Shown here: positions 1-64,000 of the stretch, in pieces
Position numbering within the stretch: position 1 is the first letter of the stretch
Layout: every line of letters starts with the position of its first letter
IMG/VR virus record: IMGVR_UViG_3300037140_000076
Location: 32,001 to 96,000 of that record
Length of the DNA: 64,000 bases
Strand: one strand, 5' to 3'
From: a virus
Program-made: the position numbers and the translations under genes
Notes under the pieces: model-generated
What the model was told of the DNA's origin: nothing
The model's database searches: none
The model's input: only the letters and a program-made list of their open reading frames with translations

Positions 1-228
1 TCAGAACTGTTCAGGTTCTGTAAACTCTGTCTTTTCTTCAGGAGAAAAGTCTTTTATTTGGCTTGCTTTAGCTTCCTTTGCTTTAGCTTCTTCCTGAGCT
101 TCCTGGTTACGAAGTCCTCTAACCTGGTTGAAAAATACTACGATTCCAAAACCGTGTTTTGTTGGCACTTCCTGGATGAGTTTGTCTAGCTGTTCTAGTT
201 CAGCGTGTTTGATTAATAAATCTGGCAT
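1..228 (-). CDS. hypothetical protein
   Basis: 75-aa ORF co-oriented downstream of recA; no recognisable motif. Confidence 0.6.
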   Translation of the reverse strand: MPDLLIKHAELEQLDKLIQEVPTKHGFGIVVFFNQVRGLRNQEAQEEAKAKEAKASQIKDFSPEEKTEFTEPEQF

Positions 229-260
229 TGTGTTTTTGTTTTAAACGTTTAAAAAAGAGT

Positions 261-1268
261 TTATAATTTGAGTTTTTCCTTGACCTTTTCTAAGATCTCA
301 GTACGTAACTCCGGGTTATCATTTAATAAAGTACTAACAGCATCCCTTCCCTGCCCAATCTTATCTTCACCATAAGCATACCAGGAACCGTTCTTCTGGA
401 TGATTTCTAGCCCCGTGGCTATGTCTACTAGTTCAGCACTAGAATCTATACCCTGACCGAATATAAGGTCAAATTCAGCCACCTTAAAGGGTGGAGCGAC
501 CTTATTCTTAACTACTTTCACCTTAACCCGGTTCCCAAAAGCTTCGTCGCCGTCTTTTAGGACCCCGATCTTACGCACATCAAGACGTATGGAAGCGTAG
601 AATTTAAGGGCATTTCCCCCAGAAGTGGTTTCCGGGGACCCGAACATCACACCTATCTTCTCTCTTAACTGATTGATGAAGATGACAATAGCGTTAGATT
701 TAGAGGTTTTGGCTGTAAGTTTACGCATGGTCTGACCCATAAGCCGGGCCTGTAATCCCATTTTCTGGTCCCCTATTTCTCCTTCTAGTTCAGCTTTAGG
801 TACTAAAGCGGCCACAGAATCTACAACTATAATATCCACGGCACCGGATTCCACAAGCCGGTCAGTGATTTCCAGGGCCTGTTCTCCGTAGTCGGGTTGA
901 TTGATGATAAGCTCGTCTGTGTTTATACCCATTCTCAAGGCATAAGATTCATCAAAAGCGTGTTCTACGTCAATAATTGCAGCGATTCCACCAAGTTTCT
1001 GTACCTGGGCAATCACATGCATAGCCAGGGTGGTCTTCCCACCGCTTTCTGGGCCGTATATCTCAACGATCCTACCTTTGGGTAGTCCTCCGACTCCAAG
1101 GGCTATATCAAGCCCTAATGAGCCTGTAGACACTACTTCTATATTCTTGTTGGGACTATCTCCCAACATCATGACCGTACCGGTCCCAAAATCCTTGTCA
1201 ATCTTGTCCATTGTAACTTTAAGCTTTTTAAGCTTTTCTACGTCTCTGGTTTCTTTTTTCTTTGCCAT
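261..1268 (-). CDS. recA: RecA recombinase
   Basis: [16 protein letters not shown] Walker [39 protein letters not shown] signature. Confidence 0.98.
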
Positions 1269-1568
1269 TTATCGTATTATGTGGTTTATTATAGCTAAAG
1301 CAGCACTGTCTCTGAGTTCTGGTGTAACCTCTAAATCCTTATCAAAGAATTCGATTAAACGAGTCTGAAAGTCAGGGGATAAACCCTGCGGGGGCTGTTT
1401 AATTTGTCCGATAGTCTTAAAGTTCAATTCAAATCCTCCCTCCTCACAATACTTGATTTCGCAATCAATTTCGTCTCTAGTTGCGGCTAAGATAGTACCA
1501 TCCGTTAGTTCGATCACAAATATAATATCTTTTTTCATATTATCCAAATTTAAGGAATTTAATACCAA
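1269..1568 (-). CDS. hypothetical protein
   Basis: ORF abutting recA in a tightly packed operon; true start may be the internal MKKD. Confidence 0.55.
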   Translation of the reverse strand: MVLNSLNLDNMKKDIIFVIELTDGTILAATRDEIDCEIKYCEEGGFELNFKTIGQIKQPPQGLSPDFQTRLIEFFDKDLEVTPELRDSAALAIINHIIR

Positions 1569-1742
1569 CAGTCTTCATGACATTGACCTACCGTTCCATG
1601 ACCGCACAGACAAGGTTCGTCTTTATGATCATTTACGTGCTTTTCATATCTCTTTTTTTGAAACGCAAGGTTTTTTGGACTCATCTGCTCTTCAAAGTTT
1701 ATGGGTTCTCTTTTTTCTATTTCTGGATCAAAGTCTTTCATG

Positions 1743-2771
1743 TTATTTCATTAAATGTTCAAAAAGTTGTTTTCTATATTCATTGATTTTAAGTAAATTA
1801 TAATGTTCACGACAATATTCACCCAGGGCCTGTCCTTTCTCCTTAAGAAAGACCGGATCAATAGCGAACTTTTTAATATTGTCAAACCAGGTTGCAGCAT
1901 TCGATCCATACATAACTAAATCCCTATTAGGGAAGTCAGAGTAAGGAGAAGTATCTGAAGCAATACAGGGATTGTACTTAGCCGCACTCTCCAGGATCTT
2001 TAAATTGGACTTGTATGCATTAAACATATTCTGTTCCAAAGGTATCAAGGTAACGTCACAATGAGAATAATGATCCTCATAGGAGTCTAGGGGGAGGGTT
2101 CCCCTAGATTCATAACCGGGTATCCTTCCGTTTAAAGAGAAAGAGTTCTCCATCTTGTTCCAGAATACAAGGGACTCTTTGTTTCTGTAGTCCACTCCGG
2201 CAAGGATGAACTTAGATTTATTAAATTTGGGATTGTTTATAATCTTTTCAAATGGTCTTTTTAAAACTTGAATATCGTGAAAATGTGATGATCCTCCTGC
2301 ATAAAGAAAACGGGTGAATTCACTTTCTACCTTTGTAGAGTTAAATTGTTCATGATCGTAGGGGAGGGCATTAGGAATTACATGGACATTCTTGTTTAAA
2401 GCCTTTACTTTATCAGCCAGTAGAGCGGTTGTAACAATAACGGCATCTGACGCAACAATGCAATCTTTTATCTTTTGGGCGGTTTTATTAGCTTCCCAGG
2501 ACTTAGCCAGGATGTGATGAGGGTATAGATCCCAATAATCATCAAGATCCGTAACTATTTTAAAACCGTGTTGTTTTTGCAAGGGTTTAAATACTTCAAT
2601 ATCCATCCCTGGGGTCCTGTTAAACAAAAGGATTTTTGTCTCTGGAGAAAGATCCCCAAAAGTTTTACCTTTCCATTGATTAATATCAATGCCCATATAC
2701 TTCAAAGGCATGACCAATCGGTGCCAATCGCATCCTGACGACATCTTAATTATTGCAGTTAATCCTTTCAT
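1743..2771 (-). CDS. glycosyltransferase, GT-B/GT4-like (phage type)
   Basis: SGCDWHRL, DLDDYW, VIPNAL, GGSSHFHD, FNAYKSNLKILE motifs; start moved to MKGLT (2771). Confidence 0.8.
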   Translation of the reverse strand: MKGLTAIIKMSSGCDWHRLVMPLKYMGIDINQWKGKTFGDLSPETKILLFNRTPGMDIEVFKPLQKQHGFKIVTDLDDYWDLYPHHILAKSWEANKTAQKIKDCIVASDAVIVTTALLADKVKALNKNVHVIPNALPYDHEQFNSTKVESEFTRFLYAGGSSHFHDIQVLKRPFEKIINNPKFNKSKFILAGVDYRNKESLVFWNKMENSFSLNGRIPGYESRGTLPLDSYEDHYSHCDVTLIPLEQNMFNAYKSNLKILESAAKYNPCIASDTSPYSDFPNRDLVMYGSNAATWFDNIKKFAIDPVFLKEKGQALGEYCREHYNLLKINEYRKQLFEHLMK

Positions 2772-3429
2772 TGTTTGTCTTTTTGTATTTCCAAATAAAC
2801 CCACCAGTTTGTTTTCTTTTTCCTTGAGCAACCATTGTTATTTTTCCATTTGAAATATTTAACTCTTTGGTTGCATTAGAAATACAACTCCATTCTTTTA
2901 TAAAAATTCCTTGTTTATCATATTGTAATACTGTTTTTGCACGTAATCCCTTACGAGATTTACTCATTTGTTGAAGAGATTTTTTTGAAAAACAGTTTTT
3001 TAATCCTTTATTCCAAGTAATATGTCCTGTCCGTTCGCTGCTGGATTTTCCTATTTTTTTCTTAGATTCTTTTGTATGTTTGGGTTTTCCTAAATGAGCT
3101 TTTGCTATTTTATCTTTTGATTCTTGAGTATGTTTTGCCCCATACCCACCCTCTCTCAAATTCAACAACTCAATACCACAATCACGATAAAGATCCATAT
3201 AAAACTGTTCATACCGATCTAAAACATCTTGACTTACATCAGAGGGTAATTCGTGACAAATTTCAAACTTATGATTTTTAACTCCATATTTATCAAAGGA
3301 ATTTTCTAGTTTTGCTTGTTTGTGTTTTCTACCATGTTGTTTATAATGAGTCCATCTGCTTTTAATATCCCAACTCTGCCCAATATATACTTTCCCAGAA
3401 GGACTTGTTATTTTATAAATTCCAATCAT
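2746..3429 (-). CDS. GIY-YIG homing endonuclease with NUMOD3/NUMOD1 DNA-binding repeats
   Basis: MIGIYKITSPSGKVYIGQS; HTxESK repeats; C-terminal GKRKQTGGFIWKY. Confidence 0.92.
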   Translation of the reverse strand: MIGIYKITSPSGKVYIGQSWDIKSRWTHYKQHGRKHKQAKLENSFDKYGVKNHKFEICHELPSDVSQDVLDRYEQFYMDLYRDCGIELLNLREGGYGAKHTQESKDKIAKAHLGKPKHTKESKKKIGKSSSERTGHITWNKGLKNCFSKKSLQQMSKSRKGLRAKTVLQYDKQGIFIKEWSCISNATKELNISNGKITMVAQGKRKQTGGFIWKYKKTNNERINCNN

Positions 3430-3842
3430 TTTATTTCTATTTCTCTATGATCTCCGTTTCCTTTAATCATATTTTTTTCTCTACGCAAAGTAATTTTTTT
3501 AATATTATTTCGGGCAGTATCTTCCATAGTAATACCTAAGTCAGTACAAAGGGAAGCAATATACCAAAGTACATCACCGATTTCACCAGTAAGATCTTCA
3601 ACATTAAGATTTGGAGTATCACCACGCATCCACTTTTTAATTTTACCGGCCATCTCTCCCGCTTCATTAAGAACTCCGATTGTTGGATATATGATTGCAT
3701 ACTTCTCAGGGAATGCTTTATTTTTAGCTGCTTCTAACTGATATTCATTAAGAGTTAAATCTCGTGTAATACATATATAATCGTTCTTTGGAGTTTCAAA
3801 ATCCTTAATAGGTTGATCATTTATGTGTCCTGGAGTATTCAT
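3426..3842 (-). CDS. MazG-like nucleotide pyrophosphohydrolase
   Basis: EAGEMAGKIKK...EIGDVLWYIA...GNGDHR pattern. Confidence 0.9.
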   Translation of the reverse strand: MNTPGHINDQPIKDFETPKNDYICITRDLTLNEYQLEAAKNKAFPEKYAIIYPTIGVLNEAGEMAGKIKKWMRGDTPNLNVEDLTGEIGDVLWYIASLCTDLGITMEDTARNNIKKITLRREKNMIKGNGDHREIEIK

Positions 3843-4192
3843 GGTTTACTATAATTTGATTTGTTAATCATGTGATGGTCCTTTTTATGGTTTATCCAAA
3901 GAGTTATTACCTTAGCAGTAGCTTTTTTAAAGTTAGGTTTTAAAACTAGTACTATATCATAACTTTTGTTGTGTTGTATTCTAACAACACACATTAAAAT
4001 CTTTTTACCACTCTCTGTGGTCTTTACTTCTACAAACTTCTTTTTGGTTAACATCATCTTGTTTATGGATGGGGGTCTTTTGTTAACCCTTTCCTTAAAA
4101 CGCCTTAGAGCATGTTTTGAGTACTTTAGAAACAAGAACTTTCTTGGGATAATCAATTGTTCGGGGAACCCGACTTGTTTATGAAATATCAT
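3839..4192 (-). CDS. hypothetical basic protein
   Basis: 117-aa ORF with YSKHALRR and KVITLW; upstream promoter-like element near 4197. Confidence 0.6.
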   Translation of the reverse strand: MIFHKQVGFPEQLIIPRKFLFLKYSKHALRRFKERVNKRPPSINKMMLTKKKFVEVKTTESGKKILMCVVRIQHNKSYDIVLVLKPNFKKATAKVITLWINHKKDHHMINKSNYSKP

Positions 4193-4264
4193 ATTGCAAA
4201 TTTAATATAAATTTTGGTAATACAAAACCCTCTATTTGTTAAATATATGTGAACTACTAGGGCA

Positions 4265-4296
4265 TTTGGAAGTTTCAAATAATATGGTTATATTTG
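4265..4296 (+). promoter_or_regulatory. Bacteroidota sigma-70-type promoter
   Basis: TTTG-N20-TATATTTG immediately upstream of ORF 4313. Confidence 0.75.
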
Positions 4297-4312
4297 TAAA
4301 AAATTAATAATT

Positions 4313-4804
4313 ATGGCCGACCGTAAAAATCACAAGGAAAAAGCAGCAGCTTTCTCCGATGCACAAAAAAAGAAGAATGCCCAGGCATCACAGCCTAAAA
4401 CCCATCTTATTCCTGACGTAGAATGGCAATCTACTGACAATCTGGATCTTAGAGGGGATGTAGCTGAAGCTATTCAGAACAACCTTGTAGTAGCCTTTGA
4501 AGCTCTACAGAAGGCAGGACAGGCTTTCCAGGTCCTTTTGAACCTCAATATCAAAGCTGGTAAAGCCAAGCTTAAATACACATGGAATAACGGTGAAATT
4601 CCGACCGACTCTGAACTTAAAGAGTACCAGGAACAAATGAATCAACTGCAAGCTCTTAAAGCCGAACAATTGAAAAAAGCTCAGGATGGTATTGCTCAAG
4701 AAGCAAAGAACAAACAAGCTCCAAAATCCAATCTGGTCACAACAGATGGTCAACCTTTGACAGAAGAAAATCTCACTAAATCAAAGAGTGGATTAATAGT
4801 GTAA
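4313..4804 (+). CDS. hypothetical protein (lone + strand gene in the left arm)
   Basis: 163-aa ORF with its own promoter and a downstream terminator. Confidence 0.8.
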   Translation: MADRKNHKEKAAAFSDAQKKKNAQASQPKTHLIPDVEWQSTDNLDLRGDVAEAIQNNLVVAFEALQKAGQAFQVLLNLNIKAGKAKLKYTWNNGEIPTDSELKEYQEQMNQLQALKAEQLKKAQDGIAQEAKNKQAPKSNLVTTDGQPLTEENLTKSKSGLIV

Positions 4805-4829
4805 CCTATCTCTTGGTACATACAAACAG

Positions 4830-4857
4830 AAAACGCGACTGAAAAGCCGCGTTTTTT
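4830..4857. terminator. bidirectional intrinsic terminator
   Basis: AAAACGCG-actgaaaagc-CGCGTTTTT between convergent genes. Confidence 0.75.
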
Positions 4858-4860
4858 AAT

Positions 4861-5460
4861 TTAAGGAATATAAAGAATTGTTCCGTTATCTTTTTGTACA
4901 TCTTCTGCGAATAATTTCCGCGCTTCCTGGAGGTTAAACGGAGCACATATAATATGAAATCCATTTTTAGTAGGCACAACCCCAAATATTTCATCATCTC
5001 CTCTCTTAGCCTGTTTATGTAAACCTGTAATAATAAATATTAACTCATTAACATACTCCGGATCTTTACTATCTACATCTACAACCCACTTCTTATTTAT
5101 TTCTGAACTACACGTTCCAGCAGCCGCCCAGAAAGCCTTTTTAACAGCCTTATAATTCCGGCTTATAATATAATCAACTGTTAACTTTAAAGCCTGTAAA
5201 CCGACTCTCTCAAGGTCCCGGACGTTAAGATTAAGATATGCCCTGGCATTATTCCTTACACAGATTGCCATAATATGGGCCATCTTCTGCCCCAGGTCAA
5301 CCGGACCATAAATGCACATCTGATCAATAACTTCCATATCCTTATCCATAGTGGGATTATCCTTTCTCCTTTTTAGTATCTGAAGAAGGTAGAAGGAATT
5401 TTTTACATGTGTATCGGTAGAAACAAATGGTAAAAGTAAGTCAAAATTATTTATAGACAT
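4861..5460 (-). CDS. conserved phage protein with primase-polymerase-like motifs
   Basis: WVVDVD and TKNGFH resemble AEP motifs I and II. Confidence 0.5.
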   Translation of the reverse strand: MSINNFDLLLPFVSTDTHVKNSFYLLQILKRRKDNPTMDKDMEVIDQMCIYGPVDLGQKMAHIMAICVRNNARAYLNLNVRDLERVGLQALKLTVDYIISRNYKAVKKAFWAAAGTCSSEINKKWVVDVDSKDPEYVNELIFIITGLHKQAKRGDDEIFGVVPTKNGFHIICAPFNLQEARKLFAEDVQKDNGTILYIP

Positions 5461-5734
5461 TTTTATTTATTAATAAACATTAAGTAATCGTAATTTTTAT
5501 TCTCAGCCCATCGTATTAGTCTTACTAATATATTAGATTCTATAGTTGGTGTAGTAAAAGTAAACAAAGCATCCGTTCTTACCAAATAATAATTGTTTCT
5601 TTTAATTCCTATTTTATGGGAGGGGGAGGTAAGTCTGTCCAGGAATGGTAAACCTAAGTGTCCTTTGAACTTTGAAATCTCTAATTGAGCAAAGCGGAGG
5701 GGGAGATTTTCAGGAGCGTTTACAACAATAGCCA

Positions 5735-6421
5735 TTAGTTTGTATTTTCATTGTGATGATCAACTCCACCCAGGGGAATTCTCTTTTTCATTATTTCGGC
5801 AATCTCATCAAAGTGATATGGACGGAATTTTGGATGAGCATCTACACCAATATCCATGCATTTGAATTTACAGTCTTCTGGTAGACCCGCCATTTCCCAA
5901 TAAAATTCTTCATTTTCATCACGAGAAAATCTATGGTAATCAGATAGTGTTCCATGACTATGGCCGTATAAATTCCAGTTACCATGATGACCCTTACCCC
6001 ACACCCTCTGAGAGAAATGAGACAAACACATTGATTGACCACCAATTTTCTTATTCATGATATATTGGTTCACTGAAGCAAAAAGACTTTGAATATTAAG
6101 TAATTCAGGCATCTTTATTTGAACTAGTTTATTATTTGCAATATGATGATCATGATTGCCCAGGACCAAATGAATTGTTTTGCAATTAATTTGTTTACGG
6201 AAATTCCAGATCTGATCAATCCCGCCAAAACTCCAATCCCCAAGGTGATAAAGAATATCATTTTCCTTTACAGTCTTATTGATATTTTCAACCAGGCGAA
6301 CGTCATGTTCTTCCAGAGTATCAAGATCCCTACACCTAGATAGATCTGTCCATTCAGAAGTTCCACGCACAATGTTTTTGTGGTGGAAGTGTGTATCACT
6401 TGTAAAAAAAGTACTTGTCAT
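5735..6421 (-). CDS. calcineurin-like metallophosphoesterase
   Basis: SDTHFHH, LGDWSF, LGNHD, GHSHG motifs. Confidence 0.93.
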   Translation of the reverse strand: MTSTFFTSDTHFHHKNIVRGTSEWTDLSRCRDLDTLEEHDVRLVENINKTVKENDILYHLGDWSFGGIDQIWNFRKQINCKTIHLVLGNHDHHIANNKLVQIKMPELLNIQSLFASVNQYIMNKKIGGQSMCLSHFSQRVWGKGHHGNWNLYGHSHGTLSDYHRFSRDENEEFYWEMAGLPEDCKFKCMDIGVDAHPKFRPYHFDEIAEIMKKRIPLGGVDHHNENTN

Positions 6422-6860
6422 AATTACGTTGATTTATTTTATCAAATCTTTTTTTCATGTCTTTAATAATTCCATGCGGAACGTGTCTGCCGGTTAGTAT
6501 CCTTCTCTTAACCTCCCTTACTCTACAAAGCCATAAAGGAGTATTGAAAAATATTATTTTAAGTATAAAATCAGCTTCAGGAAACTGTTTTACGTATCCA
6601 TCCAGGTGGGCAGCATCAACATTTGTTTTATCAATAATAATATTATGTTTAAGATGTATTGATGCTCCTAATAAATGATCCCAACATTTAGTGACTTTTT
6701 TCTCGTCATTGCTATTCTGTTTATACTCTTTACCAAACATCTTCTCCCTTATTTCATCTCTTGAAAGTATAGTAAAGAATCGTTTATCAGGGAACCTTTT
6801 AATAAAGGTTGTTTTACCACTACCTGGAGGTCCACATAAAATTAAAACTACTTTTTTCAT
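6396..6860 (-). CDS. polynucleotide kinase-like P-loop kinase (AAA_33)
   Basis: GPPGSGKTT, LSRDEIR, IIDKTN, R..R lid. Confidence 0.85.
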   Translation of the reverse strand: MKKVVLILCGPPGSGKTTFIKRFPDKRFFTILSRDEIREKMFGKEYKQNSNDEKKVTKCWDHLLGASIHLKHNIIIDKTNVDAAHLDGYVKQFPEADFILKIIFFNTPLWLCRVREVKRRILTGRHVPHGIIKDMKKRFDKINQRNYDKYFFYK

Positions 6861-6958
6861 AATGTTATTTTTCAGATAATATATACATAATAGTACAAAA
6901 TATTATACTTAAATTTATAACCCAACTAACAATAACATATGTTTTATAACTCATAAAA

Positions 6959-8341
6959 TTAATTTTGTGTTTCTACATCAATTACTTCTGCATCTGCCTG
7001 TTTAGATTCGTGGATCAAAAAAAGTGGCGACTTAAGCTTGTATACTCTGGGATTTGGATAATCCTCAATCCGAATAACAATACCCTCTTCTATCACGTTA
7101 GAATCAAGCCAGGATGGTCTGTCAAGATAAGTCTTAATAAAATATTTTTCAAATTTATCTTTCCAAGGTTCTGGATCTCCAAGGAAATCTTCTATTGCAC
7201 AGCCTACTTGATGCACTGCAAAATTTGATACTTTTCCTTCATAATCTGTAATTACAGGATCAACTCCAATCTCCGTACATCTTTTACGGACCTGTCTCCA
7301 TGATAAATCCACTTCAACCCCCTGGGAGTTTATATGAGTGATTCTGTATACATAAACTTTAGGAATATTTAATCCATAAGAATATCCTTTTTGAATATCT
7401 ACTCCAGCGGCTAGAGGTATATATGTATTACCTGTACACCTGATTTGATATTTATCTTTTCCGATAATTTCAAAATATACAATCTCTCCTTTATGTAATT
7501 TATTTTGGAAGTTAACTTTTCCAACCATTGTCCAAAGATCATCTTCGTAAAAATGATTCTTATTCTTCAGTTCATTAAAGTTTACAGATTTTACAACGTG
7601 ACGGCTTCCTATCACATAACTATATTCTTCATCCACAACTTTCACTCCCAGTTTTTTAGCAAGTTTTTCATGCCATTTGAGTTTGCGTTTAGTAAGTGTA
7701 TGACCTATACGGGCAGAAGTACCGTGAAGTTTAATAGTGATGCTCATTTCATCCAGAAGATTGATTTTATCCAGGTTCTTAAGTAACTGAGAAGTATCAA
7801 TATGTTCAGGGAACATACGGGAATCAATGATCTCATCCAATACCTTATTTGATTTCATTGTACCAGGTCCAGAAGATTTGACAGGAACAATATATTTTTT
7901 ACAAATAAAAATTCCGTCAATTTCATTAAACTCCTGTCCAGCTTTAAGACCATATACTATTTTATTAACACCTCCTGAAGCACCTGGAATAACATTTGCT
8001 AGAGAACCAATAGGCATTACAACTCCTGTAGATTTATTGCCTTTAAATTTTATTGCTTTGACTCTTCCATTATCCTCAAAATATCCTTTTGATTTCTGAT
8101 CTTCATTTAGATTAGAATTCCGATAAAGATTATTACCCTTAAGGTAAGCTTCACTAAGTTGAGTTTCTGACGGAAAGAATATATAAAGATCCCCCAGAGG
8201 ATACTTCTTTGGAATTATACACGTATTACCAAACACCGAAGTCCCAACTACATTATCTAAGCCAGGGAGGGAGAATGTAGTTGTTACCTTAACTACTGTA
8301 CCAGTGTAGTTTTTTGAGTCTTCATAAATTTTTAGTGACAT
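6959..8341 (-). CDS. ATP-dependent RNA ligase (Rnl2/DRB0094-like)
   Basis: N-terminal OB-like domain, KLHGTS motif I, YFEIIG, EEGIVIR, YKLKS. Confidence 0.85.
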   Translation of the reverse strand: MSLKIYEDSKNYTGTVVKVTTTFSLPGLDNVVGTSVFGNTCIIPKKYPLGDLYIFFPSETQLSEAYLKGNNLYRNSNLNEDQKSKGYFEDNGRVKAIKFKGNKSTGVVMPIGSLANVIPGASGGVNKIVYGLKAGQEFNEIDGIFICKKYIVPVKSSGPGTMKSNKVLDEIIDSRMFPEHIDTSQLLKNLDKINLLDEMSITIKLHGTSARIGHTLTKRKLKWHEKLAKKLGVKVVDEEYSYVIGSRHVVKSVNFNELKNKNHFYEDDLWTMVGKVNFQNKLHKGEIVYFEIIGKDKYQIRCTGNTYIPLAAGVDIQKGYSYGLNIPKVYVYRITHINSQGVEVDLSWRQVRKRCTEIGVDPVITDYEGKVSNFAVHQVGCAIEDFLGDPEPWKDKFEKYFIKTYLDRPSWLDSNVIEEGIVIRIEDYPNPRVYKLKSPLFLIHESKQADAEVIDVETQN

Positions 8342-8359
8342 TTTGTTTATTTTAGTTTT

Positions 8360-8707
8360 TTAATTAGGTCCGTGTAGTGGACACTTTAGATCAATCCATT
8401 GTATCTCAGGAAAAGCATCATCATTATCGCTTTTAGGACAGGTGCATTTAGGCCATAAATAAGATCTATGTCTAATTGCATTAGGTTCAAATCCCCATAA
8501 CATTTGAAGTTCAAATTCAACCTGGGTTAATTGATTGAATAGAATTTTCATAAACGTTCTATTCTTTGTTTTAACTAAAAGAGTAAAAAGATCATATCGC
8601 TCCTTATGTAATGCAACAATCTGACTTACCGTATCAAAATCAAGTTTTCGTTCTCTAATAAGATCTGCATTAACTCCCAATCTATGACCACGATGAGTGA
8701 ACCACAT
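8360..8707 (-). CDS. conserved phage hypothetical protein, Zn-binding
   Basis: ELQMLWGF...CTCPKSDN...CPLHG. Confidence 0.65.
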   Translation of the reverse strand: MWFTHRGHRLGVNADLIRERKLDFDTVSQIVALHKERYDLFTLLVKTKNRTFMKILFNQLTQVEFELQMLWGFEPNAIRHRSYLWPKCTCPKSDNDDAFPEIQWIDLKCPLHGPN

Positions 8708-8709
8708 AA

Positions 8710-9573
8710 TTAAAATTTTAATTCTTTTAGAGATTTGATCCTTTTAAAACCAACATCGTAACGCTGGTTGTGTGGACCATCCATTAGAAAACAACATATA
8801 CCAGCCCGGTTTAACTCCTCAAAATTATCATAGCGATCATCCACAAAAATATCTATACCGGCCTTCTTTATAACATCAATCTTTGATTCTCCTACAGGGA
8901 CCGTAATAACGGGTCTCAGAGGGAATCCGTGAATTCTAAGCCACTCCATTGTTATTTCCGTTGGTATTGGTCTTGAAGTCACGTAAGCATGAGGCTCAAA
9001 ATGAATATCTTCAGGTTTAATCCGGGGTTTAAGTCCCAGGTAAAAGTCATTTAAAATTCCGTCTCTTTTCATTTGTTCAAAACGTTCCGGGATCTTATAA
9101 TCAAAGAACCAGGCGGTTGGGGTATCAATACTCCAATATTTACACCAGTCACCAACCCAATCACAAATCACCTCATCTATATCAAGTCCAATTTTGGGTT
9201 TAGGAATAACATTTATAAGGCGGTCATCTCCTTGAGGAAACCACTTATAGTAGGATACCAAGGCAAGACAGTTCCAGGCAGCATGGGCCATGTGATATAG
9301 ACCAGTATGATTAACACAGGTCCCGGCCTGACAATCTTTACACTCCGGATCATAATCAAAATCTTCACCCCTCTCAAACGCATTTATATGCCTTTTAAGA
9401 GAAGCAACACATTTAGACCACTTCATACCATGAAGCCAGTTATGAGGGGGTTTTGGGTACTTAATTTGACCCTTGGTAAACACTTTAGCCACTTCGTTAA
9501 TAGAGAATGGTTCGAAAAGATCATGGCGTGTTTTAGAATCATTAAGACGACCGCCTGTGCCTAATTCACTCAT
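8710..9573 (-). CDS. dATP/dGTP diphosphohydrolase (DUF5664-like) fused to HAD 5'-nucleotidase-like domain
   Basis: N-terminal KY...NW..GM.WS...SLKRH...GED.D..TGL.H.AHAAWN; C-terminal GLDIDEV and FVDDR. Confidence 0.8.
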   Translation of the reverse strand: MSELGTGGRLNDSKTRHDLFEPFSINEVAKVFTKGQIKYPKPPHNWLHGMKWSKCVASLKRHINAFERGEDFDYDPECKDCQAGTCVNHTGLYHMAHAAWNCLALVSYYKWFPQGDDRLINVIPKPKIGLDIDEVICDWVGDWCKYWSIDTPTAWFFDYKIPERFEQMKRDGILNDFYLGLKPRIKPEDIHFEPHAYVTSRPIPTEITMEWLRIHGFPLRPVITVPVGESKIDVIKKAGIDIFVDDRYDNFEELNRAGICCFLMDGPHNQRYDVGFKRIKSLKELKF

Positions 9574-9845
9574 AATTTATAATTTTTTATTATTTGTTCC
9601 ATCCTCTTATTTTGCTCTACAAGATCAGAATGAGATTTTATTTTTTTAAATTCTTCTGCTGTATAATCGTGATGCATTCCAAATCCAAACATCATATTAT
9701 CAAAATATTTTTTTATTTCCTGACTGATCTTTAAGTCCATATATTCCCTGTTCCTGCGCTTAGTACTGTTCAAAGATATGTATATTAAATAACAATTACC
9801 AATAAAAGCCAGGGTTAAAAATATAAAAGCTTTCATAAAATGAAA

Positions 9846-10691
9846 TTAAAAAGGTAAATCGTCCGGTTCATTAGAAGGTTTCCAATTATAGGACTTAGGC
9901 TGTTCTTTTAGGTTCCTTGGAGGGAGGTGGGTGATTTTTAAGCTTTCTTTGGGTTTAAAAGCGTGTTTTGTCTGTTCTGCCCGGATAAGGTCCTTTACCT
10001 GGGTGGGGAAGTTTTCCTTCAAGATCCATCCAGCATAATTAATATCATCAATAACCCTTACTCCCTTTGCCTTTCCAAAATTAAATATCAAAAATCCTTT
10101 GTCGTCTCGTTTTAATTTATTATAGAGATCAACCATTTCCTTGGTATCTGAAAGATCGTATAGGTCTACATCCTTCCATTCAACACAGTCTTCTACTATT
10201 TTATCCTGGCAGTTAAATATAAGTTCTGTAGCTTCAACATCCTTCATTGCATCATGAGCACCTTCCAGGATCTCTCCTGAATATCTTTCATAAGTCTTTG
10301 CTAGAGCGTTTGAATTAAGTTTCTTTTCTATATTAAGCACATCCAAAAACTTTCCTGATAAATCAACTTCAACCTTGGCCCTGGCAAACTCAGCCATAAG
10401 CAAAGGAACATCAAAGCGCATGATATTATATCCGATTATAATTTTGTTTTCAAAAAGCTTTTTTAATTTCTTTGCATCTTCAGAAAACAAGGGACAATCT
10501 TTCACATCGTCATCACTGATCCCATGAGCTTCAAATGCAGAGTCTGAGATGGGGATTTCGGGGTTGTAGAGTTTGGATTTGTTTACCAGGATGGAGCCAT
10601 CCTCCTTAACTACTTTTATAGCAAGCTGTATAATCCGGTCCGTTTCGGTGGAAAGACCTGTGCTCTCAATATCAAAGAAAAGCTTATCCAT
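9846..10691 (-). CDS. DEDDh 3'-5' exonuclease (DnaQ/epsilon-like)
   Basis: FDIESTG, GYNIMRFD, AHDAMKDV; C-terminal FNFGK..G...Y..W. Confidence 0.9.
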   Translation of the reverse strand: MDKLFFDIESTGLSTETDRIIQLAIKVVKEDGSILVNKSKLYNPEIPISDSAFEAHGISDDDVKDCPLFSEDAKKLKKLFENKIIIGYNIMRFDVPLLMAEFARAKVEVDLSGKFLDVLNIEKKLNSNALAKTYERYSGEILEGAHDAMKDVEATELIFNCQDKIVEDCVEWKDVDLYDLSDTKEMVDLYNKLKRDDKGFLIFNFGKAKGVRVIDDINYAGWILKENFPTQVKDLIRAEQTKHAFKPKESLKITHLPPRNLKEQPKSYNWKPSNEPDDLPF

Positions 10692-11176
10692 AATTTAATT
10701 ATTTAGTCATTAACCCAATATATTTAATTGGTCTTTTCTTTTCATCAAGATATGCTACATGAATGGTTGCTACTAGATCTGAAGTAATTACTTCATACCC
10801 CTTTATCCAAAATAGTTTATCTCCAAGCCAGGTAGGACTACTAATAGATGTATCAATACATATTATTATTTGAGGTATTGTATCAAATCTTACTTGACCC
10901 TTTGCTGATAACATTGCACAAAACATAAACCATAACCATAATATAACATATGTTATAGCGGCTCCTTTTAAATTTCTTTTAAATCCCATACTCTTAGTCA
11001 TAGTTGTTTATTTTCTATTTCAGTTAATCTATTACACATTGTTTCCCACTCCCCTCCGGTCTCTTCATCCCTTACAGTACAAAAGTATTTTCCCTTCCTT
11101 ACAAGGGTAACGGTACCTCCATTATTGAATTCATTGTCAATAATATACTGTTTTCCGTCTACAAGATCTATTTCTT

Positions 11177-11524
11177 TTACCATTGTTCTTCAGTTTGTAA
11201 AGCTTTAAATTTATCTATTTCGTGATACTTTTTAATATTGTCTCTTAATGACATTTTTTGAATGTTCCAAATATGATACCCTGCTTCATTATGTATACGG
11301 TCTATTGAATCTCCCATACCTGGTTGAAAATCATTTTTCATACACCATGCTCTAAATTCAGGAAGAGTTATAGTAAAATCTTTTGGACGTTGTTTAGCTC
11401 TATCCTTTAGATTCTGCCAAATATATTTAATTGGGTCCAGGTCTCTTCTTTTCCTGGAGCGGCAAGTTGCACTATGGGCGTTGTCCTTACATTTTTCAGT
11501 ACAATGATCGGTACGGTATTGCAT
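11177..11524 (-). CDS. HNH-like protein
   Basis: SIDRIHNEAGYHIWNIQ resembles an HNH/His-Me core. Confidence 0.55.
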   Translation of the reverse strand: MQYRTDHCTEKCKDNAHSATCRSRKRRDLDPIKYIWQNLKDRAKQRPKDFTITLPEFRAWCMKNDFQPGMGDSIDRIHNEAGYHIWNIQKMSLRDNIKKYHEIDKFKALQTEEQW

Positions 11525-11528
11525 ATAA

Positions 11529-12671
11529 TCATCTTTTAGAAAACACTTCTACAGCTATAAAGCCGTTTAAATAGTGACTGCGGGGCCTTTCCCATTGATT
11601 GGTATCAATATGCCAGGCAATCTCTTCCAGGGTCTGTTCCCATCCCGTTATCCTTGTTCCTTCCATGCCGGATCTCTTTATCTGAAGGTCTGAGCCTTTG
11701 TAACCATACAGATACGGAATCTTTTCCTGGTCATCAATAACCACGTTAAGAGGATTCATTATACTATAATCACTATATTGTCCTTTTTTATATGTCTTGA
11801 TCCAGGCATGTAAAAGGAAATCGTAGATACTATGTTGTAGGGGATAATCAAATCTCCGTATTGCATCAGGGAAAAGGAAAGTATTGTTTGTATATTTTAA
11901 ATCCACTTCCCGGATCTCCTTGCGTTTGTGATTGATATGTATAATATCAAGCATTCCTTTCATAGGTAAGAGTTCAAGATTATCAAGACCACTTAATTCA
12001 AATTCAGTAAAAATCTGTTGCTGAAACAGGACTTCACAATCCTTCTTAGCAATAAAGAATCCCCGGCTAATTGGATCGGTCTTCAATATTTCTGCAAGTT
12101 CTTTTGCCAGGGCGAGTTGATCAGAGTCTATTACGATCTTATTTCCTACCTTAGTAAGGAAATCAAAGAATTCTGATCCGCTCTTTACTACATCATTATA
12201 TCCCCGTTCTAAATTATTTACCCAGAATTCATGTTCTGTACAAAACTTCTTTACAATATCTTTATTTTCTGTAAGATCATACTTTTTAATTCGAACGATC
12301 TTAGCTATTTCATCAGGATACAGATTTCCATCTTGTGCATCTCTATTTCTGATCTCTACATCAGTCTTATCATTAAGTTCCTTAGCATTCTTATTAAGCT
12401 CAGTAATATGATCAAAAACCGACCTGGTTATAAGAACAATATTATCTGAAGGTTTTGCTACCTCAGAGAGGATAAACCTCTTTTCAAAGAGTTCGGGATT
12501 AAAGATAAGAGTATCTAGTAGGTTACCGAATTCCATCTCCTCAGATGTCGTTTTTGGACGAATGTTTAGTATCCATTTATTATACCAGGCTTTGGGGCTT
12601 AGTATTCGCCAATCTTTAATAGAGGATTGCGAAATTGCGAATTTATTTTTGTATTCTGAGGGTTGTGACAT
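11529..12671 (-). CDS. PD-(D/E)XK exonuclease (RecE/Cas4-like)
   Basis: SQSSIK, FGNLLD, KGMLD...EVDLK, YPLQHSIY. Confidence 0.75.
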   Translation of the reverse strand: MSQPSEYKNKFAISQSSIKDWRILSPKAWYNKWILNIRPKTTSEEMEFGNLLDTLIFNPELFEKRFILSEVAKPSDNIVLITRSVFDHITELNKNAKELNDKTDVEIRNRDAQDGNLYPDEIAKIVRIKKYDLTENKDIVKKFCTEHEFWVNNLERGYNDVVKSGSEFFDFLTKVGNKIVIDSDQLALAKELAEILKTDPISRGFFIAKKDCEVLFQQQIFTEFELSGLDNLELLPMKGMLDIIHINHKRKEIREVDLKYTNNTFLFPDAIRRFDYPLQHSIYDFLLHAWIKTYKKGQYSDYSIMNPLNVVIDDQEKIPYLYGYKGSDLQIKRSGMEGTRITGWEQTLEEIAWHIDTNQWERPRSHYLNGFIAVEVFSKR

Positions 12672-13257
12672 TTAAAAATTCATTTAATGATTTAGGAATG
12701 TATTTTGTTTTCCACTGTCCGGTTCTAGGATTCTTTTTATATTTGAAATCAGGAATTGCTTCCTGGGGCATGAACGTTCCTTCAAACAGGTCTTCAGGAA
12801 TAATCAAATCTACAAATATATTTTTAATAGACCAAATTACTTTTTGTATAACACTAAAACGTGCTGTTTTTCCATGTTGATCAAAGGTCGGTTTAATTTC
12901 AGCATATGTAACTCTTCGAAACTCATATTCGTATGATCCAAAGAACCAGCTTTTCGGATTAATATTACCTTCTATTAAAGAGACAAATTTATTCCATCCA
13001 TTGTCCGTCCATTTTATCATGAAGTCGGGAGTATAAGTTAGATCGTTTAAAAGAGTAAAGTTTTTGACTTCTTTTTTTTCTTTTGTCTTTAATTGTGTGG
13101 TCCGTGTATAAAGAAATTTTACTGGATCAAGAATTTGCATCGGAGTATTAATTTTATACCATTCCTGAATGAATTCAGCTTGTTTAAGTTCTTCTAACCA
13201 CATAGCAAACCATACCTCTTCTCGACTATCGAATATAATATTTTTATAAGTTTCCAT
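12643..13257 (-). CDS. putative PD-(D/E)XK endonuclease
   Basis: FDSREE, YTPDF, EIK; start moved to METYK. Confidence 0.6.
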   Translation of the reverse strand: METYKNIIFDSREEVWFAMWLEELKQAEFIQEWYKINTPMQILDPVKFLYTRTTQLKTKEKKEVKNFTLLNDLTYTPDFMIKWTDNGWNKFVSLIEGNINPKSWFFGSYEYEFRRVTYAEIKPTFDQHGKTARFSVIQKVIWSIKNIFVDLIIPEDLFEGTFMPQEAIPDFKYKKNPRTGQWKTKYIPKSLNEFLNVTTLRIQK

Positions 13258-13262
13258 ATATT

Positions 13263-13760
13263 TTAATATTTCCAAATAAAACCCCCTGCTGTGTTTCTTT
13301 TTCCTTTTGCACAATAACTAATATTAACACCGTGTATTTTTGTTTTTTTGGCCGCTTCTGTTATTGATTTATATATTTTTATTAATTTTCCTGAGATACT
13401 GTATTGTTTTATTTTTATAGGTGGACCATATTGTATTTTAAGGACATTCATTGCATGTTTTTTATTTTCTGAATCAGTTACCCATTCCAAATTCCAATCA
13501 TTATTATTCAATTTATTTCCATCTTTATGATTAACGTAAGGTTTATTTTCTGGGTTTGGGATAAAAGTCAAAGCAACTAAACGATTAATTCTTTTATTAT
13601 ATGATTTATTATTTTTCCATAATAAAGTATTATAATAACCTCCTGTTTTTAGTTCAAATGCTTTTAATTTATTTCTTTTTATAGATTTAACTTGTCCAGT
13701 AGTACTAACTTTATATAATCCTTCATATCCTTCTATATCTTTCCAAACCTCTAAATTCAT
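13263..13760 (-). CDS. NUMOD4-HNH homing endonuclease with NUMOD1
   Basis: WKDIEGYEGLYKVS, VNHKDGNKLNN..NLEWVT..EN. Confidence 0.92.
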   Translation of the reverse strand: MNLEVWKDIEGYEGLYKVSTTGQVKSIKRNKLKAFELKTGGYYNTLLWKNNKSYNKRINRLVALTFIPNPENKPYVNHKDGNKLNNNDWNLEWVTDSENKKHAMNVLKIQYGPPIKIKQYSISGKLIKIYKSITEAAKKTKIHGVNISYCAKGKRNTAGGFIWKY

Positions 13761-13997
13761 AAATCATTTTGTGTTAAGAGAGCACCATAAAATTCCTGAA
13801 AATTGTCATCAAATTTTTTGATCTCATTTTTGTCAACCCCTCTTCTTTGAAGTTCATCAAGGACCCACATAGCAAACCTATATTTTTCATGATAAACAGC
13901 AATACCATAAAACGTAACAAGGACTTCTGCGGGGGTGTTTACAATTTCAGCTTCTACACTTTTTCTTGTTAAGAGAAATGGTTCCTGGCTCATTTGA

Positions 13998-14330
13998 TTA
14001 TTGTTTATAGTTCCATAATATATCTTTATATCTGATCAACAGATATATGACCCCGCGAATATTTAATTGACGACCTGCTTCTTCTCCCCATAAAATGTGA
14101 TCTCCGAGTTTATACTTAACCGGTTTACCATCGGAGCGATCTCCAAGTCTTACTACTATACCTGTATCAGGTTTTTCCACGCTCATGTCTGGTAAATAAA
14201 TACCCCCTTCTGATTTGTTATTTCCTTCATCTTGAAGTACTAAAAGGCTATCATCAGGAGCATCACCCAAATTATCAGGAATAACAATAAAATTTTCATC
14301 TGTAACCGGTTTTTTATATGCTTTTTTCAT
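13998..14330 (-). CDS. groES: co-chaperonin GroES-like
   Basis: SEGGIYLPD...EKPDTGIVVRLG...KLGDHIL...YLLIRYKDIL. Confidence 0.8.
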   Translation of the reverse strand: MKKAYKKPVTDENFIVIPDNLGDAPDDSLLVLQDEGNNKSEGGIYLPDMSVEKPDTGIVVRLGDRSDGKPVKYKLGDHILWGEEAGRQLNIRGVIYLLIRYKDILWNYKQ

Positions 14331-15334
14331 ATTACTTTGTTTTGTTTTAAAAATTGTTCTATCGCACCCAACCCCTTAACCTTTGCCAGGTCAGCATAGT
14401 CCTTGATTCCTTCTTTTTCAAACTGTTCTATAGGAAGGTGGAGGGGTTTAAACCCCTTTTCTTCCATTGCAGCCATCTCAGACAGGCCCTTCTCATCCGG
14501 GTCCCACCCCAGGTAATTGTCAGGGAAGTTAAAAAGCAACTTCTTAGCTACTGTATCCAATGCCCCCTCAGACTCATTTTGAGACGCTATAACGGACCTT
14601 AAAAACTTCATGAGGATAATCCTGTCCTTTTGCGCTTTAGCCACAAAACAGAAGGGAGAACCGTATTTAAGGGTATCCATTCCAAACGGGACATCCAGGG
14701 GTATGTTGGTGATCCAGCGGAGGGTTTCGCTCCCTGGAGCATAGATCTTAGTTCTCATCTCCCCTTTATTCATTAGGGTGAGGGCATACCGGTTTTCGTT
14801 GTTTGGGTTAGATACTGGAAAATCGTTTATAAAAAGACGCTTTATAGGATATATTCCTTCTCTTTCTAGTTCTTGCTTGGTAATGTGATATTGTTTCCAG
14901 TAAGCTAGATTAGAATCATTCCATTTATCGGCAGAAAATATGATCCTGGTGTCCTTTTTAAAGGATTTATCAAAGTCCTTTAACTGTTTAATTACTTTTT
15001 TAACTTCAGTAGTTTGTATTCCAGTTACAAGTCCAAAATCTGAAGCTATCTTTTTGATTGCATCAGAAAAAGATAAGTTATATAATTTCTCTACAAATGC
15101 AAAACAATCAAAAGCCCAATCTTTTCTAGCCAGGTCATTATAAATTAATTTACCTGATTTTGAAACGTAGAATCCACATGATGGATTTTTGTCTCTGCGA
15201 AGTTTTGAGCAATAGATTTGTCCAATCTTAAATGGTCCATGATAGTACCCGAAAATTTGTGCTTCGCTGATTTTACTTAAAATAAAATCTCTGTTTATTT
15301 TCTTAGGAGACTCAACTGTTTTAAAATCGAACAT
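14327..15334 (-). CDS. DNA primase (crAss-like)
   Basis: LRRDKNPSCGF, DCFAFV, Toprim-like WDPDEKG and KDYAD; start moved to MFDFK. Confidence 0.75.
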   Translation of the reverse strand: MFDFKTVESPKKINRDFILSKISEAQIFGYYHGPFKIGQIYCSKLRRDKNPSCGFYVSKSGKLIYNDLARKDWAFDCFAFVEKLYNLSFSDAIKKIASDFGLVTGIQTTEVKKVIKQLKDFDKSFKKDTRIIFSADKWNDSNLAYWKQYHITKQELEREGIYPIKRLFINDFPVSNPNNENRYALTLMNKGEMRTKIYAPGSETLRWITNIPLDVPFGMDTLKYGSPFCFVAKAQKDRIILMKFLRSVIASQNESEGALDTVAKKLLFNFPDNYLGWDPDEKGLSEMAAMEEKGFKPLHLPIEQFEKEGIKDYADLAKVKGLGAIEQFLKQNKVI

Positions 15335-15402
15335 AATGTTGTTTAAAAGAAAAGGTGGGTCTTTCTTTCCCACCCTTCTTATTTATCACACCAATTAAAA
15401 TA

Positions 15403-16038
15403 CTACCAAGGACATTCGTCTTCTGCCGCTACTGCTTTTTCTTTCTCTTTAGATTTGGTTTTGGTACTACCGTTAGATTTAACATCATCTTTCTTAGCAC
15501 CAATTTCCGTATCGTCCGAGTCATTCAAAAGACCGTTTGGTTTATCAGATACTTCGCTAGTAGAATTATTCTTTCTGATAACCCTTTTGTATTCCTTTGA
15601 TCCTGGTTCGAATTCACCAAGTTCGAAGTCTGAATCTTCATCAATGAAGAATCCAGCGTAAGGAAGGCAAGCAAAAACTGTTGTTCCACTTTCATTACCA
15701 CCCACCAAGATAGTCTTAGTAATTGGTTTTGAAGTCAACCATTTTTGAAAATACTCAGTAATTTCTTCGATTGAAGAGAAATTCTTTGTAAGAGGTTTAC
15801 CAAAGAAACCTTCATGAAGATACTGAAGACGACTCATTGTTACTTCTATTCCCTTTTCGGTAGCAAAAGTAAATTTTTCAATGAATGATACACCATCTTC
15901 GTTTTCAAATTTGAAACCGATATAGACGGTTCCTTTTGCAAATTTGTCCTGTTTTACTTCAGTTACTTTCAACCGGTATATACCTGGGTTTAAGTAAGAA
16001 TTGGCTGTTGCGGCCTTAGTTCCTGAAAAATTGTACAT
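15403..16038 (-). CDS. putative single-stranded DNA-binding protein
   Basis: LNPGIYRLKV start, acidic tail ending EDECPW, next to a Sak4-like ATPase. Confidence 0.55.
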   Translation of the reverse strand: MYNFSGTKAATANSYLNPGIYRLKVTEVKQDKFAKGTVYIGFKFENEDGVSFIEKFTFATEKGIEVTMSRLQYLHEGFFGKPLTKNFSSIEEITEYFQKWLTSKPITKTILVGGNESGTTVFACLPYAGFFIDEDSDFELGEFEPGSKEYKRVIRKNNSTSEVSDKPNGLLNDSDDTEIGAKKDDVKSNGSTKTKSKEKEKAVAAEDECPW

Positions 16039-16070
16039 GTTTGTGTTTTTTATTTTAAAATTTAAGTAAA

Positions 16071-16751
16071 CTAATTATAATATGAACTTATCGCTTTGGC
16101 TACTAAAAATAAATCATTTGGAATTTTCTGTTCTGCGAACATTCCTTCCGGAGTTTTGACGGTAGACCTGGATTTTCGGGTCCAGAAGAAGTGATTAACC
16201 TGTCCCTCTTCCCCATCCTCCTTATCACAAAGTAATACAGTTGTAAAAAGCCCTTCATAAGTAACCTTCTCTTTTACAAATTTACCCATAGTCTTAGCCT
16301 GGATCTGATCATTGCCTGAAACATCAGTCCCGGTTTCTACATGCTGAAGGATAAATATAATAAGGTCTTTACGTAATGATTTACATAGCTCAACCAGGTC
16401 AATCATATTGATTGCAATAGTATTAAACTTAGCCCAATCTTTTTCATCAATGCGAGAGGTGTAAGTGAATAGAGAGAGATATTGATTATCGTCAATCACA
16501 ATTGCCTTGATTTCTGAACGATTATCACTTACATATTTTAGAACTTTGGCAATAGTCTTTGTGCTCTTAGTCACAAGTAAATTACCCTGGCCGGTCTCCA
16601 TATTAAATTCTGGATACTTTGTTTCGGAACCTGGGAATGGCAGTTCTTTTCCTACTACATTCACAATGAATGTATTTTTGGAGGGGAGATTCTTAACCGA
16701 CCTGGATTTACCAGACGCGCTCTCACCAAGTATTAAACTTACTCTTGCCAT
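16071..16751 (-). CDS. Sak4-like AAA ATPase (ssDNA annealing)
   Basis: GESASGKS, IVIDDNQY, KTMGK, EGLFTTVL, KTPEGMF, IPND. Confidence 0.85.
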   Translation of the reverse strand: MARVSLILGESASGKSRSVKNLPSKNTFIVNVVGKELPFPGSETKYPEFNMETGQGNLLVTKSTKTIAKVLKYVSDNRSEIKAIVIDDNQYLSLFTYTSRIDEKDWAKFNTIAINMIDLVELCKSLRKDLIIFILQHVETGTDVSGNDQIQAKTMGKFVKEKVTYEGLFTTVLLCDKEDGEEGQVNHFFWTRKSRSTVKTPEGMFAEQKIPNDLFLVAKAISSYYN

Positions 16752-16820
16752 TTGTTGATTTATTTAAAGCAAATATAATAATAATATTTCGAATTCTAAA
16801 ATGTCTTTGTTAAAGAAATG

Positions 16821-17051
16821 TTAATGTCTATGTCCTCCTCTACCCCCGCCTGAATGTATTCTCCTAACCTGAGAACGGTATGAATGACGGTAATAACTAT
16901 CCCCATCATAATAGTGATATGCTTCACGATGACCTCTGTAATAATAGTACCATACCCCCCTTTCATAATAATACCCATCAGGAGGAGGTGTAGTTCTACA
17001 GCTACTTGCTATAGATAGTAAAAAAATAATACTTAATAAAATGTATTTCAT
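16821..17051 (-). CDS. small lipoprotein
   Basis: signal peptide with lipobox IASSC; Tyr-rich body. Confidence 0.6.
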   Translation of the reverse strand: MKYILLSIIFLLSIASSCRTTPPPDGYYYERGVWYYYYRGHREAYHYYDGDSYYRHSYRSQVRRIHSGGGRGGHRH

Positions 17052-17595
17052 ATGTGTGTTTTTAGTTTTATAAATTATTTGCTATTTTAAATGTATCGTT
17101 TAATATTGCATCTCCATCCATCTCGGTCTGGACCAAATCAAAACGGGCCACAGACAGGGGAATTGATAATATCAGTTCTTCAAAGAACAGGACCCATTCC
17201 CCCGTTTCGACAACTCTTAAAGCTTCTCTTACGGTAAGATAGTCTCCCTTCTTAGGATATTTCAAACCATACCTTTGACGTTCTTCATCAAAGTTATAGT
17301 TACATTTAACCATATCTCCTTTCTCAGGTACTCTGTTTTGCATCGTTTTTGTTTTGTGGATACAATATAAGCTCATCTTCATAACAGGCAATGATTATGC
17401 TTTTTTCAGTTATTACATAGCATCCTCCTATTTCAAAAATTTCAATATCTTCTTCACCCTCTTTTATTTCTTTTACAACAAGAGCAATAGCTGCCTTTAT
17501 TTCAGGATCAACCCTTCCTATTGTTTTGAGTTCTGCCACAACATTGTCCTCAATCCTGCAAGAAATAATTATAATATCTTTATCTGATTTCATTA

Positions 17596-18750
17596 TCACA
17601 TTTTTATTCCTTTCAAAGCTAATTCGAGTTGGGGATTTGAAAAATACTCTGAAAACTCAAAAAGATCTCTTCTAGTTTCAAAGTTTGTATATCTGTTTTT
17701 CTTTCTATCAAAACGAAACCTAAGTTCCATTGGAACTCCAACTAATTTTTGTTTTTTAATCTTCTGAGAAGTAAATATTACTTGATCATCAATTTTATCT
17801 TTTGCGTATACTGGTCTCTGAATTGATAATATATTATCCGTTCCATCTCCCCAGGTTCCCCCTCCCTTGATAGTATAATAACTTGGTTTAGGAAAGTAAC
17901 CGTTATCCTGCATCCTTGGTGTCAATTGGTGCATTACAAGATGTAAGGAGATATTAGTTTGTCGAGCAAAGTCAGTACACAACGTTGTAACATATCCTGC
18001 ATATTTATCATCGGCATTCATGAATTCCTTGGGCCTGTTAATCTTTATTATTGGATCTATAACACAAACCGTTACTTCTTCCGTCTCAATTAACTTTTCA
18101 AATTCCTTTAATACATTTATTAAAGTGTTTTCTGGAGGACGAATATAAACAAAATAAAAATAGTCCTTAATTGAATTATATATTCGTCTGTATGTTGATT
18201 CCTTAATACATCCCAGGGGGTTATATTTATCCGTTGATCTCCCGGAAGCTGTATGAATTAAATCATCAAAGAATTCTTTAGCCGGAAAATCCTCCGGAGC
18301 ATAAAACGCAACTCTTGTCTTCTCCACAATACACTTTACAAGGCAAAGAAACCGCAAGAATTGAGATTTACCTTCATTAGTATAACCGGTCCATATATTA
18401 AATTCTCCGCGTCTCCAGGTCCAGGCTTCATCCAAACCTTTAATATATGTTGGGGTTCCTTTCTCTTTACCTTTTTTAAGATCAGAGATCATATCCTCAA
18501 TACAATCTTCCATCTTAAGAACACTAAAAAGCTCTCTCTTAGCAATATCCATACCAAGCTTGACCTGTTCTCTTTGGTATTTATCTACAATTGTCTCGTA
18601 AGAAAAGCCTTTTACAAGAGCTTTAAATACTCTTTTGTAATCAATAAATTCAGCATTAGGGAACTCATCAGAAAATTGTCTGCACTGTGCTATAATATAA
18701 GGAGATGAGTTTTCTGCTAATTCAATAAATTCTATGAATTCTTTGATCAT
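17596..18750 (-). CDS. replicative DNA helicase (DnaB/Twinkle-like, SF4)
   Basis: GYTNEGKSQF Walker A, VIDP, LVMHQ, IKGGG..GDGTDN; start moved to MIKEF. Confidence 0.85.
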   Translation of the reverse strand: MIKEFIEFIELAENSSPYIIAQCRQFSDEFPNAEFIDYKRVFKALVKGFSYETIVDKYQREQVKLGMDIAKRELFSVLKMEDCIEDMISDLKKGKEKGTPTYIKGLDEAWTWRRGEFNIWTGYTNEGKSQFLRFLCLVKCIVEKTRVAFYAPEDFPAKEFFDDLIHTASGRSTDKYNPLGCIKESTYRRIYNSIKDYFYFVYIRPPENTLINVLKEFEKLIETEEVTVCVIDPIIKINRPKEFMNADDKYAGYVTTLCTDFARQTNISLHLVMHQLTPRMQDNGYFPKPSYYTIKGGGTWGDGTDNILSIQRPVYAKDKIDDQVIFTSQKIKKQKLVGVPMELRFRFDRKKNRYTNFETRRDLFEFSEYFSNPQLELALKGIKM

Positions 18751-18754
18751 TATA

Positions 18755-19375
18755 TTAAAATAAATCTTTCTTCTTAATAACCTTAGTTCCCACTTCCTCA
18801 AGTTCTTTATTTTGCTGATCTACTTTTTTATCAACAAATGTCTTTGACCACTTCTTATCATTTTCAAGCCAGGTTCTTAATCTTCTAGTTACATCAAATA
18901 TTTTCTCAGTTTCAAATCTTAATTTTTTTCCTCCTGGATTCTTTTCTGTCCAATAATCATAAAATTCCGTACACATTTCTTTTTGATAACCTTTCTCTTT
19001 TCCAACCTGACGAATAGATTGCCAGAATTCTGATTTACGAGTTTCGATTGGTATAGGTTCGGTTTTAATTTTAACTCCAGGATCTTCAGTTACACCGTCT
19101 CTAAGTACTGAAATATAAGTTAATAATCTTTCTTCTGTTTTTTGAAACATTTGTTCACTATCTAAACCCATCTGAAGAGATCTGATAGAAATACCCATAT
19201 CAAGAGCACCTATTATATCCAGATATACAGATTCTGTTTTAAGAAACACAGACCCATGAAGATCTAACTGATCATTAATCTTTTTTAAGAAGAATAAAAT
19301 AGTTTCATTTGATCCCGAAGCTGTGTTTTTATAACCGCGAGATGACATTATTTGAATTGCTTCTTTTGATTCCAT
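18755..19375 (-). CDS. replication-associated hypothetical protein
   Basis: C-terminal EFYDYWTE...LRFE.EK.FD..RRL.TW, adjacent to the helicase. Confidence 0.55.
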   Translation of the reverse strand: MESKEAIQIMSSRGYKNTASGSNETILFFLKKINDQLDLHGSVFLKTESVYLDIIGALDMGISIRSLQMGLDSEQMFQKTEERLLTYISVLRDGVTEDPGVKIKTEPIPIETRKSEFWQSIRQVGKEKGYQKEMCTEFYDYWTEKNPGGKKLRFETEKIFDVTRRLRTWLENDKKWSKTFVDKKVDQQNKELEEVGTKVIKKKDLF

Positions 19376-19657
19376 ATTAATTTAATTGTGGGTCTTTAGG
19401 TAAATCAATAAATTTAACAGAACGTAATCCTCTTAATTCCCGGTCCAGCTTAGTAAACTCTTTTATTTGATCAAGACATTTAGAAGCATGAACGCCTTTA
19501 AGTTGAGGAATAAGTTCCTTCAAACGATTAAACTTTTCAAGATCTTCCTTTGTTTTAATGAAGTCAATATAGTCTTCATTATATTCTGCAATATAAAAGT
19601 CACTCATACTACGTGCGTTTTTAATTCTTTTTAAAGATACTTTTGGGGGTCGTCCTT

Positions 19658-20824
19658 TCACAGTTTCAATATTTTTAAATCTATATTTGATATATTTCCT
19701 GTTGCTTTTTCAATCCACCCCTTTACTACCGTTGCTTTCCAAGTTGGAGGAGTAACTGTCGTATTGGGTCTTGGATTCTTGATTGGAGACGTTTTAAGAT
19801 ACCAGGGAACCATAAATATTACCTGGGCCACTTCATCAATTCCCAAACGTTTCATTCTACCTGCCTTCTGTTCAAATTTTGTAGTAGATCCTGACATTGA
19901 TTCGAAAATTGCTATTTCTGCCTTTTTAAGATTAATACCTCTCTGTATTTTACTTACAACGGACAGAGCATTTATCTCACCGTTTTGAAATTTAGTAAGA
20001 TTATCTTCTCCCTCATTCTTTCCGTGAAAAGAATATTTACAACACCGATTAGCCTGTTCTGTAAGTTCACAAAATATAACAACTCGATTGTTTTTATCTC
20101 TTTGATAAATGAAATTCAGAATTTTTCTACAATTAAGATAAGAACTTTCAAGTGCATTTAAAAAATGTTTTCGTTTTCTTAACCAAAACCGCATATCAGG
20201 ATCTTCAAATCCAACTTCCGCTCTCATAAGAGATGAGATCTTCTTAGTCAAACTCTCATAAACTTTGGATTCCGCTTCACTCATCTTAAAGTTATAAACA
20301 TAATATTCTGTTCGGTTTACTACTCCTTTATCCTCAGCATCATCCATAGAAAGCTTAAAGACAATAGGAGCAATGACTACCAGGATCTTTTTCTTTTCCG
20401 GAGTTAAAGTTCCTGAAGCTAAAATTATATACTTCCAACTATTATTTTGAAAGAACTTTACATAAGAGGGGGTTAGGGCATAATCAACTTCATCCCCAAT
20501 AACCAAATCAAACTCTATACCGGTCCATTTGTATGTCGTCTGATAACATTGTAGACTTACTGCGTCTTTGAATTCAGGTGTACCCCACTTCTCCAATTCA
20601 GCCGGGAATCCGTCTTTTTCAGAGTCCCTGAGCCTTCTGTTATCACAAAGATATAAAACATTTTTGATTTTACCAGCATTGAAGAGTTCCAGGGCTAAGT
20701 CAATGAATATCTTGCCTTTACCCGATCCAACGGTGGAAAGGAAGGAAGCGTTATAATTTGCTTTTCTGACGGCAATTTTACATTCTTCTTGATTCTTTAT
20801 CCTAGCTTCCAGTGCTTTATCCAT
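19658..20824 (-). CDS. superfamily 2 helicase
   Basis: TVGSGKG, GDEVD, ASGT, RGIN, QKAGRMKR. Confidence 0.88.
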   Translation of the reverse strand: MDKALEARIKNQEECKIAVRKANYNASFLSTVGSGKGKIFIDLALELFNAGKIKNVLYLCDNRRLRDSEKDGFPAELEKWGTPEFKDAVSLQCYQTTYKWTGIEFDLVIGDEVDYALTPSYVKFFQNNSWKYIILASGTLTPEKKKILVVIAPIVFKLSMDDAEDKGVVNRTEYYVYNFKMSEAESKVYESLTKKISSLMRAEVGFEDPDMRFWLRKRKHFLNALESSYLNCRKILNFIYQRDKNNRVVIFCELTEQANRCCKYSFHGKNEGEDNLTKFQNGEINALSVVSKIQRGINLKKAEIAIFESMSGSTTKFEQKAGRMKRLGIDEVAQVIFMVPWYLKTSPIKNPRPNTTVTPPTWKATVVKGWIEKATGNISNIDLKILKL

Positions 20825-22788
20825 TAGAACAATTTTAAATTCTGTGAATGTGGATCAATCGCGTCTATAATTTTTCTACAAGATTGAGTATAATATTTAT
20901 AATTTATGTTATATTCCTCCATTGGTTTATCCTGGAATATATTAAAGTAAGTTGTGTTCCACCCCTTCTCAATCTCTACAGTTCTTCCAGCAAGCTTGGC
21001 TTCCATCTTATACTGCTTTTTAAGAGATTTAAATTCTTTGGATACATAATACCGAACTACGGTTTCGTTTATAATATCTTTTTCAATCGTGTTGGTTTCA
21101 AAATCTACGTAATGTTCTACAAGATTAAAATCCTTTTTAACTTTCACCCCTCCACAGAAATCATAAATGTCCTTGCAGCTTTTTATGTAATCCTGAATAG
21201 GAACGTTGTTAACATAGAATGCTTCCAGGGCTTTGGGTATAACCAGGAAGGAGGGGTTCTTATGATATTCAAGTTCCTTGTCTTCCGGCTTCATTGAATA
21301 TGCAAAGAGGCCCTTTCTCTTTACTTTTCCTTTTTCATCAACAGCAAGATAGTTATTAACGTCCATAATAACAATCTTTTTATACATCTTATCTTCCAAA
21401 GCAAGTTTTGTATACACTTCCCACTTCTTCATACAGTCCTTAACGTTCTGTTCTTGTTCAACCGGATAACCAATCGTAACTCCATCTGTATTTATCTGGT
21501 AAAAAACAACTCCTTTTACTTTTATGCTTAATACTTCAGCAAGCATCAAAAGAAGAAGCTGACCATTAACAGTAATTGCAAACGTGTACTTCGGGTCATG
21601 TAAGTAATTATTAGGTTCCTTACTAAGCCCATAAGTTGCGTTAAGAATAATCTTAAATACCAAATTCTCAGGGTCTTCTTTTGGAATCTCCTGGCGCATC
21701 TTAAAAAGATTTTCATAAACGTCACAAAAGACCTCTGAAAGATGTTCGGGATATAATCTGTTTTTAATACCCAAGTTGGGATAGAAGGAAGTTACATCAA
21801 TATCTTTAATCTTCCAGGTCTCTGTGCTGTTGTATACCCCAGGCTTTGTACATCCATGTATACCGCCCAGGCCAGTAACTACTTCCTGGAGGTTGTGAAA
21901 CTTGAATTCCTTTTTTACCTTCTTTAATTGCATATTGTTCTCTTCGAACTTGTATGGATTAAATTCCAGGTCCTCATAAAACTTTTTAACTGCGTTGAGG
22001 ATGGGGTCCCTAAACTTAATATAGTCGAATAGGACATCTATTGTAGCAATCCTGCTGCGATATGTACGTTTCTCCTTCAAGTCCTTATAACGTATTCTCA
22101 TTGCTTCAGAAAGGAACTTTCCAAAGATGTCACGGGCCATGCGTGGCTCTGAAGCATTCATAAGATTTAGTTCATACTTTTCTGAGAGCTTAAATCTTAA
22201 ATCAGTTTCAAATTTGTTAAGTTCAAATAATCTATGAGTTGCATGAACATCGTTTGCATCGTATATAACAATCTGAGTTACCTGTTCCTGAGAAGTTATT
22301 TCTTCAGAGTGATGGATCGGCATTGATTCAATGTTTGGAAATCTCATTGTGAATTCCAACCACTTTAATGAACAACGTTTGCCCATTCCATCATAATGCT
22401 TCTGCTTATATATGTCAATGTGAGGGATGGTAAATTTCCATTCCGGGATAAGGTTCATCCATTTCTCTTCTCCTTCTTCAAGACCTATTATCCATTGAGC
22501 TTTTTCATGAAGTCTCCGGGCAATATCTTCTCCAGACCAGGATCTCAATTTTTTAAAATTGAACATCATGTATTCAAGTATCTGGCAGTCAAATCCGTTA
22601 CAATTGAATCCAACCAGGATATAATAATGGTCCTTTAGCTTCCTTAAGAACTTCATCATCTCAAAGAAGTCATTCTGGAAGGGACTTATTACAAAATACT
22701 TTTCCTTCTTCGTGGTCCAATCCATGAAGTACGCTGTGAAACAGTTTGCAAGAGTTTCTAAATCATATATGGTATAGCGTTCTTCCAT
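20824..22788 (-). CDS. DNA polymerase family B (crAss-like)
   Basis: YDLET exonuclease, DVTSFYPN, KIILNATYG, NTDG, DVNNY, KRKG. Confidence 0.93.
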   Translation of the reverse strand: MEERYTIYDLETLANCFTAYFMDWTTKKEKYFVISPFQNDFFEMMKFLRKLKDHYYILVGFNCNGFDCQILEYMMFNFKKLRSWSGEDIARRLHEKAQWIIGLEEGEEKWMNLIPEWKFTIPHIDIYKQKHYDGMGKRCSLKWLEFTMRFPNIESMPIHHSEEITSQEQVTQIVIYDANDVHATHRLFELNKFETDLRFKLSEKYELNLMNASEPRMARDIFGKFLSEAMRIRYKDLKEKRTYRSRIATIDVLFDYIKFRDPILNAVKKFYEDLEFNPYKFEENNMQLKKVKKEFKFHNLQEVVTGLGGIHGCTKPGVYNSTETWKIKDIDVTSFYPNLGIKNRLYPEHLSEVFCDVYENLFKMRQEIPKEDPENLVFKIILNATYGLSKEPNNYLHDPKYTFAITVNGQLLLLMLAEVLSIKVKGVVFYQINTDGVTIGYPVEQEQNVKDCMKKWEVYTKLALEDKMYKKIVIMDVNNYLAVDEKGKVKRKGLFAYSMKPEDKELEYHKNPSFLVIPKALEAFYVNNVPIQDYIKSCKDIYDFCGGVKVKKDFNLVEHYVDFETNTIEKDIINETVVRYYVSKEFKSLKKQYKMEAKLAGRTVEIEKGWNTTYFNIFQDKPMEEYNINYKYYTQSCRKIIDAIDPHSQNLKLF

Positions 22789-23161
22789 TAAATTTCACTT
22801 ATTTTTACTTTTATAGATATAGAAAAGTTAAAAAGAATTAAAAGACCATTAGTGAATCTTCCCGTTCCTGGGCCAATCCCCATCCATTTATATTCGTGGT
22901 TTTCTCTTGCATATAATAAAATCAATTGTCCATCCGTAGATGAAGGAGAAATTTCTGCACCCGAATTAAATTCATAAACTTCTTTAATTTTCATATTATT
23001 TATTTTTACGATTAAAATAAAAAGCCAATACCGAGACCCAGGAAAAGAATACAAAAAAGAAATTGAAAAGCAGTCCATCCTCTTCCGTTTCTTCATTAAG
23101 ATATAATGTTCCAGCATATAAACCTCCTAAGATATATAAAAAAAATAATACTTGTTCCATA

Positions 23162-24178
23162 TTATCTATTTAAAAAGTCTTGTATTGGTGCGCTTAATTC
23201 ACTATCTTCTAAAAGATCGGCATATTTCATTTTAGCATCTGCTCTTTTTTCTGCAAATCTATTCCTTGCTCCTTTCCCTAACCAGCTTTCAATTTCTCCT
23301 CTAATTAATTCTTCAGCTTTTTTAGGAGTAGTAACAATTGCATTGGCTTCGCATTTTTTTTCTCCTATAGTCCTTAAATAAGTTTTAACATAAGGAAGTC
23401 TATTATTTCTATGGAGAGGGGATGCTAAATTCTTACCTGATCCGGTAATTAGGTTGTCTATCCAAGTATATTTATTTTTTATGATAAAATCATAATTTAA
23501 TCCAAATCTTTTAATTTCCAAATTAGCCGGATCATATCCTGTTTCTCCATCTCCCCAATTAACTTCACTAACTTGTTCAAGGTTATTACGAAGCGTATCA
23601 CTTATACGCAATCCGTCCGGATCATGATCACCACAATATAAAAGTACACAAGTTAATCCTTTATATTCGGCTTCTTTAAATCTCCTGGCATATTCTGCAC
23701 GTTGCAGGATAGAACTCCATCCCTTTGCATTCGCTACAGGAATATGATACTGAGCACAAATAGGTTCAAATAGAGTTTTTAAATCTATTTTTTCAACAAG
23801 CATTTGTATATAATATTCTTCTCCCTCCCACCAATCAGGAGTATAATATCTATCACCTGTTAAGACATCGTTTAACATCCATGCAAGGATGTCTTCCATA
23901 CTTTTTCCGTCTTCAGAAGACGGTATCTCAACACCTGTAAACGCTCTGGCATCTTCTTCAGCTACAAAGTCAACAGGAAGTAATCCTTCCTTTCTACAGC
24001 GATTAACTGCTGAATCTACTTTGTCAAACTGGTCCTTATTTATATGACCCGCTTGTTCCATAAGATAACACCATCCCCTGGATGATACTTTAAACCCGAT
24101 TTTATAGCTCATCTCCTGAAGTAGATCCGCAAATTCTTGTAGAGTTTTTTTGGTAAACTTTTTATTAAAGTCAAACAT
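23162..24178 (-). CDS. Toprim-domain protein (topoisomerase VI-A-like)
   Basis: SSRGWCY, MLVEK, KGWSS, GDHDPDG, CEANA. Confidence 0.7.
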   Translation of the reverse strand: MFDFNKKFTKKTLQEFADLLQEMSYKIGFKVSSRGWCYLMEQAGHINKDQFDKVDSAVNRCRKEGLLPVDFVAEEDARAFTGVEIPSSEDGKSMEDILAWMLNDVLTGDRYYTPDWWEGEEYYIQMLVEKIDLKTLFEPICAQYHIPVANAKGWSSILQRAEYARRFKEAEYKGLTCVLLYCGDHDPDGLRISDTLRNNLEQVSEVNWGDGETGYDPANLEIKRFGLNYDFIIKNKYTWIDNLITGSGKNLASPLHRNNRLPYVKTYLRTIGEKKCEANAIVTTPKKAEELIRGEIESWLGKGARNRFAEKRADAKMKYADLLEDSELSAPIQDFLNR

Positions 24179-24644
24179 GATTTATTTTTTATTTAATAAT
24201 AAACTAATTCCTGCAAGACAGAAAATCATTCCTGTAATAATTTTTAAGTTAAACCAGTAATGAATTATTGGTACATAATAAGGCTCGGTTGTGAACTCAA
24301 GTATAATAAGTATAGGACCTAAAAAGAACAGAACAATAAGAAATATAAGTGCTGCTTTAGTTTTGATTTGTTTCATTCTGTTGGCTTTTTAGATATGTAA
24401 ATTCCAACAAACAACCATTCAATCTCCAAAGACTTGCTGTGGAAGTTTGCGTTTATAGCGGGGATGAATGCCCAGAAGTATGGATTAAAATCTACATCTA
24501 TAATAAATGATATTCTTTTCATACTAATAATTTAATGAGGGTCTGGGTCCAATCGCATCATGATTTATATATGCATTCACTATCAAGCAAATAACAAGAC
24601 TTGCAACTATCCCAAAAAAGATCCATCCCCAAAGCTTTTGTTCT

Positions 24645-25454
24645 TTATTTAGGTTTGCCATCTTTTTCCATTTTAGCTTTGAAGGATTCTAATTTATCTA
24701 AGGAGTCTTTACTGATAAAGGAATAATTTAGTCCAACAATTAAAGGTTCCACCAATCCCCTGGGGTAGAAGGGTTTGTTATCATATACATATTTCTCTGC
24801 TGCTGCTTTGGTAGGGAAGAAAGTATCATATGTAACAACGCTACTCTTCTGAATTTCAAAGGCCATTATCTCAAAATCTTCAGTAAACACAAACCAATAT
24901 TTATCTCCCTCAAACAGGTCCACATTCTTTCCATTCTCATCTTTTAAAGTGATTATGGGTTTGCGGAGGGGGATTTTTCTTAAATCAGAAATATCATCCC
25001 ACCCAATAACATCAGAATAATAAACTAGCCATGTTTTATTTTCACCTTTTATCTTATCTGGGCGTACTTTATATTCAAATGATTTTATAACATGTTTATA
25101 GACTTCGGTTTTGTTAGTAACTTTTTCCCCCACACTCCATTCCACTCCATTTACTGAAATGGTGTGGATTGTTATATCGCGTAAATTCATATAAGCTTCA
25201 ACATATTCCTCATAGGAAATATTTTCCTCATTAAAAGGAAAAATTCTTCCACCGCTGGCTTTAAACGAAACTATTCCCGGAAGAACTTCTTCTTCATATA
25301 CTGGTTCATAAGTTTCTGGATATTGTTCTAACTTTAGAGTTCCCATAATAGTAGAATCAATAGCTATATTCATAGGATTCTTTTTATATATTTCTCCCTT
25401 CTTTACAAAAGGACCATTTACTTTTCCTACGTAATGTTTGATTTTCTTGCTCAT
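24645..25454 (-). CDS. hypothetical protein
   Basis: 269-aa ORF in operon. Confidence 0.7.
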   Translation of the reverse strand: MSKKIKHYVGKVNGPFVKKGEIYKKNPMNIAIDSTIMGTLKLEQYPETYEPVYEEEVLPGIVSFKASGGRIFPFNEENISYEEYVEAYMNLRDITIHTISVNGVEWSVGEKVTNKTEVYKHVIKSFEYKVRPDKIKGENKTWLVYYSDVIGWDDISDLRKIPLRKPIITLKDENGKNVDLFEGDKYWFVFTEDFEIMAFEIQKSSVVTYDTFFPTKAAAEKYVYDNKPFYPRGLVEPLIVGLNYSFISKDSLDKLESFKAKMEKDGKPK

Positions 25455-25780
25455 AAATTCTCAAATTTTAATATTAAAAATGATTGTAATTCGGAAATTA
25501 AAATATTCCACTGGGCCTGGGTAAGGTCGGTAGTGGAAATCTCTTCTTTAAATAACTCTACGAACAGTTCGCTTTTCACAAGATCATGCAGCATGTCCTT
25601 GGTCCACCCGGTATCATAACTCCATTCCCCCAACTGGGCAAAATAGAGTTTCTGGAAATCCCTTGTAGTTCCATTATGCTGCTTAATAAGGCACAAAATA
25701 TAATCTCCATCAGTCATATGACTAACGGAGCGGTTAAATAGCTTACCATCCTTTATTTTTGCGTTACAATAGTATGGCAT
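25451..25780 (-). CDS. NinB/Orf-like recombination protein
   Basis: QKLYFA...TGWTKDMLHDLVK...STTDLT..W...I. Confidence 0.55.
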   Translation of the reverse strand: MPYYCNAKIKDGKLFNRSVSHMTDGDYILCLIKQHNGTTRDFQKLYFAQLGEWSYDTGWTKDMLHDLVKSELFVELFKEEISTTDLTQAQWNILISELQSFLILKFENL

Positions 25781-26263
25781 TATTTTTTAGGGCGATTTAT
25801 AACTCTTAAAAGTAATCCTTTTGTCTTTAACAGTCTCCTCAAAAGAGTGATCTTTTGGGAGGGGGTGGTTGTGACATCATCATTTATCTTCACTGCTTTA
25901 CGTGAAAAGATTGTATTAAAATAAATACCGTCTTTTGAATTTAAAAACTGTATTTTTTTCTTTACTTCGCAGGGAGTAGATGCATTTAATATATCTTTTA
26001 TAGAACATCCTAATTGTAAAGAAAATTGTCCTAAACAACATTCATATCCTTCTTTATTAAGTAATCTAGTAAATCCTATTCCTAGTTGGTTCCTTGAACC
26101 AACCTATCCCCCACTCCTCCATTTTGAATAATCCAGTGTTAATGTTTTCATTGTTTTTATTTTAGTTAAAAGAAAAGAAAGCTCGAAGATTTTAGCATCT
26201 AAATCCCGACAGTTTTCGATGACACTTTCTTACTGTCCTTTTATAGTAGGACAAACACATAGT

Positions 26264-26992
26264 TTATACTAAATCAAATTCCTTTACCAGGAAATCGTTT
26301 AGTTGAATATGTTGTTTCAGATAAAGAGAAGGATGTGCATCTTTCAGAGCAACCGTAACGTTGTTGAAACTATTCCACAGCGTTCCTTCAATCCCGTAAT
26401 TGAAAGAGGGATTCTCAATCTCTCTTTTTATAATTCCAAGCTGAGTATCTGTGATTAGGGCTTCTTCGATAAAGAGCCTTCCCATAAGTTCGGAAGTAGT
26501 TCTCTTTGTCATTTCGATCTCCTTCATTCTTTCACGTTGATACTGGAGCCTTTTAAAGGTATCACCAGCTTTAGCGATATGACCCTGCATTTGATCAATG
26601 AATTCCTGGAGGACCGTTCCGGTATGTCTTCGTTTGAAGGCACCCATATCTCCGATTACCATACCATTTTCACACACAATAACGTGGCCTCCCATAGCTA
26701 TACGCAAAGGCATTGTTTTGTTGTAAGAGTTATGGAACATTAGACTGATGTTCATTTGTGAATCACCATGTTGAAGTTGGTAACGGCCTATCACCTGTTT
26801 ACAATCCATTGCGGTATTGTACTGTTCGCTTAAAACTACGATACCAGCCTTATCCAGCCCTTCCAGGACTGTATTAATGACTATACCATGTGGAACCGGT
26901 GCATAAGACTCGGTTGCCAGGGGAAGAGGTGTGGCAATGATTTCAGCCCGGAGTACCCCTGCTGGCAATTGGGAAGAAAGAAATTTTGACAT
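26264..26992 (-). CDS. DUF932-family phage protein
   Basis: YAPVPH, NSYNKT, VCENGM, RRHTG, LWNSFNNVT. Confidence 0.8.
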   Translation of the reverse strand: MSKFLSSQLPAGVLRAEIIATPLPLATESYAPVPHGIVINTVLEGLDKAGIVVLSEQYNTAMDCKQVIGRYQLQHGDSQMNISLMFHNSYNKTMPLRIAMGGHVIVCENGMVIGDMGAFKRRHTGTVLQEFIDQMQGHIAKAGDTFKRLQYQRERMKEIEMTKRTTSELMGRLFIEEALITDTQLGIIKREIENPSFNYGIEGTLWNSFNNVTVALKDAHPSLYLKQHIQLNDFLVKEFDLV

Positions 26993-27302
26993 AATTGTTG
27001 ATTTTGGGTGATGAATTAGAGCAAAGATAACATAGTTTTCCTATATAACAAGAAATGTTAAAGAAATTAACAATATAATAGGTTAAAAAGATAGGACCTC
27101 AGACTCAATACGAGCCTCATGACGGACCTTTGGAGGGCGGGAAGGGATTATATCCACTTTGGAGTAGATAGGCTCGTCCTTGGCAGATTTATAGCCAAAG
27201 AAGAACACCATACAGGTAAAGATACCCAGGCCAAGGAGGATGAAGGGGACAAGGGGGAAGGATAGAACTATCCAAACCCCGGTAATTGCGTTGTTGAGTT
27301 TT

Positions 27303-27737
27303 TTATTTCTCATATTGTTTTTTTAGTTTTAAAGTATATTCTTTGATTTTTGGAACCAGGTCCAAATTGTTCTCGGCCTTTGTATGCGTTTCCCAAGATA
27401 CTAATATGATGTTCCACTTCTCATATCTAAATTGTGGGTATGCTGATTTTCGTTTGCCCAGGACATGATGGAAGTATAACGTTAACGGCTCCCCGTATAT
27501 CGGTTCTCCTGTCTCAAAGTCTATGTGTGGTCGTTCATTCCAAATCTCAGCAAATAAAAGTCTATCCTTCTGAGTTAGCTTCGCTCTCTCTCCCAAGATT
27601 ACGCTTTGGTTTTTGCTTACTTTCCGGATAGATTTAGTTCTGTTTAGAGAATACCCTGTTTTACGTTGATGATAAATACAATATCCTTTTGAAAATACAG
27701 GATTATTACATTCTTTATATTGACAGGTCTTAGGCAT
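27303..27737 (-). CDS. Zn-finger/HNH-like protein
   Basis: C..C.N...GYC..H N-terminus; FHHVLGK...NIILV...H. Confidence 0.6.
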   Translation of the reverse strand: MPKTCQYKECNNPVFSKGYCIYHQRKTGYSLNRTKSIRKVSKNQSVILGERAKLTQKDRLLFAEIWNERPHIDFETGEPIYGEPLTLYFHHVLGKRKSAYPQFRYEKWNIILVSWETHTKAENNLDLVPKIKEYTLKLKKQYEK

Positions 27738-27740
27738 TCG

Positions 27741-28292
27741 TTATGCTGCTTTTTTTACTGGATATTCAGAATCGTTTTCTAACAGTTTATCCTTAGCAAA
27801 ATCAAATGTATAACCTGTTTTATCCTTAGCGGTATAATAAGCATATCCTTTCAACTTCTGATCTACTGGAATGTTATAGGTGTCCTTAAGGAGATTACGA
27901 AGCACTCTTTTTATGTTAAGGTTTTCGATTGGAGTCTCAGTTGTTAATTCTAGCTCCTCTACGTGACTTCCTTTTCCAAGATTAATGGTGATCGTATAAA
28001 TAAGTTTCAATTTGCTTCTTTTCTTAACGTGGAACTTTCCTTTGATCTTTTTATAGTCAAGATATTTGTAGAACATGTCTCCCAGGTGGAATGAAGGTTT
28101 CCTTATCTTCTTTGAAGCTATAGGGGTAGCAGGTGCCACAGCGGGTAATTCCGTTTCTTCTAAAGTAAATTCATGATCTACTTTCATATCAAGATCAGTT
28201 TTTACTTTTAACTTTTCCATCAATTCTTTTACTTCATCCTCTGTACTAATGTTCTGTTTTGTTCTTGACATATTGATAGTTTTTAATTTCAA
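27741..28292 (-). CDS. hypothetical protein
   Basis: 183-aa ORF; real start probably MSRTK. Confidence 0.6.
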   Translation of the reverse strand: MKLKTINMSRTKQNISTEDEVKELMEKLKVKTDLDMKVDHEFTLEETELPAVAPATPIASKKIRKPSFHLGDMFYKYLDYKKIKGKFHVKKRSKLKLIYTITINLGKGSHVEELELTTETPIENLNIKRVLRNLLKDTYNIPVDQKLKGYAYYTAKDKTGYTFDFAKDKLLENDSEYPVKKAA

Positions 28293-28322
28293 AAAAAAGG
28301 CCCAATATAGAAATACCGGGCC
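28291..28322 (-). terminator. intrinsic terminator after tmRNA
   Basis: minus strand GGCCCGGTAT-ttct-ATATTGGGCC followed by T8. Confidence 0.8.
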
Positions 28323-28347
28323 AATACTTATTTCTAAGGTTTGTCAG

Positions 28348-28705
28348 TGGACTAGTCGGAATTCGAATCCGAGTCTTCAATACAAAAAATCTTACTTTTC
28401 TTTATAGGTTTAGGATAACGATTTAATCTTACTACCGTTCCAAAAGAATTTTCCTACCCTCCACCACTCGGTTTAGGTCCGAGAACCATGCTACACCAGC
28501 CATTTTCTGTTTCAAGGTATGACTACCCATGCATCAAGCTAATTCCAGTTCTTCACTGAAAACCGAAGCGAGTATCGCTTCTCCTTCTGCAATACGTTCA
28601 GCTTTAGACTTTACGTTTGTTTGTTGCATATTTATTAAGGATGTTATATACTGCATCCACCTAAAATAAAACCTTTCAATACTGAATCAATAGCCTTTCT
28701 AGCCC
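28348..28705 (-). ncRNA. ssrA: tmRNA
   Basis: 5' GGGCTAG pairs with 3' CTAGTCC-A including a G3:U70 alanine identity pair; T-arm TCGG-ATTCGAATT-CCGA preceded by GAC; 358 nt; internal ORF ending ELELA-stop. Confidence 0.9.
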
Positions 28706-28710
28706 ATAAA

Positions 28711-28902
28711 TTAAAATAGTAGAGAGTCAAAGAGGTACGGATACGTGAAGACTATATTTCCCAATCTTTATAGTTATTTCCCGTTGCAACAGTAATAACA
28801 CCTCCAGTTTGTCGGAAGCTTTTTTGATTGGTACATCTCGGACACCGTTTCGACCACGCCCATGATCAGTGGGTTTGTGCGGTTCTTCATCTACTATTTT
28901 AA
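28711..28902 (-). ncRNA. unclassified ~190-nt structured RNA
   Basis: 13-bp terminal inverted repeat TTAAAATAGTAGA/TCTACTATTTTAA enclosing several hairpins; no ORF. Confidence 0.5.
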
Positions 28903-29061
28903 AAAAGTTAAAAAATAAGTCCCTTTCCCTTCACTATCCCAGGGTGGTTAATAAGGACTTATTTTTACGTACGCTGTTTTAGGCTACAGATACCTCATAC
29001 GTAACCATTGCCGTTAGAATATAGACCGATTTATGATACTATACAACGGTTGGATTTTTCG

Positions 29062-29131
29062 AACATCCAAGAGGAATCGAACCCCTGCTTCACCCTACAC
29101 GGGTGCGTCCTCCCACTAGACCATAGATGTT
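29062..29131 (-). tRNA. tRNA-like element with aberrant anticodon loop (identity undetermined)
   Basis: acceptor AACATCTA/TGGATGTT, D-arm, T-arm AGGGG-TTCGATT-CCTCT; anticodon arm CACCC-GTGTA-GGGTG. Confidence 0.5.
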
Positions 29132-29180
29132 GCCATAAACACGTTATTCGGAACACAAAGATAAGTAACTTTTTTGAAAC

Positions 29181-29720
29181 TTACAAATATTTAAATTTAT
29201 ATCCAAATGCGTGTTTTTCAAGACCATTTAAAACATGCCAAATAGTTGATTGTCTTATTTTTAATTGTCTTGAAGCTTCCCTTTGAGAAATAAATTTTAT
29301 TTTTTTGTTTTTAGGAGATATAACTAAAATCTTAGTTGGTTTATTTCCCATGACTTTTTTCAATATATCCCTTGCATGTTGTATATTTTGTTGCCTTGTA
29401 CACCATTCAAGCTGAGAGGCCCGGTTATCAAGTTTATTTCCTTTCTTATGATTTATATCAAATCCTTTTTTATATCCTTTTACAAAATGTTTTCCAACTA
29501 ATATATGAACCTGGATTTTAGTAGATTTTCCATTTTTGGTTAAATCTAATTGTAAGTATCCTTTAGCATTTGGAGAAAGAATTCTATTTCTTCCCTTAAA
29601 TTTTTGTAAAATTCCATGTTTGGTTTTTATTATTCTATCAAGAGATTTAATATTACCATAATTACTTATTTGATAATAACCTTTGTATCCTTTTATATCT
29701 TTCCATTCTTTTTTCCTCAT
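29181..29720 (-). CDS. NUMOD4-HNH homing endonuclease
   Basis: WKDIKGYKGYYQISNYG, INHKKGNKLDNRASQLEWCT. Confidence 0.92.
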   Translation of the reverse strand: MRKKEWKDIKGYKGYYQISNYGNIKSLDRIIKTKHGILQKFKGRNRILSPNAKGYLQLDLTKNGKSTKIQVHILVGKHFVKGYKKGFDINHKKGNKLDNRASQLEWCTRQQNIQHARDILKKVMGNKPTKILVISPKNKKIKFISQREASRQLKIRQSTIWHVLNGLEKHAFGYKFKYL

Positions 29721-30247
29721 AGTTCAGATAATATTATTTTTTGCTCATCAAGATGAAATTTACCAAAGTGTTGTTTTACACATGCTTGATAAATTATTTC
29801 TGATTTAAGAACTTTAGTATACATAATCCAATCTGCACTTGTTCCTGTTAAATAATCTTTACTTAATCCAATCTGTTCATAATAAGCTTTGACTTCATCT
29901 TCTACAGTAAATTCAAACTTATAACGAGCATGAATATAATCATGGATTGCGCGAAACATTAGATTATAAACTGGACCCCAAAGTTCACTATCATTTCCTG
30001 ATACATTAACCTTAATTCTTCCTTTATTAAAGTCAGGAAGAACTTCCTGAATTGATTCATAGTTATAAGGATCATCCTTAGTAAAGTCAAAATGAACAGT
30101 ATGACTTAATGAATCAAACATTTTACAAATCAAAGTTCTGAATTGAATTCTTTGAAATTCACTTATAATATTAATTTCATTATCAGCAGTTACGTATCCT
30201 TCTGCAATTCTTTTAATTGCGTTAGGTCTTAAGAAATAATTATCCAT
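29717..30247 (-). CDS. conserved phage hypothetical protein
   Basis: NLMFRAIHDYIH...EDE. Confidence 0.7.
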   Translation of the reverse strand: MDNYFLRPNAIKRIAEGYVTADNEINIISEFQRIQFRTLICKMFDSLSHTVHFDFTKDDPYNYESIQEVLPDFNKGRIKVNVSGNDSELWGPVYNLMFRAIHDYIHARYKFEFTVEDEVKAYYEQIGLSKDYLTGTSADWIMYTKVLKSEIIYQACVKQHFGKFHLDEQKIILSEL

Positions 30248-30252
30248 ATAAA

Positions 30253-30726
30253 TTAATTTTTAACTCCGCTATCAATTGCTGAATCACAAATCCAAGCCCA
30301 ATCGGTTGAATTTTTGTAACCCATTAATATGATAGTAGAAAAATTTTCTTTTATCTGATCCTTTATTCTAAAATATTCAGTCTTGTCATAAGTTTTAGAG
30401 GTTCCAACGTCTGTACTACAATAAACATATAGGTAATAAGCAAAACCATTATCCTCATTAACTTTGTTTTCAGCATAAACCGTAAAGGTTGTTACACCTG
30501 TATAGTTATCCTTTGAATCAAATTTTGCATAAACATTAGTTGCTGTGTTTCCTGTCTTGTAAAAATAGAAAGTAGCGTTTGTTTGTTCCCATACATTACT
30601 CCAGTTTGCATCTGAATCATCTTTGTGACAGATTTTACTAGCGTGAAGGGTGGTGGTGAGAGATTGAGATTTAACTCCTGTGATTGCGATCATAATGATG
30701 GCAATTAGTAACATGATCTTTTTCAT
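30253..30726 (-). CDS. secreted protein
   Basis: Bacteroidota-type signal peptide MKKIMLL...VKSQ. Confidence 0.7.
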   Translation of the reverse strand: MKKIMLLIAIIMIAITGVKSQSLTTTLHASKICHKDDSDANWSNVWEQTNATFYFYKTGNTATNVYAKFDSKDNYTGVTTFTVYAENKVNEDNGFAYYLYVYCSTDVGTSKTYDKTEYFRIKDQIKENFSTIILMGYKNSTDWAWICDSAIDSGVKN

Positions 30727-30854
30727 TTGTGTTTGTTGTTTGTTTTTAATTTAAAATAATGCATAACCTATTAAAGCAATAGCTTCTAATAATAAAAATA
30801 ATCCAATTGTAAGGAATGGATGCCTCTGCCAAAAACTGTATGGATTCCTCATAA

Positions 30855-31763
30855 TCAATTATTTATGTATACTTGAATGTATTGAAAGTAATTAATAGTT
30901 CCATCCTTATCAACTTCTTTGAGCCTAAAGATACCACTTTTTGCGTTAATGTCAAGGGATGCCTTTTGTTCGGTCTTGGTACAGGATATAGTTCCCAGGG
31001 TGAAGACCAGCATTGTAACCATTGACATGAATACTTTCCTATTCTTTCCCAAGGATAGCAGTAACCCGATAATGAACAGAATCACAAGACCCGAAGCGAT
31101 CCCGGCCTGTAGTGATCCGTTAACGTTCCCAGTGGCATAGTAGACTGTTGAGGTATACGTACGCTGTATCTGTGTATCTCCATAAGAGTCATAATGGGCA
31201 ACCATCCTTTCACTATTATCCGGCATTAGCTGCCAAACTTCATAGTAGCTTACATTCTGCTCCATACTCAAGGTCCAATCAAATTCAATCTTGTCTGGTG
31301 CCTGATACTTGCCAGTAAAACTTAATAGATTGATCGGGAGGGCCAAGCATTGATCCAACAATGTCTTGTAACTATATGTCCCGCTCAACCATGTAGGATT
31401 CCCAGGCCAGTTATCATTCTCCGTCCCGTATAGATTAGTGATGTAGGAGGGAACGTTAATCTTAAATTCTGCGTCTCCAATTGCACCAACCGAATCATTC
31501 TTACCAGAGGAAGTCTTTTTGCTAAGATCAATTGTAACACTCCAAACGACAGGGTTATTAACCGTTATCGTTGCACTACCGTTCTTTGTAGCATAAACGT
31601 ATCCCTTTAGATTCTTAGTACCTACAGTCCAATCATCCATTTCAATTGTAACTGTTTTGTTTGCCGAACAGTATGCAAAGGGAACAATGTAATGGGCTTC
31701 TGCTTTGTAGCCGATTAGGGTAGTCAATAGAATTAGAATGACCCCTAAGATTAATTTTTTCAT
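30855..31763 (-). CDS. exported membrane protein with a Bacteroidota LP(V/I)xLLSF beta-sandwich domain
   Basis: signal peptide; LPINLLSFTG...W...EQN..YYEV...FRLKEVDKDG..Y; two hydrophobic segments. Confidence 0.65.
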   Translation of the reverse strand: MKKLILGVILILLTTLIGYKAEAHYIVPFAYCSANKTVTIEMDDWTVGTKNLKGYVYATKNGSATITVNNPVVWSVTIDLSKKTSSGKNDSVGAIGDAEFKINVPSYITNLYGTENDNWPGNPTWLSGTYSYKTLLDQCLALPINLLSFTGKYQAPDKIEFDWTLSMEQNVSYYEVWQLMPDNSERMVAHYDSYGDTQIQRTYTSTVYYATGNVNGSLQAGIASGLVILFIIGLLLSLGKNRKVFMSMVTMLVFTLGTISCTKTEQKASLDINAKSGIFRLKEVDKDGTINYFQYIQVYINN

Positions 31764-31782
31764 TTGTGTTTTTTAAAGTGAA

Positions 31783-31962
31783 TTAATAACCGATGAAGTG
31801 AACATTCTCAGGACAGCCCATCTTACGGACTTTAATGTAGTCGTGACCTTTTGTTTCGAACTTTACGTTGGGATCATGTTTAACGACAACACATGATGAG
31901 AAGGAAAATGATACTGAAAAGAGAAGTACCAATATCCACGCTGTAATAATTACCTTTTTCAT
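31783..31962 (-). CDS. small lipoprotein
   Basis: MKKVIITAWILVLLFSVSFSFSSC lipobox; 59 aa, below the ORF-track cutoff. Confidence 0.5.
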   Translation of the reverse strand: MKKVIITAWILVLLFSVSFSFSSCVVVKHDPNVKFETKGHDYIKVRKMGCPENVHFIGY

Positions 31963-31979
31963 TTTGTTTGTTTTTATGT

Positions 31980-32276
31980 TTAAAAGTTTTTACTGTTTTC
32001 ATCCCCTTCCTTAGCAGGAAGAACATTTTGGAAATTGAATATACTGGTTGAATATTCCGGCTCCTTAACTTTAATACTCCTTTCTACAAAGGAAAGATCA
32101 TACCCTAACACATTAATGACAGATATAAGAACCTCTATACTATAGTTTTTACGATCCTTCTCCATCTCTAATATCCTACGATAGCCCACGCCAGCCCTGT
32201 CAGCCAGATCATATTGAGATAGTTTCTGCTCAATTCGTTTTTCACGAATGAAGGAGCCGATGTTTGTTTTGTTCAT
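31980..32276 (-). CDS. XRE-family helix-turn-helix regulator
   Basis: IREKRIEQKLSQYDLADRAGVG..I.EME...S.E.L..V..VLG. Confidence 0.88.
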   Translation of the reverse strand: MNKTNIGSFIREKRIEQKLSQYDLADRAGVGYRRILEMEKDRKNYSIEVLISVINVLGYDLSFVERSIKVKEPEYSTSIFNFQNVLPAKEGDENSKNF

Positions 32277-32522
32277 AAAAATGTATTAGCATATTTGATT
32301 TGCTCCCTACGATTTGCAATCTGGGCATAGACCGTATTCTTTTCAATCGGTGACTTGCTTTGTAACTGCTGATTAAGTTCTATTATTGTTTCTTCCAAAT
32401 CCGATATGAGGGAATGAGCCTTTTTCTTATTTAATATAACATTGTGTTTAATGAAATAAAGAAAATGCTTCTCATCTTCTTCACTTAAAAATTCTGCTTC
32501 AATCATAAAATTGATTTAGTTG

Positions 32523-33416
32523 TTATACCAAATATTTTTTTGAATATTCGAAACGTTCCTTAAGATTTTTAACTTTACCTTGTGCTACCAATCTATTATA
32601 ATCAAACTCTAATTGCTTACAAGCCTCTTTCAATTCATTAACAGCATAATCCGCTGTATATGATTTTTTATTTTTTCGATGAACAATTATTGTTTTTCCT
32701 TTGTTAGTTATATCCCATATCCAATTTAAAAGATGCAGAGCAAAGTCTACATGTAATTCCATTTCTTTTACTGTCTTAGGCATTACAAAAAATCTCAATT
32801 CAATTCTTCGAATATCATTATATAGGTGAGAATTAAGAGAATTAAGAGTCCTCCAAGAATAAAAATCTTCTAAAGTATCACCATCACTGTCCCTTAATGT
32901 CATAAAATCTCCCTTGCATAATAATAATGGATCAGACATAGAAATAACAGAACTTTTATTATCTGTTGGTGCAAGAAAAGCCCATACTATAGAAGGATTT
33001 CTAATAATAAAATTCCTAAGATTATAAAAAAAGGTTTCAATAAGAATTTGATTCTTAATTCTAGGCATAGTTACATTCAAATGACATCCTCCTTCCGTCT
33101 CCATATCAATACAGGATGAAGGAACAAATTGAAAGTTATTGCGTAAATAATTAATCATCTTTTCATAATCAATTAAGAAGTTTCTTTTATATGAATAGAT
33201 GGTAGAAGGAATTTCTAAATGACCTCCATCCTCATAGGCTTTACGAAACCACGGATGATCATATCTGAATTTCGTTTTCAACTTATTCTCTAACCAGTCT
33301 ACTGCATCACATATAACATAAGATTCTGAATGATTATAGAAAAAAGGAAGATTAAAGTTTTTTGCATTAGCACTGAATGTTGGTTCAACAGCAAATTTTT
33401 TGAATACCTTTTTCAT
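32523..33416 (-). CDS. amidoligase-like enzyme
   Basis: EDGGHLEIPS, GGCHLNV, IELRFF resemble phage COOH-NH2 ligase motifs. Confidence 0.55.
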   Translation of the reverse strand: MKKVFKKFAVEPTFSANAKNFNLPFFYNHSESYVICDAVDWLENKLKTKFRYDHPWFRKAYEDGGHLEIPSTIYSYKRNFLIDYEKMINYLRNNFQFVPSSCIDMETEGGCHLNVTMPRIKNQILIETFFYNLRNFIIRNPSIVWAFLAPTDNKSSVISMSDPLLLCKGDFMTLRDSDGDTLEDFYSWRTLNSLNSHLYNDIRRIELRFFVMPKTVKEMELHVDFALHLLNWIWDITNKGKTIIVHRKNKKSYTADYAVNELKEACKQLEFDYNRLVAQGKVKNLKERFEYSKKYLV

Positions 33417-34038
33417 AATGGATAACTTTATTTACCATTAATAAATCCTGTTGCTTTCTGAAAACCATTAAGATCAACTTTGTGAAAAATTCCATCCACT
33501 TTAAAGCCATCCAATATAATGGAAGCCTTTGCACCTGCTTGTTTACGAAGTGTATTAACTGCTTCTTGATCTATTGCTTTAACTTCAAAAAACTCAGTAT
33601 AAGTTCCTGTCTTATCTGTTGTTCTTACTTTGAAAACCGTTGTAACTTCCATGATTGTATATTTATAAATACATGCATCCCGCATGTTAGGATTTTTTTA
33701 AAAATCTGCCAAGGAAAATAATTAGTTCTATTGCACTTTCTTCATTGACTGCTATCCATTTTGTATCATTTCCACCACTATCAATCCCTCTTATTTTTAT
33801 AGCGTAACCATAATCCGGGGAGGGATTAAGATATTCAATTTGTTCCTTATAATAGTTATAGGGAACCTTTTCTTTAGTGTTAGTGTTCATTTCGTTGGCG
33901 TTTTAAAGATTCTGTAAAAGATATATAGTCCTAATCCTATAAATGCAATCCCTAGCCATGTTATCCTATCTAAAATATAGATGCCTATCATGATTGATCC
34001 CATAGCTGAAAGTAGTGTGAACTTTTCCATTGTAGTTA

Positions 34039-34425
34039 TTAATATGGGTAAAGATAAACAATAGTAATGTCTCTTTTCTTCGCACAATCGTAGATGGCAA
34101 TCTGTTCGTTGTCGAACCCTCTACTATATGCCTCTTCAAACTCTTTAACGTTATACACAACGTCTATATATAATTCGTTGTCATGTTTCCAACAACCTAC
34201 AAAGGCATTTTCATTATCAACCAGAACATCAAAGGTATTACGATCAAATAGAAACACCCTAACATAATTTTTAAATTCTTCAAATGTTGCAGGGATAGAA
34301 AACTTTTGTTCGTGTCCTTTAGTGGCAACCATATATCCGGTTGTTGGGTTAAGTTCTCCGGTATTAACGTTGTAAGACGCACCACCGGAATTCTTAAGAC
34401 TTTCCCACAGGTGTTTAAAATTCAT
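34039..34425 (-). CDS. conserved phage hypothetical protein
   Basis: GGASYN...GYMVA...G.W...YIDV...Q.AIYD. Confidence 0.7.
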   Translation of the reverse strand: MNFKHLWESLKNSGGASYNVNTGELNPTTGYMVATKGHEQKFSIPATFEEFKNYVRVFLFDRNTFDVLVDNENAFVGCWKHDNELYIDVVYNVKEFEEAYSRGFDNEQIAIYDCAKKRDITIVYLYPY

Positions 34426-35035
34426 TGTAGTATTATTTATTTATGTCCGAAAATATTGTTAATGCATCTATTAAACTAAGTTCATCAAGTACATAGGAAT
34501 TGTTACGGCCTAATAGGTGTACTCTGAATGCGTCTACACCTGTTACCTTCCTTCCGTTGGTGTCCTCCCATATCTTATAAGAAAACATAACCTTGCCTTT
34601 TAATTCTCTTTTAATTGAATGTACAATGTTTTGCCTTAATTCTTCCTTGTCCGAAAATGGATCATTGTATTCTAAAAATGCTTGTTCGGGGGACATTTGC
34701 TTTAACATAGATTCAATTTAGAATGTGAAATGCAATGGCTTTTCAAGTCCCACACGATTTGCAGTAGTGTTAAGGAACTTGTTTGCCTTCTTACCATATT
34801 CCAGTTGCCTATCTTCCTTATTACGTATCTTCAATGTAAGAAGCAAGTCCTTTTCTTCCTTAGTCTTTTTAAAGATATTAAAATCAATGTCGTAAAAGAC
34901 TCCGGGCGCGGCCATATACCCATTTTGAATTGCTGGAACTACTTTAAAGACCCCGTTAATAAATCCGCTTTGCTCAATTTTTGTGTTAGTTCTAATTGCT
35001 TGCATGTGTTTATTTTAATAATTAAGACAATATTT

Positions 35036-35500
35036 TTATGCTGATTCAAAGATACCTTCCCCATTAGAGAAGGACCCTATCTTCTTAAGCGAATTTTTTC
35101 CAAATGCTTCGTTTATTTTTTTGTTGATCTTAGGCCATACTTGATTAATCCAATGCCTTGCCAAATTTTCATTAACGAAATACATCTCACTAACTCTAAT
35201 TGATACAGAGACTAATCCGCAATATTCAGATAGTCCTATTTCCGCATGATTATTTTCAAGTATAATATTAACTTCTCCTCCTTCACATCTTTTTGATTTA
35301 TCAAGGGATGGACAAATATCTTGAATAATTTCAATTATATAATCTTCAAAATCGTCCCAAAGTTCCTTTAAAATATAATAATCCGTTGTCTCTACTTCAA
35401 TTTCCTTGCCCTCTTCATCCTCTACTAAACTCATTACAGGTTCCATACTAATGTATGCAACATAAGAGGCATGGTTTAAATAATCTACTGAACGTCCCAT
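35036..35500 (-). CDS. phage hypothetical protein
   Basis: MGRSV...SEYCGL...FSNGEGIF. Confidence 0.7.
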   Translation of the reverse strand: MGRSVDYLNHASYVAYISMEPVMSLVEDEEGKEIEVETTDYYILKELWDDFEDYIIEIIQDICPSLDKSKRCEGGEVNIILENNHAEIGLSEYCGLVSVSIRVSEMYFVNENLARHWINQVWPKINKKINEAFGKNSLKKIGSFSNGEGIFESA

Positions 35501-35518
35501 AAAATTAATTTAGTGTTA

Positions 35519-36196
35519 TTAAAAAGGATTTTCGTTTGTAAAAGGTTTCCATTCTGTTGTTGTGTCGTGTTTCTTTAAGTCTCTTATCCTGCGATATGTT
35601 ACCCATGTTATGGCCTGTAATTGGTGCGGTAATATGTCTAACTGTTTTGCAGCCTGTATAAAGCAATGTTGAAAGAAGTCATATTGCGCCCTTGTTAATT
35701 TCCCAGACTTTACACTTAAAGCATAAACGTTATCAGGGTTCTGTATACAACATGCTATAGCATGTCTGTCTATTGTTACGTCCGTAATTATATCAGGATT
35801 AATCATATTAAGGAAAAACCCCTTAGTTTTAAATCCTGCATTCGCAATTGAAAGGGCATTATAAATATCCGGTTCCGCACTCAAGTTAAGAATTCTCTTA
35901 GCTTTGTTCGTTTGAACTAGGGATTTAATACGTCTGGTTGGATTATAAAGGAATGACAAGGCAAAGCGTTTATTTTCGACCCAACCGGTTTGGGGGCTGA
36001 ATGCTGCAATGATTCCCGCAGCCTGTTGCAAGCTTATGCCGAACCTTGCAGCAAGTTCCCTGCAATACTTGTTAGCTTCATTATACCAGCTTAAACCGTC
36101 CCGTAATTCGCTTAGGGAGGCAAGTTCATAGAACCGAAGGATCGAATTGATACACTTCTTTTCTGTCAACAATTCGCCTTTAAATTTTTGCTTCAT
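35519..36196 (-). CDS. conserved phage protein (helix-hairpin-helix glycosylase-like fold)
   Basis: WY..AN, AAFSPQTGW..N, KT..F..N, VTIDRHA, QLQAITW. Confidence 0.6.
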   Translation of the reverse strand: MKQKFKGELLTEKKCINSILRFYELASLSELRDGLSWYNEANKYCRELAARFGISLQQAAGIIAAFSPQTGWVENKRFALSFLYNPTRRIKSLVQTNKAKRILNLSAEPDIYNALSIANAGFKTKGFFLNMINPDIITDVTIDRHAIACCIQNPDNVYALSVKSGKLTRAQYDFFQHCFIQAAKQLDILPHQLQAITWVTYRRIRDLKKHDTTTEWKPFTNENPF

Positions 36197-37452
36197 AACA
36201 TGAATTTTAAAGGTTAGCAATATTGCCTCTTATTGTAAAAATAAACTCTTCATCTTCATTAAGAGAATCTGTAATTCCTTCCCAGTCTATATTTTCCTCA
36301 ATGTCCCCTATAAAAGCAGTATAATAGTTTTCTGCTGCAATTTTTTTGTACTTGTCAACAAGTTCACTGAACTTGTATAATTTAATTCTTACGGTTTTCA
36401 TTTTATTTTTACGCCTGTTATAGTCTGCGCCTGACTTTTATTTAAAAATTGGTTGTATGGTTATTAATCTAACTTGAAAGTAATACTTGCCTCAATATCA
36501 TGGCCTGAAGGAAGTTTGTGATATTCTTTGTGTAATGACATAAAAGTTTGTTTATAGTTAATTGATTGCATTTGCGTTCAGTCAGTAATTGATTTTTAAA
36601 CCTTTGTTTTTTCATTGAAGATTTGTTTTGCCCATTGGTTGAAGTCTCCATAATCGTCTGGTACTTCAATATGGTGGATTGTTTTGTTTGGCTTAATACC
36701 CTTTGGTTGCAGATAGGGATCATAACCAAACAATCTAATTAGGATTAACCGAATAGTTTTCTTTACCATAAAATTATTTTAGGGGATTAAATGTAGTTGA
36801 AATAAATATCCATTCTGTTTTCCCTTCGCCCTTGCCTATAATTTCAAAGCCTTTTTTCTGCAACCACATCTTTGCATTTTCCCATACGGAATAATCCCAA
36901 TCATGATTTATAGTTATAGATTCACGAAATCGGAATGAAGATATTTTAATCCTTTCCCCACGCGAATTAGATTCAGGAATATATTTTGCTGTGATAAGAT
37001 GGAAATTAGGAAGGGAGAGGGCCTTCATATCTTTTAAATTCATGATTTTTTATTTAATTGAATGATGTGAAATATAATGAAGGCAATGATGTTTACCATA
37101 TTGAGGTAAAGGAAAGAAAAAAGTGCAAGTGAAGTAAGCTATTAAGAAACCCATTACAGCCCCTATCAATATAACAGAGACATCTAGTAATATTCTTTTA
37201 ATCATTTCAATTTTGTTTTAAGTGAATCTAATTCCAGCCTTGTAAGATAATCTAATCCTACTGTATCTTTGTCTTGAACAAAAATAACAGAGGTATACCC
37301 TCTATTATCTGTGATTTGTTTTATTATCTTGTTTGGGTTAATGTTTGTTTTTATACCAGTTAAGATCAACATTAGTGAAATAATTGGTGTAAGCAAAGCA
37401 AAAAGTAAGATTGATTCGTCTCTGTAAGTTTGTTTCATGGGATTGATTTTAA

Positions 37453-37851
37453 TTATCCGTAAATTATTTCATTCATAACTGCTAATTGAAACCATGCATC
37501 CGCTGTGCTTGCATCATAATTTTGCTGTAATATTTCTGCAAGATCATAGGCATATTTTTCACTCATTGTTTGTTCTCCCTGTTCTATAGAATTCATAGAT
37601 AATTTACCAATTTCTTCGCTTGTTTCAATATCGTGAACGGGAATTTCAAGTCCTGCTTTTAATGCACTCCAAAGTTTCCAAACAAAAGTACCATCAAAAC
37701 AAGATTCCTTTGTTGTAGGTAATTCGGGAACACTGTTAATTAAATTACCTGCATGTTCTTCGAACATATACCAATAATTTGAACCTCCTTCAATGGCTGA
37801 AGTTAATAGATTAGTACGTTGTTCGTCTGTTAGATTGATTGTGATAGGCAT
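37453..37851 (-). CDS. phage hypothetical protein (first gene of the leftward arm)
   Basis: AIEGGSNYW...DASTADAWFQLAV..EIIYG. Confidence 0.75.
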   Translation of the reverse strand: MPITINLTDEQRTNLLTSAIEGGSNYWYMFEEHAGNLINSVPELPTTKESCFDGTFVWKLWSALKAGLEIPVHDIETSEEIGKLSMNSIEQGEQTMSEKYAYDLAEILQQNYDASTADAWFQLAVMNEIIYG

Positions 37852-37875
37852 AAGATATAATTTAGATAATTGAAT

Positions 37876-37910
37876 AAAAAGAAAAGGGAGAATGTAGAAA
37901 CATTCCCCCT
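37876..37910 (-). terminator. intrinsic terminator
   Basis: minus strand AGGGGGAATG-tttcta-CATTCTCCCT followed by TTTCTTTTT. Confidence 0.7.
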
Positions 37911-38685
37911 GCTAAGAAACCCATTGAAAACTAAAAGAATGACCGTCCGTAATAAGATAAAGCAAAGGTACTTGTTATTGGTTATAGTGTTGAAACATTA
38001 GGCGAAGGCTTATAGCTTCAGCGTCCTTGCGATTTGTTAAACTAGTTAACTCTGTGTCCTTAAAGGTAAGGTTACCTTTGCTTTAAAGGTCTGGAAGGTA
38101 GCAATTGAGCTACTACACTTGTTAAGGTGTAAGATTCTGAATTACTCCCAGACACACTATTCCCGAAGGAATAGATTTAAAGATCTTTAATTTTTCACGC
38201 CCTTTTAAACTTCGGAATAACATAGTATTCTTACTAGGTCAGCGATTAGTTAACGCTTACTACTTTCCTGCAACCTGTAAAAACTCTATGTCGTTTTCAC
38301 TATCTAATTGCCCGGATTTTATTCACGTTCAAACATTAACCCGAATGCATCCTATGCATTCATAAGGGTGAAAGGGAAATAAAATCTTTGGTTCGTCCCT
38401 TCCTTCGCTCCATTGCCGATTGTCGCACCTATTCGGGCATCCAATTTTCAGGCAATTCAATACAGGTACCGACCTGCTAACGTGTGGTTACTATCAGATT
38501 CACCACGCTAATCCGTTCCGTTCGTTCTAAAAATACGGTTCTCAGGCCGTTAACTACTTCACCATATACTCAATTACTGACTTAACAAGGTCAGATGAGA
38601 ACATGGCCGGAATAATGATAAGAATTTAGCGAACACACGATTCCCAGGATGGGAAGTGGGCATCAATACCCTCAACTCATTCGCA
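37911..38685 (-). ncRNA. candidate large ornate non-coding RNA (~780 nt)
   Basis: no ORF of 60 aa or more; many hairpins, long-range helices, C(UUCG)G loop; G:U pairs favour the minus strand; promoter-like element upstream, terminator downstream. Confidence 0.6.
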
Positions 38686-38701
38686 TATACAATATTACAA
38701 C

Positions 38702-40031
38702 TATGCGCTGAAACGTACAAGAGTAAATATACTCATTCTTTAATAATAGCCAATATATAGTTATCCACAATATTTGGAAGTCTCAATATTATTTCGTATG
38801 CGCTAAAACGTACTATGCGAATATCTTTGTATATGTGACAGGATATTTGATTGATCCTATTAGCCCCCTTTGGGGGTTGGGGGCTGTAGACAACCAGAAG
38901 GAATAAATAATGAATTCCCCCTCCCCGCTTCAATCCATTACCGACAACCTGTCATAATCTTATGCGCTAAAACGTATATGCGCTATAACGTACATGGATT
39001 GGAATTAGTCCTGTTGTGGGGTTTTGGGCCTTTTAATAGACAATATTCTCTAAAAGGGACCGCATTCCCAGGACGGTCCTATCCTCCCAAAACAAACCAC
39101 CACCCCCATCCCCAGACTCATTCCGGTATGTACACTTTAACGCATATACATTATAAATCATATTGGTTATGTCAACTACTATGTATTACCATGTATGTTT
39201 TAGCGCATATTCCCAATCCCCCACTTATTTTTAAAATTGGACAGAATCTAGGATTGGGAATTGAAAACAGAATTGGGAACGATGCCGGGGGTGGGAGGGC
39301 AGTCCCAAAGTTGGACGGCACCCAAGTTGATGGTGCGTGTATTGGAGGGTATATATAATATATTTTGAAATGTAAATTTAACCTATTATCTTTATATTAT
39401 GGATCAACAATGGAAAGACATACCAGGATATGAAGAATTGTATCAGGTGAGCGATATGGGTCATATTAGGGGCCTCAAACCCTCTCCCCGCTTAAAGGGT
39501 ACCTATCTCATACCTGTCTTACATAATGGAAAGTATCATCGTGTACGCTTTTTCAAGGAAGGTAAGAGAAAATCATTTTTTATACATATACTTGTTGGTA
39601 AAGCGTTCGTTCCCAACCCCTTAAACCTTACAGAGATTAATCATAAGAAGGGTAATAAACTTGATAATAGGGCTTCAGAACTTGAATGGACTACAAGGCA
39701 AAATAATATTCTTCACTCTTATAGAGTGCTCGGTACTAAATCAAAAGGGAGAAGTTACCCATGTTGTAGATTAAAACCAGGTTATTTTTCAGTTATATAA
39801 TTTTCCCGCTTCTAATCTAAGCGGGTTTTTTGGGTCCTGTTTAAAAACTTTAACATTCCTTTGGGAATTTAATTGATTTAAAAACCGTATCTTTGCCACC
39901 GGCCTTCCGTACTAAGGCCCTAACAGGCCGCACAAGGACGGTAAGATGGGGGATACTATATAAAAGACCCCCCCCCTCCTCTTCTCTCTAACAATAATGT
40001 ACGCTTTAGCGCATATGCGTTAAAACGTACA
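38702..40031. repeat. eight dispersed 18-bp repeats (consensus TATGCGCTAAAACGTACA) at the strand switch
   Basis: direct copies at 38702, 38797, 38961, 38977, 40014; inverted copies at 39129, 39192, 39998. Confidence 0.85.
39399..39800 (+). CDS. NUMOD4-HNH homing endonuclease
   Basis: WKDIPGYEELYQVSDMG, INHKKGNKLDNRASELEW. Confidence 0.9.
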   Translation: MDQQWKDIPGYEELYQVSDMGHIRGLKPSPRLKGTYLIPVLHNGKYHRVRFFKEGKRKSFFIHILVGKAFVPNPLNLTEINHKKGNKLDNRASELEWTTRQNNILHSYRVLGTKSKGRSYPCCRLKPGYFSVI

Positions 40032-40167
40032 TAGACAATGTGTCCAACATAATGTCCGAGTTATGCTTTGTAGCTGGATAAGGACTTTAAAGACAACCGG
40101 GAGGGGGAAAATTAAATTTGGATATTAAAAAAACTCTTGTTACCTTTATTCCTAAAATCATAACAGT

Positions 40168-40656
40168 ATGAAAGGATTGGGAAGATTATGGAAAATGAAA
40201 AAGGATACCTCTTATTCTGAGGAGTCCGAGAACTCCTTTCAGTTCCTTAAAAGACAAAAGATATACCGGGAGACCGGGGATCTTTACCTGGATAGGTTAA
40301 TTATAATTCGCTGTTTTCTGGGATCAATTATGTTTCATAAGATCTATCTGACGGACAGCGATTGTATGCATGACCATCCCTGGAGCTTCAGAACTATCAT
40401 TTTAAAGGGAGGATATTTCGAGCAGATTCCCCGGTTCAAAAAAGGTTGTTCATTTTGGCATAATGAACATATTGAAAAATGGTATAAACCAGGCACAATC
40501 CTCTATCGTCCAGCAGGTTGGGTTCATAGATTAAGGATTACAAAGCCAGCTTGGACCTTGGTATTCACCGGTCCCACCAAACGGGAGTGGGGATTCTGGA
40601 CTCCGAAGGGATGGCTCAAGTCAAACAAATATAAAAATGTTGGGAATTGTCAATAA
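40168..40656 (+). CDS. cupin-like phage protein
   Basis: HDHPW..TIILKGGY.E...HR....AWTLVFTG...REWGF. Confidence 0.7.
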   Translation: MKGLGRLWKMKKDTSYSEESENSFQFLKRQKIYRETGDLYLDRLIIIRCFLGSIMFHKIYLTDSDCMHDHPWSFRTIILKGGYFEQIPRFKKGCSFWHNEHIEKWYKPGTILYRPAGWVHRLRITKPAWTLVFTGPTKREWGFWTPKGWLKSNKYKNVGNCQ

Positions 40657-42054
40657 TTAAATGTATATTCGCATTATGCTCAATAAGAACCTTTTAAATT
40701 TTACCCTGGTTGTTTTCTCATATGGTGCTATCTTATTGACAGTCTTATACTTAAAAGATAAATCGAAGAAATGAAAAAAATCCTGATTGATTTCACAACT
40801 GTTTTAAAAAAGAAAGATAGATTTACAGATCATGCCGGGGTTGAACATAAGATAAAAGAAGTAACGTATGCCCCCTCCAACGGGACGGTATATATAGAGA
40901 CGACAGAAGGGAAGATGATTAACCTTACTAAAGCGTTGATTAACAAAGATATATTATGTCTACTCAAGAAATGATTCGTTGGATACCTTTAGAAGAATAT
41001 AAAATAATGCAACAATCTGAAGAGGAATGGAAAAAGATGAATTATAGAATATTCATGAGTACTTTTTGGGGTATGGAAATACCTAAACCATTAATAAATA
41101 AAGAGTTATGATTAACACCCTTCTTTGTTTTTTAGGTATTCATAGATGGCATTCCGTTAGAAATGGACCTAAAATCCCTTTTTCAAGATGTAGATATATT
41201 TTTTGTACTCGTTGCGGAAAACAAAAATAACACACTGATAAATAAAGACTTATGAACTTTGCAAAACTCTTCTCTATTGATGACGATACCCAGGTGCTTG
41301 TTAGGCTCGAAGATGGGTTTGATGAAACCACCGGAGAAGAAATTACAAACGTTACTCAAACAACTGAGTACAACGGAGTTACAATGGAATGTTCTAAAGG
41401 ATTCCTGGAAGTAAAAGACGCTGAAGAATATTTTAAAAAGTTCTCCCTGGCTCTTGCCATTACTTTTCATGAGGATGCCCGGAAGGTTATTTTCGATATG
41501 GTGGAGGAAGGCTGATTTGGAATTGTGAAGGTTTTGTTATAATTTTATACCTATGCCTGAATTAACCTATGCCTTTCAAATCCTCACTGCAACTGATCTG
41601 ATGGTCCTTCAAGACGATATGAACGATCTTGGTATATGTGGATACACAGCGGTTGGGGGAGTGACCTATTCCTTCTTTGATCCAAACAGCCCTAGTGGAT
41701 TTACCTACGTCCAGGTTATGAAATTAATAATAAAGAACTTTTAACTTTTTGTTAACTTTAGATTGATTATATTCGCATTATGAAAGAACATAGATCAAAA
41801 CAAATGGGACCTGGAGGCGGTGGATGGCTTTCAGACCTGGAAAGAGATCAACCTATAAAATCAGGAGCAACACCCCTTACATTACCAGGCACCACCTCAA
41901 CAAGGTTTGAAGTTTTCTTTCAATTCAATGATGATGCACCGGTTAGGTTTGCAGAAACAAGAACAGGACTTAGGATAGACCTAACTGAAGATGGTCAAGA
42001 CGTTGAATGGAGGGATGGGGATAAGAGATTTAGAATTTTTTTAAAAAAGAAGAC

Positions 42055-42501
42055 ATGACAAAAATAAAACCAGACGTCACCGAAACTAACCCATTCGTTA
42101 TCTATCCCCCCGATTCCAATGTAATTTTAAATCTTCCAAAACCAAATTCTGTATCTAATTTTGAAAAGGATTTGCTTGAAAAGTTTAACGAATATGATGG
42201 TCCTAAAAGCACCCGTGGTAAAGTACCCGATGAAATTCAACCTCTTAAAGATAAAGAAAATATTTTTCAAGATACCCATGCTATAAACAATTCAATGGTT
42301 TTGCAAAAATTAGGATTTGAAGAAAGATCAGCTACCCAATGGTATCACCCAGTTCTTGGAGATGATATGGAACATAACTGGCTTCATTTTGATACTCAAT
42401 ATGATGATACTGAATCTATTGTACCAAAGATTTATAAAACAGGATTTGTACAAGGTCAGAAAAATATTCGGATGGGTATTAAAAAGGTACTCGATATTTA
42501 A
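42055..42501 (+). CDS. hypothetical protein
   Basis: 148-aa ORF in operon. Confidence 0.6.
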   Translation: MTKIKPDVTETNPFVIYPPDSNVILNLPKPNSVSNFEKDLLEKFNEYDGPKSTRGKVPDEIQPLKDKENIFQDTHAINNSMVLQKLGFEERSATQWYHPVLGDDMEHNWLHFDTQYDDTESIVPKIYKTGFVQGQKNIRMGIKKVLDI

Positions 42502-42843
42502 AAACAACAATTACATGGCAGCTAAAAAAGAAACTAGAAAATCATTTTGTATTACCGCTAAGATTATTATCACAACAAGTATTGAAGTTTATGCTAATAC
42601 GTTTACTGAAGCTGTGGATTTATCAAGAGGTTTAGGAGTAGATAATTTTGTTGAAGTCATTGGTGATCACATTGATAGTGAATTCGGCATAGAAGGTATT
42701 TCTGCTTTTCCGAATACCGCAACACTTTAATTATGTACGAAGACTTATTAAAGGACCCTCCCGACACTGAGGAAGATATTCCAGATATACTTCAACCCCC
42801 AGGCCCCGCTGTTCCGGTGGCTGGATTATGTTTTGCTGAAAGA

Positions 42844-42951
42844 TTATAACAAAACTCAGTGATAATTATCATTGGATTTAGTGATAAAAATAAAATTATA
42901 ACAAAATTTTGTTATAAAATTTGGTAGATTAAAAAATTCTTCTTAGGTTTG
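42844..42951 (+). promoter_or_regulatory. three 22-bp operator-like palindromes plus a TTTG-N20-TAGGTTTG promoter
   Basis: TTATAACAAAATTTTGTTATAA (42896-42917) abuts the -33 box. Confidence 0.7.
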
Positions 42952-42969
42952 TAGTCTAAATGATTTTTT

Positions 42970-43116
42970 ATGGTAGTAGGTATAATAATTGGTTTCGTTG
43001 CTGGCTTTGTAATTGGAGCACTTGTGTTCAGAAACAATACTACAAAAGCTAATGCCGTAATAGCAACTGTTCAGGCAGATACTGCAACCGTAGTAGCTGA
43101 CGCTAAAAAAGTTTAA
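42970..43116 (+). CDS. small single-pass membrane protein
   Basis: MVVGIIIGFVAGFVIGALVFRNN..., 48 aa, directly after the promoter. Confidence 0.6.
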   Translation: MVVGIIIGFVAGFVIGALVFRNNTTKANAVIATVQADTATVVADAKKV

Positions 43117-43147
43117 TCAAATGGGTGGAGACGCTTAAAATATTACA

Positions 43148-43282
43148 ATGCAACAATTTACAATGATAGTGGATAATAGAATTAATGCCGGAGGCGAAAA
43201 TCGTCTTTCAGGGATTCTATTGTAACATCATTAATAATATGTTAAACCTTTAGAACCCTGGATAATAAATCCAGGGTTTTTT
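43148..43282 (+). promoter_or_regulatory. attenuator-like leader 1 (leader ORF, antiterminator, terminator) before tRNA array 1
   Basis: ORF MQQFTMIVDNKN; CAGGGATTCTA (43209) can pair with TAGAACCCTG (43251); terminator AACCCTGGAT-aataa-ATCCAGGGTT-TTTT. Confidence 0.65.
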
Positions 43283-43287
43283 ATTTT

Positions 43288-43359
43288 AGACAATTAGCTC
43301 ATCGGGAGAGCGGAGCCTTTACACGGCTTGCGTAGAGGGTTCAATTCCTTCATTGTCTA
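43288..43359 (+). tRNA. tRNA-Val(TAC)
   Basis: cloverleaf; anticodon arm GAGCC-TTTACAC-GGCTT. Confidence 0.9.
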
Positions 43360-43415
43360 CATAATGACCGTTATAACGGACATTCTCCCCAGGAAATGAC
43401 CGCTATAACAAACAT

Positions 43416-43486
43416 TTTCCTCTCGTTCAATGGAAGGACGACTGCCTTCTAAGCAGTGAATAAGTGTTCGACTCACTTGGGGAAAA
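43416..43486 (+). tRNA. tRNA-Arg(TCT)
   Basis: ACTGC-CTTCTAA-GCAGT; T-loop TTCGACT. Confidence 0.9.
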
Positions 43487-43491
43487 CATAA

Positions 43492-43565
43492 GGCTTGTTA
43501 GCTCAGTGGCCCAGAGCGGGACTTTGTTAAAGTTCGGGTCCTTGGTTCGAATCCAAGACGAGCCT
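43492..43565 (+). tRNA. tRNA-Asn(GTT)
   Basis: GGACT-TTGTTAA-AGTTC; T-loop TTCGAAT. Confidence 0.9.
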
Positions 43566-43612
43566 CAAAATTAATTTGGATATGTCACAAACTTTATGTA
43601 TATTGTGTCATA

Positions 43613-44014
43613 ATGAAAATTTGTACACGATGTAAAGATAAAAAAGAACTATCTGAGTTCTATAAAAGTCCAGGCAGTAAGGATGGTTATCGCATTTATT
43701 GTAAAACATGTTATAGTAAGTTACGAAAGAGGACATATAATTTTCAAAAAGCAAAGAAATTATTTTTAAAAAGTAAATACAAAATAACTTTAGAAGAATT
43801 GGAAGTTTTATTTTTAAAACAAAAGAAAAAATGTGCTATTTGTAATGAACCAAATGAAGAAGTGTCTACTAGAAGTGGGTTACATATAGACCATGATCAT
43901 GTTACAGGAAAAGTCAGAGGTTTACTTTGTAAAAACTGTAATCAATTGATAGGCAATGCTAAAGATAATATAAATATTTTAGAAAATAGTATAAAATATT
44001 TATTATGTTCTTAA
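43613..44014 (+). CDS. endonuclease VII-family homing endonuclease
   Basis: CTRC...CKTC N-terminus; Q...CAIC...LHIDHDH.TGKVRGLLC..CN..IG. Confidence 0.9.
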   Translation: MKICTRCKDKKELSEFYKSPGSKDGYRIYCKTCYSKLRKRTYNFQKAKKLFLKSKYKITLEELEVLFLKQKKKCAICNEPNEEVSTRSGLHIDHDHVTGKVRGLLCKNCNQLIGNAKDNINILENSIKYLLCS

Positions 44015-44811
44015 CATTCACAGAAGAAGGGCATTCGTATGAGTCAATTCCAGCCGTTTCCTGGACTTCTGTGACTAAATTAATAGAAAGCTACTGCAAT
44101 CCTTTTGATGAGGAGGATCAAGCTCTGAGGAGTTCACAGAATATGAATTCAAAATGGTTTGGGATGGACCCAGTGGAGATTATCAAACTCTGGAAGGCTG
44201 AAAACCTTCGTTCCACTGATGCCGGAACCTGGGTCCACAACAAATGGGAAAAAAATGTTAGCTCTTTAAAGCACAAAGAGTGGGAAGGAAAGAAATTAAA
44301 AGTTTTTCCTGGAAAATGGGAAGGAGAAACTAAAATTGCACCGGCCCAGGAACTTGAAGAAGGGGTTTACCCTGAACATATTATATATAATGAAAATCTT
44401 CAGGTGTGTGGACAGGCTGATATTGTTAATGTTAGGGATGGTTTTGTAGATGTAATTGATTATAAGACTAGTAAGGAGATTGAGGACCACTCTTATGGAT
44501 TCAAGTATGGAAATGCGAGTATGATGTTGGAACCGGTGAACCATTTAGAGGATTGCAACCTTTCTCATTATGTTCTTCAGCTTGGTATCTATATGAGGCT
44601 CATCCTGTTAAAGAATCCGGCTCTGAAACCTGGTAAACTGATCCTCATTCATGTAAAAATGGATATTAATGAGCTTGATCAATATGGATTTCCTATCCTA
44701 AAAAGGACAAAAGAAAACGGATATAAAATTAAAAGAACAAAAAATTATAATATAAAATACATTGAGAATGAAGTTCGTAGTGTATTAAAAGATCATTATT
44801 TAAAATTGTAG
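44005..44811 (+). CDS. PD-(D/E)XK (Cas4-like) exonuclease
   Basis: GTWVH, CGQAD, IDYKTS, Y.LQLGIY. Confidence 0.85.
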   Translation: MFLTFTEEGHSYESIPAVSWTSVTKLIESYCNPFDEEDQALRSSQNMNSKWFGMDPVEIIKLWKAENLRSTDAGTWVHNKWEKNVSSLKHKEWEGKKLKVFPGKWEGETKIAPAQELEEGVYPEHIIYNENLQVCGQADIVNVRDGFVDVIDYKTSKEIEDHSYGFKYGNASMMLEPVNHLEDCNLSHYVLQLGIYMRLILLKNPALKPGKLILIHVKMDINELDQYGFPILKRTKENGYKIKRTKNYNIKYIENEVRSVLKDHYLKL

Positions 44812-44956
44812 GGTGGCGAAATTGGCAGACGCAACCGCTTGTCTCGCGGTCGTGGATAAGGAAATAGATAGTAGATAGACGGTTGACCAGCAATGAATTA
44901 ACTTCTTTTGTCTCCTGTTGAATCCCCACTTAATGGTTCGAATCCATTTTCTACAG
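44807..44956 (+). ncRNA. tRNA-like RNA (GTC loop) with a ~88-nt variable arm
   Basis: acceptor TGTAGGG/TTCTACA-G, D-arm GCG-AAATTGGCAGA-CGC, ACCGC-TTGTCTC-GCGGT, T-arm AATGG-TTCGAAT-CCATT. Confidence 0.65.
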
Positions 44957-45076
44957 CAATTGATCAGTATGTTGCAGATAGAATCTGATCTGGCCCTACG
45001 CACTGCAAAGCGTTGAGGGAGCGCGTCCGGGATAAGTAGACCTGGTAAGACTACGCTAGGAAAAAGTCTTTTATAT

Positions 45077-45151
45077 TGCGGGATAGAGTAAATGGATAAC
45101 TCGAAGGTCTCATAAGCCTTGTCTATGTCGGATCGTACCCGGCTCCCGCAA
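45077..45151 (+). tRNA. tRNA-Met(CAT) (initiator-like; Ile2 not excluded)
   Basis: TGCGGGA/TCCCGCA; AAGGT-CTCATAA-GCCTT. Confidence 0.8.
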
Positions 45152-45262
45152 CGGTGGTGTCTTGAACGTAGTCCTGGGAAACAACAAGGGAAGTACAACT
45201 AACGGGTTACTGAAAGGGCTTTGTAGTTCAAGAATTAAACAGGTAAAGCTGGCCGCTACTTT

Positions 45263-45336
45263 GCGCCATACGCATTCCGGTAGTGTGCCTGGCTTCCAAC
45301 CAGGATGAGTCGGTTCGATTCCGACATGACGCACCA
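45263..45336 (+). tRNA. tRNA-Gly(TCC)
   Basis: CCTGG-CTTCCAA-CCAGG; encoded CCA. Confidence 0.88.
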
Positions 45337-45416
45337 GGACAAGACGGAGGTTCGAATCCTCCCGGCTATGTATCCGTAATTGGGTGACGCAGTAGTTTAG
45401 TGGTTAGAATATGTCC
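45337..45416 (+). ncRNA. circularly permuted tRNA-like RNA (T-arm, closed acceptor, D-arm)
   Basis: GGACA...GGAGG-TTCGAAT-CCTCC...hairpin...TAGTTTAGTGGTTAGAAT-A-TGTCC. Confidence 0.55.
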
Positions 45417-45419
45417 AAT

Positions 45420-45491
45420 GCTCCTTTCGTCTACTGGCTAGGACATCACTCTTTCCAAGTGATTAAGACAGATCGAAACTGTCAGGGAGTA
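45420..45491 (+). tRNA. tRNA-Glu(TTC)
   Basis: TCACT-CTTTCCA-AGTGA. Confidence 0.82.
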
Positions 45492-45497
45492 CAATAT

Positions 45498-45572
45498 GGT
45501 ACATTAGGGGAGTCCGGAGTCCCTGCCTCACTGTCTATGAGGAGATCATCGGTTCAAATCCGATATGTACTG
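45498..45572 (+). tRNA. tRNA-Asp(GTC)
   Basis: CCTCA-CTGTCTA-TGAGG; discriminator G. Confidence 0.88.
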
Positions 45573-45629
45573 CAAGATGGAACGTTTAGTACGTCTGAAC
45601 ACGAAATAATGGTTCCCCATCTTTTCTAT

Positions 45630-45704
45630 ATTCGGATAACTCAGTCTGGTCAGAGGGCGACTCTTATAAGGTCGCAGTCAGTGGTTCAAATCCACTTCCG
45701 AATA
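45630..45704 (+). tRNA. tRNA-Ile(TAT)
   Basis: CGACT-CTTATAA-GGTCG. Confidence 0.85.
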
Positions 45705-45776
45705 CTGGTTCGTATAAAGGCACGAATTGTTCGAAAGATTCGTGTAAATACGTAATTTGCAAATTGCAAATTATAC

Positions 45777-45850
45777 TGACCTATGGCGCAGCTTGGTAGC
45801 GCAGCACTCTGATAAGGTGAAGGTCCCTGGTTCAAATCCAGGTGGGTCAA
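45777..45850 (+). tRNA. tRNA-Ile(GAT)
   Basis: GCACT-CTGATAA-GGTGA; canonical D- and T-arms. Confidence 0.9.
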
Positions 45851-45893
45851 CTCTGTTCATATTTTTTCTCTGTTCACGAAAAGTGAACAACCT

Positions 45894-45964
45894 GGGCCAG
45901 ATCCCGAAGGCAGGGCATCTCGCTTGCACCGAGAATGAAGCGGGTTCGATTCCCCATGTGTCCA
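45894..45964 (+). tRNA. tRNA-Ala(TGC), irregular acceptor stem
   Basis: TCTCG-CTTGCAC-CGAGA; G3:U70 present. Confidence 0.7.
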
Positions 45965-46035
45965 CTTTTTTCCCAAATTTGGAAATGTGAAAAATTTTCA
46001 CTATATTGAATTCTTCACATCCAAATTTAAATAAT

Positions 46036-46533
46036 ATGTTAAAGTTCATCCTAGACAACCCAGAGAAGACACTTTTCGGTAAGATTAGAAACATTGGTTT
46101 TGTATTTGCACTGGAATTAATTTACTTAAGTATCATTGTTTTTTTATTGAAACAACTAGATCCCTTTGATCTATATACTCTTATGCATCAATATAGTTTA
46201 CCACATGTTATAGACGCTAATGCTATTGGGATATTTTTCTTTGCTTGTATTTGGGCACCCCTATGGGAAGAAGCGGCTTTCAGGTATGCTCCTATAACGA
46301 TTGCCAAGAACTTTGGACCTCAATTTTTGTTCCCGGTTATAATAATTAGTAGTGTTTTATTTGGTTGGGGTCATGGATCTGGACCTGTTAGTCTTCTTAT
46401 TCAGGGAGTTGGGGGATTCTTGTTTTCCCTGCTTTATATTAAAAATGGTTTTAGTTATAAATCTTCAGTAACTGCCCACTTCCTTTGGAACCTTTCTCTT
46501 ATGTTCCTCCTTCCTGTTTTAATAGCAAATTAA
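46036..46533 (+). CDS. CPBP (CAAX/Abi) family intramembrane metalloprotease
   Basis: APLWEEAAFR, FGWGH, HFLWN; multiple TM segments. Confidence 0.88.
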   Translation: MLKFILDNPEKTLFGKIRNIGFVFALELIYLSIIVFLLKQLDPFDLYTLMHQYSLPHVIDANAIGIFFFACIWAPLWEEAAFRYAPITIAKNFGPQFLFPVIIISSVLFGWGHGSGPVSLLIQGVGGFLFSLLYIKNGFSYKSSVTAHFLWNLSLMFLLPVLIAN

Positions 46534-46584
46534 ATTTTGTAATATCAATTCTTTTAAGTACTTTAGGGTCATAATTTAGTTATT

Positions 46585-47364
46585 ATGGCCCTAATTGCTA
46601 TGGCGGTATACTCAACTGAGGAGAACGGAAAAAATGAATATCTGGATAAAACTCTTCAATCATTGGAAGAGACTGTAGATTTTACTAAACATCGTCTAAT
46701 TCTATCTGTTAATGCTTATACAGCAGAAACTCTTTTGATATTCAGAAGATTTAAAGGCATGTTTGAATTGATTTTCAATAAAGAAAATCTTGGAACCGCT
46801 GAAGCAATTAACCTTGCTTGGAAAGATCAATGGCCGGGAGAAAATCTCATTAAGATGGATGATGATGTTGTCATAAATGTTAATGGATGGGTTGATCGCA
46901 TGGAAGAAGCTATTCAGAGAGATCCAACGATAGGTCAATGTGGTCTAAAAAGAAGAGATTGTACAGAAACTCCCTGGAATCCCGACCCCTTTTATAAATC
47001 AAAACTTGAAATGCTTCCTCACTCCCCCGGTGAGAAATGGATTGTAGTAGAAGAAGTATCTCACGTTATGGGGACTTGTGTCATGCACTCTGCTGCACTA
47101 CTTCACAAAGTAGGATACCTTTATCAACCAAAACTTTATGGATTTGATGATTCGTTTATGAGTCTTCGGTCCCGAATTGCGGGATTTAGAAATGTATTTT
47201 TGCCTGGTATAGATATTGAGCATATTGATAGAGGAGATACCGGGTTTCAAAAATGGAAAGAGAAACATGCTGGAGAGTGTTGGCAAGAATATATGCAAGT
47301 GGTAAGAGATTATACATCAGGTAAAAAAAGCGTTTATTATAATCCATTCGAAAATGATAAATGA
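46585..47364 (+). CDS. glycosyltransferase family 2
   Basis: NLGTAEAIN, KMDDDV, YGFDD...R...GF.N...IEH. Confidence 0.85.
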   Translation: MALIAMAVYSTEENGKNEYLDKTLQSLEETVDFTKHRLILSVNAYTAETLLIFRRFKGMFELIFNKENLGTAEAINLAWKDQWPGENLIKMDDDVVINVNGWVDRMEEAIQRDPTIGQCGLKRRDCTETPWNPDPFYKSKLEMLPHSPGEKWIVVEEVSHVMGTCVMHSAALLHKVGYLYQPKLYGFDDSFMSLRSRIAGFRNVFLPGIDIEHIDRGDTGFQKWKEKHAGECWQEYMQVVRDYTSGKKSVYYNPFENDK

Positions 47365-48058
47365 TACAATAGTTCTTACTGCAATATATCATGAGTTTTG
47401 GGGAACAGAACAGTTTAGAAAATCTGTTGAGAGAGTAGGTCTGGATGTTTATAATGTATTTCCTGAAAACACCCCATATAGAGGAAACGGTTTTATTTAT
47501 CAATACTTTTACAAAGCCTTTTTAGATCTTAAAGATAAATATAAAACAGTTATTTATTCGGATGGAGCAGATACAGTTTTTCAAAAAGCATTTGTACCAC
47601 CAACTGATAGAATAATTTATTCTGTTGAAAAAGCAATATGGCCTCCTGCCGAACGCTTCCCACATCTTAAAGTTCTTTATGATAACTATTATAACAAACA
47701 CTGGCGTAGAAATGATTGGCCTTGGAAATATTTGAATGGGGGAAACTGGTGTGGTCCCATTCATCTATTAATTGAATGGTATGAACGATACGGATTGAAA
47801 GATTTGACAGGAGATATAAATGGTCAGAGAGAGCAAGCCGAAGCTTTTATGAAAGCAGATGCAGATGGTTTTCCAATTAAGTTCGATCATAATTGCGAAT
47901 ATTTTCAGACAACAGGTTTTGAAAATCAAGGAGATTTCAGTTTAGCGGAAGATGGAAAATCAATTATAAATAATTTAACAGGGACGATTCCTTGCGTTCT
48001 TCATGGGAACGGGCGAACTCCGATGAATGCCATATATAATAGATATAACGTACAATAA
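47354..48058 (+). CDS. PLOD/LH3-type glycosyltransferase domain protein
   Basis: YSDGADTVF, EKAIWP, YLNGG..G, D..CEYFQT, PCVLHGNG. Confidence 0.75.
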   Translation: MINDTIVLTAIYHEFWGTEQFRKSVERVGLDVYNVFPENTPYRGNGFIYQYFYKAFLDLKDKYKTVIYSDGADTVFQKAFVPPTDRIIYSVEKAIWPPAERFPHLKVLYDNYYNKHWRRNDWPWKYLNGGNWCGPIHLLIEWYERYGLKDLTGDINGQREQAEAFMKADADGFPIKFDHNCEYFQTTGFENQGDFSLAEDGKSIINNLTGTIPCVLHGNGRTPMNAIYNRYNVQ

Positions 48059-48059
48059 A

Positions 48060-49115
48060 ATGACGAACAAAGAAAAAGCAAAACGACAAAGAGACCGAAG
48101 AAAAACCTATTCATTGTCAAAAAGAAAAAAAATAGCAAAGCAGGTGAAGGCGTATGCCGAAGCAAATAAAGAAAGACTTTCTTTTTTAAAAGCAGAAATG
48201 TATAGAATAAATAGAGAGTATATTTTACACTTCAAAGCAACACATCCTTGTGTAATTTGTGGACAGACTGATCCTTTCGTTTTAGACTTTGACCATTTAG
48301 ATCCTTCTAAAAAGGAAGCAACGGTTGCAAATATGTTAGGTAGAACAGCTTCTCTAGAAAAAATAAAAAAAGAGATAGCCAAATGCCAGATATTGTGTGC
48401 TAATTGTCATAGAAGAAAACATTTTTATGAAAAGAACAAATACAATTTTAAACAAAATATTGTTTTAATCGGAGGCGGTAATCATGTTCAGTACTGTATT
48501 GATATAATTAAAAAACAAAACAAATACAATATTGTCGGTATCATTGATTCAGTTAAAGATATTGGAGAAATTGTATACGATTATCCTGTCATAGGAAGAC
48601 AAAAAAATATTGTTGAACTTTCAAAACAATATGGGTTTGAAAGTGGTATAATTACTGTTGGAGATAATTGGGCAAGATATAAAATATATGGAGATATTAT
48701 TGAGGCTTATCCATCATTTATGTTTGTAAACGCAATTCATCCTTCAGTATTAATAGGCAATAATGTAAAGATAGGTAAAGGAGTAATAGCAATGGCGGGT
48801 GTAATATTTAATCCTGGAGCAAATATTGGAGATTTTACTTTCTTTGCAACAGGTGCGCAAGTAGAACACGATTGTATAATAGAACATTTTGCAAGTGTAT
48901 CAGCGGGGTCTATTCTTGGTGGTCATGTTCATATAAAAGAGTTTGCTGCTATTACTCTAGGGGTAACAATAATTGATCGTCTTACTATTGGATGGAATAC
49001 AGTAATTGGATCAGGGTCTCTTGTAACAAAAGATATAGATGATAATGTGTTGGCATATGGAAGCCCTGCGAAAGTAATAAGAATAAGACAACAAGGAGAA
49101 AGATTTTTAAAATAA
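48060..49115 (+). CDS. HNH domain fused to a NeuD/PglD-family sugar acetyltransferase
   Basis: N-terminal CVICG..D..VLDFDH...CANCHRR; C-terminal IGGGNH, AIHPS, hexapeptide repeats, GSPAK. Confidence 0.85.
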   Translation: MTNKEKAKRQRDRRKTYSLSKRKKIAKQVKAYAEANKERLSFLKAEMYRINREYILHFKATHPCVICGQTDPFVLDFDHLDPSKKEATVANMLGRTASLEKIKKEIAKCQILCANCHRRKHFYEKNKYNFKQNIVLIGGGNHVQYCIDIIKKQNKYNIVGIIDSVKDIGEIVYDYPVIGRQKNIVELSKQYGFESGIITVGDNWARYKIYGDIIEAYPSFMFVNAIHPSVLIGNNVKIGKGVIAMAGVIFNPGANIGDFTFFATGAQVEHDCIIEHFASVSAGSILGGHVHIKEFAAITLGVTIIDRLTIGWNTVIGSGSLVTKDIDDNVLAYGSPAKVIRIRQQGERFLK

Positions 49116-49120
49116 TAAAT

Positions 49121-49912
49121 ATGTCACCATCCCACGCAATAGAATTAAACCATAGAGGTTATACTATTATACCAAATTTGATACCGCCTATTATTGTTGA
49201 TGGATTGAGATATGCGTTGAACTTTTCATTTGATAAACACAGACAGATACAAATTGATAATAATAATGATATAGTTACGGAAGGCGTTGCTCTACATGTT
49301 TTATTAGATAATAGAAGATTTATTGAATTCTTACAATATCTTATGTTTGATATTAAGTTGTATTCCTTTCTGGAAGAAAATTATTTTAAATCAAAATTCA
49401 TATTGAATTCGATGAGTGGCTTGAATAACTTACCAAACCAACCAAACTTTTCGTCCATAGTTCACCGTGATTTGAGATTTTATACTGGCGAAATACCAGT
49501 CATGATAAATGCCCTTGTGATGGTTGACGAATTCACTGAAGATAATGGTCCCACCTTGTTATTACCATATTCTCATATTGATTTCGAAGAAAAACCAACC
49601 AATGAATACTTTCGAAGAAGTTCAGTGAAAGCTCTCGGTGAAGCCGGTAGTGTTTTATTATTTAATGCAAACGTTTGGCACGCATCTAGCTTAAATACTT
49701 CTCGTAACGGAAGAAGAGCATTACCAATAACATTCACTAAATCACTTATAAAGCAGTTATTGGATTATCCCAGGGCTTTAGGATACGATAGAATGGAAAG
49801 CTTTAGCGAACCAATGCAACAGCTTCTTGGGTATCATGCCCGTGTACCAGCCAACTTAGATGAATGGTATCAACCTTTTGATAAACGATTTTATAAAAAA
49901 AACCAAGATTAA
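49121..49912 (+). CDS. PhyH-family Fe(II)/2-oxoglutarate dioxygenase
   Basis: GY.II.N, HRD, DEFT.DNGPT.LLPYSH, GSVLLF...WH....N.S...RR. Confidence 0.88.
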   Translation: MSPSHAIELNHRGYTIIPNLIPPIIVDGLRYALNFSFDKHRQIQIDNNNDIVTEGVALHVLLDNRRFIEFLQYLMFDIKLYSFLEENYFKSKFILNSMSGLNNLPNQPNFSSIVHRDLRFYTGEIPVMINALVMVDEFTEDNGPTLLLPYSHIDFEEKPTNEYFRRSSVKALGEAGSVLLFNANVWHASSLNTSRNGRRALPITFTKSLIKQLLDYPRALGYDRMESFSEPMQQLLGYHARVPANLDEWYQPFDKRFYKKNQD

Positions 49913-50170
49913 AATAAACCATATGCCAATATTAATTTCTCGAAAACAGAATATAGTTCGATCATATACTTTTGAACTTAATCCAATAGAAACTCAAAAA
50001 TTTGAAGATGAGATTTTGAGTAATTTTTGGGATGCAACCAAAATTCCTGAAGACGAAAGAGCAGAGTTCAAAGTAACGTATACTATAGATTTTTATAAAA
50101 AACCAGTAGAAGAAGAACCCCAACCCCAGGATGGGTCACATATTATACTAGGATTACCTTCTATCTAATA

Positions 50171-50340
50171 TTTGGTAATTTCAATTATTTTACATATATT
50201 TGTTTTATGAAACATATCAATTCATATTATTCACTGAGTCTACTCTTATCGTCTTACGATACGGACCTGGGATAATATTGAATTAACCGAACTGATTCGG
50301 AAAAGTTATTACCCTGGGATTTTTATCCTGGGGTTTTTTG
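50171..50340 (+). promoter_or_regulatory. promoter plus attenuator leader 2 before the Leu/Ser/Tyr tRNA array
   Basis: TTTG-N20-TATATTTG; leader ORF 50207-50275; terminator ACCCTGGGAT-tttt-ATCCTGGGGT-TTTTT (50311-50339). Confidence 0.8.
50207..50275 (+). CDS. leader peptide MKHINSYYSLSLLLSSYDTDLG
   Basis: 12 consecutive Ser/Tyr/Leu codons matching the downstream tRNAs. Confidence 0.75.
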   Translation: MKHINSYYSLSLLLSSYDTDLG

Positions 50341-50344
50341 TTTT

Positions 50345-50418
50345 AGGGATGTGCTGCAATTGGTAGATAGCTACGCCTCAAAAGCGCATGTGTGTGGGTT
50401 CGAATCCCTCCTTCCCTA
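50345..50418 (+). tRNA. tRNA-Leu(CAA), short variable region
   Basis: TACGC-CTCAAAA-GCGCA; T-loop TTCGAAT. Confidence 0.78.
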
Positions 50419-50447
50419 CTAAAAGCGTTACTAACGCTTTTCAGTAT

Positions 50448-50527
50448 ACCTTCGTGACTTATACGAAATGGCACAGTTACCGGTCTTAGAAACCGGGTCC
50501 TTGTGGGTTCGACTCCCACCGAAGGTA
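50448..50527 (+). tRNA. tRNA-Leu(TAG)
   Basis: CCGGT-CTTAGAA-ACCGG; ACCTTCG/CGAAGGT. Confidence 0.82.
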
Positions 50528-50564
50528 CAATGTTTCCCTTATTAATGAGGTAAACAATTTATAA

Positions 50565-50644
50565 CCCTCTGTGGCTTATAGAAATAGGTACACTTAACCG
50601 ACTTAAAATCGGAGCTTGTCATGGTTCGAATCCATGCAGGGGGA
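50565..50644 (+). tRNA. tRNA-Leu(TAA), weak D-arm
   Basis: CCGA-CTTAAAA-TCGG; CATGG-TTCGAAT-CCATG. Confidence 0.75.
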
Positions 50645-50649
50645 CATAC

Positions 50650-50736
50650 GGAAGGCCCCAGTTGACTGAGGTACACGGTCCTGAACACCGCTAGGAGGCT
50701 AATACCCTTGTAAGAGTTGGACTCTCTTGCTTTCCG
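50650..50736 (+). tRNA. tRNA-Ser(TGA)
   Basis: GGAAGGC/GCTTTCC-G; CGGT-CCTGAAC-ACCG; long variable arm. Confidence 0.78.
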
Positions 50737-50854
50737 CTTTATATCTTTTAACATATAAAATCAGTAATATATTACCGATTATATCTAATAACGTATAATA
50801 AGGTAGAATATTTTGCAACAATCGGCAATTTATTACCGATTTTGCCGAAAGTTT

Positions 50855-50938
50855 GGAAAGTTAATTAGCAAGAGCTAACCCTCCCCGCTAAGGAGTGGGA
50901 CCGGGAAACTGGTTGTGGTTCGTGTCCACAACTTTCCG
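50855..50938 (+). tRNA. tRNA-Ser(GCT)
   Basis: GGAAAGT/ACTTTCC-G; CTCC-CCGCTAA-GGAG; long variable arm. Confidence 0.8.
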
Positions 50939-50986
50939 CAAGAGGAAACATTTGGAAGTTTCCTCTTTATTTCGTATGTTTGTAAA

Positions 50987-51433
50987 ATGAAAAAGATATG
51001 TTCAAAATGCAATATTGAAAAAGAAGTACAAGATTTCAATAAACGCACAAACAGTAAAGACGGATATGATCCAAGATGTAGAACTTGTACAAAAGAACGA
51101 GATGTTTTAAGATATACTAAAAATCCCAAACTTTTTAAAGAAAGGGCAAAAGTTAAAAACACTTTTATAAGAGATAGAAACAGACAATTTTTAATTGAAT
51201 ATTTAATTGATAAATCATGTATTGATTGTGGAGAAACCGATGCTGTTGTATTGGAGTTCGATCATATAGAACCTTCAACAAAAATTGATTGTATTTCAGA
51301 AATGATTCCACGATCAAGTATTGAAAATATTAAAACTGAATTAAATAAATGTGAAATAAGATGTGCAAATTGTCATAGAAGAAAAACAGCTAAACAATTT
51401 GGCTGGAAAAGAAAACACCTGGAATTATGTTAA
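50987..51433 (+). CDS. HNH homing endonuclease
   Basis: CSKC...CRTC; CIDCGE...LEFDH...CANCHRRKT; own promoter at 50951-50982; start moved to MKKIC. Confidence 0.88.
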   Translation: MKKICSKCNIEKEVQDFNKRTNSKDGYDPRCRTCTKERDVLRYTKNPKLFKERAKVKNTFIRDRNRQFLIEYLIDKSCIDCGETDAVVLEFDHIEPSTKIDCISEMIPRSSIENIKTELNKCEIRCANCHRRKTAKQFGWKRKHLELC

Positions 51434-51457
51434 GATTAGATAAAACTTTACTCTTAT

Positions 51458-51528
51458 TGATTGAATACCAGGGCAGTAGGCACTGTCTGTAAAACAGAGG
51501 CACGTAGGTTCGAGTCCTACTCAGTCAA
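51458..51528 (+). tRNA. tRNA-Tyr(GTA), short variable region
   Basis: CTGT-CTGTAAA-ACAG; GTAGG-TTCGAGT-CCTAC. Confidence 0.75.
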
Positions 51529-51532
51529 CAAA

Positions 51533-51751
51533 TTATAACTGAATTTTGTTATAAATTTGGAAATTTGAAAAAGTATTATTAAGTTTGCAGTTAAGATTAT
51601 GAAACAGACTATCAACACGCGATTTTTTTGGCATCAACCGACCCCTCAAGGTCCAAGGGCTAAAGTTATGCGTGATACAGATATAGGTTAAATAATCTCT
51701 TTTCTGCTTGCAACTTTTCAACCCTTGATTTTTCTAAACCGAGGGTTTTTT
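51533..51751 (+). promoter_or_regulatory. operator, promoter and attenuator leader 3 before the Pro/Thr/Phe/Gln/His/Arg/Trp tRNA array
   Basis: 22-bp palindrome, TTTG-N20-TAAGTTTG, leader ORF 51599-51691, terminator AACCCTTG...CGAGGGTT-TTTT. Confidence 0.8.
51599..51691 (+). CDS. leader peptide MKQTINTRFFWHQPTPQGPRAKVMRDTDIG
   Basis: 11 consecutive codons TRFFWHQPTPQ matching the downstream tRNAs. Confidence 0.75.
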   Translation: MKQTINTRFFWHQPTPQGPRAKVMRDTDIG

Positions 51752-51755
51752 ATTT

Positions 51756-51831
51756 CTAGTAATGGAGGAGTCCGGCCATCCTCGCGTGCCCTGGAAGCAT
51801 GAGAACCCAGGTTCAAATCCTGGTTACTAGA
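51756..51831 (+). tRNA. tRNA-Pro(TGG)
   Basis: CGTGC-CCTGGAA-GCATG. Confidence 0.85.
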
Positions 51832-51836
51832 CAAAT

Positions 51837-51908
51837 TCCTCTTAAGCTTTAATGGTGAAGCTCCAGTTTTGTAAACTGGTGAATGGGGATCGTTACCTCA
51901 AAGAGGAT
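51837..51908 (+). tRNA. tRNA-Thr(TGT)
   Basis: CCAGT-TTTGTAA-ACTGG; atypical T-loop ATCGTTA. Confidence 0.8.
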
Positions 51909-51992
51909 CGAAGCCGGTTACCAAAATGTAAAAAAGCCGCCAGAACGTGTCTGGTTACTTGTTAAGACAAGTTGTAAAAAAGTTTGGGTTAT

Positions 51993-52067
51993 GTGTCTTG
52001 GGCAGGTCTGGTGACATTGCATCCGTTTGAAGAACGGACTAACAAGGTTCGATTCCTTGAGGATACG
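51993..52067 (+). tRNA. tRNA-Phe(GAA)
   Basis: TCCGT-TTGAAGA-ACGGA. Confidence 0.82.
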
Positions 52068-52072
52068 CTTAT

Positions 52073-52144
52073 TCCTGGATCGTATAACGTGTAGTACAGC
52101 CGTCTCTGACACGGTTAGCAATTGTTCGACTCAGTTTCCGGGAA
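52073..52144 (+). tRNA. tRNA-Gln(CTG)
   Basis: GCCGT-CTCTGAC-ACGGT. Confidence 0.82.
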
Positions 52145-52149
52145 CTTAA

Positions 52150-52220
52150 ACCCCTTTAGCATAAAGGTAATGCTGGTGGCCTTGACCCACCAGAAGTTCG
52201 GTCGGTACGAGCAGGGGGTT
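52150..52220 (+). tRNA. tRNA-Gln(TTG)
   Basis: GGTGG-CCTTGAC-CCACC; atypical T-loop GTCGGTA. Confidence 0.75.
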
Positions 52221-52222
52221 CT

Positions 52223-52292
52223 GTGAATCTAGTTCAATGGTAGAACGGCTGGCTGTGAACCAGGCAATTAGGGTTCGATCCCCGGTTTCACA
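52223..52292 (+). tRNA. tRNA-His(GTG)
   Basis: CTGG-CTGTGAA-CCAG; D-arm GTTC-AATGGTA-GAAC. Confidence 0.8.
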
Positions 52293-52338
52293 CAACGCAT
52301 GAATTTTTAATAAAAATTCATGCAAAATATTAACATAA

Positions 52339-52410
52339 CCTCCTTTCGTTCAACGAATAGGACCTCTGGCAACGAACCAGAAAATAAAGGTTTGATTCCT
52401 TTAGGGAGGT
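52339..52410 (+). tRNA. tRNA-Arg(ACG)
   Basis: TCTGG-CAACGAA-CCAGA. Confidence 0.8.
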
Positions 52411-52415
52411 CAATT

Positions 52416-52484
52416 ACGTGCCAGGCTAAGGCAGCCAAGCAAACTCCAAATCTGTAGGAGATAGTTCGATTCTATCGGTGCGTG
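52416..52484 (+). tRNA. tRNA-Trp(CCA)
   Basis: loop CTCCAAA; GATAG-TTCGATT-CTATC; imperfect anticodon stem. Confidence 0.7.
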
Positions 52485-53048
52485 CAAATTATAACAAAAA
52501 GCAATTATAATTACTTTTTGTGATAATATTCACACAAAATTTTGTGATAAATGTTGGAAGTGTCAAAAGTATTGTTTTACTTTGCACCCAACTTTCACCA
52601 GTAAAGGACACGCCACCACGAAAAAACAATGATATGAAGTGGCGCAACTACGTCTTGGCTTTTTTTGGGGGAACCTACGGAGGGGGGCCTCACCCCTCTC
52701 ATATTATTGATTTATAATACGTTAAATGATTACCGGGTAATTTACTGGGCCTGGTAAAGCTTATAATTTGGTTATGTGCTTTGAATTACATATATTTACA
52801 GAGGTAAAAAGCACAAAAAATATAAAAAGAGATTCAAGGGGATCATTTAAGATATTACCATCACAAAAATTCCTATCTGGTTATAATCAAAAAACGTAAT
52901 CTGCGTCCATTTAAAACGTTTAAGCAGATGGCAGTGAATTAGGAAACACTGTTGCCCGGTGGTATAAAAGATGCAATTTATTGCATCTTTTTTTATTTAA
53001 CATAGTCTTAACTTGGTTTTATAATAAAAAACAGTTACATTTGCAAGT

Positions 53049-53396
53049 ATGAGAGCGTTGAAGATAGAAAAAAAGACTGATTCGAAAACTCAACAGATAA
53101 AGCTTGTATTATCAATCATTTGTCTATTGAATAATATTACTCTCTCAGAAACAGATTATATATCTCTTGCTTTTTTTATTCAGTATAAAATGAGCCACAA
53201 AACCGATGATTTGATAATCAAGAGTGGGGTGGTCAAGAACATGGACGTTTTAAGAAACGTTAAAACCAGGTTATGTAAGAAAGGATTTTTAAAAAGAGAT
53301 CCTAAAGAATACAAAACCTATGATTTGAACATGAGTGCGGGGGAGTTTAATTGGGAAGACAATGATATTCGATTAATTATAAAACTCAATAATTGA
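53049..53396 (+). CDS. hypothetical protein, possible winged helix
   Basis: promoter TACATTTG upstream; LRNVKTRLCKKGFL. Confidence 0.65.
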   Translation: MRALKIEKKTDSKTQQIKLVLSIICLLNNITLSETDYISLAFFIQYKMSHKTDDLIIKSGVVKNMDVLRNVKTRLCKKGFLKRDPKEYKTYDLNMSAGEFNWEDNDIRLIIKLNN

Positions 53397-53746
53397 AAAA
53401 TATTGACTATATAATTTTGAAGACCTCCAGGGACATGGATATTCCTAAAGAAAAGGTTAAGATAATAGTGGATACCTATTGGGATGGAGTGTATAAAAAA
53501 CTTTTAAATTTAGATTCTACAACTGTTTTTATAAGGAATGTGGGGCTGATAACAATAAGTAAATTTAAATTAAGAAAGTTTATTTATAAATTTATTGATA
53601 AAATAAGATTTTTAAATAAAGGAGATAATTATTCTGAACAACAAAAACAAAAACTCAATCCTCTTTATATTAAAAAATTGAGGAAAGCTCTTTCTCAAAG
53701 AAACATTATTGCTAAAGACTACGCTAAAAAATTTGGAAACACATGA
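53393..53746 (+). CDS. HU/IHF-like DNA-binding protein
   Basis: I....S....IPKEKVKIIVDTYW...VFIRNVG.I pattern; position upstream of terminase. Confidence 0.5.
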   Translation: MKNIDYIILKTSRDMDIPKEKVKIIVDTYWDGVYKKLLNLDSTTVFIRNVGLITISKFKLRKFIYKFIDKIRFLNKGDNYSEQQKQKLNPLYIKKLRKALSQRNIIAKDYAKKFGNT

Positions 53747-54132
53747 GTTTAAGAAAAACTTTTGGTGAGTATTTGGACATGGTGAAGAATGGTTTTAAAA
53801 ACAAAGATAAGATCATTGAAGCAATGCAGGTCTCTGCTATGATAAAGAACGGGAAGATTGGAAATGGTTTGGAGGTTACTAATGAGGCTGTTGCTGAAAT
53901 ACTTAAAAGGAAAGATATTTGTGCTGAGTGTCCTTTCAATAGTAGAAACACAAATAAAGAAACTTATAAATCTAATTTACCCTGGGAGCATTGTACTCTT
54001 TGTAAATGCAGGATAGGATATGATGATAGCAAAGAATATTGTTTATCTTGTGTATGTGGAGCCGAAGCCTGGAATGAAATGAATCCTGATATGGAACCGA
54101 TGGAAGTGAAATGGACAGCATTTAAAAACTAA
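53743..54132 (+). CDS. Cys-rich Zn-binding phage protein
   Basis: RKDICAECPF...CTLCKC...CLSCVCG. Confidence 0.7.
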   Translation: MSLRKTFGEYLDMVKNGFKNKDKIIEAMQVSAMIKNGKIGNGLEVTNEAVAEILKRKDICAECPFNSRNTNKETYKSNLPWEHCTLCKCRIGYDDSKEYCLSCVCGAEAWNEMNPDMEPMEVKWTAFKN

Positions 54133-55235
54133 AAATAAATATTATGTGCGTAGTTAGTATGGTAGGAGATCATTACTCCGATAAATTTAAGGATGATTGG
54201 TATAAAAGGTTTGTACCTTGGACTCCTCCTTCTACTTCCCCTTATACGCCAAATCCTTTGAGTATACCAACATTTATTCCAATGGCAACAAAGGAAGAGT
54301 TTGATGTTTTAAAGAAAGAAGTTGAAGAAATGAAAAAACTTTTAATTAGAGCAAAGATATACGATGAAAAAAACAATGAACCAGATTGCGAAATAGATGC
54401 CAAGATAGAGCTTCTTAAAAAGTTTGCAGAGTTGGTTGGTATAGACTTAAGTGACATTTTTAAAAAAACAACATGAAAAAAAGCACAAAGATTATTTTAT
54501 TTGTAATATTTCTTGTAAGTATCCTTTTTTATAGTATCTTTGTATCAGCACAAAACCCAATAAAGAAGTTTCATCCTGCGACTTATGAATCTGATAGTGT
54601 TGTTTATGTTCGTGGTGATCAAACTATTTCTGTAAATGATAGCATTGATGTAATTTTTACAGATACTGCAAACTTAATAAGAATTGTTAATATAACTAAA
54701 AAAACAATTCTTAATGTTGAAATAGTACACGCGGTACGTTCAGAAGTTATTGAATCATATAATGAGAAAGGAGAAAAAGAAAATTTAACTGTAGGTTGGT
54801 TTTATTGTTTAGTAAACGATCAAGAGCAAATGGTATTTACAACAATATCTCTTCAAGATGGAGAGATCGCGGGGGTTGGTATAGGCACCGAAACATATTT
54901 TACAGTCATGTCATTAAAAAGAAAGAAACAATACGATAAAAAACTTAAATAAACAGTATGACCACAGAAAGAACGCTTCCAGGTAAGCCTGATAAGCAAA
55001 GAATGCAGACCACACAGCAGATTTTTCATAATCTTCTGGAGATCGTGGAACTTTATCCTCAGTATTCTGTGGCCCAACATGTGGCTGCAATCAGTCGAAG
55101 AAAAAGTTCAACCGGTAAAGATTTATTTCATTGGTCTGATGATGAACTTCTTAAAAAGATCGAAGCTCACAAGACAGAACTCGAAGGAGAAGACATTATG
55201 AATTATGATGATGGTGAAATTGATTAAAATATTTT

Positions 55236-55592
55236 ATGACCATAAAGAAAACGTTTTATATAGACATTTATAGTTGTAATGTGCATGTAACGGCGGCTGA
55301 TGATGTAAGACGATCAATAAATTATTATTTAAAAAAACACGGAGAAAAAATCATAGAGTATGATGTAGAAGGACTTTTTTTCGTTCCTATAGATCAAGTT
55401 TCTGATTATTATTTATTTTTTAATCTTAAAGGTTTAGATGTAAATACTTTGAATCATGAAATATCTCATCTTATTGAAGAAATTTTAATACATCGTCATA
55501 TTAAAGCATCAGGAGAACAGAGAGCGTACTTACACGGATCTACATGTGAAAGAATATATAATTTCTTTAAAAAGAAAAAATGTATTAAATAA
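55236..55592 (+). CDS. HExxH motif protein
   Basis: LNHEISHL...EQRAYL. Confidence 0.6.
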   Translation: MTIKKTFYIDIYSCNVHVTAADDVRRSINYYLKKHGEKIIEYDVEGLFFVPIDQVSDYYLFFNLKGLDVNTLNHEISHLIEEILIHRHIKASGEQRAYLHGSTCERIYNFFKKKKCIK

Positions 55593-55593
55593 C

Positions 55594-55669
55594 GGCCAGG
55601 TACCCAATGCTGGACGCGGGGTTAGTCTGCAAAACTTACTTAACACCAGTTCGATTCTGGTTCTGGTCT
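55594..55669 (+). tRNA. tRNA-Cys(GCA)
   Basis: GGCCAGG/TCTGGTC-T; AGT-CTGCAAA-ACT; ACCAG-TTCGATT-CTGGT. Confidence 0.8.
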
Positions 55670-55681
55670 CAAAAAACAATT

Positions 55682-56125
55682 ATGCCAGCAAAGAAAAAAA
55701 CAAATTTTGTATCTTACGAACTTGCTCGTCTTGATAAATATCTAAAACAACTTACTTCTTATCTTGATGCCCACCCTCCCGATAAAATGGAAGATAGAAT
55801 AGAGTGGATTGAGACTCCCAGAGGTGCAGAAATTCCAAAAGTTATTTCTTCAATAGAAACACAACTCAAAGTGTTTATGTCTACACTGGAAAAACTTCCA
55901 AAACTTTTATCTGACGTTAATAATCTTCGTAAAGAAGTAGAGGGAGGACCAAAAGAAATTGAATTAAGAGGAGGAGCAGAACGCCCAGGATTTATGGATA
56001 ATGATGAACAAACCGGAGATGAATTTGAAGATATTCCAAACGACAAAACACTTCCCCCTTCCACCACAGAAGAAATTAAGGACCCGGAATTTGATGATGA
56101 AACGTACTGGCAGGAGCCTGATTAA
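55682..56125 (+). CDS. hypothetical protein, candidate terminase small subunit
   Basis: starts at MPAKKK after tRNA-Cys; immediately upstream of TerL. Confidence 0.5.
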   Translation: MPAKKKTNFVSYELARLDKYLKQLTSYLDAHPPDKMEDRIEWIETPRGAEIPKVISSIETQLKVFMSTLEKLPKLLSDVNNLRKEVEGGPKEIELRGGAERPGFMDNDEQTGDEFEDIPNDKTLPPSTTEEIKDPEFDDETYWQEPD

Positions 56126-56127
56126 TT

Positions 56128-58230
56128 ATGAGTATAATAACCAGTCCGGAGTTTTTTATTAATATAAAAAAGATACCGGATAAAGCTTCCAAAGAATATC
56201 TGCCCTTCTTCAGGGCAGAAATGAATAAAGTAAAACAGGGTGTAACCATTGCTGGAGTAAGAATTCCAGGATGGTTATATTGGCATATAAACCACTGGGT
56301 AATTGATATAGATGTTCCAGTACAAGGCACAAATATTAATTATGTTGAGCGTAGACCATCACATCCTTTTTTAAGGGATAATGATTGGATTATTGCAGAA
56401 CATATTGAAAGAGCAGAAAGTTTAAAAAAAGGTGTATTACTTCTTGGTACTCGTCAGCTTGGTAAAAGCGAAATAGGAGCTTCTTATAACGGGAGAAGAG
56501 GTATTGCTTTTGAAAATAGTCAAAATGTTATTGCTGGTCTTTCTGATCCGGATTTAAAACTTCTTCTTGGTAAGTTGGATAGAGGGTTTACAAATCTTCA
56601 TCCCTATTTTAAACCAATAAAAATAATAAACGATCCTAAGAAAGAAATTATTCTTGGATATAAAGACCCCCAGGGAGAAAGAGTTAAATATTCTGAATTC
56701 CTAATTCGAAATTTAGATTCAGGAAAGAATACTGAAAACTTAGCGGGTCCTACTACTTCTTCACTTACTTTGGATGAGTGTGGTAAAGGAGATTTCCTTG
56801 AAGCCTTCATTGCTGCTAAACCTGCTCTTGAAACCGCTTATGGTTGGAGAGGTATGCCTTTATTTATAGGGACCTCTGGTAGCTTTGATAAGGCTGAGGA
56901 TCTTCAAAGGTTCCGGGAAAATCTTGACACTTATAATTTTATTGAAGTTGAACTTAAGGATGAAAAAAAACAGGATATATATTTTATTCCAGGTTGGATG
57001 TCATCTCGTGCGAAAAGAAAAAAAATAAGATTATCTACTTATAAAAAAGTACCCAAAGGAAGCGAACTTGATACTATTGCTATTCATGTTGTAGAAAACC
57101 CTGAAGAAGAAATACAAAGAATTTTAGATTATAGAGAGTCATTAAAAGTTGCTGGAGAAATAACATTGATGAAGAAAGAGACAATGTATTATCCTTTAAA
57201 TGAAGAGGAATTATTTTTAATTGATGATAGTGATAATATATTTTCTGATGTAAAAGAAATATGTAAAGCTCATTTACTTTATTTGGAAACAATTGAAGTG
57301 AGTGAAGAATATGGATGGATGACAAGAGACGAAAATGGTAAACCAAAATTCGTTCCAACTAAGAATGCTTTTCCTATTAAAGATTTTCCTGCTGGAGAAC
57401 ATGAAGATAAAGATGCCCCTATTATTATATGGTCCCATCCTATGGAAGGCCAAGAATTCGGGATTTTGCATGTAGGTGGAATTGACCCTTATAACCAGGA
57501 TGAATCATTTTATTCCCCTTCCCTGGGAACCCTATATATTTATCGTAGGACATATGATCCTTTAAAAGGCAATCATCAAGAATCATTTGTTGCTTCATAT
57601 TCTGCTCGTACAAAGACTATATCTAAATGGAGGGAGCAAGTAAGACTTCTTTTAGAATATTACGGAGCTACTGCTTTACCGGAAAATGAAGAGCCGGGTC
57701 TTATTCGTTGGTTTGATGAAAAACATATTGGACATTATCTTGAAGACGGTCTTGATCTAGCAAAGGAAATAAACCCCAATACCACCAGTAATAGAAATAA
57801 AGGATTATCAGCTACTACAGCAAATATAAGATATGGAAATGGTCTTTTAAAATCTCATATTAACGAAGATCTGGTTATGGGCCAGGACCCTTTAAGCGGG
57901 GAGAATATAATAAAGAAAGGAGTAATCCGGATAAAGGATAAGGTTTTATTAAAAGAGGTAATTGCTTATACCCCTGCCATGAGCATTAAAAGTAGGGCAG
58001 GGACCTCTTCAAATGCAAGGACTAAAAAGAAAGCTACCAACGTTGACCGGATTGTAGGGGCAAGACATGCTCTGATCCTGGCAAAATTAAAAGATAAATA
58101 TTTTCCCCTTGCTAAGATAAAGAACCCCCTCTCTACAAATAAGCCTGAAAAAAAGGCTATTAAAAGCCCTTTTACAGGTATAAACAGTCCTTTCGGATCT
58201 CGAAGATTTCCCTTCGGTGGAAAATTATAA
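56128..58230 (+). CDS. terL: terminase large subunit
   Basis: TRQLGKS Walker A, LTLDECGK Walker B, GTSG, GGIDPY nuclease, ENE, NVDRI. Confidence 0.9.
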   Translation: MSIITSPEFFINIKKIPDKASKEYLPFFRAEMNKVKQGVTIAGVRIPGWLYWHINHWVIDIDVPVQGTNINYVERRPSHPFLRDNDWIIAEHIERAESLKKGVLLLGTRQLGKSEIGASYNGRRGIAFENSQNVIAGLSDPDLKLLLGKLDRGFTNLHPYFKPIKIINDPKKEIILGYKDPQGERVKYSEFLIRNLDSGKNTENLAGPTTSSLTLDECGKGDFLEAFIAAKPALETAYGWRGMPLFIGTSGSFDKAEDLQRFRENLDTYNFIEVELKDEKKQDIYFIPGWMSSRAKRKKIRLSTYKKVPKGSELDTIAIHVVENPEEEIQRILDYRESLKVAGEITLMKKETMYYPLNEEELFLIDDSDNIFSDVKEICKAHLLYLETIEVSEEYGWMTRDENGKPKFVPTKNAFPIKDFPAGEHEDKDAPIIIWSHPMEGQEFGILHVGGIDPYNQDESFYSPSLGTLYIYRRTYDPLKGNHQESFVASYSARTKTISKWREQVRLLLEYYGATALPENEEPGLIRWFDEKHIGHYLEDGLDLAKEINPNTTSNRNKGLSATTANIRYGNGLLKSHINEDLVMGQDPLSGENIIKKGVIRIKDKVLLKEVIAYTPAMSIKSRAGTSSNARTKKKATNVDRIVGARHALILAKLKDKYFPLAKIKNPLSTNKPEKKAIKSPFTGINSPFGSRRFPFGGKL

Positions 58231-58335
58231 CAAAATTTAGTGATAATTATAACAAAATTTTGTGATAATTTGTTATAATTTAAAAATAATTGGTAATTTT
58301 GTAGTTACTTTAATTATAATTTGTTATAACTCAAT

Positions 58336-60993
58336 ATGTTACCTGAAAGTACACCAATAGATTCGTTACCGGCCCAGATGATTTCTTATAAGCAGAAGGT
58401 AGCGAAGAATAAAAAATGGGGTAAGGCTTGCATGGATGCCTTGGAAACGCTTGGTCGTAGACAATTCTATGAAAATCTGCGTTTTGTAGAGAACTATCAG
58501 ATGGTGAATGGTAAATTTATGCCCCACCATTATATTGAAGAAGAAGGGTATAAGGACATGATTACCCAGTTGACCAGGGAGTTCGAGATTCCGTCAACAT
58601 TAAGACATTACGACATTATAGGTAAGCTCATCAATAATCTCACAGAAAAGCTTAGTGAATTCCCCGATGTATTCCGGGTTGAAGAAATATTCGAATCAGA
58701 TTTAACGAACGAATATGTCCGTACTCAAACGGATCTTATGCATAAATCGGTACAGGCCGATATTAACAACGAAATAATGGCCCGTTTAGTGGCTGAAGGG
58801 ATTGATCCCAATAAACAAGATTTTAAATCTGAAGACGAAGCTATGCAGTATCAGAAAGAGATTCAGGACCTTAAGCAGTCCATGACTCCTCCTCAGATAC
58901 AGAATTATATGGCTACCTCCTGGCAAAGTCAGGGAGAAATATGGGGGGAACATCAACTTACCCTGGACCGTCAAAGATATAAGCTGGATGATATGGAACG
59001 TAAAGAGTTTAGAGATATGCTCTTTACTGATCGTTGTTTTCGTCATTACTTTCTTACTGCTGACGGTTTTGAACAGGAGACATGGAATCCATTAAATACT
59101 TTTGTTCATCTGGCTCCGGAACTTGATTGGGTTCAGGACGGAGATTATGCAGGACGCATAATATACTATACAAAGGCAGATATTATTAAAAGATATGGTT
59201 GGAGAATGAATGATAAAGATCTCAAGGCCCTGGAATCGTTGGATGAGGATGAGGCCGAGAATCTGGATTTTAGTGGTTATCCTTATAAAACTTATGCTCC
59301 TTTCGCAGATCATAAAGCTTATGATATTATAAGAAGAACAAGCGGTTATGATCCAATTCAGAACATACCACTTCTCGGAGATGATACTCTTTTTCAAATA
59401 ACTAATAATCTTCCTTTTGTAGATCGTCAGGCTGGTTTATTTAGGGTAACTGAATCATATTGGCTTAGTCAAAAGAAAATTTCAAAATGGGTTTATATTG
59501 ATCCTCAAACAGGGATGTTAACAAAAGATCTCGTAGATGAAAATTTTGTTTTACCAGACGGAGCCACTGAAGTGAAAGGTGATTTTTTGGATGGTAGTGA
59601 TGTCAATACATTATATACTACCTGGGCAGATGAGCTTTGGTTTGGAATAAAGATTTGTTTTGCTGTTAAGGATACTGACGCTATTTATCTGGGTCTGGAA
59701 CCATGCGATTTTCAATTTAGAAGTGATGAAAATCCATTCCTGGCAAAATTGCCGGTATGTGGACGTATATTCAATAATCGTAATGCTCAATCAATGTCCC
59801 TGGTAGATATGGTTAAACCGCATCAGATTGGATATACTATGTGTATGAATCAAGCTTATCAAATACTTGAAAAAGAAATCGGAAAGTTCATGGTTTGGGA
59901 TGTAGCATTTTTTAACACCTTAAAAGATTGGGGTGGAGAAGATAGTTTCCAGAAAGTGGCATTACTTGCTAAGGAACTCGGTCATGTGTTCGGAGATACT
60001 TCTCCGACTAATATGAAAGGAGCCAATCCAGGAAATACTTTACCGAAAATGGTAGATATGGATCTTACTGCTCAACTTGTTAGTCGTATGAAGGCAGCAG
60101 ACTATTTTGAACAAAAGGCACTTTCACAATTAGGTATTAGTGAACAATTTATAGGGCAAACAAAGGCTACTGAAACGGCTGAAGGAATAAAGAGTTCTAT
60201 CAGTCAGACTCAGCTTACTGTTCAGAAATATTATACAGATTTTTTCCAGTATAAACAACAGTGTCTTTCAATGAATTTAGATATTGCTCAATATGTCCAA
60301 TCTAAAAATAAAGATTTTACAATTAATTATACTAAATCTGATCAGAGCCGTGTATTTATTAAGATGCTTGGTACTGATCTTTTGTTAAGAGATCTTCATG
60401 TGTATGTTGTTAATTCTCAACAACTATTGCAGCAAATGCAACAGTTGAAACAGTTATTCATGAGTAGTAACACAACAGGAGCTTCACCTCTTGATCTGGC
60501 AGAGGTTATTACTGCTACCTCTCCATCAGCTATAAAGGTCAAGCTCAAAGAATCTTTTGAAAAACAACAGCAGCAACAGCAGCAGGAATTCCAGCAGAAG
60601 CAAGATCAGATTAAGGGTGAACAAGACACCGCTATGGAGAAGGAAAATCGCCAGGATAATAGAAATGATCAAAACAATACAACTAAGATCCAGGTTGCTG
60701 AGATTTTGGCTACTAAGGGTTCTACTAAAGAAGCGGCCCCTGAACGTTATGATCAGCAAAGCCAGGGAGATTATGCCCGTTTCAATGCTAAGGCTCAAGT
60801 GGATAGCGATAAAACAAACTTGCAGCGTGAAAAAAACGAGATCGAAAGAGAAAAGAATACAAACACTAATGTATTAAAAGCTAAAGAATTAGATATAAAG
60901 AGGGAAGCAATCGCTGCTAAGAATAGAGAATCTAGTGCAAAAGTTCACGTAGAAAAAATAATTCACAATAAACGTGACCGGAAGACGAAATGA
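58336..60993 (+). CDS. portal protein (crAss-like)
   Basis: 885 aa directly after TerL; LRHYDIIG..IN.L, SLVDMVKPHQ..Y, coiled-coil C-terminus. Confidence 0.8.
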   Translation: MLPESTPIDSLPAQMISYKQKVAKNKKWGKACMDALETLGRRQFYENLRFVENYQMVNGKFMPHHYIEEEGYKDMITQLTREFEIPSTLRHYDIIGKLINNLTEKLSEFPDVFRVEEIFESDLTNEYVRTQTDLMHKSVQADINNEIMARLVAEGIDPNKQDFKSEDEAMQYQKEIQDLKQSMTPPQIQNYMATSWQSQGEIWGEHQLTLDRQRYKLDDMERKEFRDMLFTDRCFRHYFLTADGFEQETWNPLNTFVHLAPELDWVQDGDYAGRIIYYTKADIIKRYGWRMNDKDLKALESLDEDEAENLDFSGYPYKTYAPFADHKAYDIIRRTSGYDPIQNIPLLGDDTLFQITNNLPFVDRQAGLFRVTESYWLSQKKISKWVYIDPQTGMLTKDLVDENFVLPDGATEVKGDFLDGSDVNTLYTTWADELWFGIKICFAVKDTDAIYLGLEPCDFQFRSDENPFLAKLPVCGRIFNNRNAQSMSLVDMVKPHQIGYTMCMNQAYQILEKEIGKFMVWDVAFFNTLKDWGGEDSFQKVALLAKELGHVFGDTSPTNMKGANPGNTLPKMVDMDLTAQLVSRMKAADYFEQKALSQLGISEQFIGQTKATETAEGIKSSISQTQLTVQKYYTDFFQYKQQCLSMNLDIAQYVQSKNKDFTINYTKSDQSRVFIKMLGTDLLLRDLHVYVVNSQQLLQQMQQLKQLFMSSNTTGASPLDLAEVITATSPSAIKVKLKESFEKQQQQQQQEFQQKQDQIKGEQDTAMEKENRQDNRNDQNNTTKIQVAEILATKGSTKEAAPERYDQQSQGDYARFNAKAQVDSDKTNLQREKNEIEREKNTNTNVLKAKELDIKREAIAAKNRESSAKVHVEKIIHNKRDRKTK

Positions 60994-61090
60994 TAATGCG
61001 AGTATGCGTTGAAATTTAGACTTGCTTTTATAATTTCAAAAACATTATATACTTTTACGATCTGCTCAACAAATTAAACCAACAAAGAAT

Positions 61091-62437
61091 ATGTTTGACA
61101 ATTTATCAACTGCGGTAATACCCGCAACCGAAGAAGACATATTATCAGTCTTTGGTGATGAAACAAAGGACAAAAAAGATAAGAAAACTCCTGATAAAAA
61201 TCAAGACCCGAAGGATTTTAAAACAAAGAATCAACCTTCAGGTAAAACCAAAGATAAGAAAACCACATCTGCAACGGGAAATACTGACCTAGTAACAAAG
61301 AAAAATACTCTTACTGATTTTTCTGAAGCGGATGACAAAGATGTTTTTGAATCTCAGGATGACGATGATGATGACGATGATGAACCAGAAGAGGATACAA
61401 CTAAAAAGAAAGTTGTAAAAAAGAAAGATGATGAGGAAGAAGATACTTCTGACGATAATGAGGATAATGAAGATAATGAGGATGCAGAAGACGATAATGA
61501 AGATAAAAATGAGGATGACGATGAGGAAGAAGGTGCTGATGCCGTAGATGAGGAAGCTCAGATAAAGAATTTTTTGAAAACAAGGGCCGATTTTCTTATA
61601 AAGAACGGAGAATGGGTTGATTTTGAAGGAAGTGAAGACGTTGATTGGACTGAAGAAGAATTTGCTAAGATCGAAATTGATCAAAGAAATTATCAGAAAC
61701 AACAAATGTCTGATGAAATCCTGGATAGCTTTGGACCAATCGGAAGAGACATTGCTACTTACGCACAAAATGGCGGGGACCCTGACAAGCTCATTGATAT
61801 TTTTAAAGAACAACAGCGCGTTGAAAATCTTTCAGTTGAAACTGAAGATGGACAAAAAGCTGTAGTACTTAAGTACCAAACTGAATTCCTTAATCAGAAA
61901 CCGGAACGTGTAAAAAAATACATTGATTCTCTGATTGCTGATAAAGATCTTGCTGCTGCTGCAAAAGAAGCTAAAGAAGAAATGGAAGGCATTTTGACTC
62001 AACAATCTGATGAATTACAGAAACAACAGGATACTAAAATAAAAGCTCAAAGAGATAATCAGAAAGCAAGTATTCAAAAGTTTTCAACAGACGTTACTAA
62101 ACTCATAACAGCGGATGCTACCATTCCTGAAGATGAAAAGAAGAAACTGATAAAAGTTCTTACAAAGTACGATAAGAGACTTCCAAATGGAACTCCTGTA
62201 AATGAATTTTATCAAATATTTGCAGATTTAAAAAAAGATTTACCTGGTTATATAAAGTTTGTACGTTTCGCAATGAATCCTGAAAAGTATGAAAAGGCTT
62301 TGAAAACAAAAGGTAATAATGAAGCAACCGATAAAGATTTTAAATTGATTCGGACTGCAAACAAAATAAAGAAAATTAAATCGAAAGACACCGCCTCTAA
62401 AAGCGGAAAGATTGGAACTAAATTCCAGTTATTATAA
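61091..62437 (+). CDS. acidic scaffold-like protein
   Basis: Asp/Glu-rich low-complexity region and coiled coil, between portal and capsid genes. Confidence 0.55.
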   Translation: MFDNLSTAVIPATEEDILSVFGDETKDKKDKKTPDKNQDPKDFKTKNQPSGKTKDKKTTSATGNTDLVTKKNTLTDFSEADDKDVFESQDDDDDDDDEPEEDTTKKKVVKKKDDEEEDTSDDNEDNEDNEDAEDDNEDKNEDDDEEEGADAVDEEAQIKNFLKTRADFLIKNGEWVDFEGSEDVDWTEEEFAKIEIDQRNYQKQQMSDEILDSFGPIGRDIATYAQNGGDPDKLIDIFKEQQRVENLSVETEDGQKAVVLKYQTEFLNQKPERVKKYIDSLIADKDLAAAAKEAKEEMEGILTQQSDELQKQQDTKIKAQRDNQKASIQKFSTDVTKLITADATIPEDEKKKLIKVLTKYDKRLPNGTPVNEFYQIFADLKKDLPGYIKFVRFAMNPEKYEKALKTKGNNEATDKDFKLIRTANKIKKIKSKDTASKSGKIGTKFQLL

Positions 62438-62456
62438 AAAGTAAAAGCAGAATAAT

Positions 62457-64000
62457 ATGTCAACTTTCTCTCTCCCAAGTTTCGCCTCACAGAATGGCTA
62501 TACCGTCATTGCTCGCCATAAAATGGATTGGGGCAAATTTACAGACAGTAATCACATCTATCAGGCTCTTGGACAGCAAGCGTTCATTGATAACCTGGGC
62601 TTGGTAACTCCTTTTAATCAGTATGGTTTGGTGAACACACCAATTCTTAATCTGATTAACGTTAAGAAATCTGCATTATATCTGGATAATGTTGAAGGTA
62701 AATTCCGCTTCCAGATGCCGTATAAGCGTGGTCTTCCTTATGTTGTTGACACATTTTATACAAGTACTATTGAAAGACCCGGATTAGACGGTGCTCGTTT
62801 TATCATTAAATTGAGCGAACCATATACTAACGGTGATGTAATAAGCACAGATCTTCGTAATTCTCCTTCCTTGGTTGTAACTGAAGAAGAAGTTGTTTAT
62901 GAACAAGATGGTTGGTTACACACTGTAGAAGTTGCTTCTCAGAATCGTAAGAATACTTACTACTCTAAGAGATGGCTTAAACCCGGATCTCAGTTCATTA
63001 AAATTGATCATGCGATTGACGAATATTCTTCTCAAGGATCTTCTGTTACTTCTCAGCGTTTAGGTTGGTTAGAAATGGAAGCAAATCTTGGTTCTGGAGA
63101 ACGTAAAGTTGAACACTGGATTACTTTGCAAGGTGCTATCATGGCCCTGGCTGCTGACGATAAATTGAAATCAAAAATCAATGGTCAGTATGACTTAACA
63201 AGTCTTGGTTCTATCCTGGCATTCTTTAATAGAGATAAGAAAGGTAAAAATATTCCTGGCTCTGGTTCATGGTTGGCTACTATTGATGCAATGGTACTTG
63301 CTGAACTTATGGCAATGCAGGAAATGAGTTTCATGTGGGGTAAAGGTGGTGAAGTAAGAGTTTCTGGTCGTAAGACCGTTAAACTTGGGCTTGGTATCTA
63401 CGAACAGTTGCGTACCGGTAACAGAATCACTTATTCTCGTGGACGTTTGAATTTGGATTTGATTGATGCTGCAATTGCGAATTTGTACCGTGGTACAGGT
63501 ATTCCAGTTGAAGATCGTAGAACAACTCTGGAAGTTGGTAGTGGTTTCTTAACTGAAATCTCTAAACTTATCCAGTTGGAAGCTACAAGTAAGAATATTG
63601 GTATCGTTAACACTGATCAGTTAGGTATTATATCTGGTAAGGACCCGATGAATTTAACTTTCGGTTTCAGATTTACCTCATTGAGGTTCCCGAATGCCGG
63701 TCTAGTTGAATTCCGTTTGAACCAGGCTTTTGATACTGAATATGGACTTCGTAACACTGATCGCCTGTATGGTGAATTCCCTGACTATTCTTATTCAGCG
63801 GCTATCCTGGACGTAACTGATGCAAGAGCTTCAAACTCTGCTAAGAAATTTGAAAAGAATGAAATTCGTAATGCAACCGATTTTAACAAAGAAAGCAATT
63901 TCTATCTTGTTAAACCACGCGCTGCTTCTGAAGATTATTGGGGTTATATAGCTGGATCGGTTTCTCCTTATGGTCTATCAAGAACTAAGGGTGCTCTCCA
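62457..64000 (+). CDS. major capsid protein (partial, runs off the window)
   Basis: frame MSTFSLPSFASQNG... absent from the ORF track, consistent with no stop before the window end; FMWGKGG and GIYEQLRTG; position after portal and scaffold. Confidence 0.75.
   Translation, partial: MSTFSLPSFASQNGYTVIARHKMDWGKFTDSNHIYQALGQQAFIDNLGLVTPFNQYGLVNTPILNLINVKKSALYLDNVEGKFRFQMPYKRGLPYVVDTFYTSTIERPGLDGARFIIKLSEPYTNGDVISTDLRNSPSLVVTEEEVVYEQDGWLHTVEVASQNRKNTYYSKRWLKPGSQFIKIDHAIDEYSSQGSSVTSQRLGWLEMEANLGSGERKVEHWITLQGAIMALAADDKLKSKINGQYDLTSLGSILAFFNRDKKGKNIPGSGSWLATIDAMVLAELMAMQEMSFMWGKGGEVRVSGRKTVKLGLGIYEQLRTGNRITYSRGRLNLDLIDAAIANLYRGTGIPVEDRRTTLEVGSGFLTEISKLIQLEATSKNIGIVNTDQLGIISGKDPMNLTFGFRFTSLRFPNAGLVEFRLNQAFDTEYGLRNTDRLYGEFPDYSYSAAILDVTDARASNSAKKFEKNEIRNATDFNKESNFYLVKPRAASEDYWGYIAGSVSPYGLSRTKGAL

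Follow-up and report, generated by a model that had tools for sequence, protein, structure and literature searches.

A candidate large structured noncoding RNA, probably of a new class, at the head of the early arm of an uncultured phage

Is a stretch of phage DNA of about 800 nucleotides, free of genes and placed where the leftward early arm begins, the gene for a large structured RNA, a leader of the genes behind it, a string of smaller RNAs, or a signal that acts in the DNA itself? This question is raised by positions 37876-38700 of the window, by which we mean the whole stretch of 64,000 nucleotides analysed here (bases 32001-96000 of the 112-kb IMG/VR phage record IMGVR_UViG_3300037140_000076, from an uncultured phage). 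Judged from the sequence, our best reading is that the stretch is the gene for a discrete, structured minus-strand noncoding RNA of about 805 nucleotides that belongs to an uncatalogued family, and we put the probability of this reading at roughly 0.6.

A gene-free stretch with predicted ends

The leftward arm of this phage includes genes for DNA polymerase, helicase and RNA ligase, and the rightward arm carries tRNA arrays, the terminase and the portal gene. The Bacteroidota promoter consensus TTTG-N17-22-TAnnTTTG is over-represented in the window (12 copies vs. 3.9 expected), so the host is probably a member of the Bacteroidota; the rightward copies are grouped around the tRNA arrays and just upstream of the portal gene. 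By terminase, the closest cultured relative is the cyanophage Leptolyngbya phage Lbo-JY46 (41%), followed by Cellulophaga phages (28%). The nearest tRNA genes lie 4.6 kb from the stretch on one side (43288 onward) and 8.7 kb from it on the other (29061-29130). Another ORF-free unit, a second noncoding RNA operon, occupies 28293-29187 on the minus strand and has a full-consensus promoter (29156-29187). ARAGORN places a tRNA-Thr at 29061-29130 in this unit and, at 28347-28705, a tmRNA that encodes a tag peptide, neither of which is returned by Rfam cmscan at gathering score.

The only homologue of the stretch that we reached is in the phage record IMGVR_UViG_3300050123_000043 (G001, hereafter the sister phage), whose terminase protein is 98% identical; no carrier of this RNA is known besides these two phages. 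The sister genome shares 87-98% nucleotide identity with the window across most aligned segments, and the genes flanking the stretch are 97-98% identical.

The preliminary description of this DNA had called the stretch ORF-free, and this holds: no ORF of more than 50 amino acids is found within 37876-38700 under translation table 11, table 4 or with TAG read as Q. In the wider interval 37852-38869, the three codes likewise give no ORF of more than 50 amino acids except for frames entering from the flanks, and ORFs of at least 70 amino acids are absent. None of the ORFs of at least 25 amino acids in the stretch is credibly conserved in both phages, and most of them acquire stop codons or frameshifts in the sister phage. 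Three remain open there, two in near-invariant sequence and one, with a 3-nucleotide indel, in a divergent block; none of the three has a coding pattern. Small conserved peptides were therefore rejected as an explanation. A recoded protein gene was rejected as well, since neither table 4 nor reading TAG as Q opens a long frame and the phage has no suppressor tRNA. The stretch had also been described as richer in GC than its flanks, which is correct relative to the leftward genes (G+C of 0.35-0.43 vs. 0.30-0.34), but the right flank is equally G+C-rich.

The predicted RNA body (37878-38683, minus strand) is about 805 nucleotides long, with its ends deduced from a promoter-like site and a terminator, and with a start predicted near 38683. 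The promoter-like site (38690-38721, minus strand) consists of a -33 element CTTG (38721-38718), a 20-nucleotide spacer and a -7 element TAATATTG (38697-38690), the last of which is the promoter-like box of the preliminary description. As a sequence match, it deviates from the Bacteroidota-type consensus by one mismatch per element at the consensus spacing, and it is 100% identical in the sister phage. One plus-strand copy of a 15-bp repeat, ATGCGCTNAAACGTA, lies inside the promoter spacer (38703-38717) and is a putative operator or iteron; seven copies of this repeat are found at 38703-40029, compared with 0.18 expected. A second promoter-like site, TTTC-N21-TACCTTTG with its -7 box at 37970-37963, is located within the RNA gene and is also upstream of the terminator. 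The intrinsic terminator (37876-37910, minus strand), likewise present as first described, has an 11-bp stem (37910-37885) followed by a U tract, and is conserved in the sister phage.

To the right of the promoter-like site, 38700-39398 is apparently noncoding as well. Its sole frame (38870-39358, TTG start, 162 amino acids) is of low complexity, belongs to no family and includes 15-bp repeats. Also present in this region are a perfect DnaA box (TTATCCACA, 38761-38769), a GGACCG...CGGTCC hairpin, and C-rich tracts followed by G-rich ones. The sister phage matches it at 94% overall identity, and the differences are concentrated almost entirely in a single short patch and at the right end. The RNA gene and this region jointly form a gene-free interval of about 1.5 kb where the arms diverge, probably a control region or origin. 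Farther right, an HNH endonuclease gene (39399-39800; phrog_59/959) is missing in the sister phage, whose alignment jumps from 39349 to 39844, and is likely to be a mobile homing-endonuclease insertion.

Conserved blocks, variable hairpins and the paired strand

Compared with the sister phage, the RNA region is a mosaic, in which four blocks are 98-100% identical (alignment columns 6-160, 312-586, 622-649 and 751-808) and three short blocks are only 50-65% identical (columns 161-311, 65%; 587-621, 54%; 650-750, 50%). The divergence of these short blocks is far above the local background, because the flanking genes are 97-98% identical. Most likely, they stem either from diversifying selection or from patchwise recombination with relatives that are further removed. 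Where the RNA body is 98% identical, nearly all differences are located in loops, at unpaired positions or at wobble-compatible stem positions. The similarity stops within about 20 nucleotides past the terminator, and the first gene after it is not shared, being a gene of 132 amino acids here (phrog_2355, 37453-37851) and an unrelated ORF of 76 amino acids in the sister phage (L005:1273-1503). Thus, the RNA and its terminator behave as a separate module.

Read 5′ to 3′ on the minus strand, to which all features of the predicted RNA below refer, the RNA begins with a conserved block (38561-38671, 98% identical) of two hairpins (38671-38658 and 38655-38641) and one long hairpin (38607-38561), whose inner stem (38594-38577) carries the loop CUUGUUAA. 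Among the three differences in this block, two are in the loop of the first hairpin and the third comes shortly after the 3′ end of the long hairpin, at a position that is unpaired in the consensus. Variable block 1 (38412-38550, 65% identity) has hairpins at 38550-38535, 38506-38484, 38477-38462 and 38456-38412, with eleven double-compensatory pairs and with loops that are kept (GAAUCUGAUAGUA vs. GAAACUGAAAGUA; GAAUA in both). The conserved core that follows (38155-38407) is near-invariant (98%) over about 250 nucleotides and includes the purine tract GGAGCGAAGGAAGGGACGAACC, hairpins at 38361-38343 (GAAUGCAU-AGG-AUGCAUUC), 38300-38277 and 38241-38218, and a cUUCGg hairpin at 38174-38157, which exists on the minus strand only. 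The five differences in the core comprise two wobble-compatible changes in predicted stems, one change in a loop and two indels at unpaired positions. Also in the core is a 14-nucleotide perfect palindrome at 38190-38177 (UUAAAGAUCUUUAA; listed as TTAAAGATCTTTAA at 38177-38190), which could form either a hairpin or an intermolecular duplex. RNAalifold places long-range pairs in the core as well (e.g., 38407-38396 with 38175-38164), which compete with the cUUCGg hairpin, are invariant in both phages and are prediction only.

The 3′ part of the predicted RNA is built of two enclosed domains and a hairpin. The first domain (38089-38153) is closed by the invariant 9-bp helix GUCUGGGAG/CUUCCAGAC (38153-38145/38097-38089) and holds variable block 2, in which the hairpins 38128-38115 and 38113-38098 (loop UCAAUU kept) show two double-compensatory and three one-sided changes. 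The second (37958-38085) is closed by a 13-bp perfect helix (37958-37970/38073-38085) and holds variable block 3. This block has a hairpin (38071-38058) that keeps its loop CCUU while two of its pairs change in compensation, and a hypervariable part of about 85 nucleotides at 50% identity, with an 18-nucleotide deletion in the sister phage. The 3′ hairpin (37920-37956) has a 13-nucleotide loop, GGUCAUUCUUUUA, that is invariant in both phages and repeats CAUUCU, a part of the 3′ arm of the terminator; this loop may serve as an alternative pairing partner for the terminator (by eye, nine pairs, four of them wobbles). Both closing helices, the cUUCGg hairpin and the hairpin at 38361-38343 had been picked out from the sequence in the preliminary description and are all present. 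Its helix 38306-38314/38449-38457 fares worse, since it has an A.C mismatch in the sister phage, and the local hairpin 38456-38412 covaries instead.

The RNAalifold consensus of the two sequences contains 15 double-compensatory pairs, 10 one-sided wobble-compatible changes and 0 broken pairs, counted on a structure that itself comes from these two sequences. The energy of this consensus, -203.2 kcal/mol, is about 5.5 standard deviations lower than that obtained with random substitutions at the same 108 columns (-174.9 ± 5.1 kcal/mol). Moving the 3′ partners by 1-3 columns abolishes the covariation signal, again for a structure derived from these two sequences. In an unbiased test, in which one copy was folded and the other scored, the signal is weak (P = 0.07 and P = 0.004), as expected of a minimum free energy (MFE) structure from a single sequence of 850 nucleotides. 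The z-scores of the single-sequence MFE are modest, and slightly better for the plus strand (-3.8) than for the minus strand (-2.6). The largest variable hairpin, 38456-38412, takes the same shape in independent folds of the two divergent copies.

Compensatory change is found in seven local hairpins in this comparison of two sequences, with covarying spans of at most 45 nucleotides, and the contiguous helices of at least 5 pairs with two double changes are all local hairpins with conserved loops. From the window to the sister phage, stems are exchanged from ACGG/CCGU to CCAG/CUGG, from GUGGU/ACCAC to AUGCU/AGCGU, from CAGGU/ACCUG to CGGGU/ACCCG, from GUAGC/GCUAC to GUGUC/GAUAC, from CCUUA/UAAGG to ACCUA/UAGGU, and from AUUGCC/GGCAAU to GUUACC/GGUAGC, the last with its inner stem altered too. 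The loops are the same or nearly so in the two phages. No long-range helix has covariation support, and the long-range helices are invariant in both copies. The "ornate" RNA first envisaged is therefore borne out for local hairpins of up to 45 nucleotides in span, and its long-range fold is a prediction only. The homologue search proposed along with it gave one homologue, with compensatory changes in its hairpins, and so a comparison of two sequences.

With covariation confined to local hairpins, a set of small RNAs or a leader is conceivable as well. It is quite unlikely, in our estimate, that several small, separately folding RNA modules are cut from one precursor, as in the stable-RNA regions of T4-like phages. 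The absence of any supported long-range pair fits such modules, as do the invariant closing helices, which enclose domains of 65 and 128 nucleotides, and the presence of the other noncoding RNA operon (28293-29187) in the same phage. However, ARAGORN and Rfam give no tRNA-like element, ribozyme or other module inside the stretch, no unit is repeated within it, its sole internal terminator-like match (hairpin 38362-38342) has a weak U tract, and the invariant core of 250 nucleotides exceeds the typical length of a small-RNA module.

The strand asymmetry of the pairing, which had been noticed from G:U pairs, proved real. With RNAalifold, the alignment reaches -203.2 kcal/mol on the minus strand and -158.1 kcal/mol on the plus strand, a margin of 45 kcal/mol, and one-sided wobble-compatible changes number 10 and 2, respectively. 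Several covarying hairpins contain G.U pairs that would be A.C if read from the other strand. This minus-strand bias, in the same orientation as the promoter-like site and the terminator, argues against palindromes of double-stranded DNA; single-stranded DNA of the same sense would also allow G.T pairs and is compatible with the sequence.

Hairpins that act at the DNA level, as a replication origin or as another single-stranded-DNA or protein-binding signal beside the iteron and DnaA-box region, are nevertheless very improbable. The stretch does adjoin the seven 15-bp repeats and the perfect DnaA box, the cumulative GC skew has its minimum around 39100-39300, and the plus strand, too, folds better than shuffled sequences. 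Against these points stand the asymmetric pairing, the imperfect and bulged stems, unlike palindromes of the protein-binding type, the conservation in loops rather than in stems, and the flanking promoter-like site and terminator of one orientation. The preliminary description had itself named DNA-level palindromes as what would speak against an RNA, and the pairing found here is asymmetric, with stems that vary while loops are kept.

Other kinds of RNA were considered and rejected. A P4-like immunity RNA with complementary variable segments does not fit, as no covarying long-range pairing connects the variable blocks; neither does a ToxI- or CRISPR-type repeat-unit RNA, as the stretch has no direct repeats. 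An antisense or trans target within the phage genome was also sought, and only chance matches of up to 14 nucleotides were found. On the minus strand of 37876-38700, ACCUU occurs 7 times (1.0 expected), with several copies, as placed by eye, in stems, and CCUU occurs 12 times (4.0 expected). AUAG recurs near hairpin loops, and neither it nor ACCUU lends itself to interpretation. By eye, two conserved hairpin loops begin with CCUU and the invariant purine tract has tandem AAGG, a possible loop-strand contact.

The terminator, the early operon and a proposed working

The terminator ends 25 nucleotides ahead of the ATG (37851) of the first leftward gene. Behind it lies a 3.8-kb leftward operon (37851 to 34039) of 11 small genes, hardly any of which can be placed in a known family. 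No intergenic gap in it exceeds 70 nucleotides, so there is no other obvious promoter site there. With both promoter-like sites upstream, the simplest view is therefore that transcription of the whole operon would cross the terminator. A mini-ORF of 20 codons (MGFLAGGMFLHSPFSFYSII*, 37862-37924, minus strand) runs through the terminator and stops 10 nucleotides before the ATG of the next gene. Its ATG and open frame are kept in the sister phage (34 codons by eye), with a frameshifted tail, so that the peptide is not conserved. The mini-ORF may be a product of chance or a coupled-translation valve, and its membership in the element is uncertain.

These features bear on the reading in which the stretch acts in cis only, as a very long structured 5′ leader whose fold, together with the mini-ORF, would set the choice between stopping at 37885-37910 and reading through. 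This would be attenuation or antitermination, like the coupled translation of the pyrBI type or the antitermination leaders of phages. We regard it as unlikely. The terminator's place so close to an operon that lacks room for a promoter of its own speaks for such a leader, as do the mini-ORF across the terminator, kept open in the sister phage, and the CAUUCU shared by the preceding hairpin's loop and the terminator 3′ arm. However, an open frame of 20 codons is not unusual, the peptide is not conserved, and we know of no cis-regulatory leader that needs about 800 nucleotides, some 20 helices and a near-invariant core of 250 nucleotides. Moreover, the RNA is not bound to any one gene, for the downstream gene has been exchanged between the two phages while the RNA was retained.

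Under the preferred reading, a discrete RNA, transcription would start at the operator-overlapped promoter of the Bacteroidota type at about 38690-38721, and most of it would end at the intrinsic terminator (37910-37885). The RNA would thus come first among the products of the leftward early arm and would probably also be the most plentiful of them. It would consist of a conserved core and peripheral hairpins, in which stems are free to vary and loops are fixed. We infer that the RNA particle may act in trans, with its core and loops binding or scaffolding a host or phage factor, or other copies of the RNA. Some polymerases would pass the terminator into the early genes, and since the terminator lies 25 nucleotides ahead of the first of them, the RNA unit would also limit transcription into the 11 early genes. 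That there is one transcript with one large fold, an action in trans and gating of the operon is what we infer from the sequence as a whole.

The variable blocks (50-65% identical) lie within flanks that are 97-100% identical, a contrast that may reflect diversifying selection on the hairpins, such as for escape from an RNA-targeting defence or for altered binding specificity. A fuller proposal, in which hairpin cassettes are exchanged between near-identical phages and, jointly, the terminator crossed by the mini-ORF serves as a translation-sensitive valve of the early operon, seems unlikely when both parts are taken together.

Family searches and comparison with known large phage RNAs

A cmscan against Rfam, proposed at the outset, gave no family at gathering score for either copy, and with E ≤ 10 only terminator-driven or far sub-threshold matches. 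The scope of this Rfam 15 search included introns, RNase P, tmRNA, 6S, ribozymes, riboswitches, OLE, HEARO and raiA. For GOLLD (RF02032, gathering score 150 bits), there is no match with E ≤ 10 in either phage record, and none by cmscan of the window or the region. For ROOL (RF03087, gathering score 99.1 bits), there is similarly no match with E ≤ 10 in either phage record, a negative that also leans on cmscan, as the control genomes likewise gave no match in the ROOL search. ARAGORN found no tRNA-like element inside the stretch. The earlier judgement that the RNA can be assigned to neither GOLLD nor ROOL, and may be a new class, thus agrees with explicit searches that are negative for both and for all the other Rfam 15 families.

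Further copies of the RNA were sought in several collections. It was not found by blastn of both copies against 50,697 GenBank phage records, beyond the two phages by three exact-motif scans of IMG/VR, or by nhmmer on 80 IMG/VR loci of the neighbouring cupin family. In 401 sampled Bacteroidota genomes, only chance matches inside protein genes were obtained. A search for homologues via the terminase family in IMG/VR, JGI metagenomes and GTDB yielded little. Terminase homologues of 64-77% identity occur on long Logan and JGI contigs, several of them 94-118 kb in length, and the contig of one relative (G004, terminase 56%) lacks the whole early region and is therefore uninformative on the RNA. 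The RNA was not found in Lbo-JY46 (PP438436.1), whose arm does not begin with an ORF-free stretch of this kind. This phage shares the tRNA order Pro-Thr-Phe-Gln-His with the window (at 118680-123220 of its record), and it has an unannotated gap of 593 nucleotides in the early arm (8411-9003), which matches nothing in Rfam and folds with a weak z-score of -1.8.

Because the stretch is noncoding in both phages, contains covarying hairpins, pairs preferentially on the minus strand and matches no family, we describe it as a candidate large noncoding RNA, probably of a new class. It groups with GOLLD, ROOL, the 0.8-kb RNA of ICP1 and the long noncoding RNAs (lncRNAs) of phage K by size and phage origin, and is a member of no catalogued family. 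Like GOLLD, it is phage-borne, about 800 nucleotides long, noncoding and multi-domain, with conserved and variable parts. Unlike GOLLD, its host range is probably Bacteroidota, the GOLLD covariance model finds no match here, and the nearest tRNA gene is 4.6 kb away, whereas GOLLD and ROOL are typically adjacent to tRNA genes. ROOL is similarly a large structured RNA that is often found in phages and prophages, but its model has 574 positions compared with about 805 nucleotides here, and neither a model match nor shared motifs were found. GOLLD, ROOL and OLE are RNA-only homo-oligomers by cryo-EM, GOLLD forming a cage (PMC12286853). The 14-nucleotide palindrome and the palindromic loop cores are only a lead toward a homo-oligomer here.

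In the vibriophage ICP1, a 1-kb gap without ORFs gives rise to an RNA of about 800 nucleotides that is the most abundant of all the phage transcripts (PMC7567579), and the staphylococcal phage K has abundant lncRNAs near tRNA genes (PMC9241854). The present locus resembles these in having an ORF-free stretch of about 1 kb in a lytic phage and a predicted RNA of about 0.8 kb, whose expression is deduced from sequence. It differs from them in having no BLAST-level similarity to any GenBank phage record and in its place as the first element of the early arm, immediately before a terminator and the first early gene, which is particular to this RNA. The trans role suggested above would be the same open-ended role that has been proposed for GOLLD, ROOL and the 0.8-kb RNA of ICP1.

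The order of promoter, terminated transcript and operon recalls another kind of system. In the pR'-tR' 6S transcript of lambda and in the pyrBI leader, a promoter and a terminated leader precede an operon that needs read-through, and in pyrBI a short ORF runs through the terminator, as the mini-ORF does here. Leaders of the lambda 6S and pyrBI types are 40-200 nucleotides long and are not conserved multi-domain folds, and neither an antiterminator protein nor a pause site was identified at the present locus.

To our knowledge, none of the abundant large structured phage RNAs (GOLLD, ROOL, the ICP1 RNA and the phage K lncRNAs) has a known function, and each new unrelated family of this kind is a further test case. 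The RNA described here has clean predicted ends and a near-invariant core of about 250 nucleotides, and its separate variable hairpins mark which loops matter. What is particular to it, compared with the known RNAs, is that it would form the first unit of the early arm, before a terminator, and that its hypervariable hairpins differ like cassettes between near-identical phages. Its position predicts that the RNA is the first early transcript, with a terminator ahead of the early genes. Should selection lie behind the cassette-like variation, this would give a clue to the interaction partners of such RNAs.

Follow-up and report, generated by a model that had tools for sequence, protein, structure and literature searches.

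Three tRNA arrays lie on the plus strand of the window, the whole 64,000-nucleotide stretch analysed here (positions 32,001 to 96,000 of IMG/VR record IMGVR_UViG_3300037140_000076, from a peat-soil phage). Within 43288-52411, 17 tRNAs were called using ARAGORN (default settings), and six weaker tRNAs, all under default thresholds, were added with relaxed ARAGORN settings and alignment to relatives. The arrays, the weaker calls, and the genes inserted among them (nuclease assignments in array 1 from Pfam) were as follows.

43288..43566 (+): array 1, first part; tRNA-Val(tac), Arg(tct), Asn(gtt)
43613..44811 (+): two ORFs inserted in array 1
43613-44014 (+): endonuclease VII/HNH-type gene, missing from the near-identical contig L001
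44005-44811 (+): PD-(D/E)XK nuclease-like gene
44806..45076 (+): structured RNA region; tRNA-like start, ~80-nt insertion, T-arm at end
45077..45965 (+): array 1, second part; tRNA-Met(cat), Gly(tcc), Glu(ttc), Asp(gtc), Ile(tat), Ile(gat), Ala(tgc)
45895-45965 (+): tRNA-Ala(tgc), relaxed threshold only
50345..50939 (+): array 2; tRNA-Leu(caa), Leu(tag), Leu(taa), Ser(tga), Ser(gct)
50457-50528 (+): tRNA-Leu(tag), weaker call
50565-50645 (+): tRNA-Leu(taa), weaker call, anticodon settled by alignment to relatives' tRNAs
about 50649-50737 (+): tRNA-Ser(tga), weaker call, anticodon settled in the same way
50855-50939 (+): tRNA-Ser(gct), weaker call
50987-51433 (+): HNH-like ORF with its own promoter (50951-50982), inserted between tRNA-Ser(gct) and tRNA-Tyr
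51458..51529 (+): tRNA-Tyr(gta), last of array 2, past the HNH-like gene
51756..52485 (+): array 3; tRNA-Pro(tgg), Thr(tgt), Phe(gaa), Gln(ctg), Gln(ttg), His(gtg), Arg(acg), Trp(cca)
52416-52485 (+): tRNA-Trp(cca), relaxed threshold only

The second half of array 1 is located 1.5 kb downstream, behind two ORFs. Relaxed ARAGORN calls conflict in the structured RNA region 44806..45076, which is kept in L001; the HNH-like ORF of array 2 is missing at the corresponding place in relatives such as L023, and its promoter may also transcribe tRNA-Tyr in this phage. Since parts of arrays 1 and 2 sit behind inserted ORFs, at least one of which has its own promoter, these parts may escape control by the leaders described below. 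Homing endonuclease genes likewise invade the tRNA gene cluster of phage T4 (SegB, as cited in PMC8421152), the invaders here being endonuclease VII/HNH ORFs. In the portion of the T4 literature reached by our search, no description of a leader-peptide attenuator at that cluster was found. Two lone tRNAs, Cys (55594) and Thr (29061), have no leader.

Leaders, promoters, and terminators

Each array is preceded by a short leader ORF, a segment able to pair with a terminator arm (region 2), and an intrinsic terminator.

42920..42951 (+): promoter before the 48-codon ORF, pattern match
42970..43116 (+): 48-codon hydrophobic ORF, 5' of leader 1
43148..43225 (+): leader ORF 1, 25 codons
43163-43201 (+): control run of leader 1, 13 codons (Met, Ile, Val, Asp, Asn, Arg, Ala, Gly, Glu)
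43208..43216 (+): region 2 of putative attenuator 1 (antiterminator strand), from masked-ribosome folds; switch in 0/300 shuffles, P=0.01
43252..43287 (+): intrinsic terminator 1, 12-bp stem 43252-43280, -17 kcal/mol, U-tract up to tRNA-Val
50171..50202 (+): promoter of the leader-2 unit, pattern match
50207..50275 (+): leader ORF 2, 22 codons
50222-50257 (+): control run of leader 2, 12 codons, Ser/Tyr/Leu only
50264..50271 (+): region 2 of putative attenuator 2, overlapping the leader ORF end; switch in 0/300 shuffles
50311..50344 (+): intrinsic terminator 2, 10-bp stem 50311-50334, -14.3 kcal/mol, U-tract up to tRNA-Leu
51556..51587 (+): promoter of the leader-3 unit, pattern match
51599..51691 (+): leader ORF 3, 30 codons
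51617-51649 (+): control run of leader 3, 11 codons (Thr, Arg, Phe, Trp, His, Gln, Pro; 7/7 array 3 identities)
51654..51659 (+): region 2 of putative attenuator 3, P=0.005
51720..51755 (+): intrinsic terminator 3, arms 51720-51727/51740-51747, -9.9 kcal/mol, U-tract up to tRNA-Pro

Promoters were matched to a Bacteroidota-type pattern (TTTG, 17-22 nt, TAnnTTTG), which occurs at 12 sites in the window (3.9 expected; 0/100 shuffles reached 12). The -7 box ends 4 nt 5' of the leader 2 ATG, so that this mRNA would have little or no 5' untranslated region. Leader 1 lacks a promoter match of its own, the nearest being 42920-42951, which probably serves the leader-1 unit; the 48-codon ORF between them matched no Pfam family, and comparable small ORFs adjoin leaders in the relatives L026 and L027.

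A reading made earlier from the sequence alone had proposed that all three arrays share a promoter, a short ORF, a pairing segment, and a U-tailed terminator about 5 nt from the first tRNA. The last three elements were recovered in every unit and the promoter for leaders 2 and 3 only, while the stem proved to be 7-10 nt away and the U-tract 0 nt, its last base (43287, 50344, 51755) lying directly 5' of the first tRNA. The hairpins are canonical: their stems are GC-rich and 8-12 bp long, and 6-10 U come next.

Each leader names the tRNA set of its own array in one unbroken run. The sequence-only reading had seen this for leaders 2 and 3, whose runs do use only, and all of, the amino acids of the tRNAs that follow; its restriction to these two was too narrow, for the run of leader 1 covers 9/9 identities of array 1, provided that the array is counted onward past the two inserted ORFs, to 45965. 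Codon choice agrees with anticodons (AGA and ATA in leader 1 with Arg(tct) and Ile(tat); CGA in leader 3 with Arg(acg)). Across all six reading frames of the 112-kb contig, runs of such length covering the full set were confined to the three leaders. A separate comparison with random equal-size amino-acid sets gave P=0.0006 for leader 2 and P=0.0004 for leader 3. For most tRNAs the run contains just one or two codons; classical attenuators usually devote more codons per tRNA, which makes the sensitivity of such a run uncertain.

Folding with a stalled ribosome masked paired the antiterminator, and folding with the ribosome on the stop codon left the terminator arm free. The full three-state switch was less clear for leader 3, which was matched by 26/300 shuffles. 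Region 2 begins ~4-5 nt past the run, and 21-33 nt separate the stop codon from the terminator arm 3' of it; both spacings are conserved.

Concordance across relatives

Relatives included phi4:1, a cultured Cellulophaga phage, together with phage Lbo-JY46 and ten IMG/VR contigs. Among 12 phages, the grouping of tRNAs into blocks varies and the leaders follow it at the level of both amino acid and codon, and 226/233 run codons can be read by one of the tRNAs in the matching array; absence of concordance in homologous arrays had been set beforehand as grounds for refutation, and with tRNAs split this differently concordance was found. Arginine codons track the anticodon: arrays with tct only use AGA, those with acg only use CGN (10/11), and where both anticodons occur in one array, so do both codon types in its leader.

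In L001, two additional Lys tRNAs head array 1 and the leader gains a Lys codon; the breakpoint falls inside the run, and the terminator is different yet still switchable. The Pro arrays of L028 and L038 include tRNAs for Asp and Asn, and the leaders of these arrays contain Asp and Asn codons. The run of L027 is limited to the three identities of its array (Pro/Gln/His), whereas in L047 an array of 13 identities is covered 13/13. Cys and Lys occur in the first array, and in the leader of that array, in Lbo-JY46 and L023. In phage phi4:1, Leu and Glu share an array with Pro, Gln, His, and Arg, and the leader run consists of exactly those six; leader B of phi4:1 is annotated as hypothetical protein gp075.

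The cognate pairing of leader and array ranked first in 7/8 phages with at least two leaders. Compared with random equal-size sets, codon runs at 25 automatically called junctions gave a Fisher P of 7e-30, and antiterminators were better than dinucleotide shuffles at 19/23 junctions (Fisher P 1e-21), combined values that overstate independence because the relatives share ancestry. Orthologous leaders keep their composition and not their residue order, which speaks against conservation of either a peptide or an RNA motif. A 1:2 hairpin is missing in most relatives, where the untranslated leader folds into the antiterminator and would thus read through.

Probable attenuation and its alternatives

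It is likely that a ribosome-mediated transcription attenuator controls each tRNA array, a reading supported by testable sequence-level predictions, all of which held. A tRNA block would probably be made only when ribosomes decode the listed codons slowly. Transcription from a phage promoter would yield an RNA opening with a leader ORF of 22-30 codons, in which codons 5-18 would form a test run read by the tRNAs encoded downstream, and G-rich region 2 would pair with the 5' arm of the terminator adjoining the first tRNA. Were the run decoded quickly, the ribosome would pass over region 2 and reach the stop codon, the terminator would fold, and transcription would end; a slow codon anywhere in the run would hold the ribosome back, allowing region 2 to pair with the arm and polymerase to enter the array, after which RNase P would free the tRNAs. 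With a gap of just 4-5 nt, stalling on the final one or two codons of the run would leave region 2 partly covered by the ribosome; these codons, among them the Lys codon of L001, may therefore sense poorly. The anatomy, the statistical fit, the covariation among relatives, and the in-silico switch are shown here; we infer leader translation, termination efficiency, and the physiological trigger, candidates for which are host tRNA shortage, cleavage, shut-off, or a mismatch with phage codon usage. A shortage might in turn stem from starvation, anticodon nucleases, or host shut-off.

That decoding is sensed but that the output is RNase access or precursor maturation, with the hairpin and U-tract as a processing or stability element, appears improbable. 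In its favour, the U-tract directly adjoins the first tRNA at its mature 5' end, which would require RNase P cleavage immediately beside the hairpin; yet the hairpins are those of canonical intrinsic terminators, and a conserved, shuffle-beating antiterminator strand would be superfluous for pure processing. Very improbable is an arrangement of opposite sign, in which leader translation shields the transcript (for example, from Rho or terminator folding), stalling lowers tRNA transcription, and tRNAs are made only during healthy translation. Translation is clearly the variable input, given the antiterminator fold of the untranslated leader in most relatives, but region 2 lies inside the ORF, so that a ribosome completing the leader would remove the antiterminator and favour termination, and the listing of an array's own codons suits feedback rather than feed-forward.

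We give almost no credence to functional micro-proteins, or to chance ORFs beside ordinary terminators with a coincidental tRNA match: short ORFs do occur in AT-rich DNA, and gp075 carries a protein annotation, but the runs are unique in the genome, their fit across junctions and to anticodons is as given above, and their composition follows the array with residue order unconserved. Scarcely more tenable is an untranslated, T-box-like multi-specifier RNA binding anticodons directly, to which the run triplets are indeed complementary, because the leaders match no T-box or other riboswitch family and show no evident acceptor-binding bulge, every run shares its frame with an ATG and a stop and keeps a conserved distance from the terminator, and wobble and four-box codons are used, fitting ribosomal decoding.

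Relation to known systems and meaning of the proposed circuit

Leader-peptide attenuators of enterobacteria include the multivalent ilvGMEDA and thr systems as well as trpL, hisL, leuL, and pheL, and the pheM leader attenuates the aminoacyl-tRNA synthetase operon pheST. The phage elements resemble the enterobacterial attenuators (related papers, PMC3082878 and PMC4046918) in combining a short leader predicted to be translated and containing control codons, an intrinsic terminator, and a mutually exclusive, ribosome-dependent antiterminator, and in the proposed sensing of several amino acids through a single leader. They differ in that tRNA genes would be regulated instead of biosynthetic enzymes; that leaders sample 3 to 13 identities, mostly once or twice, matching isoacceptor anticodons; that the product, tRNA, would act directly on the sensor; that most relatives are without the 1:2 hairpin; and that the element is phage-borne in a Bacteroidota-type setting. 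With pheM-pheST they would share leader-peptide attenuation of a translation-apparatus gene and the sensing of charged tRNA, although pheST is a chromosomal case with a single amino acid and a protein product. T-box riboswitches also sense tRNA status through a terminator/antiterminator switch before translation-related genes, but are untranslated and bind one uncharged tRNA directly. In Anabaena sp. PCC 7120, the long tRNA array of the trn operon is repressed by TrcR and silent until translational stress (PMC8421152, PMC10272220); there too an accessory array is turned on when translation is impaired, but through a protein repressor with no codon listing, and the words attenuator, leader, and terminator are missing from both papers. 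Our literature search found no published account of leader-peptide attenuation of tRNA genes.

The attenuation reading first drawn from the sequence was thus supported, with amendments concerning leader 1, the 1:2 hairpin, and the quantity sensed, which would be the total decoding rate of host and phage tRNAs together. As the tRNA product would relieve the stall, the circuit would act as a codon-specific negative-feedback homeostat and not only as a shortage alarm. If this mechanism is true, lack of any single listed tRNA would suffice to open the array.

tRNA arrays, leader ORFs, and the amino acids that they list

The window belongs to a 112-kb phage contig (G+C content, 35%) and codes for a large terminase, portal protein, DNA polymerase, RNA ligase, and tmRNA. 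Among named phages, those closest to it by terminase are Leptolyngbya phage Lbo-JY46 (41% identity), Cellulophaga phages phi4:1 and phi17:2 (28%), and crAss-like phages. Bacteroidota-type promoters (TTTG, spacer, TAnnTTTG) matched 12 times in the window against 3.9 expected, a count reached by no shuffle. Promoters of the same TTTG/TAnnTTTG form precede the tRNA arrays of Lbo-JY46 (L020, PP438436.1; 117000-125312) despite its recorded cyanobacterial host, and its terminase groups with those of Bacteroidota phages, so its host assignment may merit re-examination. An AT-rich motif, 'attataac ... ttttgttataaatttgg', which may be a phage-specific regulatory site, is repeated just 5' of the array-flanking promoters (window 42900-42930, 51530-51560, and 52486-52560). 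Two genes on the minus strand are of note: an RNA ligase of 460 residues (6959-8341), which could serve tRNA repair, and a dATP/dGTP diphosphohydrolase-like gene with an NT5C-like domain (8710-9573), which hints at modified DNA metabolism.

ARAGORN and Rfam placed 17 tRNAs on the plus strand (43288-52411), and six more degenerate tRNAs were added using relaxed ARAGORN settings and alignment to the tRNAs of relatives. They lie in three arrays, each with a short translatable ORF (leader) between promoter and tRNAs; equivalent ORFs were found where terminators abut tRNAs (junctions) in relatives.

Features of the tRNA arrays and tmRNA region (window coordinates)
28347-28705, minus: tmRNA (ARAGORN; 26-residue tag peptide predicted)
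29061-29130, minus: second tRNA-Thr(tgt), near the tmRNA; Bacteroidota-type promoter at 29156-29187; without leader ORF
43148-43225, plus: leader ORF 1, ATG to stop, 25 codons
Array 1, plus: Val, Arg(tct), Asn; two nuclease ORFs and a structured RNA; Met, Gly, Glu, Asp, Ile(tat), Ile(gat), Ala
43613-44014: endonuclease VII-type homing-endonuclease-like ORF inside array 1, absent from near-identical contig L001
48027-49115: HNH motif fused to a PglD-like acetyltransferase, between arrays
50207-50275, plus: leader ORF 2, ATG to stop, 22 codons
Array 2, plus: Leu(caa), Leu(tag), Leu(taa), Ser(tga), Ser(gct); HNH ORF; Tyr
50987-51433: HNH-like homing-endonuclease-like ORF inside array 2, with its own promoter
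51599-51691, plus: leader ORF 3, ATG to stop, 30 codons
Array 3, plus: Pro, Thr, Phe, Gln(ctg), Gln(ttg), His, Arg(acg), Trp

Each leader contains an unbroken stretch of codons (run) that covers exactly the tRNA identities of its own array, clustered as control codons are. Run 1 (43163-43201) names all nine array-1 identities in 13 codons, including those past the inserted ORFs. The match extends to isoacceptors: the Arg codon is AGA in leader 1, ahead of Arg(tct), and CGA in leader 3, ahead of Arg(acg), and the presence of both ATA and ATT in leader 1 parallels that of Ile(tat) and Ile(gat) in its array. Most tRNAs are represented by only one or two run codons. A sequence-only reading had claimed such a match for leaders 2 and 3 (runs at 50222-50257 and 51617-51649); it was confirmed for both and extends to leader 1. 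No leader ORF was found at the lone tRNAs Cys (55594) and Thr (29061). A small hydrophobic ORF of 37 to 48 codons lies directly 5' of the leader ORF in the window (42970-43116) and in relatives' contigs L026 (5540-5653) and L027 (185-313); in the latter two it overlaps the leader ORF by ATGA, and the pair may be translationally coupled.

In this phage, parts of arrays 1 and 2 may be free of leader control owing to the inserted homing-endonuclease-like genes. Array 1 also holds a structured RNA (44806-45076) with a tRNA-like start (acceptor and D arm), an ~80-nt insertion, and a T-arm end, for which ARAGORN calls conflict (Glu with an intron versus Leu). Its first ~150 nt (44806-44955) are kept in L001, where tRNA-Met follows directly; the window version is ~120 nt longer. 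The RNA may be a tRNA with an intron or of some other unusual kind, and it could hide a tRNA absent from the leader's list. Several tRNAs at 50345-51529 score under Rfam and ARAGORN defaults. The Leu and Tyr tRNAs there are only 72 to 75 nt long and therefore seem to lack the long variable arm that class II tRNAs have in bacteria, and both Ser tRNAs appear to have C rather than U at position 33.

Leader-array concordance within the contig and among relatives

In a search of the 112-kb contig in all six frames, runs that took in a whole set and were as long as those observed, or longer, occurred only at the three leaders. When the 250 nt upstream were scored in all three frames against 5,000 random amino-acid sets of equal size, leaders 2 and 3 gave P values of 0.0006 and 0.0004, respectively.

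Relatives were collected from IMG/VR by TerL alignment (80 loci, ten with arrays upstream of the terminase), which reached more distant phages than the search with TerL alone, where only the near-identical contig was found. IMG/VR searches with the PhyH and PD-(D/E)XK neighbours returned only that contig and contigs without tRNAs, and distant blastn of window 43100-46100 against INPHARED phages gave short tRNA matches only. The array comparison covered phi4:1, Lbo-JY46, and IMG/VR contigs; closer TerL relatives (66 to 77% identity) are present on long Logan/JGI contigs. Terminator-tRNA junctions recur in the ten IMG/VR contigs, and the preceding ORFs track the arrays.

The sequence-only reading had named concordance between leader and tRNA set in homologous arrays as its check, and this was found. 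An automated, frame-free longest-run statistic, compared with random sets at 25 junctions in 12 phages (window included), gave a Fisher P value of 7e-30; such P values overstate independence, because the phages share ancestry. The differences in tRNA grouping among relatives are separate events. In seven of the eight phages with at least two leaders, the cognate leader-array pairing ranked first, the lone exception being a tie in the window that arose from a false junction call. The longest-run statistic replaced a rule that chose the leader ORF by the stop nearest to the tRNA, which took overlapping frames in two cases.

Individual relatives show leaders changing along with their arrays. In L001, array 1 carries two extra tRNAs, Lys(ttt) and Lys(ctt), ahead of Val; its leader is the same as that of the window up to a breakpoint inside the run and thereafter carries a Lys codon, and past the breakpoint the segment just after the run (region 2) and the terminator both differ yet still pair together. 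Cultured phage phi4:1 has three leaders (NC_021788.1, about 87065-87133, 88022-88108, and 89771-89869), with U-tracts ahead of tRNA-Pro, tRNA-Ala, and tRNA-Tyr. Its tRNA grouping is unlike that of the window, and its leader follows its own grouping: the first run lists Gln, Arg, Leu, His, Glu, and Pro and no other amino acid, all with cognate codons, ahead of Pro, Glu, Gln, His, Leu(tag), Leu(taa), and Arg(acg). In Lbo-JY46, the leader of the array orthologous to array 3 lists the seven amino acids of leader 3, differently ordered, and the first leader has Cys and Lys codons ahead of Cys and Lys tRNAs. Asp and Asn tRNAs have been relocated to the Pro array in two contigs (L028 and L038), and the leader there has Asp and Asn codons; an array of Pro, Gln, and His only (L027) follows a run using those three only; and the run of L047 covers 13 of 13 array identities. 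In phiCbK, terminators are annotated ahead of tRNA blocks and the leaders are enriched in the right residues, but the match is far weaker; these sequences are a hint of a wider spread of the design. Contigs from four peat/permafrost DNA runs (the DNA runs that contain the phage are labelled as peat and permafrost metagenomes) showed no leader variants and are thus uninformative on within-population selection. In phi4:1 sequence L019 (from NC_021788.1; L019 positions 3990-4109 and 6118-6219), the second array's leader ORF is annotated as CDS gp075, and annotated CDS gp076 overlaps a tRNA-Ser(tga) predicted by ARAGORN at L019:6113-6196.

Of the 233 run codons, 226 can be read by a tRNA of their own array, and the Arg codon family follows the Arg anticodon in 10 of 11 single-isoacceptor cases. 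The run was also considered as a mirror of phage codon preference and rejected as such, only 18 of 34 run codons being the top codon (mean RSCU, 1.16). Common and rare codons of each family are both sampled by the runs (CGA and several of those for Leu and Ser are examples), consistent with runs that probe how far the decoding of each isoacceptor extends and do not simply reflect codon preference.

Terminators and predicted antiterminators

Behind each leader ORF come a GC-rich hairpin and then a U-tract whose last base (43287, 50344, and 51755, respectively) directly precedes the first tRNA. The hairpins (-10 to -17 kcal/mol) with U-tracts abutting the first tRNA have the form of intrinsic terminators, as do those of the relatives. 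For the switch itself, ribosome-covered RNA was masked and the nascent transcript folded up to the terminator loop. With the ribosome early or midway in the run, region 2 was free to pair with the terminator 5' arm in all three leaders; with the ribosome at the stop codon, the 5' arm was free, so that the terminator can form. In these in silico folds, ribosome position is predicted to choose between antiterminator and terminator. Of 300 dinucleotide shuffles per leader, none reproduced the full switch of leader 1 or of leader 2, and 26 reproduced that of leader 3.

Across junctions, the antiterminator was more stable than in shuffles in 19 of 23 (Fisher P, 1e-21), and the four that did not beat shuffles include three where the automatic terminator call failed (such calls failed at window leader 2, which was analysed by hand, at L027, and at L028 array 3). 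Region 2 starts a median of 4.5 nt past the run, within the ORF, and in most junctions the stop codon precedes the terminator arm by 21 to 33 nt. The sequences of region 2 and of the arm vary among phages, with complementarity kept. The last run codons may sense poorly, because a ribosome stalled there overlaps region 2.

In the naked RNA of leaders 1 and 2, region 2 is sequestered against the run itself in a trp-like 1:2 hairpin. For leader 3, this hairpin depends on the assumed 5' end, and across junctions it was present in only 6 of 24, so that an untranslated leader would read through in most members. Termination in most members would, on these folds, require a ribosome that finishes the run in time.

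Comparison with known systems, proposed mechanism, and significance

A permissive Rfam scan of 42000-56500 found no T-box; its only match in a leader was greA-leader in leader 1, at a sub-threshold 36.7 bits (cut-off, 60), which looks like generic terminator likeness and was rejected as an identity. TrcR-type control in Anabaena involves an XRE-type repressor gene associated with the array. Among the ORFs between or beside the arrays here, Pfam identified nucleases, glycosyltransferases, an acetyltransferase, PhyH, and a CAAX protease, and no DNA-binding repressor. The Anabaena trn operon, induced by translational stress through the TrcR repressor (PMC8421152, PMC10272220), is the nearest published case found, and neither paper mentions an attenuator, leader, or terminator. 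A full-text literature search found no account of leader-peptide attenuation of tRNA genes, phage or cellular.

The attenuator interpretation of the sequence-only reading is supported by sequence analysis, which located the ORF, control codons, terminator, and in silico antiterminator, and leader-peptide attenuation of the tRNA arrays is supported to that extent. The proposed working principle and the structural criteria are those of the multivalent ilv and thr leader-peptide attenuators. Classical trp/his/ilv-type attenuators regulate amino-acid biosynthesis or synthetase genes, whereas the genes downstream here are tRNAs; the sole ORFs within the window arrays are nucleases.

The proposed mechanism is a kinetic race between ribosome and RNA polymerase. 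A run decoded fast would place the ribosome on region 2, and the terminator would form; were any listed codon decoded slowly, region 2 would capture the terminator arm and the array would be transcribed. The new tRNAs would then speed up decoding and close the switch. We consider it probable that several phage lineages run their tRNA blocks under such multi-codon "decoding meters," in which a leader lists the tRNAs behind a switchable terminator and the block is on only while its codon pool is short, shutting itself off once the pool is restored.

Reasons put forward for phages to carry tRNA genes are a match to codon usage, degradation of host tRNAs, and evasion of anticodon nucleases. If true, the design would give ribosome-mediated attenuation a new class of target, extending leader-peptide attenuation to RNA genes, to the sensing of up to 13 amino acids at once, and to Bacteroidota-type expression signals. 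It offers a sequence rule by which the transcription units of phage tRNA arrays can be annotated and might serve synthetic biology as compact, codon-programmable sensors of tRNA availability. Experiments are feasible now, because Cellulophaga phage phi4:1 is cultured together with its host. For the phage, a self-listing attenuator would be a built-in counter to host tRNA depletion via starvation, shut-off, or anticodon nucleases; it would show a phage measuring the decoding of specific codons in real time and dosing its tRNAs accordingly, and would therefore make hypotheses on why phages carry tRNAs directly testable.

Follow-up and report, generated by a model that had tools for sequence, protein, structure and literature searches.

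A phage leader peptide that lists the tRNAs encoded behind it, and a probable ribosome-mediated attenuator of phage tRNA genes

We provide evidence that leader 1, a short open reading frame (ORF) ahead of a block of phage tRNA genes, probably serves as a ribosome-mediated transcription attenuator of the trp/ilv type that gates those genes, with a peptide that names the amino acids of the tRNAs behind it. The conclusion is carried by an intact ORF, by three alternative helices and their geometry, by statistics and by the comparative co-variation of leaders with their tRNA arrays. The attenuator is one of three in the genome and part of a family-wide system. A first-pass annotation of the same DNA had proposed attenuation as in trp, with a peptide naming the amino acids that the tRNAs downstream carry, and this idea is now strongly supported; taken as a whole, the observation recorded there is partly confirmed and its interpretation partly supported. 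The source genome is that of a phage, assembled as one contig of 112,374 bp with a tmRNA and about 24 tRNA genes in total. The window is the whole stretch that was analyzed, a 64,000-nucleotide part of this genome, and coordinates refer to it unless another locus is named.

The leader 1 frame and the array behind it

The features needed for the argument on reading frame and composition are the following.

43148-43225, plus strand: leader 1 ORF, 25 codons plus TAA (43223-43225), product MQQFTMIVDNRINAGGENRLSGILL
43163-43204, plus strand: sensor run, codons 6-19 of leader 1, M I V D N R I N A G G E N R, encoded by ATG ATA GTG GAT AAT AGA ATT AAT GCC GGA GGC GAA AAT CGT
43288-45965, plus strand: array 1, the tRNA block that leader 1 would regulate
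Array 1, first part, in order: Val(TAC), Arg(TCT), Asn(GTT), with tRNA-Val starting at 43288
43613-44811: interruption of array 1 by an EndoVII/HNH gene and a PD-(D/E)XK nuclease gene
Array 1, second part: Met(CAT), Gly(TCC), Glu(TTC), Asp(GTC), Ile(TAT), Ile(GAT), then a weak Ala(TGC)
45895-45965: the weak tRNA-Ala(TGC) candidate, called by ARAGORN only at the 80% threshold, with a poor acceptor stem
50207-50275: leader 2, MKHINSYYSLSLLLSSYDTDLG, before Leu/Leu/Ser/Ser/Tyr tRNAs
51599-51691: leader 3, MKQTINTRFFWHQPTPQGPRAKVMRDTDIG, before Pro/Thr/Phe/Gln/Gln/His/Arg/Trp tRNAs

The zero frame of leader 1 runs uninterrupted from the ATG at 43148 to the TAA and contains MIVDNRINAGGENR. The first-pass annotation had held this frame to be ambiguous, with an ORF that stopped at 43186, a matching frame gained by removing one base after GAT, and a read-through of the TAA into CRRRNR as the other option. 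The local sequence is GAT AAT AGA ATT AAT GCC: the TAA that was meant (43183-43185) lies out of frame in an ORF that is open from 43148 to 43225, the zero frame already gives the match, and there is no in-frame stop to read through. The supposed ambiguity is a misreading in which one base was dropped, not a property of the DNA, and the open in-frame ORF rules out the frameshift, indel and stop-codon read-through readings. The three explanations once offered for it, an assembly indel, a decayed leader and a recoding-dependent leader, are all unsupported because the frame problem does not exist. Positions 43148-43195 are identical in a second assembly from IMG/VR (L001, in which a neighbouring protein is 97% identical) and in a contig from run X6, an independent peat metagenome, and positions 43171-43342 are identical in a contig of another metagenome run (X5), with no indel in any of them; two further runs (X3 and X4) yielded no contigs covering the leader 1 stretch.

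Under default settings ARAGORN calls nine tRNAs in array 1. The tenth tRNA originally counted behind the leader, the Ala gene, appears only at the lowered threshold. This Ala(TGC) candidate, the would-be match of the leader codon GCC, looks degenerate, although its anticodon and T arms align with those of genuine tRNA-Ala genes from relatives. The array 1 spacers at 44812-45076, 45153-45262 and 45337-45419 hold tRNA-like pieces with GGTTCGAATCC T-arm motifs, none of which is called by ARAGORN or by the Rfam tRNA model, and the Met-Gly gap is 5 nt in L001 versus 110 nt in the window; these pieces may be degenerate tRNAs or insertions. Array 2 is split too, by an HNH-like ORF 5' of tRNA-Tyr (50915-51433). 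Elsewhere in the window, the stretch 28347-29130 (minus strand) holds a phage tmRNA (tag VKSKAERIAEGEAILASVFSEELELA) adjoining tRNA-Thr(TGT); the tmRNA is a second translation-rescue element of the genome.

All 14 residues of the sensor run fall within the array 1 isotype set. We ranked leader 1 against every ATG-initiated ORF of 15-40 codons in the six frames of the 112-kb genome (666 in all); it stands first for array 1 amino acids, has the longest run (14) and is the only one to hold all nine array 1 amino acids inside 13 codons, and leaders 2 and 3 each rank first among the same ORFs for their own array. Random 25-mers drawn with the amino-acid usage of the phage reach a run of at least 13 in 0.1% of trials. 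A second ORF with a good array 1 composition (2352-2399) lies antisense within a 362-aa gene and was taken as chance. At the level of codons, with Met, Trp and Ala left unscored, the entire ORF has 14 in-set codons that were scored, and array 1 anticodons can decode 12 of them under strict wobble, all but GGC and CGT; GCC in the sensor run is likewise not read by these anticodons under the same rule. Leader 1 offers one to three codons per isotype and no tandem run, and because of these low numbers its sensitivity to the loss of any single tRNA is uncertain.

Alternative helices and the predicted switch

The elements from which a switch could be built are listed below.

42920-42951, plus strand: Bacteroidota-type promoter-like site, TTTG-N24-TAnnTTTG, where the leader 1 transcript probably begins
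42970-43116, plus strand: ORF for a 48-aa small membrane protein, upstream of the leader and co-transcribed with it
43165-43229, plus strand: protector (1:2) hairpin, −20.4 kcal/mol; main stem AUAAUAGAAUU (43173-43183) with GAUUCUAUUGU (43213-43223), inner stem 43190-43197 with 43201-43208
43207-43219 with 43251-43262, plus strand: antiterminator (2:3), bulged A at 43214, −16.4 kcal/mol
43252-43284, plus strand: intrinsic terminator (3:4), 12-bp stem 43252-43263 with 43269-43280, loop AATAA, then a U-run, −17.4 kcal/mol

The same 32-nt promoter-like pattern stands directly 5' of leader 2 (50171-50202) and leader 3 (51556-51587), at distances of 4 and 11 nt from the respective ATG, and the mRNAs of these two leaders may therefore be leaderless or nearly so. 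The pattern occurs 17 times in the window, where 7.6 ± 2.3 occurrences would be expected, and the three sites before the leaders are putative promoters. The 48-aa ORF has a weak ZapG-like Pfam match, under the cut-off, and small hydrophobic ORFs of a similar kind lie 5' of leaders in four related loci (L001, L150, L008 and L009).

The antiterminator CAGGG-a-TTCTA (43209-43219) with TAGAA-CCCTG (43251-43260), and the terminator, with its core AACCCTGGAT/ATCCAGGGTT and U-run, are both present as the first-pass annotation had described them. Protector, antiterminator and terminator are mutually exclusive and of similar strength, and the main stem of the protector overlaps the diagnostic codons of leader 1. 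The whole leader fold lies well beyond shuffled sequences (z −4.9 to −5.2; 0/200). The U-run ends about 3 nt 5' of tRNA-Val (43288); therefore no separate promoter fits between them, and transcription can reach the tRNAs only through the terminator.

When the full-length leader 1 RNA is folded at equilibrium, the terminator is favoured at every masked ribosome position, and the switch must therefore be kinetic and co-transcriptional, as in trp. We accordingly modelled the RNA co-transcriptionally, cutting it before the 3' arm of the terminator and masking the A-site codon plus 13 nt as the ribosome. With no ribosome on leader 1, the protector holds region 2 and leaves the 5' arm of the terminator unpaired. 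The antiterminator forms when the A site is at codons 7-17, and it is lost when the A site is anywhere from codon 19 to the stop (codons 19-26). The leader 1 antiterminator has a ddG of −11.4 kcal/mol versus −3.1 ± 2.4 kcal/mol for shuffled partners (0/200). Across 19 leaders of the family, the antiterminators beat shuffles throughout (mean ddG z −3.75), and in 14 of the 19 the codon at which the antiterminator is lost lies no more than two codons from where the matching run ends, with a median difference of 0. The protector (1:2) helix is missing from some family leaders.

From these positions we infer translation of the leader, stalling on it, read-through that depends on the stall, and the direction of the effect in vivo. 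Transcription from around 42920-42951 would cross the 48-aa ORF and enter the 25-codon leader. If charged tRNA were scarce for any codon of the run, decoding would slow and the ribosome would linger in codons 6-19, occupying region 1 (43173-43183) and leaving region 2 (43207-43219) free to pair with region 3 (43251-43262) once the latter had been made; the terminator would be blocked, and RNA polymerase would proceed to tRNA-Val and the remaining block. If decoding were fast, the ribosome would move past codons 18-19, reach the TAA at 43223 and cover region 2, so that the terminator (43252-43280) would form and transcription would stop about 3 nt before the first tRNA. Were no ribosome present at all, the 1:2 hairpin would sequester region 2, and termination would again follow. 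The net effect would be a negative feedback through which the tRNA set is produced on demand.

A plainer account would assign the terminator to the 48-aa gene, treat the ORF as a product of chance and have the tRNAs made by leaky read-through or from an unrecognized promoter. Intrinsic terminators are common behind small genes, and a simple scan finds a modest excess of terminator-like sites in the region (17 vs. 9.8 ± 3.7). We nevertheless regard this account as very improbable, given the want of promoter space between U-run and tRNA, the first rank of the ORF among 666 and an antiterminator far stronger than shuffles. ORF, helices and composition are moreover conserved in relatives at only 36-38% TerL identity, and these comparative data already contradict it.

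Co-variation of leaders and arrays across the phage family

Orthologues of leader 1 with an open frame were found in several related phages, listed here with the identity of their TerL to that of the window phage.

L001:5305-5400 (REL97), TerL 98% (L004, same contig): leader MQQFTMIVDNRINAGGNEKSAPGNLLFDTRG, two extra tRNA-Lys before Val
L150:1305-1400, TerL 64%: leader MQTTRIIDNRNNAEVTIKCGSGFLLYDTDAC, array 1 begins with two tRNA-Lys
L094:1731-1883, minus strand: leader 1 orthologue
G002 (the record of L008), TerL 38%: leader MYLIVDNMICGNGRAKELAGAGIVLSSGDK, array 1 Lys Lys Cys Val Arg Asn Met Gly Glu .. Asp Ile Ile Ala
L010:3982-4059, TerL 36%: leader MSLLVIIAGRGAERIVKCGSGGSIC, array Lys Arg Arg Gly Glu Met Ile Val (Ala)

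Homologous leaders had been named in the first-pass annotation as the comparison that could refute its reading, and the orthologues do keep the leader 1 frame open, with compositions that match their arrays. A lysine codon occurs in the leader wherever tRNA-Lys genes occur (L001, L150, G002 and L010). The L010 leader 1 has neither D nor N; the Asp and Asn tRNAs of that phage belong to array 3, and both residues occur in the leader of array 3. Over five phages, leader and array agree on the presence of K, D and N in 5/5 and on that of C in 3/5. The solitary tRNA-Cys(GCA) of the window (55594-55670) lies directly 3' of a 118-aa ORF and has no terminator and no leader; in G002 the tRNA-Cys is within array 1, and Cys is in the corresponding leader.

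An alignment of the orthologues (A2) shows region 1 (ATAGTGGATAATAGAATT) and region 2 (CAGGGATTCTATTG) to be conserved, and with them both strands of the protector, whose helix is also present in the fold of the L150 orthologue; the terminators differ in sequence. In the form carried by L001 and X6, from peat metagenomes, the 98 nt at 43196-43293 are replaced by 331 nt (L001:5353-5683) that bring a leader tail with a Lys codon, an antiterminator, a terminator, tRNA-Lys(TTT) and tRNA-Lys(CTT). Because both lie within one 331-nt replacement, the Lys codon and the two tRNA-Lys genes amount to one event rather than two. The window form and the L001/X6 form are natural alternatives, a cassette polymorphism.

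A crucial step in widening the comparison was an alignment of TerL homologues (A1), needed because a single-protein locus search returned only a near-identical phage. It retrieved 65 IMG/VR loci and 80 metagenome loci, many of them with tRNA arrays upstream of TerL. Two other searches added no relatives: blastn against INPHARED phages gave one 82-nt tRNA-like match only, and a degenerate DNA motif of the IVDN core found 51 stretches in IMG/VR, with tRNAs downstream only in two already-known phages. We defined junctions by a terminator with its T-run ending no more than 25 nt before a tRNA and an ATG-ORF of 15-35 codons ending nearby. There are 31 such terminator-tRNA junctions, 30 of which have the short ATG-ORF, and the distance from T-run to first tRNA is 2-11 nt throughout.

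The 31 non-redundant leader/array pairs, from the phage and relatives with TerL 35-98% identical, show a close match: 193 of the 195 array isotypes occur in their own leader (Fisher odds ratio 94, p 3e-40). When arrays were permuted among leaders, 0/20000 permutations reached the observed match in the discovery set, in the independent metagenome set or when exchange was limited to within array classes, with p-values that overstate independence because leaders share descent. All of the 13 leaders that could be compared with other arrays of the same phage fit their own array better. Three leaders illustrate the range.

L009: array Pro Gln His; leader ..HPQPQH..
L058: array Trp Pro Asp Asn Gln His; leader ..NNQPSWNHQNTDD..
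L018: array Ala Asp Asn Trp Thr Arg Met Lys Ile Phe Val Gly Cys; leader MMMNNWFNIIDTAFATRNCGKVGI..

In L018, 13/13 isotypes fall inside one 24-residue run. Leaders also predicted tRNAs that ARAGORN misses by default and finds at a lowered threshold, namely a tRNA-Trp in L018 and a tRNA-Ala in each of L010 and L027. In the window, the lowered threshold brings out Leu(TAG) at 50457-50528, a Ser or Leu candidate at 50565-50645, Ser(GCT) at 50855-50939 and Trp(CCA) at 52416-52485, atypical tRNAs whose isotypes are those predicted by their leaders.

The family-wide data bear on whether the leader is read by ribosomes at all. The alternative helices alone could serve a riboswitch, and the leader RNA might bind tRNAs or a protein, in the manner of a T-box or of protein-mediated antitermination, with the reading frame incidental. 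We consider such a translation-independent switch distinctly improbable. A search of positions 42000-56500 against Rfam, at E values up to 1, gave no T-box match; its sole match was to RF01769, the Enterobacteria greA leader (43163-43287), at 36.7 bits against a gathering score of 60, and this below-threshold resemblance is one of shape only, a hairpin followed by a terminator at similar length. An ATG-initiated frame of 15-35 codons is kept at 30/31 junctions, the match to the array sits at the amino-acid level, across synonymous codons, and the geometry is ribosome-sized, the antiterminator strand lying about one footprint behind the last matching codon under the 13-nt mask (14/19).

A related debate concerns the nature of the signal. 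The attenuator could be real and yet sense amino-acid starvation, the overall rate of elongation or the availability of ribosomes, as a timing or coupling device. The match of codons to anticodons is a significant but modest enrichment (own-array anticodons can decode 214 of the 275 in-set codons, where 194.7 ± 5.9 would be expected; z 3.3), the leaders sample many synonymous codons (leader 2 has four Leu and four Ser synonymous codons), and in leaders that lack a protector the untranslated state would itself give read-through; all three points favour such a signal. A generic speed sensor, however, would have no need for an exact list of its own array's isotypes (193/195), no need to differ among the three arrays of one phage (13/13) and no need to follow tRNAs that shift from one array to another, as those of L010 do. 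We therefore hold a signal other than tRNA unlikely, and a shortage of tRNA, rather than amino-acid starvation or general slowing, is the signal that we infer.

Many leader C-termini, from different classes, share a similar motif (YDTDLG, RDTDIG, FDTRG, YDTDAC and DTDDKG; at 50258-50272, 51674-51688, L001:5383-5397 and L150:1380-1394). In L150 the bases of this motif form the outer part of the 1:2 helix; leader 1 of the window is without it. The motif may act at the RNA level or as a feature of the nascent peptide that slows termination.

Known systems and the meaning of the leaders

Leader attenuators that respond to more than one amino acid are classical, with ilvGMEDA (Ile/Val/Leu codons) and thr (Thr/Ile) standing beside trpL, hisL and pheL. 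To our knowledge, all described members of the trpL/hisL/ilvL type regulate genes for amino-acid biosynthesis or for synthetases. Every structural trait of that type which we looked for is found in leader 1, the nature of the regulated genes being the one exception. Like ilvGMEDA, thr and trpL, leader 1 combines a short ORF with diagnostic codons, here presumably translated, with a mutually exclusive protector, antiterminator and terminator; a ribosome terminating at its stop codon would mask the antiterminator strand, and a stalled one would permit read-through. Unlike ilvGMEDA and thr, the phage leaders precede tRNA genes (with two nuclease genes among those behind leader 1) rather than biosynthetic enzymes, are encoded by phages with Bacteroidota-like promoters and would exert feedback through tRNA abundance rather than amino-acid synthesis. 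The phage roster names 3 to 13 amino acids, mostly by one to three codons each, whereas leaders of the ilvGMEDA/thr type have tandem repeats of one to three amino acids.

In the pheST operon of Escherichia coli, the pheM leader governs attenuation of phenylalanyl-tRNA synthetase. The phage system would resemble it in applying leader-peptide attenuation to a component of the translation apparatus; pheST pairs a synthetase with a single-amino-acid (Phe) leader, and the phage pairs a tRNA array with a matching multi-amino-acid roster. T-boxes sense one uncharged tRNA by codon-anticodon and acceptor-end pairing, without translation. The phage leaders would share with them the sensing of tRNA status and the choice between terminator and antiterminator, and differ in being ORFs that cover up to 13 isotypes, with no T-box match.

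Why phages carry tRNA genes has been debated for decades, with codon compensation, host tRNA decay and escape from tRNA-cleaving defences as the main proposals. The control of these genes is hardly addressed in the literature that we searched: full-text searches turned up no description of tRNA genes controlled by a leader peptide or an attenuator, and two recent phage-tRNA papers are silent on attenuators and terminators. The published concept that comes closest is the trn operon of Anabaena sp. PCC 7120, whose long tRNA array responds to translational stress by induction (PMC8421152) and is controlled by the RHH repressor TrcR (PMC10272220). The Anabaena array is accessory, silent by default and turned on by impaired translation, as the phage arrays would be, and both are associated with nuclease genes, those in the phage arrays recalling the HNH homing endonuclease genes of the long cyanobacterial arrays (PMC8421152). 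Unlike the Anabaena operon, the phage leader implies no repressor, its sensor being a cis-encoded ORF, and the terms "attenuat," "leader peptide" and "terminator" do not occur in the 2021 Anabaena trn paper (PMC8421152).

As a tentative extension, which we think possible but would not favour, the leaders may be roster-type alarm sensors of an inducible counter-defence, with tRNA genes and reporter codons exchanged as cassettes. Host defences that target tRNAs, among them an anticodon nuclease, PARIS and a retron effector, provide the context (PMC10264068, PMC11464382, PMC11555353). A defence or a host shut-off that depleted one tRNA of the roster would stall the leader ribosome and turn on the replacement set. 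The 331-nt replacement, with its Lys tRNAs and leader tail, would be an example of such a cassette exchange.

If leader 1 works as the attenuator that we consider probable, the reach of classical attenuation would include tRNA genes and rosters of as many as 13 amino acids. The leader peptide supplies an annotation rule, since it predicts tRNAs overlooked by default ARAGORN, and from each leader it can be predicted which array should be induced by which tRNA depletions. A sensor encoded in cis and listing the isotypes of its own array would make tRNA supply a quantity that the phage measures.

Follow-up and report, generated by a model that had tools for sequence, protein, structure and literature searches.

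The role of the tRNA genes carried by phages is debated: they have been proposed to compensate for codon usage, to replace host tRNAs that are degraded or to help the phage escape defences that cleave tRNA. In the phage DNA analysed here (a stretch of 64,000 nucleotides, called the window, out of a contig of 112,374 bp) an array of Leu, Ser and Tyr tRNA genes is preceded by a short open reading frame with a run of Ser, Tyr and Leu codons and by an intrinsic terminator, and the question raised by this locus is what such an element does in front of tRNA genes. Judging by the sequence, and without any experimental data, we consider it likely that the element is a ribosome-mediated (leader-peptide) transcription attenuator, which would allow transcription of the array when Ser, Leu and Tyr codons are decoded slowly.

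Anatomy of the Leader Region

All the features described below lie on the plus strand. The leader ORF (50207–50275) was read directly from the sequence and consists of 22 codons followed by TAA; homologous ORFs are kept at the amino-acid level in nine relatives. Its peptide begins with Met-Lys-His-Ile-Asn, continues with a run of 12 codons for Ser, Tyr and Leu only, and ends with Asp-Thr-Asp-Leu-Gly before the stop. The run (50222–50257, leader codons 6–17) reads TCA, TAT, TAT, TCA, CTG, AGT, CTA, CTC, TTA, TCG, TCT, TAC and includes all five codon boxes, i.e., Ser TCN, Ser AGY, Leu CTN, Leu TTR and Tyr. Both CTC, the rarest Leu codon in the long ORFs of this phage, and TCG, the rarest Ser codon, are present. 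The codon TTG, read by the first tRNA of the array, Leu(CAA), is missing from the leader; comparison of the window with the related leaders revealed no link between TTG in a leader and the presence of a Leu(CAA) gene. Translation of the ORF is an inference, as no ribosome footprint data exist.

The ORF is preceded by a promoter-like element of the Bacteroidota type (50171–50202), composed of TTTG (50171–50174), a 20-nt spacer and TATATTTG (50195–50202), the last ending 4 nt before the leader ATG. The same block precedes the homologous leaders of L002, L006, L012, L083 and Lbo-JY46. The transcript start is unmapped, and it is only from this motif that the mRNA is inferred to be probably leaderless.

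On the other side of the ORF, between it and tRNA-Leu(CAA) and adjoining the tRNA gene, a pattern scan identified an intrinsic terminator (50311–50344), which is made up of a 10-bp hairpin with a loop of 4 (50311–50334; −14.3 kcal/mol) followed by TTTTTTGTTTT, the U-tract occupying 50335–50344. A terminator is found at this place in all nine homologues; termination and read-through at it in vivo are inferred. Region 2 (50265–50278), the 5′ strand of the putative antiterminator, spans the last codons and the stop codon, and its partner at 50307–50319 (duplex of −11.0 kcal/mol by RNAduplex) falls within region 3 (50307–50320), that is, the terminator 5′ arm (50311–50320) together with a 4-nt 5′ flank. 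Region 1 (50219–50232) forms the 5′ strand of a protector helix, pairing with 50272–50285 in the minimum-free-energy fold, and a small spacer hairpin of 5 bp with a loop of 4 is situated at 50287–50300. The minimum-free-energy fold of 50203–50344 has z = −3.5 relative to shuffles.

The initial annotation of this DNA had delimited the same ORF and listed the same 12 codons, with which our reading agrees exactly, and the −7 box that it had placed 4 nt ahead of the ATG corresponds to TATATTTG. The segments that it had expected to pair could also be located: CCTGGGATAATA across the stop codon at 50266–50277, its antiterminator partner TATTACCCTGG at 50307–50317, overlapping the terminator 5′ arm, and, for the alternative long helix, AATTCATATTAT (50219–50230), which pairs with ATAATATTGAATT (50272–50284) in the minimum-free-energy fold. 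The 1:2 / 2:3 / 3:4 attenuator geometry that it had deduced from these segments is present in the sequence according to both the folding and the duplex analysis.

The Rfam leader families (Leu, His, Thr, Trp and others) and the T-box gave no match at 50171–50344 with E up to 1 in a scan of 42000–57000. A weak match to the ‘greA leader’ on leader 1 of the window (43163–43287), at 36.7 bits against a cut-off of 60, was treated as a chance one.

Conservation of the Leader in Related Phages

The nine homologous leaders belong to L002, L004, L006, L012, L083, L084, L086, L088 and L150, the last being the cultured Leptolyngbya phage Lbo-JY46. The phage carrying the window has no cultured host; there are cultured phages among its relatives. 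A blastn comparison of positions 49000–53000 with phage records brought up no close relative, the only matches being two short ones to tRNAs, and L001, with 98% TerL identity, was uninformative because its leader is identical.

The Ser/Tyr/Leu run is kept in the window and in all nine homologues, the changes in its codons being synonymous. Serine codons of the TCN and AGY boxes trade places in L083 and L150, so that each leader still has one of each box, and the five codon boxes are present in 10 out of 10 leaders. The terminator stems vary in sequence among the phages, and the segment starting 2–9 nt past the last Ser/Tyr/Leu codon pairs with the 5′ arm of the phage’s own terminator; the nine relatives all have region 2 in the same place, directly 3′ of the run, and in all of them it is complementary to an arm of divergent sequence. 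In the ten phages the cognate antiterminator duplexes had a mean of −15.2 kcal/mol versus −10.6 kcal/mol for the non-cognate ones (permutation p ~ 10−4), with the reservation that related leaders lack phylogenetic independence, so that there are fewer independent events than the p-values imply. The window’s own duplex is the second weakest of the ten and, taken alone, has no significant advantage over shuffled sequence (fraction 0.13). The comparative data bear out the earlier attenuator reading in the run, in the placement of region 2 and in its pairing with the terminator arm.

These observations also bear on the possibility that the arrangement is fortuitous, the short ORF being untranslated and flanked by chance by the tRNA cluster on one side and, on the other, by an ordinary terminator belonging to the genes upstream. 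Leu, Ser and Tyr codons are indeed common in AT-rich sequence (their share is 0.238 of the six-frame codons of the contig), and other low-complexity runs of 9–11 such residues occur elsewhere in the contig. The leader run, however, with its 10 different codons, is the longest stretch restricted to Leu, Ser and Tyr in the six frames of the whole contig. Windows with 10 of 10 residues of this kind were encountered in 6 of the 17,553 short ORFs taken as background from all retrieved loci (0.03%) as compared with 7 of 173 short ORFs situated ≤150 nt upstream of a tRNA (4%), an enrichment of more than 100-fold at the pre-tRNA position, and all seven of the latter precede Leu/Ser/Tyr arrays. The run can be placed beyond chance because it is the longest one in the contig and because such runs are so rare in background short ORFs. 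Moreover, it is preserved with synonymous change in nine diverged relatives, and each of the two other leaders of the window corresponds to its own array. On the comparative data a chance origin is very unlikely, to the point of being hardly tenable.

The tRNA Array and Its Correspondence to the Leader

The genes behind the leader are tRNA genes, not genes of biosynthesis or aminoacylation enzymes. The first of them, tRNA-Leu(CAA) (50345–50419), is 75 nt long with a short variable arm and was called by ARAGORN, with 37.7 bits for the Rfam tRNA model. It is followed by tRNA-Leu(TAG) (approximately 50448–50527), a non-canonical gene with an enlarged D loop and a short variable arm that was obtained from low-threshold ARAGORN, a manual cloverleaf and alignment to called homologues. 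The next gene, tRNA-Leu(TAA) (50565–50644), is non-canonical in the same way and was identified by its anticodon loop CTTAAAA and by its alignment with the corresponding genes in relatives; low-threshold ARAGORN reads this segment in another register, as Ser(CGA). tRNA-Ser(TGA) (50650–50726) has G73, a long variable arm and a T loop that departs from the consensus. It was not called by any program and rests on manual reading and on alignment with its counterparts in L002, L004, L006 and L092, and tRNA-Ser(GCT) (50855–50938), also with a long variable arm and G73, rests on low-threshold ARAGORN and alignment. The array is then split by an inserted ORF of 148 aa (50987–51433) that has HNH-type Cys/His motifs and no Pfam match and is absent here in the relatives. 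The last gene, tRNA-Tyr(GTA) (51458–51529; 72 nt, without a long variable arm), was called by ARAGORN and scored 27.4 bits in Rfam, under the cut-off of 29.

The list of six tRNAs given in the initial annotation was therefore reproduced by default ARAGORN and Rfam only for Leu(CAA) and, below the Rfam cut-off, Tyr(GTA), whereas the other four, the non-canonical members of the array, depend on the low-threshold calls, manual reading and alignment. They were accepted because each has a 7-bp acceptor stem and the expected anticodon loop and can be aligned to normally called homologues in relatives. In practice, leaders of this type provide an annotation rule for odd tRNA genes overlooked by programs, four of the six having been missed here. 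The off-consensus T loop suggests that the Ser(TGA) gene may be impaired or defective, and the inserted ORF, together with a hairpin at 50940–50967, may remove Tyr(GTA) from control by the leader in this phage.

The composition of the leaders follows that of the arrays. In 29 non-redundant leader units the observed match was 233 as against 139 ± 12.6 when the arrays were permuted among the units, none of 5000 permutations reaching the observed value, and in 6 of 7 phages each leader fits its own array best. The arrays of L027, L097 and L028 contain Pro, Gln, His, Arg, Leu, (Ser), Tyr and Glu tRNAs, and the same residues appear in the leader run; in L088 the Asp and Asn tRNA genes have been transferred to the third array, the leader of which has gained Asp and Asn. 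In Cellulophaga phage phi17:2 a run of Gln, Arg, Leu, His, Glu and Pro precedes Pro, Glu, Gln, His, Leu, Leu and Arg tRNAs.

These correspondences have to be set against another reading of the same attenuator hardware, in which its natural signal is the general translational capacity or amino-acid starvation (uncharged tRNA), the element serving as a gauge of the growth state that times tRNA synthesis during infection with no on-demand supply loop. As established for trp and his, a leader-peptide attenuator senses charged tRNA at the A site and cannot distinguish a low amount of tRNA from low charging, which leaves room for such a gauge, as do the leaders of some relatives that list up to 12–13 amino acids (the second leader of L097 is among them). 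A general gauge, however, needs no tracking of the array, yet within a genome the leaders match their own arrays rather than the other ones, the leader follows tRNA genes moved between arrays, and both Ser and both Leu boxes are kept in agreement with the encoded isoacceptors. A gauge of this general kind appears unlikely to us; what the attenuator naturally responds to, the amount of tRNA or its charging, is in any case an inference.

Folding in the Presence of a Ribosome

An antiterminator that is not competitive in folding had been named beforehand as an outcome that would refute the attenuator, and the computation with ribosome masks gave a divided answer. At equilibrium the terminator of the window dominates at every ribosome position (P 0.88–0.97) and no switch is seen, as the refutation would have it. 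The measure that takes the order of synthesis into account, on the other hand, behaved as expected: as long as the 3′ arm has not been made, upstream sequence holds the terminator 5′ arm with P ~ 0.7 when the A site is on codons 2–16 and with P ~ 0.25 when it is on codon 17 or beyond and region 2 is covered. All nine leaders analysed show this drop where the run ends, and arm holding exceeded that of dinucleotide shuffles in 9 of 9. The E. coli trpL and hisL leaders, run as positive controls with the same script, displayed the same signature, including the dominance of the terminator at equilibrium. Since these established attenuators behave identically, the equilibrium result is no refutation; with the terminator dominant at equilibrium, the switch must therefore be kinetic. 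Without a ribosome, holding of the terminator arm in the window falls from ~0.70 to 0.33 (protector helix). The 1:2 helix is effective in three of the nine leaders analysed (the window, L012 and L086) and not in the six other homologues.

The thermodynamic dominance of the terminator and the lack of conservation of the protector helix are compatible with a conserved ORF that acts through its translation without any terminator switch, by shielding the precursor from Rho or nucleases, by guiding processing or by producing a functional peptide, and certain residues near the C-terminus of the peptide, such as Gly and Met, do recur among the homologues. Their recurrence, however, is accounted for by region 2, whose G-rich sequence has to pair with the C-rich arm of the terminator. 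The pairing of region 2 covaries with the divergent terminators, and region 2 sits exactly where a ribosome leaving the run covers it, while a peptide function would not predict a composition that tracks the downstream tRNA genes. We regard a role without a switch as quite improbable.

Discussion

The case for the attenuator is purely computational, in the absence of transcript ends, ribosome footprints or reporter data. According to the proposed mechanism, transcription would start from the Bacteroidota-type promoter a few bases before the ATG, and the 22-codon leader would be translated by a ribosome as RNA polymerase heads for the terminator. Prompt decoding of the Ser, Leu and Tyr codons would take the ribosome beyond codon 16, where it covers region 2; the hairpin 50311–50334 would then form, and the transcript would end at the U-tract just before tRNA-Leu(CAA). 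Slow decoding of any of the five codon boxes, caused by a shortage of charged Ser, Leu or Tyr tRNA, e.g., when host tRNAs are scarce, degraded or cleaved, would stall the ribosome inside 50222–50257. Region 2 would then remain free to pair with the terminator 5′ arm as soon as the arm is made, and, the terminator being blocked, the polymerase would enter the genes of the three Leu and two Ser (and probably the Tyr) tRNAs, whose products would relieve the stall and close a negative feedback loop.

If this mechanism is correct, the sensor is written in the codons of the array’s own tRNAs, which would provide an on-demand tRNA supply with the demand named codon by codon. Leader-peptide attenuation would be extended to tRNA genes, with direct feedback by the product, and attenuation leaders could be multivalent, covering from three to about a dozen amino acids. 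The same arrangement occurs in cultured phages, namely those of the Cellulophaga phi17:2 type and Leptolyngbya phage Lbo-JY46, and the mechanism is thus directly testable.

More tentatively, the leaders may be considered to be a counter-defence device, a possibility that we would not put higher than that. The array would stay off until its leader senses the cleavage or depletion of a host tRNA of its set, whether anticodon nucleases, some other immunity directed at tRNAs or host shut-off is responsible; exactly the missing tRNAs would be replaced and the array would then be shut off. If so, the leader peptides would represent a readable roster of the host tRNAs that the phage expects to lose, and a general, previously unrecognised layer of translation homeostasis would exist in a large group of Bacteroidota-type phages.

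To our knowledge, all leader-peptide attenuators described so far regulate enzymes of amino-acid biosynthesis or aminoacylation, and because the genes regulated here would be tRNA genes, the phage element would be a new form of such an attenuator. A full-text search with incomplete coverage, of subscription journals in particular, revealed no description of leader-peptide (trp-operon-style) control of tRNA genes. The possibility of an attenuator-like leader at the E. coli tRNA-Phe genes was dropped, since no leader ORF and no terminator precede pheV.

An extra tRNA array, the trn operon, which stays silent under standard conditions and is induced by translational stress, is described in Anabaena sp. 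PCC 7120 (PMC8421152, PMC10272220), where control is exerted by the protein repressor TrcR, which binds DNA (PMC10272220). The terms leader peptide and attenuation occur in neither article (PMC8421152, PMC10272220). The two systems would have in common a stress-induced supplementary array, whereas the Anabaena operon is cellular and governed by a DNA-binding repressor instead of a phage-borne leader. T-box riboswitches resemble the phage element in that a choice between terminator and antiterminator reports the state of a particular tRNA; they bind uncharged tRNA directly and without an ORF, however, whereas the phage element would depend on a translated one. The pheM leader of E. coli pheST (phenylalanyl-tRNA synthetase) is a leader-peptide attenuator of a gene of the translation apparatus that responds to charged tRNA. 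It differs from the phage leaders in being cellular, in sensing a single amino acid and in controlling a synthetase rather than tRNA genes.

The closest likeness is to the enterobacterial leader-peptide attenuators (trpL, hisL, leuL and pheL, thrL with Thr and Ile, and ilvGMEDA with Ile, Leu and Val), which share with the phage element a short ORF in which the regulatory codons form a run, 2:3 and 3:4 helices that exclude each other, an intrinsic terminator ahead of the genes under control and a region 2 that is covered by a ribosome past the run; for trpL and hisL the likeness extends to the computed folding signature. The leuL run uses rare codons, which the rare CTC and TCG of the phage leader resemble. 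Unlike these attenuators, the phage element would regulate tRNA genes instead of biosynthetic enzymes, so that its product would feed back directly on the sensor, and its run lists three amino acids by way of five codon boxes, and up to 12–13 amino acids in relatives. It is, furthermore, phage-borne, repeated two to three times in a genome so that every tRNA array has its own copy, and provided with a Bacteroidota-type promoter that would leave almost no 5′ untranslated region, and it bears no sequence or Rfam relation to its enterobacterial counterparts.

Leader ORF and codon run

The window lies on a single contig of 112,374 bp (35% G+C), which its large terminase (56128-58227) places in a clade of uncultured phages. 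Terminase identity is 98% in the related locus L001; other metagenome proteins and loci range from 77% to about 35%. Among named phages the closest by this protein are Leptolyngbya phage Lbo-JY46 (41%), the Cellulophaga phages phi17:2 and phi4:1 (about 29%) and the crAss-like gut phages (about 26%).

Leader 2 is an ORF of 22 codons with an ATG start (50207-50275) ahead of a terminator and a Leu/Ser/Tyr tRNA array. Re-reading of the sequence confirmed the observation made in the initial annotation: codons 6-17 (50222-50257) are twelve Ser, Tyr and Leu codons, exactly as listed there. Leu, Ser and Tyr codons account for 0.238 of all codons in the six frames of the whole contig, and no frame contains a longer run of these residues alone. 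Among ATG ORFs of 12-50 codons in all fetched loci, a 10-of-10 L/S/Y window was found in 6 of 17,553 background ORFs and in 7 of the 173 that have a same-strand tRNA no more than 150 nt downstream; these seven, and two others scoring 8-9, all precede Leu/Ser/Tyr arrays. Two codons that appear repeatedly in the leaders, CTC and TCG, are nevertheless the least used for Leu and Ser in the long ORFs of the phage. TTG is missing from leader 2 although Leu(CAA) is the first tRNA of the array.

Upstream of the ORF are the boxes TTTG (50171-50174) and TATATTTG (50195-50202), the latter ending 4 nt 5' of the ATG, which resemble two-box promoters of the Bacteroidota type. A promoter-like block, ATTTTGTNATAAA-TTGG with a TAnnTTTG-like box about 20 nt further, is repeated at 42906-42930 (5' of the ORF for a small membrane peptide that precedes leader 1), at 51544-51567 (5' of leader 3) and at 52538-52560, 5' of an apparently non-coding stretch (52560-53000) with two terminator-like hairpins at its end. 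In Lbo-JY46 (PP438436; 5328-5529 and 6060-6254) promoter-like TTTG ... TAnnTTTG boxes precede the leaders as in Bacteroidota-type phages, yet the recorded host is cyanobacterial, which leaves two options: a motif without host specificity, or a host assignment that merits a second look.

The tRNA array and its surroundings

At default settings the tRNA programs called only Leu(CAA), which starts one base 3' of the U-tract, and Tyr(GTA) (51458-51529), and missed Leu(TAG) (about 50448-50527), Leu(TAA) (50565-50644), Ser(TGA) (50650-50726) and Ser(GCT) (50855-50938). The six-tRNA content originally proposed nevertheless stands, because all four missed genes have a 7-bp acceptor stem, carry the assigned anticodon in a loop of 7 nt and align to genes of the relatives that ARAGORN calls normally. 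The T arm is regular in Leu(TAG), Leu(TAA) and Ser(GCT); the T loop of Ser(TGA) is off-consensus. The tRNA-Leu genes of these phages span only 74-80 nt and have a short variable arm (window 50345-50644; also loci L083, L086 and L088 and Lbo-JY46), and two of those in the window have an enlarged D loop as well. The long arm is also absent from tRNA-Tyr and is retained in the Ser tRNAs; its lack in the Leu tRNAs seems to be a clade-wide trait.

Between Ser(GCT) and Tyr(GTA) lies an unassigned Cys/His-rich ORF of 148 codons (50987-51433) that the relatives do not have at this place. Directly 3' of Ser(GCT) and 5' of this ORF, a hairpin of 10 bp (50940-50967) is followed by a weak U-tract; in this phage it may stop transcription of the array prematurely, with Tyr(GTA) then beyond the control of the leader. 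The insertion and the hairpin may detach this tRNA from its leader. Two further ORFs lie within or beside the tRNA arrays, one for an Endonuclease VII family protein (43613-44014; Pfam PF02945, 86 bits) and one with an N-terminal HNH motif fused to a PglD-like acetyltransferase (48027-49115). All three are nuclease-type ORFs and are absent from these places in the relatives, as expected of homing elements.

Between called tRNAs at 44812-45076 and 45337-45419 we noted isolated T-arm-like (GGTTCGAATCC) and D-arm-like pieces, in one case a 3'-half with a 5'-half after it; candidate explanations are tRNA fragments, genes that are permuted or carry an intron, and products of decay. A phage-borne tmRNA gene with a 26-residue tag peptide (ARAGORN; 28347-28705, minus strand) and a second tRNA-Thr(TGT) (29061-29130, minus strand) lie apart from the leader-controlled arrays, on the opposite strand.

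Folding of the leader transcript

The terminator (50311-50334) is a 10-bp hairpin of -14.3 kcal/mol followed by a U-tract. In the minimum-free-energy fold it is formed together with the protector helix 1:2 (50219-50232 with 50272-50285); alternatively, region 2 (50265-50278) pairs with 50307-50319 at -11.0 kcal/mol. With a 28-nt ribosome footprint masked at every A-site codon, the full terminator wins at equilibrium at every ribosome position (P 0.88-0.97). Before the 3' arm exists, the 5' arm is held by upstream sequence with P 0.67-0.72 for A-site codons 2-16, about 0.25 from codon 17 onward and 0.33 without a ribosome. A holding step at the end of the Ser/Tyr/Leu run was found in all nine leaders analysed. 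In E. coli trpL and hisL, run through the identical script as positive controls, the terminator also wins at equilibrium (0.92-0.98), and arm-holding is 0.62-0.74 with the ribosome on the Trp or His codons, at most 0.07 beyond them, and 0.30 and 0.00 without it. In this computation the window leader thus acts like trpL.

Conservation and leader-array matching

Homologous leaders precede Leu/Leu/(Leu)/Ser/(Ser)/Tyr arrays in loci L002, L004, L006, L012, L083, L084, L086 (= L011) and L088 and in the cultured phage Lbo-JY46 (5391-5471). The run is retained despite codon change, the first Leu being CTG, CTT or CTC and the second CTA, TTG or TTA. In L083 and Lbo-JY46 the TCN and AGY serine codons have exchanged places, so each leader still has one codon of each type. 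All five codon boxes are present in 10/10 leaders (naive probability 0.006, the leaders not being independent), in agreement with arrays bearing Ser(TGA) and Ser(GCT), and Leu(TAG) and Leu(TAA).

Terminator stem sequences diverge among the ten phages and helix 1:2 is not conserved among the homologous leaders. The best partner of the 5' arm begins 2-9 nt past the last Ser/Tyr/Leu codon in every phage, regardless of where the stop codon lies, and cognate antiterminator pairs average -15.2 kcal/mol versus -10.6 ± 3.4 for non-cognate ones (permutation p about 1e-4). Arm-holding exceeded that of dinucleotide shuffles of the upstream segment in 9/9 leaders; the real value was reached by a fraction of 0.01-0.13 of the shuffles overall and 0.13 for the window, whose own antiterminator is modest in strength.

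Leaders 1 and 3 have the same leader/terminator build, and the run of each names the amino acids of its own array. The run of leader 1 (unit 43148-43282, leader 43148-43225) comprises Met, Ile, Val, Asp, Asn, Arg, Ala, Gly and Glu, before Val, Arg, Asn ... Met, Gly, Glu, Asp, Ile, Ile, (Ala); that of leader 3 (unit 51599-51755, leader 51599-51691) comprises Thr, Arg, Phe, Trp, His, Gln and Pro, before Pro, Thr, Phe, Gln, Gln, His, Arg, (Trp). Between them the three leaders name 19 types of amino acid, Arg twice via different anticodons. Over 29 non-redundant units the summed best-window match was 233 versus 139 ± 12.6 with arrays permuted, a value reached in 0 of 5000 permutations, and of 168 amino-acid types in the arrays, 157 are present in the leader of the same array. 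Within a genome its own array is the best fit for each leader in six of seven phages, the exception being L002, where the automatic parse split one array at weak hairpins. Both permutation tests support the leader-array match.

The leaders track rearrangements of the arrays. In loci L027, L097 and L028 one array is Pro, Gln, His, Arg, Leu, (Ser), Tyr, Glu and the leader runs contain just those; in L088 and L092 Asp and Asn tRNAs are in the third array, whose leader has gained Asp and Asn; in L083 Lys and Cys tRNAs are in the first array, with Lys and Cys in its leader. Phage phi17:2, with a terminase about 29% identical, has three leader/array units, one annotated as the 39-aa hypothetical protein gp077 (NC_021798, 88442-88561), between tRNA-Arg and tRNA-Ala and ahead of a terminator. 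Its Thr, Lys, Gly, Ile, Val, Asp, Ala and Arg residues precede Ala, Ile, Gly, Met, Asp, Thr, Val, Arg and Met tRNAs; gp077 is very likely a leader peptide and not a usual protein gene.

Discussion

The best reading of leader 2 is classical ribosome-mediated attenuation of a tRNA operon, for which the evidence is computational only. The initial annotation had interpreted it as an attenuator, and this is supported by folding with the trpL and hisL controls, by antiterminator covariation and by leader-array matching. It is weakened by the modest antiterminator of the window, the lack of conservation of helix 1:2, the missing TTG codon and the possible uncoupling of Tyr(GTA) from the leader. Under such a scheme the tRNA product of the operon would feed back on the leader that senses it. 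Translation of the leader ORF, the transcript start (including the idea of a leaderless mRNA), the efficiency of termination and the natural trigger, be it tRNA loss or poor charging, are inferred and have not been demonstrated.

The element matched neither the Rfam leader families nor the T-box, and full-text literature searches found no description of leader-peptide control of tRNA genes. An attenuator-like leader was considered for the tRNA-Phe genes of E. coli, and pheV does not have one. The nearest published system found is the stress-induced tRNA array of Anabaena (PMC8421152, PMC10272220), which is controlled by a protein repressor, in contrast to the proposed leader attenuator of the phage. 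The phage element would work in the manner of trpL and hisL, and of the multivalent thr and ilv leaders, and differs from them in its target: the type of regulation is a known one, but the regulated genes are tRNAs.
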